Positions 1-64,000 are shown, counted from the stretch's first letter. The stretch is DNA of 64,000 bases from an uncultured Gammaproteobacteria bacterium (GCA_963813895.1 CAWFAS010000004.1:453100-517099), one strand, 5' to 3'. The notes: generated by a model from the letters alone, not told the origin. Numbers and translations are program-made.

Positions 1-950
1 AATCCGCATCACCCTGGCGATAGCGAATTTTCGCAGCACAATGCATTGGCAAAGGAGGTTCTTCTCCTGCTACCCAATGTAATTGCCGACAACTTAAAGT
101 GCTCGTCAATAGGCGCGGATGATCATGTTCTTGAGCCACCAGCAGCACATTGCGCGGGATATCTTTAGCAATCACGTACCAAGGGCTAGCCTTGGCATCC
201 TGCCTACCACCTATCCCTAACCCTTGCCGTTGTCCTAGAGTATAAAACATCAGCCCATTATGCCGCCCTATTATCTTGCCGCTATCAGTTTCAATATCCC
301 CGGGACGTGCTAACAAGTATTCACCAAGAAAATCTTTAAATTTACGCTCGCCAATAAAACAAATACCGGTACTATCTTTTTTAGCATGATTAATCAGGCC
401 GGCTGCTGCAGCGAGAGCACGCACAGCCGGTTTTTCCAAATCCCCTAATGGAAATAAACTGCGCGATAACTGCGATTGCTGCAAGGTATATAAAAAATAA
501 CTTTGGTCTTTATTAATATCATAGCCTTTATGCAATTGATATTTCTCACCTATCTGCACACAACGTGCATAATGCCCCGTTGCGATGAAATCCGCCCCCT
601 GATCAATAGCATAATTTAAAAAAGCTTTAAATTTGATCTCTTTGTTACATAAAATATCGGGATTTGGTGTTCGCCCTGCGGCATATTCATCGAGAAAATT
701 TTGGAAAACTCTTTCCCAATAGGCTTGAGCAAATGCGACAGTATGCAGTGGGATATCGAGTCGACCACACACCTCACGGGCATCCGTCAAGTCTTGATTG
801 GCGCTGCAAAATGGGTCTTGATTATCCTGATCCCAATTTTGCATATAGACGCCCTGGACAGTGTATCCTTGTTGTTGCAATAGTAATGCGGCGACAGAAG
901 AATCCACACCGCCGGACATGCCGACCATGATTTTAGATTTGATAGTCATG
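1..950 (-). CDS. mnmA: tRNA-specific 2-thiouridylase MnmA (3' end truncated by the window edge)
   Basis: The minus-strand translation from the ATG at 950..948 gives [40 protein letters not shown]...[11 protein letters not shown]...ATGHYAR. This contains the PP-loop SGGxDS motif and the conserved MnmA blocks. The gene is open at the window edge, so the ORF track missed it. Confidence 0.85.
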
Positions 951-1222
951 ATGTAACTCTCATACAAGGTTGCTTCTTGTGATTGTTTTACCGTGTTTTA
1001 TAGCCCATGAACAACTAACTATATAAAACATAATTAACATAAACATAACGTGGACGTTTTGTTCTTCCTAGTGTAATAATACTTAGTCTTGAAGTTTGGA
1101 GCCTAATCGAGATGATAACACCACCTCTTTTATAAAATAAGCGATTAAAAATTAAGTTTTTTAACTATATTTGGAGAAAACATATAAGAACCTATTCATA
1201 AAATCTATAACAGGAGAAATTC

Positions 1223-4200
1223 ATGACTGATAAAAAACAACAAGAACAAAACAAATTGATTGATGCATTGCCTGAAATAGCAGATCTCAGCAAACAGCTC
1301 CTGGAGGAATTATACAAGCCAAATGCATCTGTCTTAAACCTCGAAAAAAGTATTGAGCAACTCATAGCATTATGCCAAACCCATCATTTATTTCGTTACC
1401 CCACTACAGGTCTTTTTTCCAAACAATATCCCCTCACGCCAGAAGCCTTGGATTCTGCGAAAGTTCAATTAGCCCTTCATATTCAGAAAATAAAAAATCA
1501 CGAAAAAGAAAATGCGACGATAACAAGCAGTCCTCTCTTGGACAGTGCAATTAAAGAGAATGCGAGAATAGCAAGCAATCCTCTCTTGGACACTGCAATT
1601 TTAGTTTCGTATGTATTAGATATGTGCCGGGAAAAAATATTGGCCACCTCAAGCACCAAACCTTCTTCAGCCCCCACCCTTGTTAATAGCGAACCTCCAA
1701 CATTGGATGAACAGAAAACCTCTACTTTACCATCCGAACTAATTTCTGAACTATCTTTCTTGGTCATAGACATGATTAATGAGCCTATTGGGCCGAATTT
1801 TGAACGGTTTTTAGCGTTAGTTCGAGCCAATGGCTTATTTGGGCCAAAATTAAATCTATATAATATTGATACGTTTGCAGAGAAAATTAGCAGCATATTA
1901 ATTAAAAATTCACCACGTGAAACAGCACAAATACAAGAATCCATCACAAAATTAGTGCCACTTCTTACAAATTACCTGGAAAATATCAAAAAACTAACTC
2001 CTACTGGTATAAAACCTCTGGAGGGAATTATTGGAAAAGGCGAGAAGCTTTTTAACACCCTTACACAATCTTTCGAAAATATAAAAGACAGGAAGGAGAA
2101 GAAATTTAATTGGTCCATTGGCATAAATATGCCTGAGCAATTGACAAAAGATTTCTGGCAAGCCTGTGCTCACGCAGGGCTGCTAACACCTCCTAAAGAT
2201 CAGTCAGAAAAAAATTTTACACCTTTGCAGCTACTAAAAATTAACCTCTTGCGTATAAAAAAAGATATGGACACTTTGCCCGATGACCAGAAATTAGTCA
2301 TCGCCCAGCAAATACAAAATGTTGAAGATTTAGCTAAAGGATTTTCTCTGATGGGAATTATTGAAAAAGGTGAGAAATTTTTCAGCGCACTTTCACAATT
2401 TTTTAATAATATGCAGGATAATAAGGATAAGAAATTTAATTGGTCGATCAGCATAAGTACCCTTGAGGATTTGGCAAATGATTGCTGGACAGCCTGCAAT
2501 AATGCAGGATTGCTAAAGCTTCCTGCCGACCACGAGCAGGCTGATAAAATTTCTACAATTTTGATTAATCTCTCACCTTTAAAAGAACAATTTACCCATG
2601 ATAAGAGGGGGTTATTCGTCCAGCAAATAGAAACCATTGAAGATTTAGTTGCAGCGGTCGATGAGGCAGTTGTTCGTTTACCTAGAGATAGATTTACAGA
2701 GGCGAACGTTATTAAATCGTATCAAGACTTTATGGACGAAATTCTTAAAAATATGCAGGTGATACGCGAATTACCTGATCAATCTGCTGCTAATGGCGTA
2801 AACATCGCTAATAAGTGTTTACCTTTATTACATGCTTGTGGTGTCTTCCCGGAATATAGGCAATCAGACTATTCACTCTCTGAAATTATCAATTTAATTG
2901 ATGATCAGAAATTGCATGCAAGACATTCTAAAATTATCACCTTAATTGATGAACAGGATGCAAAACACCGTGCTCTAACGTTGGATGATAGTAAAGAAGA
3001 GATAAGCTCTTTAAATAAGTGCCAAACCCTGATTGAAAATTTTAAAAACATCATAGAAGAACTTAATATTAAACTTGAGAGAACATCCAATAATTCTGCC
3101 ACTTCGGCTCCAGACATCATCATAATTGACGATGAAAAGAATGAAACACCCTTGGCTTCCTCTTTTTCAGCGGGACAATCCTCGACTTCCTCTTCGAACT
3201 CCTCTTTTTCACTGGGACAACCCTCGACTCCCTCTTCGACCTCCTCTTTTTCAGTGGAACAACCCTCGACTTCCTCTTCGACCTCCTCTTTTTCGCTGGG
3301 ACAACCCTCGACTTCCGCTCAAATTGGAGTTAACAAGTACCCTGGTACAAAGGCTATTGAGAAAATTGAAGACTGTGGTATGGCCTTAACTAAAGCACTT
3401 AAAGATTTAGAAAATCAATTTGATACAACGATCCTCAATGTTAGCTTTAAAAAAATTACAGGTGACGGCGGTTTATTATCGAAGTTTACGAATGCTTGTA
3501 AGATGACGGGAATACCTGAATCGAAACAACTATCTGAACAAGGGTTTCCAGTATTCGATTTATCAAAAATAGAAGCATTTATGTTTCCTTGCTTTGAAGA
3601 TTTACTTCAGGCATGTCATCAAGCAAACCTAATTAGAAGTCTACCACCTAAAGAAAACTATACGGATATAGGCGGCATATTATTAACTCTTGCTGAATTA
3701 GAATTATCTGTGAAGATTAATCAGCAGGGAGAGGAAGCCGTATCCCTAAAAAAACCCCTTAAGCTGCTCAATAGGTTAATTAATCTTTTAACGCTAATTC
3801 CAGCTACAATGAAACTTCTCCAGGAAATAGCGGATAAAGTTACAGCAGTCAATTTAAGTATAGAAGCGGAAAAACAGCAATTTACGAACGAGCGTAATAA
3901 CTTTTTGAACCGAACTCTTTCTCACACATCATCCACTACATTTAGCGCGATAACTTCCAGCCTGATGCCACCTCTTGAAACAGTTGAAACAGCCACATCA
4001 ATTTATTCAAAAATTCGACAGGGAACTTTTAAAACACACTTCTCATTCCTGGACAGTTGTGAACACCAAAAATTAATTGATACACTGGTTCACGCGATAG
4101 TTGAGGGTAACATTCTAGTTACTGAAAATCTTTGCAAATATTTAAAAAATAAAAATTCCTCTGACTTTACAAATGATAAAAAAAGCGGAAGTAGGGAGGA

Positions 4201-5017
4201 AGGTGATTGGCAAGCTCATATTGTTCAGATTGCAAATGAAACTGCCAATGATGCTGCCAGCTTAGCCTTAGGTATTTTAAAACCCCCTCCATCTAGCAAT
4301 TTAAATCCCTCACGTTCACATAGAACTCATTCAGAGCATGTTGTAGGAACACGGCATACATCTAATAGCTCCTCTTTTCCACGCTTGAGTGCCGATCAAA
4401 CTCCACTGACGCCAGTAAGAAATAGTACTGGTACTTTTCTTTCTACAACAAATATTAGACTAGAATCCGGAAGTTTCTCAACTTTTAGCACACCCCCTTT
4501 GGTACGCGCTAAAACTCCAACAATACCTCCAAGTTCTTATTTAGATAATGAGAGCTTTAATAGCAACAATGGGACAACGACAATTTCCAGAACTAAATCT
4601 GATCGCAATCTGGATAAACAAGAGCAGCTGCCACCCCTACCCAGGAGTACCTCTTCAGTAAGTCGCTACAATACATCTTCATCTAACCCTGCGACCTTAC
4701 CAAAAAGCGCTTCAAGTAGAGGGTTTGAGGGTAGAAGAGTTAGTCTAATGGGATCTATAAACCGACCAGACGCCTCATTGGAGAAAGATAAAAAACAACA
4801 GGCAAACGATAATAATTTGTCAGAGTTAGATAATGTAGAAAATTCTTTGGCTACATTAGAAAAACAGGGTTACGGAGAATTGGGAGTTGGACTGGGACGG
4901 AGAACTCAAAGTTTCAATTTTCAAACCGTAAACAAATTAACACCAAATGGCGGGCGCAAAAAGGAAGGAACAGATAAAGATAACCATCAAGAAAATAACG
5001 GAGTCACTAAAAAATAA
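1223..5017 (+). CDS. large hypothetical repeat-containing protein (1264 aa), putative secreted effector-like protein
   Basis: Long uninterrupted ORF. It contains an internal ~120-aa duplication (KFNWSIGINMPEQLTKDFWQACAHAGLL versus KFNWSISISTLEDLANDCWTACNNAGLL). It carries a tandem SSFSxGQPSTSSSTS repeat and an S/T/P-rich C-terminal third. No enzymatic motif was recognised. Confidence 0.6.
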   Translation: MTDKKQQEQNKLIDALPEIADLSKQLLEELYKPNASVLNLEKSIEQLIALCQTHHLFRYPTTGLFSKQYPLTPEALDSAKVQLALHIQKIKNHEKENATITSSPLLDSAIKENARIASNPLLDTAILVSYVLDMCREKILATSSTKPSSAPTLVNSEPPTLDEQKTSTLPSELISELSFLVIDMINEPIGPNFERFLALVRANGLFGPKLNLYNIDTFAEKISSILIKNSPRETAQIQESITKLVPLLTNYLENIKKLTPTGIKPLEGIIGKGEKLFNTLTQSFENIKDRKEKKFNWSIGINMPEQLTKDFWQACAHAGLLTPPKDQSEKNFTPLQLLKINLLRIKKDMDTLPDDQKLVIAQQIQNVEDLAKGFSLMGIIEKGEKFFSALSQFFNNMQDNKDKKFNWSISISTLEDLANDCWTACNNAGLLKLPADHEQADKISTILINLSPLKEQFTHDKRGLFVQQIETIEDLVAAVDEAVVRLPRDRFTEANVIKSYQDFMDEILKNMQVIRELPDQSAANGVNIANKCLPLLHACGVFPEYRQSDYSLSEIINLIDDQKLHARHSKIITLIDEQDAKHRALTLDDSKEEISSLNKCQTLIENFKNIIEELNIKLERTSNNSATSAPDIIIIDDEKNETPLASSFSAGQSSTSSSNSSFSLGQPSTPSSTSSFSVEQPSTSSSTSSFSLGQPSTSAQIGVNKYPGTKAIEKIEDCGMALTKALKDLENQFDTTILNVSFKKITGDGGLLSKFTNACKMTGIPESKQLSEQGFPVFDLSKIEAFMFPCFEDLLQACHQANLIRSLPPKENYTDIGGILLTLAELELSVKINQQGEEAVSLKKPLKLLNRLINLLTLIPATMKLLQEIADKVTAVNLSIEAEKQQFTNERNNFLNRTLSHTSSTTFSAITSSLMPPLETVETATSIYSKIRQGTFKTHFSFLDSCEHQKLIDTLVHAIVEGNILVTENLCKYLKNKNSSDFTNDKKSGSREEGDWQAHIVQIANETANDAASLALGILKPPPSSNLNPSRSHRTHSEHVVGTRHTSNSSSFPRLSADQTPLTPVRNSTGTFLSTTNIRLESGSFSTFSTPPLVRAKTPTIPPSSYLDNESFNSNNGTTTISRTKSDRNLDKQEQLPPLPRSTSSVSRYNTSSSNPATLPKSASSRGFEGRRVSLMGSINRPDASLEKDKKQQANDNNLSELDNVENSLATLEKQGYGELGVGLGRRTQSFNFQTVNKLTPNGGRKKEGTDKDNHQENNGVTKK
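3153..3320. repeat. 48-bp in-frame tandem repeat (~3.5 units) inside the 1264-aa gene
   Basis: The unit tcctctttttcaSTgggacaaccctcgacttcctcttcgacc is repeated and encodes SSFSLGQPSTSSSTS units. It is a VNTR candidate. Confidence 0.8.
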
Positions 5018-5059
5018 AGTAACTATTCGGCACAAAATATTTATTGCGAATGAAGTTAC

Positions 5060-5224
5060 ACATGGTTGCCACTAGAGGCTACCCCCTTCCTAACCTTCCC
5101 CCGCAAGCGGGGGAAGGGACTGGTTCGGTACGATAAGTTACGCTATTGTTGCCAATCCCGTACTAGCTCGAGCAAGTTCCTTCCCCCCCTTGCGGGGGAA
5201 GGTTAGGAAGGAGGCAGCATCTAT
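5060..5224. repeat. family A palindromic MITE-like element (ends ccccttcctaaccttcccccgcaagcgggggaagg)
   Basis: ~165-bp element with long terminal inverted repeats. Copies occur at 7107, 23119, 28431, 41816 and 43299. Confidence 0.85.
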
Positions 5225-5346
5225 TAGCACTTTTACATGAAGTAGCTCAATATTTAGCGGCTTTTTGATTATTTAGGAATAGTAATGCGCGTTTAGAAGT
5301 ATTCAACAATACCGCTTGTCCGCGGGACGACGGAGTGAGCAGTTAT

Positions 5347-5375
5347 ATACCCGATACACTTAGGATTTCGGGTAT
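5347..5375. repeat. family E short palindrome atacccgatacacttaggatttcgggtat
   Basis: Near-identical 29-bp hairpin units recur at 19914, 27384/27644 (as an inverted pair) and 32855. Confidence 0.8.
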
Positions 5376-5425
5376 AGTATATTTATTATCTTGCCTTTCA
5401 AAAAGAACCCTTACAGCAAGCAACA

Positions 5426-6193
5426 TCATTTTTTCTTAGTCAACAACTTGCGCACATGCTCTAAATCTTCTTCTGTATTAACATCTGCCGGAACGTTTTC
5501 CAGGGTCTGGCTTAAATGCACGCGGCCGCCATTCCACAATACCCGTAACTGCTCAAGACGCTCCATCTGTTCTAGCGGCGAAGTCTCCCATTCCATATAT
5601 TGCTGCAGGAATCCAACGCGATAAGCATAAATACCTACATGGCGGAAATGTTCAGTCAGCAACTTTTGATTTTTTTTTGGTGGGATTTGGAAGTGTTCAC
5701 GATCCCAGGCAATGGGAGCACGACTGAAATATAATGCATAACCGCGCTTATTCATTACCACTTTAACATGATGGGGATTAAACAACTCCTCTATGCTTTT
5801 GATAGGCTCATATAAAGTAGCCACCCGAGCATTTTCGTATTTTACTAAATCCTCGGCCACCTGGCGGATCACAACAGGTGGAATCAAAGGTTCATCACCC
5901 TGCAAATTAACAATGATTTCATCCTCAAGATACCCTAAGGCTACTACAGCTTCGGCTAAGCGTTCAGTACCCGTGTTATGATCGGGAGAGGTCATGCAAA
6001 CGAGTGCACCAAAATCTTCCGCTACTTTAGCAATGCGCTCATCGTCGGTGGCAATTACTACGCTCTCGGCACCACTTTCTATGGCACGTTCATAAACATG
6101 CTGGATCAAAGGCTTGCCGGCGATATCTAACAACATTTTGCCCGGAAGACGGGTTGATGCATATCGGGCTGGGATGACGACTCTAAATTCCAT
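5426..6193 (-). CDS. kdsB: 3-deoxy-manno-octulosonate cytidylyltransferase (CMP-Kdo synthetase)
   Basis: [30 protein letters not shown]... aligns along its full length with the KdsB family. Confidence 0.95.
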
Positions 6194-6372
6194 TATTCCA
6201 CCTCTTTTCCACTTAATCGACGGGCCTGATCCTCCAGCATAACGGGTATCCCATCACGGATCGAATAAGCCAATTGATCAGCTTTGCAGATCAGTTCGTG
6301 GGTGGTTTTCTGGTAAATTAATTTACCTTTACAGATCGGACAGGCCAGAATTTGTAATAATTTATAATCCAC
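6193..6372 (-). CDS. Trm112/YcaR-family small protein (UPF0434)
   Basis: GTG start at 6372 immediately after an in-frame TAA. The product is [59 protein letters not shown], which contains the CPxCKG Trm112 signature. Its stop overlaps the kdsB ATG (ycaR-kdsB synteny). At <60 aa it is absent from the ORF track. Confidence 0.6.
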
Positions 6373-6642
6373 TTAGACGTCTCCGTTGCTTAAAATGAAT
6401 TGTGCGTGTTTAAAACCATTGCTCGGGCACAGCAGAAGAACTGCTTTATGTATAATAGTATAGCTGTAATTGGCTATTTTTGTTTTATGGCAGTTAATTA
6501 ATGGATTTCGATTTGTAAGAAGTTTTTATTATGTCATACCGGCGGATGCAGGTATCTGGAAATTATTTGACCTCAAGCCTGTAATTCAGGTGTTGAGTGT
6601 CACTTAGCTTGTTAATGTTTTTAGCGGCGTAAGCTTAATATT

Positions 6643-6947
6643 TTGTAATTATTCAGCAGGGTAGCCCTCAAGCTTGCGGGATAGAGTTTGCCGTCCGACC
6701 CGCCCCCTCTCCCGCAGGGGAGAGGGGATATAGAGCCAGAAGAAGCGATACTGCTTGGATGATAGATATCTAAGATAGAGACTCTGCTAGTCAGAAATAG
6801 CATAAAATCTTATCCTCGCTCTATATTTTCTTTCTGCTCTATATCCCCTCTCCCCTCGCGGGAGAGGGTTAGGGAGAGGGGGTGCGTCGGCCTGCACACT
6901 CTATCCTACAAGCAAGAGAGGGCCACCCCGCTGAATAATTACAATAT
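6643..6947. repeat. composite palindromic element with family B core (ctctcccgcRgggagagggg) and terminal inverted repeats ttgtaattattcagc
   Basis: Terminal IRs at 6643-6670 and 6920-6947. Internal GGGAGAGGG palindromes are present. Confidence 0.7.
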
Positions 6948-6959
6948 ATTTTTTCAAAA

Positions 6960-7036
6960 TGGTCGGGACGGCAGGATTTGAACCTGCGACCCCTTGCACC
7001 CCATGCAAGTGCGCTACCAAACTGCGCTACGCCCCG
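6960..7036 (-). tRNA. tRNA-Pro (anticodon GGG)
   Basis: The reverse complement CGGGGCGTAGCGCAGTTTGGTAGCGCACTTGCATGGGGTGCAAGGGGTCGCAGGTTCAAATCCTGCCGTCCCGACCA folds as a cloverleaf. The anticodon loop AUGGGGU gives GGG, and CCA is encoded. Confidence 0.9.
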
Positions 7037-7106
7037 TTTTTAGAATTATTTATTACATTACTTTCTTTGACTAGTTTGATTAGAAGACTCAGATAAAGTG
7101 CCCCCA

Positions 7107-7268
7107 GATGCTGCCCCCTTCCTAACCTTCCCCCGCAAGCGGGGGAAGGAACTTGCTCGAGCTTGTACGGGATTGGCAGCAATAGCGTAACTTTCCTACC
7201 GAACCAGTCCCTGCCCCCGCTTGCGGGGGAAGGTTAGGAAGGGGGTAGCTTCTAGTGGCAACCATTTG
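7107..7268. repeat. family A MITE-like element, inverted relative to the copy at 5060
   Basis: Same termini and inner core as 5060..5224 in reverse orientation. Confidence 0.85.
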
Positions 7269-7278
7269 TGTCGATCCC

Positions 7279-7665
7279 TCAACCCTCAAGCTCCAAAAGC
7301 AAACTCTCCAGTTCAGTTAACGCCTTCTGCAAAATTTCTAACGGCAGGGTTTCGCCCTTTTCCTCCGGGACTTGCAACAGCTGCGTGCGGGCTCCTTCAA
7401 TGGTAAACCCTTGCCCATACAATAACTCTTTGATTCGCCATACCAATATCACGTCTTTACGCTGATAATAACGACGGTTGCCCCGACGCTTGGCAGGCTT
7501 TAGCTGTTCAAATTCTTGTTCCCAGTACCTAAGCACATGGGGTTTTACCTGAGAGAATTTGGCCACTTCGCCAATACTAAAATAAAGTTTATCCGGAATT
7601 TGCGGTAATTGGGGTAATTGCTCGCTATTTATCTGAATTGACTTTCGCTTCTTCTGTTCCTGCAT
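7279..7665 (-). CDS. MerR-family transcriptional regulator
   Basis: [25 protein letters not shown]...RRYYQRKDV is a MerR-type HTH. The gene lies downstream of ihfA as in many gammaproteobacteria. Confidence 0.7.
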
Positions 7666-7942
7666 ACGTCACCCTAGCTTTAAGTTTTTCACCAGCCCTG
7701 AAAGTTACCACCCGTCGCGCTTTAATGGGGATTGCTTCCCCTGTTTTTGGGTTCCTTCCCGGACGTTCATTTTTGTCGCGTACACCAAAGATGCCAAAAC
7801 CTGAAAGTTTGACTTCTTCACCGCGCTCTAGTGCCAGCATTACTTCGCTAAACAACGATTCCACGACTTCTTTGGCTTCGCGTTTATTAATGCCTAACAC
7901 ATTAAACAGATGGTTGACTAAATCCGCTTTGGTCACTGCCAT
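7625..7942 (-). CDS. ihfA: integration host factor subunit alpha
   Basis: [13 protein letters not shown]...[37 protein letters not shown] matches the IHF-alpha/HU family. It is adjacent to pheT. Confidence 0.9.
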
Positions 7943-7946
7943 CACT

Positions 7947-10328
7947 TTAATTCCTCAACGTTGCCTGATAATTTTCATTTAGCGTCTTGATCACTTGACT
8001 CACCATTGTATCAACTTCTTCGTCTATAAGAGTGCGTGAAGCTAACTGAAACGTCAAGCCCAACGCAATACTTTTTTTCGCAGGGTCAATGCCCTCTCCG
8101 CGATAAATATCAAATAACTGAATATTTTTCAATGTCCCGCCGACACTAGTTTGAATACTATCACGTATTTTTTGCCAAGAAATTTCTTCGCTGATAATAA
8201 ATGCCAGGTCACGACGAATAGATGGATATTTAGAGGGAGTACTATACAGGGGCAATGCAGCCTGTGTCACTTCGTTCAACAATAATTCGAACATATAAAC
8301 CGGGGCAGAAAAACCTAAGGTGCGTTGTAACTGCGGATGCAATGCGCCCACGTAACCCACATGACGATCAGCCTGTTTGATTACAGCACTTCGACCTGGA
8401 TGCAGCGCTGGATGCTGGGCAGGGGCAAAAGTATAATTTCCTTCCTTAGTTAGAGAGCTAAAAGTTTCAAGATCGCCTTTTATATCAAAAAAATCTACCG
8501 GACGTTCCATTATCGCCCACTGCTCAAGAGCAGCACCGCCAGTTGCTATGCCAGCGATGCGCCCTTCTTGGTTTAATTGCTCTATTGTTCCAGTAAAACA
8601 CACGCCTATTTCAAACAGACGTAACCGTGATTGCTGACGATTCAAATTAAATACAGCAGTCTGGAGTAACCCCGGCCATAATGAAGTGCGCATGACGGCC
8701 ATTTCGGCAGAAATGGGATTGCTTAGCGTCAAAGGAGCCTGATCTGGGTTGATCAATTGGGCCAGTGTAGGGTCGATGAAGCTATAGTTAATAGCTTCAC
8801 TATAACCCCTATCCGCCCAAAAACTGCGGATACGTGAGGCTACTAATTGTTGTTCAGGGGCAGGTTGCATGGTTAAGGGGGCTTGCATGGCTTTACTGTC
8901 AATTTGGCTATAACCGTAAATACGAGCCAATTCTTCAATTAAATCTATTTCCAGGTGGATATCAAAACGATAGCTGGGCGCCGTCACTCTCCAGCCCTCA
9001 GGGTCTGGCGTAAGGGACATACCAAGACGCTGCAGAATGTCAGTCACCACCTCATCCGGCCATTGTATGCCTAGAATACGCTTAATACGCGAGCGTCGTA
9101 AAGTGATCACCTTAGGTTTGGGGAATTGCCCTTGATCTTCAATCTGGATTACCGGACCTGCCTGTCCACCAACAATACTGAGTAGCAACTCGGTGGCACG
9201 CTGCATAGCCGGCCATGCTAATTCAGGATCAACCCCGCGCTCAAAGCGATGCGCGGAGTCACTCTTTAGCGGCAATTGCCGCAAGGTAGGACGAATCGCA
9301 TCAGGGGTAAAAAATGCACTCTCTATAAATAAATCAGTAGTATGGCTCGTGACGGCTGATTGTTGACCACCCATAATGCCTGCAATGGCCAGTATCTGCT
9401 GTTTATCGGCTATAACCAATGCCGGTTCTGTCAGGCTAAGGGTTTGACCATCCAATAAAGTGACCTTTTCTGCCGGTTCGCTCATGCGTACCACAATTTG
9501 TTCAGTTAGCATGTTAAGGTCAAATGCGTGCAATGGCTGACCTAGCTCCAACATGACATAGTTGGTGACATCGACCACCGGATGTATACTGCGCAACCCG
9601 CTGCGCTGCAAGCGCTGCTGCATCCATAAAGGGGAAATGGCTTGGGGATTTATTCCTGTTATCACCCGCCCTACATAGCGTGGGCAAGCTGCACTATTAG
9701 CGACGGTGATAGGAAAAACTGTATCGGTAGTAGGTGGTATCTCTTGCTGCTTAAGAGTGTGGAGCGGGCTGTTGCAGATAACGGATACCTCCCTTGCTAT
9801 CCCCACTACACTTAGACAATCCCCACGGTTAGGAGTGAGGCTAACATCGATAATATGGTCGGGCAGACCTAGGTATTCCCCAATACTGATACCTAAAGGA
9901 GCATCAGCCGGAAGTTCCATAATGCCCTCTGACTCTTCCGCTATTCCCAGTTCTTTGACAGAACATAACATCCCAGAAGAGGCAATACCGCGTATTTTAG
10001 CCTGGCGAATTTTAATATCCCCTGGCAATACAGCACCTAGGGTGGCCACCGCTACTTTTAATCCGGCACGCACATTAGGCGCACCACAAATAATTGTCAG
10101 CGGCTCCCCACCTTCTGTTAGGCTGACTTGACATACCCGTAATCGGTCCGCGTCAGGATGAGGGGTAATGGCTAATACTTTACCTACTTGTACACCGTCC
10201 AAACCCGCACCTACTGAAGAGACTGACTCAACTTCTAAACCGGCCATGGTTAGCTTTTCTGCTAATTGGCTAATATTGATGTCGTTGGGGTTGACCCATT
10301 CATGCAACCATTTTGTACTCAATTTCAT
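7947..10328 (-). CDS. pheT: phenylalanine--tRNA ligase beta subunit
   Basis: [14 protein letters not shown]... matches PheT along its full length. The GTG at 10376 used by the ORF track adds 16 non-conserved residues; the ATG at 10328 is the likely start. Confidence 0.9.
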
Positions 10329-10384
10329 TGGGTAGGACCTTTTGTTTAGAATTGGGAAACTCTGTGATCCCCTCACTTTAGGGG

Positions 10385-10620
10385 CTTTGTTGAATAATTC
10401 TCAGATTGGACTCCCTTCTCCCGCTTGCGGGAGAAGGGTCGGGGATGAGGGTGTTAAGGTTGGCATTTTTTTGTGATTTCATTCCATTTTAAACTTCTAA
10501 ATCATTACTAGCCAATGCCAATTCATACACCCTCACCCCTAACCCCTCTCCCACAAGTGGGAGAGGGGAATTATTCAACAATGCCCTCGCAGGAGAGGAG
10601 TACAGTGCTTTCCCACAAAT
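10385..10620. repeat. family B MITE-like element (arms ctcccgcttgcgggagaagggtcggggatgagggtg)
   Basis: Inverted-repeat arms surround a variable core. Copies occur at 16409, 40485, 60359 and elsewhere. Confidence 0.8.
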
Positions 10621-10631
10621 TAAATACTAAC

Positions 10632-11910
<1,279 letters not shown>

Positions 11911-11925
<15 letters not shown>

Positions 11926-12978
11926 CAGCAACTGCACCTGTTTAAGCATCCCATCCGCGGTAAAATCATATCCTACATTGGCATACCCTGCCGCTTCACA
12001 GGTAGGGCAACCGTTTAGAATTTTGAAACGAAACACTAAACGCAGACCACCTTGTTGCAAAGTCTCTGCTATCGGTGGTTGCTCTACAATAGACCACAAT
12101 TGCGCTTGTGGAAATCGCTGCTGCATTGCGGGAAAATTGGGATTAGTTCTAATGTTGATCGCCTGTGCTTCCGGCCCCGAAGTAATATTGTAAAAAGTAC
12201 CGCGGTTGCCCACTACATAATAATCCCCTGGGAAATTAATACCATAACGCCGCACATGAATTAGACTCAAGCTGCCTTGGTTATACTGCTGTATATCATC
12301 CACAGCATCGCCCACATTAAAATTTGTTTTAGCAGCAAACAGCATAAACTGTCTGCAGTTAGGCTGCGTAATAGTAGAGAGACAACTTCGATAAGCCGCA
12401 TTATTTAGGGAACGATTACAGGTGACTACGGATAACCTGGAACAATAAATAAAGGGTTGCGTATCGATCCCACCGGTAAATTCGGGCACCGGCACTTCCA
12501 CCTCATCGGTAGCCGCTAAAGGTACGGGTTGACCTGGCGCTTCGGAAGCCATAGGTAAAGCGCTGACGGGTGTGGGTGTCACTGGTGCTACCAAGGGCAG
12601 ATTAGTTGATGGCGGTGGTGGTGTGTTCTGCACAAAACCGGTGTCGGACGGGGGCGTCCCAGGTAGAGGAGTCGTACCTGATACAGGCGCGCTTAAGGGT
12701 AAATTAGGTTCTGCTTGATTGGAAGTTACCGGTATTACTGTCGCCGGTGCTAGATTCTGTGGTAATGGAACGCCAGGATCTGGCGTATCGGCATTGGGAC
12801 TAACCACTTCTGCGGGTGGCGGCGAACTGTCGTTATCAGCAGTCACGAACTGCTGAACGGGTATGTCAGTCATGGAACTTAAGGGATTGGTTCCTGAAGG
12901 GGCTGCTGCTAGAACATTAACAGGTAACAGCGCCAACCATATAGACCAGCGATAGATCTTGGTGTAGCGCTGTGTCAT
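11911..12978 (-). CDS. hypothetical secreted proline/threonine-rich protein
   Basis: N-terminal signal-like segment MTQRYTKIYRWSIWLALLPVNVLAAAPSG, a P/T-rich middle and a Cys-containing C-terminal domain. The gene is inserted between rplT and pheS. Confidence 0.55.
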
Positions 12979-12980
12979 GT

Positions 12981-23625: not shown

Positions 23626-24351
23626 ATGATATCTGTGGCAGAGCAAAGTGTAGGTAGTTATTTTCGTCCAACAACCCTAAAAAAGGGAACAAATCATAAA
23701 AATAATGCTTTTTATCAATCACTAAAAGCTTCCGGACTTCAGAAATTAGCTAAGACGGGAGGGCTAGACACAAATTGTGATTTAAAATTATTAGCGCCTT
23801 ATTTCTCGCAAGGTAAATCTATTTTAGAAGTTGGCGCAGGTTATGGAAGAGTCATAGATTATTTATTAACATATAATTTTTCAAAAAATATTACAGGAAT
23901 TGAGCGATGCAGTGGAATGCACAACTATCTAAAGACGCGTTATAAAAGTAATAATAATATAAACTTATTACAGTGCGATTTATTTAACCTTAGCCAAACC
24001 ATAACCTACAAGAAATTTGACGTTATATTATGGTTATGGGGTGGAATTTACGATTTTTCTCCCTTAGAACAACAAAGAGCAGTAGAAATTCTATCAAAAC
24101 TTCTTAATAAAAATGGCACACTAATTTTAGACACCCTTACTGAAGGAACAACTCCACTTGGCGCTAAAAGAAGCGGGAAAATAACCGATGGGGAATACCT
24201 TCTTAAAAGCAATAATGCAACAATACGCGTGTATGGCCCATCTATGCTAGAAATAAGACAATATGCTTTTTTATCGGGACTTTCTAACGTTCAACATATT
24301 AATTTCTATACTGACACTAAAAGGGAAAGGGCTCTACATGTGCTTAGTTAA
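23626..24351 (+). CDS. class I SAM-dependent methyltransferase
   Basis: Motif I ILEVGAGYGRVIDYL and motif II-like NITGIE. Confidence 0.65.
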   Translation: MISVAEQSVGSYFRPTTLKKGTNHKNNAFYQSLKASGLQKLAKTGGLDTNCDLKLLAPYFSQGKSILEVGAGYGRVIDYLLTYNFSKNITGIERCSGMHNYLKTRYKSNNNINLLQCDLFNLSQTITYKKFDVILWLWGGIYDFSPLEQQRAVEILSKLLNKNGTLILDTLTEGTTPLGAKRSGKITDGEYLLKSNNATIRVYGPSMLEIRQYAFLSGLSNVQHINFYTDTKRERALHVLS

Positions 24352-25730
24352 TGTCCAACTCGAATACATCCTTTAACAAAAGAGCACATGTCAGGAAATT
24401 CTTTATGAACTATGCCGTCAACAGTACTCAGCAAGTGCTTATCTTCTAAAGGCATTTCACCGCTATTTCTTATACCCATGTGTAATTCAACATTATTATG
24501 AAAGTAATCGAATTTTGCCAATTGAAAAACATCATAATAAGGGGTACCACCAATATTAAATCTATCGGAAATAAATTCTTGCTGATAACGCATTAACAGT
24601 GACCTAATTTCATGAAGATCAGATACATAACTGCTTCTGGACCGTGAATGCGGAGTAAATCCAGGAGCGGTCGGAAATTGTAAAGAATAATAAAGGGGGT
24701 TTCCCTGAGGATTATACATATCAAATATTTCTGGATGCATAATAATTGGCGGATAATTCCTAATCTCATACTCGTTCGTATAAACATACTGCAAACCTGC
24801 TATTGGCGCGGATAAATTGTCCCGCGCCGGGACAAAAGCTGGCTGAGCTCCAACAGCTACATTTATGAGGTACCTCACAGTATCAACAATATATGCACTT
24901 GGTTTACCTTGGTATTCATTCAATATAATTGAGAACACTAAATTCCATAGGGGTTGGTTACGTAAAAATTCACCGTTAACCCAAATAGAGCGATCGAAAT
25001 AATGATAAAATTCCCTCCAATCCGGGTCACTCAAATGATCAAACCATCGTTTTGAAAAAAATAAAATTTCTGCATTCCATGATTGAGTAAATCGGGGATG
25101 ATTAGCAATCTGTCGAAAAATTTCCCAATGCGTCATTAATGATTTAGGTGTATTCACTGATAAATCAAATAGTTTTCTTAGTTTGAAGTGTTTTTTTTCT
25201 TCGGAAATTTTTGGCAGCATAAATATTGAACGAGCCCCTGCTGTCAAGTCCCAAATAAAAATTGGTTGATGTGTTTTTCCAGGATTTAACATTCGCCAAG
25301 CTCCAAATACCTGACCCGGGTAAATCAAACCTTGAAAAGGTACAGTTCGTTCTTCAAGAGGTAAAAAAAGTTCAAAGGTATTGTGCAATACACACGCAAC
25401 CGGATTAGAATTCCCATTATAATCCAAACCCTCGCGTACTTTGGAATCTATGGACGGATCCGTCAGAGGCACAATATCTCCCTTTGCATTGGGCAACATC
25501 AATAAAGCCCGCCTCAACAACAAACTTCCATAGGGATATGTAGTTTTAGCTAACCAATATTCTTTACCAGGATTTAATCGATCAATAATCCTAGCAAATT
25601 CAGGATTAACTTTAGCCACCTGTTCCCTGACCTGGTCCCAAGTTTGAATTTCCAACTTTCCTTTAAAAGCTAAGCTCATGATCGTATCCAAATTAATTAT
25701 AAAGAAATTTCCCTTAGGGCCTGTCGTCAC
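24348..25730 (-). CDS. hypothetical protein (460 aa)
   Basis: Long ORF convergent with, and overlapping by 4 nt, the methyltransferase gene. No recognisable motif. Confidence 0.5.
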   Translation of the reverse strand: MTTGPKGNFFIINLDTIMSLAFKGKLEIQTWDQVREQVAKVNPEFARIIDRLNPGKEYWLAKTTYPYGSLLLRRALLMLPNAKGDIVPLTDPSIDSKVREGLDYNGNSNPVACVLHNTFELFLPLEERTVPFQGLIYPGQVFGAWRMLNPGKTHQPIFIWDLTAGARSIFMLPKISEEKKHFKLRKLFDLSVNTPKSLMTHWEIFRQIANHPRFTQSWNAEILFFSKRWFDHLSDPDWREFYHYFDRSIWVNGEFLRNQPLWNLVFSIILNEYQGKPSAYIVDTVRYLINVAVGAQPAFVPARDNLSAPIAGLQYVYTNEYEIRNYPPIIMHPEIFDMYNPQGNPLYYSLQFPTAPGFTPHSRSRSSYVSDLHEIRSLLMRYQQEFISDRFNIGGTPYYDVFQLAKFDYFHNNVELHMGIRNSGEMPLEDKHLLSTVDGIVHKEFPDMCSFVKGCIRVGH

Positions 25731-25893
25731 AGCTCCCCGTTACGTCGTCCCGCGGCTTGTCCGCGGGATCCAGGGGGCTTGGCAAATGATTTCCTTGCGC
25801 TCTCAGCAAGTTTTAGGCTCTTTCTGGATCCCGCGGACAAGCCGCGGGACGACGTAACGGGGAGCTGTGACGACAGGCCCTAATACCCTTGTA
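25723..25893. repeat. family D ~170-bp perfect palindrome (cgtcgtcccgcggcttgtccgcgggatcc arms)
   Basis: A second copy lies at 39075..39245. Partial copies lie at 49605..49690 and 27525..27600. Confidence 0.85.
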
Positions 25894-25925
25894 CTGAGCA
25901 CCAAAAAAGTCCGGTCAAATCTATT

Positions 25926-27332
25926 TCACACCCCAGCCTCAATCATACGCCTTAATTTAGGCGCCAACAAAATCAAACAAAAAGCTACAAATAAAGTAAA
26001 CCCGGAAATGAAAACAAATTGGCTCACATATGGTATACCTGAAATCGGTAAAATTTGATCCACCGTCTCCGATAATTTAGCAAGTAAACTACTAACATAA
26101 CCACCCATGCCAATAAATAAAAACCAGCATCCCATCATAGTTGTTTTCATTCCGGGCGGCGTTATATCGCTGACAGCTGTGTAAATGGCGGGTACGATTA
26201 CCACCTCTCCGGCACTCAACAATAGAATTCCTAAAATTAACCCTAACACAATAAAATTTGTCGCAGCAGCAAAAGCAAAGCAGGCGATTCCTAAAGCGCC
26301 GAGCAAGATCCCCACGGCCAGTTTATAAACCACCAGCAATTTTATTCCTCGCGATCTCAATTTGAACAAGGAATAAGTAATTAGTGGTGCCTGCAACAGC
26401 ACAAAAAGACAATATAGCGTACTGAAGGTACTAGCCGGTACTTTTGTAGAAATGACGCCCTGCTGAATTTTAGATTGTAAAAATAAAGTGATAGTCGTAC
26501 CAATCTGCATACCAGCCGCAAAATAAAACATGCCAAAGAAACTGATAACTAACAATGCCAGCAATCGCTGACGAATCACGCCTTTATGTTTAATAATCAT
26601 CAAAAATATATAGCTGATACTAGCAGCAAAAAATATTCCCACTACAACATTTAACGAACCAGAATAATAAAATGGCAAACTCAGCAATAGACAGCCTATA
26701 ATCAGAGCCAGATAGATTAACTGAACCTGTTTGATTTTTATTTTAAAACGTTGGGAATTATCTTCACAGCTTCGCCAATTAAATAAGAATAAAACCAGCC
26801 CCATGCTAAGACCTATAGCGCTGCATAAAAAGCCCATATTCCAGCCGATCGCATAAACTACAAAACCATACACTAGCGGGCCCAAACTGCCACCGAGATT
26901 GACAGCCAAATATAACCAAGTAAATCCCGCCTCTTTACGTGCTGCCCCTTCAGGATACAGTGTACCCACCAAATGAGTTGCCGTACTTTTATAAAGACCT
27001 GAACCCACTAAGGAAGTGGCCAAACCTAGACAGAAAAAATATCGATGATAAGAAATGAGTAACAAATTACCTACAATATTTAACAACCCGCCTAACAGCA
27101 AAGTGTTGCGACTACCTAACCATTTATCTCCCAATACCCCACCCATAATCGGAATGGCATAAGTAAAAGCAGCATAAGCTCCATATAATAAAATACTTTC
27201 ACCGCGAGGTAATTTAAATACCTGCATGAAATACAAAACTAAAATAGTTTGTGTGCCATAATAGCTAAATGTATCCCACAATTTGCCAAAAGAAAGAATC
27301 CATAAAGTCTTGGGGTGCTTAAATAATTCCAT
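25926..27332 (-). CDS. POT/PTR2-family proton-dependent oligopeptide transporter (MFS)
   Basis: WDTFSYYGTQTILVLYF...GGVLGDKWLG matches the POT signature (ExxERFxYYG-like). Multiple TM segments. Confidence 0.75.
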   Translation of the reverse strand: MELFKHPKTLWILSFGKLWDTFSYYGTQTILVLYFMQVFKLPRGESILLYGAYAAFTYAIPIMGGVLGDKWLGSRNTLLLGGLLNIVGNLLLISYHRYFFCLGLATSLVGSGLYKSTATHLVGTLYPEGAARKEAGFTWLYLAVNLGGSLGPLVYGFVVYAIGWNMGFLCSAIGLSMGLVLFLFNWRSCEDNSQRFKIKIKQVQLIYLALIIGCLLLSLPFYYSGSLNVVVGIFFAASISYIFLMIIKHKGVIRQRLLALLVISFFGMFYFAAGMQIGTTITLFLQSKIQQGVISTKVPASTFSTLYCLFVLLQAPLITYSLFKLRSRGIKLLVVYKLAVGILLGALGIACFAFAAATNFIVLGLILGILLLSAGEVVIVPAIYTAVSDITPPGMKTTMMGCWFLFIGMGGYVSSLLAKLSETVDQILPISGIPYVSQFVFISGFTLFVAFCLILLAPKLRRMIEAGV

Positions 27333-27383
27333 GTGTTTGTTTGCCGGTTTGTAATATGACAGAATACAGCCTAATTATTAACT

Positions 27384-27676
27384 ATACCCGATACACTTAG
27401 GATTGCGGTGTTAGAGTAGTCCAGCTTGTGCTGAGATTTATGAAGTACATCCTGTACTTCACCCTTCGGGCCGCTGTCGCGTTCAAATTTGTTCCTACAA
27501 ATTTGTGTTCGATCTGATTGAGTAAAAACGCAGGAATAGTCGACTTGTCGTCCCGGCATGGAAGCCGGGACGACTATGTCGGTTATTCTTATTTCGAGTT
27601 TTTACGATTGAAGATCGGACGAAGATCAGTGCAAGATGGGCTGCTCTAACACCGCAATCCTAAGTGTATCGGGTAT
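27384..27676. repeat. MITE bounded by an inverted pair of family E palindromes, with a family D-like fragment inside
   Basis: atacccgatacacttaggattgcggtgttagag at 27384 and its reverse complement at 27644. The internal segment gtcgtcccggcatggaagccgggacgac is family D-like. Confidence 0.7.
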
Positions 27677-27722
27677 TATACAATACCAATAGCAGAAGAA
27701 CACCCCACTTAAGGATAATACA

Positions 27723-28397
27723 ATGGAAGAAACCCAAACCAAGACCTGGCAAACCGTCCTGGCTTATGAAAAACACCAGCCCTATTTTCAAAAAATTCTT
27801 GATTTTCTTAAAACAGAACAGGCTACCGGCAAAAAAATCTATCCTAAATCTGCCGATATTTTTAACGCGTTTAAATACACTCCATTTGAAAATGTCAATG
27901 TCGTGATCATCGGTCAAGACCCTTATCATGGAGCTAATCAGGCACATGGTTTGTGTTTTTCGGTCCAACCGGGCATTGCTACTCCACCCTCCTTACATAA
28001 TATTTTTCTGGAACTGCAAACTGATCTCGCCAACCCCTTACCCTCTCACGGTTGCCTGGAAAAATGGGCTAAACAAGGTGTTTTACTATTAAATGCTGTA
28101 TTAACTGTAGAGTCTGGCAAGCCTCAGTCACACGCCAATATAGGTTGGGAAACTTTTACTGATAAAGTGATTCATATTTTGAACGAAGAAAAAGAAGGTG
28201 TGATTTTCTTATTGTGGGGATCCTCAGCACAGCGCAAAGGGCAATTTATAGATGCCTCCAAACATCATATCCTCAAAGCGCCCCATCCCTCACCTCTATC
28301 AGCTCATCGCGGTTTTTTGGGTTGCCGACATTTTTCTGCTACCAATCAATTATTAAAACAACAGGGTAAACCGGAAATTGACTGGAGTTTGGATTAG
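27723..28397 (+). CDS. ung: uracil-DNA glycosylase
   Basis: [21 protein letters not shown] and the HPSPLS motif. Confidence 0.95.
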
Positions 28398-28430
28398 ATT
28401 GTATTTCTTTATTTGTAACTATTCAGCATA

Positions 28431-28594
28431 TTAACCAAAGAGCCAATAGAAACCGCCCCCATCCTAACCTTCCCCCGCAAGCGGGGGAAGGAACTGTTGG
28501 GCAGAAAACTAAAAGTCCGCTCCTTATAGTCCCTTCCCCCGCAAGCGGGGGAAGGTTAGGATGGGGGCGGTTTCTATTGGCTCTTTGGTTAATA
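28431..28594. repeat. family A element with perfect TIR ttaaccaaagagccaatagaaaccgcccccatcctaacc
   Basis: Full-length copy. Flanked by ggctctttggttaatatgctaaatagttat, as at 23270. Confidence 0.85.
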
Positions 28595-28840
28595 TGCTAA
28601 ATAGTTATGTTTATTTTAAGTTGTTTTACCAAACGTCTTTTATACATAGACCTTTAATCCCCGCCAGCTGGCGGGGGCACCCTATCCTCACCCAGAAACT
28701 CCCGTTACATTAGGATCCATTGCCACAGACATGCCCCCCCTACGCCTTCTAATCAGCTATTGACCCAACCCCCCAATAAATACGGTATTTAATATCACCA
28801 ACAATCATGCTACAAATATTCATCAGATCATTAAAATAGA

Positions 28841-30835
28841 GTGCTTATAATGAATTGGCTTTCTCAAACCACACGTTTTTTACAATTAGATCTACCTCTC
28901 GGTAAAGAAACATTAATGCCTATTAACTTTTCAGGCAGTGAAACTTTATCGCAGCCTTTTAATTTCAGCCTGCAGGCCATTTCGGATAATATCAATATCG
29001 ACCCCGCAGCTATCCTCGGCAAACCCATTACCCTTAGCATCCACACCAATGATCGCGGTCTAATCCGCTACTTCAATGGCTACGTTACTAAATTCCACGC
29101 CGAGCAAGTGGTTGAAGGCAACCGCTATTACCGCGCAGAAATTCAACCCTGGCTATCCTTCCTAAATTTCAGCAGTGACTGCCAAGTGTTCCAGCAAAAA
29201 ACGGTCGTGCAAATCGCCGAAGCAATCTTTAAACAATTCAAGTTTACCCACTTTGACACTACCGGGCTGTCAAACTCCTACAAACCTCGCAACTATTGCG
29301 TCCAATACCGTGAAACGTCATTACATTTTCTCTCACGATTATTTCAAGAAGAAGGTATTTATTATTTCTTTAAGCATGAAGACGGCAAACACACCCTGAT
29401 GCTGGCTGATTCACCAACCGCCATCAAACCTGCCACCGACGCATTGGCGGTTTATACCGCAGGCTCCCATCAAGCCCCAGCTATTACTCAGTTCACGCGC
29501 CAATATCAGTTCTACAGTGGCAAGGCCGCCCACACCGACTATAATCATACAACGCCGGATAATTCACTGCATGCCCAACAACAAGGCAGCGCTAAACTAA
29601 AAGCAGCTGAAAATTACGAACAATTTGATTACCCCGGTCTATATGAAGACAACAGCAGCGGTAATTCACGCGCACAACAGCGCTTCGAAGCCCAAGAGGC
29701 GCAATATGATTCACTTCACGGGAAAAGTAATTACGTCAGTTTCAGTTGCGGCTCTAAATTCTCCATAGAAAACGCTCCCGCTGCCAGCGACAACGGCGAT
29801 TACGCCATCACCACCGTCATGCACTACGCCACTGATGGCAGCTACTTGCACGACGATACAGGCAACCAATCTTATTACAATACCTTCATCTGCATCCCCG
29901 CCACTACTCCCTACCAATCCTCAATCCATTACCATAAACCCCTCGTCCATGGCGCCCAATCAGCATGGGTGGTCGGTGGACCTAATGAAGAACTGGAAAC
30001 CAGTGATTACGGGCAAGTTAAAGTCCAATTCCATTGGGATAGAAAGGGCAAGAAAGATGAATACAGCTCCTGCTGGCTACGCGTTGCGCAGCTATGGGCA
30101 GGCAAAAACTGGGGCGCCTTATTTATCCCCCGTATCGGCCAGGAAGTCTTAGTGCATTTTTTAGAAGGCGATCCTGATCGACCGGTGATCATGGGCACAG
30201 TTTACAATGCAGATAATATGCCCCCCTACTCTTTACCAGGCTCACAGTCACGCAGCGGCATACGCACTTCTTCTACCAAAGGCGCAGCTGCAGATGAATA
30301 TAATGAACTGTATTTTGAAGACCGGCATAACTCTGAAGAAATTTATATTCAGGCGCAGAAAGATTTTAATAAGCTGGTGAAGAACAATCTTGGGGTGAAG
30401 GTGCAGAATGATCATACTCATGTGACCAAACATGATTCAAGCATCACCGTGGGCAATGATCATAGCCACACCACAAGCAATAACTCAACAGTTAGCGTCG
30501 GACATGATTTTATGCATAGCACTGCAAATAACTCTTTTGTCAGTGTAAGCCAAAACTATACTCAGTCTACTGGTAGTAATTCTACGCATACAGTAGCCAA
30601 AGATTACAGCCATGAAACAGGTAATAATGCTACTCAAATTGTCGGCAACGATTATACCCACCTTACCGGAAACAGCGTTAATCAAGATATAGCTCAAAAT
30701 TTAAATATCACCATTGGAAATACTGGCACGATGCAAGCAAAGCAATCCATCACCCTACGAGTAGGGGGAAATAGTTTATTAATTAACATGAAAGGTATTT
30801 TCATTAATGGAACAGAAGTAAAAGTGAATGAATAA
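28841..30835 (+). CDS. vgrG: VgrG-like spike protein (gp27/gp5 fusion) of a type VI secretion / phage tail-like system
   Basis: The N-terminus MNWLSQTTRFLQLDLPLGKETLMPINFSGSETLSQPFNFSLQAISDN, then ...GIYYFFKHEDGKHTLMLADS and ...RVAQLWAGKNWGALFIPRIGQEVLVHFLEGDPDRPVIMGTVYNADNMPPY, form the VgrG core. The C-terminus carries beta-helix repeats (TVGNDHSHTTSNNSTVSVGHD...). An alternative ATG lies at 28850. Confidence 0.85.
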   Translation: MLIMNWLSQTTRFLQLDLPLGKETLMPINFSGSETLSQPFNFSLQAISDNINIDPAAILGKPITLSIHTNDRGLIRYFNGYVTKFHAEQVVEGNRYYRAEIQPWLSFLNFSSDCQVFQQKTVVQIAEAIFKQFKFTHFDTTGLSNSYKPRNYCVQYRETSLHFLSRLFQEEGIYYFFKHEDGKHTLMLADSPTAIKPATDALAVYTAGSHQAPAITQFTRQYQFYSGKAAHTDYNHTTPDNSLHAQQQGSAKLKAAENYEQFDYPGLYEDNSSGNSRAQQRFEAQEAQYDSLHGKSNYVSFSCGSKFSIENAPAASDNGDYAITTVMHYATDGSYLHDDTGNQSYYNTFICIPATTPYQSSIHYHKPLVHGAQSAWVVGGPNEELETSDYGQVKVQFHWDRKGKKDEYSSCWLRVAQLWAGKNWGALFIPRIGQEVLVHFLEGDPDRPVIMGTVYNADNMPPYSLPGSQSRSGIRTSSTKGAAADEYNELYFEDRHNSEEIYIQAQKDFNKLVKNNLGVKVQNDHTHVTKHDSSITVGNDHSHTTSNNSTVSVGHDFMHSTANNSFVSVSQNYTQSTGSNSTHTVAKDYSHETGNNATQIVGNDYTHLTGNSVNQDIAQNLNITIGNTGTMQAKQSITLRVGGNSLLINMKGIFINGTEVKVNE

Positions 30836-30892
30836 TCGCACTCTCCTCTAGCTTAGGCTTTGTTGAATAATTCATTTAACCATTGCAGGAAA

Positions 30893-31015
30893 GCACTGTA
30901 TCCCCTCTCCCCTTGCGTGAGAGGGAACATAGAGTTTTGGATAGTTAGGAAGAAAATTATTCAACAAAGCACCTTGCGGGAGAAGGGAATCCATCTGGGA
31001 ATTATTCAACAACGC
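30893..31015. repeat. GGGAGAGGG/gaattattcaacaa-type palindromic repeat
   Basis: cccctctccccttgcgtgagaggg...ccttgcgggagaaggg with flanking ttgttgaataattc / gaattattcaacaa. Confidence 0.65.
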
Positions 31016-31066
31016 CTCTAGCTTACGACAAGATAATTAAGAGAATACAACTGAAAGGAAATTTTT

Positions 31067-31948
31067 ATGACAAAATCACCTGCCCGAATAAAAGATCGAG
31101 TCATTAACCCTTACCATGGAGATGGGTTAATTGACTCAGGCAATCCTACCGTCACTTTTGAAGGGCAACCTATCGCTTGTGCAGGTGATTACGCAATATT
31201 TGAGGATGGCGTTCAAGGAGTTATCATCGAAGGAAATGCCTGCGTGATGGTTAATGGAAAACGCATTGCCTTGTTAGGCGATAACACTCTATTGAATGGA
31301 GTGATATGCAAGGGTGCCAAAACTATACAGGTTAAGGAAGGTAAGCCTTTTGTATTCCTTGGAGCAAATGTACATATTGGAAAAAATGTTTCATTCAATT
31401 GCCGGTCAGATACAACCGTTGCTGACGCTAAGAAAGAAGATGAAGAATATATTTATTATGTGGTGAATTCTATTGGGGGGAAAGTAACGTTAGCAACGTT
31501 TGGGGTATGGCAAATATTGGACTCCATTGCAAACATTGATCTGGGCGAGTATTTTGAAGAGGATCGCTGGGAAGAAGATCCAGAAGAAGGTGGAATTAGT
31601 AATGCGGGTCGCCCAAAAGCAGCAACAGTTACTATTATTGCAGCAGCCGCAAATGAAGCAAATCAAATTAGCATGCGACAGGAGCTTATATCCAAGATTA
31701 AATTATTGCATCCCATAACAAAATCCCACATAACAACTTCAGCCGGTGAATTATTAAAAGCGGTATATAACGTATATGACGCTGAAGTTTATAGCGCAAG
31801 ATTATATGATATTAATCCTATTGGGATCTACAAAGATCCGGATTATCAATTTGAAATAAAAAAAATAATGACCGGACCTTCACTTGTTCAAACCCCTAAA
31901 AATGGCTATCACTGGGAATCATTATTTATTTGGGTAGTTAAAAAATGA
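31067..31948 (+). CDS. PAAR-like domain protein with a ~190-aa C-terminal extension (putative toxin)
   Basis: The N-terminal ~100 aa (SPARIKDRV...GQPIACAGD...NGKRIALLGD) fit the PAAR/DUF4150 repeat pattern. It lies immediately downstream of vgrG. The C-terminal domain is unrecognised. Confidence 0.55.
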   Translation: MTKSPARIKDRVINPYHGDGLIDSGNPTVTFEGQPIACAGDYAIFEDGVQGVIIEGNACVMVNGKRIALLGDNTLLNGVICKGAKTIQVKEGKPFVFLGANVHIGKNVSFNCRSDTTVADAKKEDEEYIYYVVNSIGGKVTLATFGVWQILDSIANIDLGEYFEEDRWEEDPEEGGISNAGRPKAATVTIIAAAANEANQISMRQELISKIKLLHPITKSHITTSAGELLKAVYNVYDAEVYSARLYDINPIGIYKDPDYQFEIKKIMTGPSLVQTPKNGYHWESLFIWVVKK

Positions 31949-32784
31949 AGCTTATCCAAAAAAAATATTTTTTCCTTTTTATATTCATTTTTTTCATTTC
32001 GTTAATATGGATTCTTCTTTCAAAAGCCAATAATTATAACTCCAATTTAATCGAAAAATATGAGGATGCTATGAATAATGGTTACCTTATTTGTCCTAAA
32101 CCGAATAAACCACCTATTTACGATAATCTACAAAAAGAATTTTCACTGTATTTAACAAAAGCCAAACAAAATGATGCAAAGGGACAATTTATTGTAGGAT
32201 TTGCTTACCTTAACGGTTTGGGCACCTCCATCAATATAGATCAAGGTGAGCATTGGCTTTATAGATCTGCATCCCAAGGATATGCGCCAGCAGAAGCTCT
32301 CTATGGATTTACTTTATTGCAGAAGACGAAGCATCTAGGAATGAATTCTCAAAAAAATAAAATATTACACCAGCAAGAGTTTCAAGAGCCTTTAAAATGG
32401 TTGAAACAATCAGCATTACAAGGCGACAAAACAGGCAAATTTTCTTTAGGCATCTACTATCTCGATACTGACAATTACAATGAAGGGATACGTATCCTGA
32501 ATGAATTAGCGACCCAAGGAAATGATGCTATATCTGCCACTACACAAGTTGTATTAGGTGATATGAGTTTTCATGGCGACGGCTCCGTCCAAGAACTAAC
32601 GCAAGCAATTAATTGGTATAAAAAAGCTCTGAAGCAAAAACCACCCATAATTTATGCTGCAGAAGCAATGATAGCAATGCAGTTTATATATTCTTCACCC
32701 GGTGATTTATATGATGAAAAGCAAGCGGCCTACTGGGAAAAAAGACATGCTGAGTTTATAAAAATACTTAGTTGTGGGGTTTAA
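31945..32784 (+). CDS. Sel1-repeat protein with an N-terminal TM/signal segment (candidate immunity protein)
   Basis: MKLIQKKYFFLFIFIFFISLIWILLS, then Sel1 units (GQFIVGFAYLNGLGTSINIDQGEHWLYRSASQG; GKFSLGIYYL...GIRILNELATQGN). ATGA overlap with the upstream gene. Confidence 0.6.
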   Translation: MKLIQKKYFFLFIFIFFISLIWILLSKANNYNSNLIEKYEDAMNNGYLICPKPNKPPIYDNLQKEFSLYLTKAKQNDAKGQFIVGFAYLNGLGTSINIDQGEHWLYRSASQGYAPAEALYGFTLLQKTKHLGMNSQKNKILHQQEFQEPLKWLKQSALQGDKTGKFSLGIYYLDTDNYNEGIRILNELATQGNDAISATTQVVLGDMSFHGDGSVQELTQAINWYKKALKQKPPIIYAAEAMIAMQFIYSSPGDLYDEKQAAYWEKRHAEFIKILSCGV

Positions 32785-32854
32785 GTAGATCTGCTGGGTC
32801 ACCTCAACAAATCTACTCAAACCGTCTTGCATTAAAAACAAACAAATGTACAAT

Positions 32855-32884
32855 ATACCCGATACACTTAGGATTTCGGTGTAT
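32855..32884. repeat. family E short palindrome
   Basis: atacccgatacacttaggatttcggtgtat. Confidence 0.75.
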
Positions 32885-32967
32885 CCATAAAAAGGTTGCA
32901 AGATTATCAGAAAACAATTGCTATTATTTTTTCTTGTTACCAATGACGTACAAATAAGGAAATCCTA

Positions 32968-33780
32968 ATGAATAAGCCCGATGAATATGTACTAAAAGTA
33001 GGCGCACAGGCTGCAGATAGACTACATTTATTAGATGAAATTTATGGACCCTATACCCGAGAATTTTTAATAAAAGTTGGGTTATCAGCTAATTTACAGA
33101 TTCTCGAAGTGGGTTGTGGAACTGGCAATACAGCTTGTTGGCTTGCTGAACAATTAGGTGAGCATGGAAATGTGACTGGCGTAGATATTAGTTCTGCGCA
33201 AATTGAATTAGCCAGACAGCAAGCTAGTTCCAGAAAAATAAAAAACATTCAATTCAAGGTACTTTCTGCGTCTGATCTTCATGAACTTGATAATCAATTT
33301 GATTTAGTTTTTTCCCGGTTTTTGTTAGTTCACTTAAGTGAACCAACCAAAGCATTGCAAGCAATGTATGAGCGGGTCAAGCCGCAAGGTATTTTAGCTT
33401 GTGATGAACAATTTTTAGCAGCAGCTCGGAGCTACCCCTATTCAAAAGCTTTTAATGATTCTATGCAACTTGCCTATAAGATTGTTAGAAATAAAGGCTT
33501 AGATTATGATTTTGGAGCGCGACTATATACAGAATTTAAAAAATTAAATTTAAATCGCATTCAGATACAAGCCATTCAACCGGTATTATTTCATTCATCG
33601 CAAAAAATTATTTGGCCGATGTTTTTTCAAGAAGCAGAAAATGCTTTTTTAGGGTCACAGGAGATCACTCAAATAGAATGGGATACACTGCTAAACGAAC
33701 TTAGAAAAATTGTTGCTAGCGAAGACTACTATTTTTTACCTATGCAGAATTTCCAAGTCTGGGGCAAAAAACAGAACTGA
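32968..33780 (+). CDS. class I SAM-dependent methyltransferase
   Basis: ILEVGCGTGNTACWLAEQLGEHGNVTGVDIS. Confidence 0.75.
   Translation: MNKPDEYVLKVGAQAADRLHLLDEIYGPYTREFLIKVGLSANLQILEVGCGTGNTACWLAEQLGEHGNVTGVDISSAQIELARQQASSRKIKNIQFKVLSASDLHELDNQFDLVFSRFLLVHLSEPTKALQAMYERVKPQGILACDEQFLAAARSYPYSKAFNDSMQLAYKIVRNKGLDYDFGARLYTEFKKLNLNRIQIQAIQPVLFHSSQKIIWPMFFQEAENAFLGSQEITQIEWDTLLNELRKIVASEDYYFLPMQNFQVWGKKQN

Positions 33781-64000: not shown

Follow-up and report, generated by a model that had tools for sequence, protein, structure and literature searches.

The gene module described here lies in a stretch of 64,000 nucleotides (the window) from an uncultured gammaproteobacterium. It comprises three genes on the plus strand, with repeat elements in the spaces beside and between them:

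28416-28607, no strand: palindromic MITE-like element ("family A") in the ung-vgrG spacer, with 80-nt arms that are 95% complementary and a 32-nt loop
28850-30835, plus strand: vgrG (TssI), 661 aa, with an alternative GTG start at 28841
30855-31017, no strand: MITE of a third family in the vgrG-PAAR spacer, with 19-nt terminal inverted repeats AGGCTTTGTTGAATAATTC
31067-31948, plus strand: PAAR gene with C-terminal extension, 293 aa
31067-31402, plus strand: PAAR domain (Pfam PF05488) and conserved post-PAAR linker, residues 1-112
31403-31948, plus strand: C-terminal cargo domain, residues 113-293 and stop codon, a putative toxin of 181 aa from an unannotated family
31945-32784, plus strand: Sel1-repeat gene, 279 aa, with an N-terminal signal anchor, encoding a putative immunity protein
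31951-32034, plus strand: signal anchor of the Sel1 protein, residues 3-30, a hydrophobic segment
32855-32882, no strand: 28-nt repeat ("family E"), a solo terminal repeat of a MITE family with a full copy at 27384-27676

None of the three open reading frames is interrupted or truncated, each has its complete set of domains, and the PAAR stop codon overlaps the Sel1 ATG in the sequence ATGA (31945-31948). The original prediction had given the gene order as vgrG, a PAAR gene with an extension and an ATGA-coupled Sel1 gene with a membrane anchor, and this is borne out by the ORFs and their Pfam and NCBIfam matches. The sequence features it had named were all found, at or near their predicted positions, and none of them is a chance feature. 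The unrecognized C-terminal extension is real as well, but its length is 181 aa and not about 190 aa, because residues 113-293 are the part without a family match.

VgrG matched TIGR03361 with 593 bits, about three times the cut-off of 186, as well as Phage_GPD (300 bits), Phage_base_V and Gp5_trimer_C; the models PF05954, PF04717 and PF22178 all scored above their gathering scores. The protein has the fused gp27-like, gp5 OB-fold and beta-helix domains of a T6SS VgrG, above the curated cut-off, and its 661-aa form starting at the ATG at 28850 corresponds to a database record (P0124). The closest homologues were 67%, 52%, 51% and 48% identical, and the last of these sits within a complete T6SS cluster (tssB/C/E/F/J/K/L/M-hcp-tssA). 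Phage baseplates and extracellular contractile injection systems (eCIS) also have the gp27/gp5 and PAAR folds, and the Pfam names are phage-derived, so the spike and tip could belong to a phage tail or an eCIS. This is, however, highly improbable, as the fused gp27-gp5 protein so clearly exceeds the cut-off of a T6SS-specific model, no tail, sheath or baseplate genes were found nearby in the window, and the nearest VgrG homologues carry a T6SS annotation or lie within a T6SS.

Directly downstream of vgrG, the N-terminus of the 293-aa protein matched PAAR_motif with 50.7 bits (cut-off 27), and the PAAR-like motifs PARIKD, PIACAGD and KRIALLGD can be read in the sequence. The NCBIfam equivalog-domain model NF033420 reached 29 bits (cut-off 124), and the AF2 model of the full protein, based on a 3-sequence alignment only, had a pLDDT of 31. 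Residues 1-112 share 54-60% identity with the PAAR regions of two proteins (P0002 and P0003), whose C-termini differ. The C-termini of this PAAR subfamily are interchangeable: P0003 carries an SLT transglycosylase, a peptidoglycan hydrolase domain, and the protein of a sister MAG (GCA_035546635.1; ThrS 91% identical) a 64-aa tail. The vgrG-PAAR module of the sister MAG is 59-60% identical to that of the window and is followed by a different cargo and three signal-peptide paralogues. When base composition was compared with that of housekeeping genes, vgrG proved to be similar to them (GC3 0.459), while the values of the cargo domain (0.30) and the Sel1 gene (0.29) were low. Such a pattern would be expected if cargo had been exchanged behind a spike gene that stayed in place.

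The cargo domain, residues 113-293, gave no sequence match in Pfam, NCBIfam or PDB, and its AF2 model, made with 12 sequences at moderate confidence (pLDDT 74, pTM 0.71), had no significant structural neighbor. Neither sequence nor structure resembles the known toxin folds and families (Pfam Ntox/Tox, NCBIfam, PDB). The modeled domain is globular alpha/beta without a TM segment and would thus seem unlike a classical helical pore-former. A phmmer search of 1.84 billion representative proteins returned about 11 credible distant homologues (clusters) with 25-41% identity. In these the domain is always C-terminal, either on PAAR (P0249 and P0250, like the window protein), on VgrG (P0245, P0251 and P0255) or behind unannotated N-termini (P0244 and P0247). 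One C-terminal domain is therefore carried by different delivery N-termini, which supports the view, as far as sequence comparison goes, that it behaves like a polymorphic toxin domain. Invariant among the 12 aligned domains are G115, L117, I152 and W177, and no invariant polar residue marks an enzyme active site. The window copy departs from the family motif MPxxGGVL, reading HITTSAGELL with an Ala at a nearly invariant Gly.

The protein encoded after the cargo domain is a Sel1-like repeat protein, with 46.7 bits for Pfam Sel1 (PF08238; cut-off 30.7) and E-values down to 5e-22 against Sel1-repeat (SLR) proteins in PDB. Its single hydrophobic segment covers residues 3-30. Gene context was surveyed at eight loci (the window and L087, L088, L089, L090, L091, L092 and L093), and in all eight the next gene starts between 25 bp inside and 15 bp past the stop codon of the toxin gene. 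At five loci (the window, L087, L089, L091 and L092) this gene encodes a homologous exported Sel1 protein, with a lipobox at L092, and at the other three (L088, L090 and L093) a homologous four-TM protein of about 170 aa. The toxin domains of these three loci group together at 39-43% identity, so that at every locus an adjoining downstream gene co-varies with the toxin domain, as immunity genes do. The whole module recurs at L089, with a vgrG (41% identity), a PAAR-toxin gene and a Sel1 gene with a 4-bp overlap, whose product is 30% identical to the window Sel1 protein over its full length (E 1e-38). The tight coupling, the recurrent Sel1 homologue and the PAAR and VgrG fusions lend comparative support to the original proposal of a new toxin with a Sel1 protein as its probable immunity partner. 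All partners are membrane-associated, including the four-TM protein of one subfamily, which suggests that the domain acts at the envelope, and the Sel1 protein may be regarded as a putative periplasm-facing immunity protein.

KdsB and Ung encoded in the window gave their best PDB scores with entries 3tqd and 3tr7, which we take to be Coxiella burnetii structural-genomics entries, suggesting a lineage affinity to Coxiella. Of the Dot/Icm-type context that had been read from the sequence, the hits for "ankyrin" (21.7 bits, cut-off 27.3) and "kinase" (24.5 bits, cut-off 31.7) fell below threshold, and no Dot/Icm gene was found in the 64-kb window. The window also holds many large orphan ORFs of low GC. 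Such ORFs are seen in effector-rich intracellular bacteria, and Sel1-repeat proteins serve host interaction in Legionella. Together with the Coxiella-like scores, this could indicate that the C-terminal domain targets a eukaryotic host such as an amoeba, with the Sel1 protein as a secreted or surface co-factor instead of an immunity protein. We regard this as improbable. The partner encoded downstream is strictly conserved, changes together with the toxin subfamily and is replaced in one subfamily by a four-TM inner-membrane protein, which fits self-protection and not a co-effector. Moreover, a sibling PAAR bears the peptidoglycan-directed SLT domain, and one homologue lies on a plasmid-like contig from which a host-interaction context is absent.

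The module had further been described as a cassette bounded by MITEs. The family A palindrome is real, although slightly wider (28416-28607) than the predicted 28431-28594, and its 24-nt core CCTTCCCCCGCAAGCGGGGGAAGG has 26 matches at up to 3 mismatches, spread over many intergenic sites, against 0 expected. The family E repeat at 32855 is equally genuine: its 28 nt occur four times in the window (5347, 27384, 27649 on the minus strand, and 32855), with 0 copies expected by chance, and the full element at 27384-27676 has 51-nt inverted arms (27384-27434 and 27626-27676). The two flanking elements, however, belong to different families, and at least 17 palindromic MITE-like elements occupy most intergenic spaces across the window, so the flanking elements set no cassette limits. 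The same-family terminal repeats with target-site duplications, uncommon elsewhere, that would mark a MITE-bounded cassette were not found; the sole matching pair in inverted orientation, at 27649 and 32855, takes in the housekeeping gene ung as well. A third family is represented inside the module itself, by the copy at 30855-31017, which has possible CTAGCTT flanking duplications and aligns with copies at 10382-10586 and 17695. Its insertion accounts for the vgrG-PAAR spacer of 231 bp; in homologous modules, 13-37 bp separate vgrG from the gene that follows it.

A Pfam scan of non-overlapping ORFs of at least 120 aa, with six shadow ORFs nested inside larger genes left out, revealed no T6SS core gene in the 64-kb window, in agreement with the reported lack of tssA-M, hcp and clpV. 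The window is 64 kb of a 656-kb contig, and therefore the status of an orphan in a T6SS-less genome cannot be inferred from it; that reading is unproven, and we do not favor it. The housekeeping-like GC3 of vgrG, the module of the sister MAG and the 48% identical VgrG within a complete T6SS cluster weigh against it. It is normal for T6SS-positive bacteria to carry auxiliary vgrG modules at a distance from the core cluster, and further examples were seen here (L083, L084 and L089). The assumption that a Dot/Icm lifestyle would not normally go with a T6SS is contradicted by reports of T6SS in restricted Legionellaceae clades (bioRxiv 10.1101/2024.10.21.619444) and of a partial, degenerate T6SS with three orphan VgrGs in the Legionellales symbiont Ca. 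Centrionella (bioRxiv 10.64898/2026.04.11.717937). Like the genes of that symbiont, those of the module could be a stranded relic, non-functional and decaying in a Coxiella-like, possibly host-associated lineage that lost or never had a complete T6SS, and the lack of core genes in the 64 kb, the MITE between vgrG and the PAAR gene and the deviating toxin motif would agree with this. We nevertheless find it unlikely, given the three intact ORFs, the preserved ATGA coupling, the housekeeping composition of vgrG, the retention of a homologous module in the sister MAG and the fact that distance from the core cluster is normal for such modules.

The arrangement of a T6SS-type spike, a specialized PAAR effector and an immunity-like gene is thus supported. 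We consider it fairly probable that the module as a whole is an auxiliary T6SS effector module with a spike-borne cargo toxin and an anchored Sel1 immunity protein, even though the lack of core genes within 64 kb, the lack of an invariant polar residue, the motif deviation and the MITE between vgrG and the PAAR gene weigh against it. In such a module VgrG would form the trimeric spike, fired by an apparatus encoded elsewhere in the genome, and the PAAR domain (residues 1-112) would cap its tip. The covalently joined 181-aa domain would be carried as cargo into a neighboring Gram-negative cell, to act in the periplasm or on the cytoplasmic membrane. Translational coupling at the ATGA overlap would supply the Sel1-repeat protein along with the toxin. 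Tethered to the inner membrane by its anchor, with the repeats facing the periplasm, the Sel1 protein would bind and block the cargo domain and so shield the producer and its kin. The domain would be the first member to be noticed of a rare, unannotated toxin family, with one subfamily neutralized by exported Sel1-type proteins and another by the four-TM protein. We give somewhat less than an even chance to the broader proposition that it founds a T6SS toxin family with a new fold, a new envelope-directed mode of killing and two unrelated membrane-associated classes of immunity, in a Coxiella-like uncultured gammaproteobacterium. If so, a T6SS weapon would coexist there with an intracellular-type gene repertoire.

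Many new antibacterial activities have come from the cargo domains of T6SS. The present family is rare (about 11 clusters among the 1.84 billion representatives), unannotated and without a match to a solved fold, yet its loci bear the usual genomic hallmarks of toxin and immunity genes. With its two alternative putative immunity solutions it is a family of manageable size and clear outline for study by expression and structure determination, and the module contributes one more example of T6SS genes among uncultured relatives of Coxiella and Legionella.

The architecture of the module is ordinary, and what we see is apparently a system of a known kind with a new putative toxin family as its cargo. 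Tse6 of P. aeruginosa and the Rhs-PAAR toxins are examples of the specialized ("evolved") PAAR effectors that auxiliary vgrG modules encode in T6SS. The window module shares with them the order of vgrG, a PAAR gene whose product ends in a toxin domain and a tightly coupled immunity gene, as well as a conserved N-terminus with exchangeable C-termini. It differs in that its C-terminal domain could be matched to none of the toxin families or folds described so far and in that it has no Rhs cage; an N-terminal TM region and an Eag, DUF4123 or DUF2169 adaptor gene were not seen in the module either. Membrane-targeting T6SS toxins with integral-membrane immunity proteins are known from Tse4/Tsi4, Ssp6/Sip6 and VasX/TsiV2, and the pairing of one domain subfamily with a four-TM protein of about 170 aa resembles these. 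The window domain, however, has no recognized similarity to those toxins in sequence or fold, and its AF2 model differs in being globular alpha/beta without TM helices or long glycine zippers. The position of vgrG away from core genes, in a lineage possibly related to Coxiella and Legionella, is reminiscent of the T6SS of Ca. Centrionella and the Legionellaceae; in contrast to Dot/Icm-bearing Legionellales, no Dot/Icm gene lies in the window, and the taxonomic placement is suggested only. An experimental precedent for immunity by a Sel1-repeat protein is provided by VgrG4/Sel1E of K. pneumoniae (PMC7108748), and the immunity proteins PA5086-5088 (PDB 5jkp) of P. aeruginosa PldB are cited in the same paper. 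The window toxin domain is neither a DUF2345/RTD domain nor a phospholipase D, and the window-type Sel1 proteins, in a system known from sequence alone, are clearly anchored at the N-terminus or have a lipobox; for Sel1E, the results on localization were inconclusive (PMC7108748). Common to all three systems is a Sel1-like-repeat protein that is encoded right after a spike-borne toxin and is proposed to neutralize it by binding.

The module consists of three intact ORFs in the same orientation, and the sequence features described in the original prediction (three ORFs, their domains and an ATGA overlap of the PAAR stop codon with the Sel1 ATG) are all present:

28850-30835, vgrG (alternative GTG start at 28841); TIGR03361 at 593 bits against a cut-off of 186
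31067-31948, PAAR gene, 293 aa; Pfam PAAR motif above threshold in the first ~75 residues
31945-32784, Sel1 gene, 279 aa; Pfam Sel1 above threshold, with an N-terminal hydrophobic segment

In its recorded form of 661 aa, VgrG also matches Phage_GPD, the OB-fold Phage_base_V and a Gp5 beta-helix domain; that such a spike serves a non-T6SS contractile system is highly improbable. The Sel1 protein matches solved Sel1-repeat proteins (best E 5e-22) and its N-terminal hydrophobic segment, residues 3-30, is the only one. A 1.9-kb Logan contig carries the identical PAAR gene together with a 279-aa Sel1 gene. A promoter/terminator scan stayed below shuffle expectation and was uninformative. We consider it quite probable that these genes form an auxiliary T6SS module of a familiar kind, with spike, effector and immunity protein, the firing apparatus, toxicity and target being inferred. 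It is not the anomaly originally proposed.

The payload, from residue ~113 of the PAAR protein onward, had no family match. When the whole PAAR protein was compared with 5.8 billion proteins by word-indexed search, the matches were the protein itself and two others, the latter in the common PAAR part only (54-60% identity). Both bear other C-termini, one being a lytic-transglycosylase (SLT) domain, a typical periplasm-acting T6SS payload. The domain family emerged only from an exhaustive phmmer search with residues 113-293 against 1.84 billion cluster representatives, which gave 11 credible relatives with 25-41% identity; two further matches were repeat-protein artefacts. The domain lies at the extreme C-terminus in every relative, while the N-termini were assigned by Pfam to PAAR (P0249 and P0250) or VgrG (P0245, P0251 and P0255) or were unannotated (the others). 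No Pfam family covers the domain itself in any relative, and NCBIfam and PDB sequence and profile searches with the domain gave no match. Metagenome contigs searched with the domain alignment yielded no confirmed relative, tblastn against plasmids found PAAR domains only, and a literature search for the motif strings gave nothing usable.

The 12-sequence alignment of the domain contains the motifs YxYYVVN, FExxRW, a Gly/Ala-rich stretch, MPxxGGVL, DYxxLIKxAMTGP and a C-terminal HWEFLFIWVVK; where the family has MPxxGGVL, the window copy reads HITTSAGELL. Invariance is confined to structural positions (G, L, I and W), and no obvious set of conserved catalytic residues was seen in the 12 sequences. 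For the full-length PAAR protein (293 aa, alignment of 3 sequences) AF2 gave an unusable model (pLDDT 31); for the domain alone with the 12-sequence alignment it gave a globular alpha/beta fold (pLDDT 74, pTM 0.71). Three strands at the N-terminus are followed by a disordered loop of acidic and Gly/Ala residues (domain residues 54-83); then come a long helix, a beta-hairpin, another helix and, at the C-terminus, one more strand. Foldseek searches of this model against PDB and BFVD found nothing at E <= 1e-3, with TM-scores up to ~0.2, and a new fold is therefore possible. The Gly/Ala-rich stretch of the domain and the putative immunity proteins in the membrane had suggested a pore-forming helical toxin; as the domain has no TM segment and its model is globular alpha/beta, pore formation is kept only as one possible envelope-directed activity.

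The strongest evidence for a putative toxin/immunity pair is the gene neighbourhood, which was compared at eight loci. At all eight, the next gene begins around the stop of the toxin gene, at most 25 bp inside that gene and at most 15 bp beyond it. Five loci have an exported Sel1-type partner: the window, L087 (with the homologue P0249), L089 (P0250), L091 (P0244) and L092 (P0245, where the toxin domain is fused to VgrG). Four of these partners have an N-terminal anchor and that of L092 a lipobox. They are mutually homologous, the window protein being 30% identical to that of L089 over the full length (E 1e-38) and 47% identical to the truncated one of L087. The partner at the remaining three loci, L088 (P0255), L090 (P0251) and L093 (P0247), is a polytopic protein of ~170 aa with about four TM segments. 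These, too, are homologous (29-37% identity, best E 4e-27), and the toxin domains encoded next to them are each other's closest relatives (39-43% identity).

L089 repeats the entire module with vgrG (41% identity), PAAR-toxin and Sel1 genes; housekeeping genes surround it and no core T6SS genes were found within 8 kb. In this locus (5922-7947), vgrG is followed by a 101-aa ORF repeating the C-terminal end of VgrG (...ITLKVGNTVLLLNADGIYI...); the spike gene appears to have been split or duplicated in part. At L091, a 262-aa ORF (1960-2745) lies 3' of the Sel1-type gene and runs off the contig. L093 (8001-9598; GCA_021773195.1, JAJFKN010000060.1) carries the four-TM partner and a toxin-domain homologue with an unannotated 140-aa N-terminus that is neither PAAR nor VgrG. 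As resolvase, integrase, ParA-like and HicB genes lie on the same contig, mobile elements may be a further vehicle for the pair.

Polymorphic toxins and their immunity proteins have accepted genomic hallmarks: alternative carriers, a downstream gene that is always present and coupled, and co-variation. The combination found here, with coupled partners at 8/8 loci, shows these hallmarks and supports the toxin/immunity arrangement suggested in the original prediction. Since all partners are exported or membrane-embedded, the periplasm or the inner membrane would be the site of toxin action.

No T6SS core family turned up in a Pfam scan of all non-overlapping window ORFs of 120 aa or longer, which bears out the earlier statement that such genes are missing from the window. 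Housekeeping matches were pheST, rplT, infC, thrS, tsaD, ung, dnaE, rnhB, lpxB, a galU-like gene, uvrB and kdpA, many ORFs had no match, and two further genes lie among the housekeeping genes:

19952-20380, minus strand, PIN-domain (VapC-like) toxin gene
52491-53570, minus strand, IS110-family transposase

In the infC ORF as called (13751-14179, minus strand), the first ~22 positions of the IF3_N profile are missing, in keeping with the unusual start codon (not ATG, GTG or TTG) for which infC is known and which is invisible to the ORF lister.

Composition, proposed earlier as a check against the housekeeping genes, gave a divided answer. The GC3 of vgrG (0.459) lies within the housekeeping range of 0.40-0.50, while the PAAR-toxin (0.299) and Sel1 (0.289) genes are low, like the other low-GC accessory genes of the window (0.24-0.32). 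The pattern is consistent with a resident spike gene whose cargo can be exchanged. Across the window, coding composition is bimodal. A low-GC block (31067-34447, GC3 0.26-0.30), wedged between vgrG and dnaE, reaches beyond the toxin/immunity pair and includes:

32968-33780, class I SAM methyltransferase
33740-34447, minus strand, 235-aa protein with sub-threshold ankyrin matches

Five large low-GC ORFs (1223-5017, 20774-22681, 24348-25730, 47032-49437 and 57115-59901; 460-1264 aa, GC3 0.27-0.32) gave no Pfam match above threshold; for the 928-aa ORF there was a sub-threshold Pkinase match only, and neither it nor the 1264-aa ORF had a match in PDB.

The best VgrG match in the genome-collection scan was 38% identical. 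Among the nearest VgrGs, P0125 (67%) and P0128 (51%) lie in auxiliary modules, and P0130 (48%) lies in a complete tssB/C/E/F/J/K/L/M-hcp-tssA cluster with PAAR. The closest genome by ThrS (P0005, HVV69491.1, 91% identity) and the closest PAAR (P0002, HVV69019.1) appear to come from one assembly, GCA_035546635.1, as judged from their neighbouring accession numbers. There, a vgrG (C-terminus 59% identical) is followed by the 60%-identical PAAR with a different tail, at a different locus. In this region (L080, 1034-3662; DASZWJ010000028.1), the PAAR gene is followed by genes for a protein of 202 aa that looks cytoplasmic and for three paralogues of ~200 aa with signal peptides; these may represent a separate effector and its immunity array. 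That the contig breaks off within vgrG points to several copies of this gene in that genome. Together, the GC3 of vgrG, the module of this sister MAG and the contexts of the nearest VgrGs indirectly favour the presence of a T6SS in the source genome; that the module is a stranded relic, with no core genes near it in the window, we regard as unlikely.

The module had also been described as bounded by MITEs. Palindromic or MITE-like elements in and beside it, and elsewhere in the window, are as follows:

28416-28607, palindrome in the ung-vgrG spacer, 192 bp, 80-nt arms 95% complementary
30855-31017, third MITE family in the vgrG-PAAR spacer, 19-nt termini
32855-32882, 28-nt element 3' of the Sel1 gene, four copies
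5067-5229, 6637-6950, 7099-7260, 11732-11912, 16409-16585, palindromic MITE-like elements
18826-19007, 23097-23287, 25714-25883, 27384-27676, 39100-39225, palindromic MITE-like elements
40483-40613, 41821-41950, 43316-43444, 49768-50013, palindromic MITE-like elements

A scan of the whole window found at least 17 palindromic elements in intergenic spaces. Palindromic MITE-like elements of several families thus saturate this DNA, about one per 3-4 kb and nearly all intergenic, and many have common G/C-rich hairpin cores, e.g., CCCCGCAAGCGGGG or CCCGCGGACAAGCCGCGGG. The 24-nt core of the ung-vgrG palindrome has 26 matches at many intergenic sites, with none expected. The 28-nt element is the terminal repeat of a MITE with a complete copy at 27384-27676, and the third family has relatives at 10382-10586 and 17695. 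Its insertion accounts for the unusually long vgrG-PAAR spacer of 231 bp; in homologous modules, vgrG and the following gene are 13-37 bp apart. MITEs thus characterise the intergenic DNA of this genome in general, and the elements flanking the module, being of different families, do not bound it as a unit and are uninformative on its mobility. A composite element with the inverted 28-nt copies at 27649 and 32855 as its ends was rejected: ung, too, would lie inside it, and the repeat is a frequent terminus of MITEs. None of the fetched loci contained the MITE core, which is therefore of no use for tracing relatives. The largest inverted repeat of the window, between uvrB and a 201-aa ORF, has 151-nt arms (45663-45813/46130-46280) that are 98% complementary and separated by 316 nt.

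ThrS relatives with a source name were 'Gammaproteobacteria bacterium' MAGs and, at 70-72% identity, Thiohalophilus, Thioalkalispiraceae and Granulosicoccaceae. The top PDB matches of KdsB (3tqd) and Ung (3tr7), 30-60 bits above the next entries, are what we take to be Coxiella burnetii structural-genomics entries and suggest a Coxiellales/Legionellales affinity; a literature check on the two codes found nothing. No Dot/Icm gene was found in the window, and the proteins earlier called 'ankyrin' and 'kinase' have Pfam matches below threshold. An effector directed at a host is, in our view, quite improbable. The assumption that a Dot/Icm lifestyle normally goes without a T6SS does not hold, as T6SSs have been reported in restricted Legionellaceae clades (bioRxiv 10.1101/2024.10.21.619444) and a partial T6SS with three orphan VgrGs in a Legionellales symbiont (bioRxiv 10.64898/2026.04.11.717937).

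The novelty of this auxiliary module lies in its payload. The C-terminal domain belongs to a rare family that has neither annotation nor detectable fold relatives, and this family is a good candidate for a new group of T6SS toxins. It has two alternative, putative membrane-associated immunity families, one of which includes the Sel1 protein of the window. For immunity by Sel1-repeat proteins, VgrG4/Sel1E of K. pneumoniae is an experimental precedent (PMC7108748), and the same study cites the SLR immunity protein PA5087 of P. aeruginosa.
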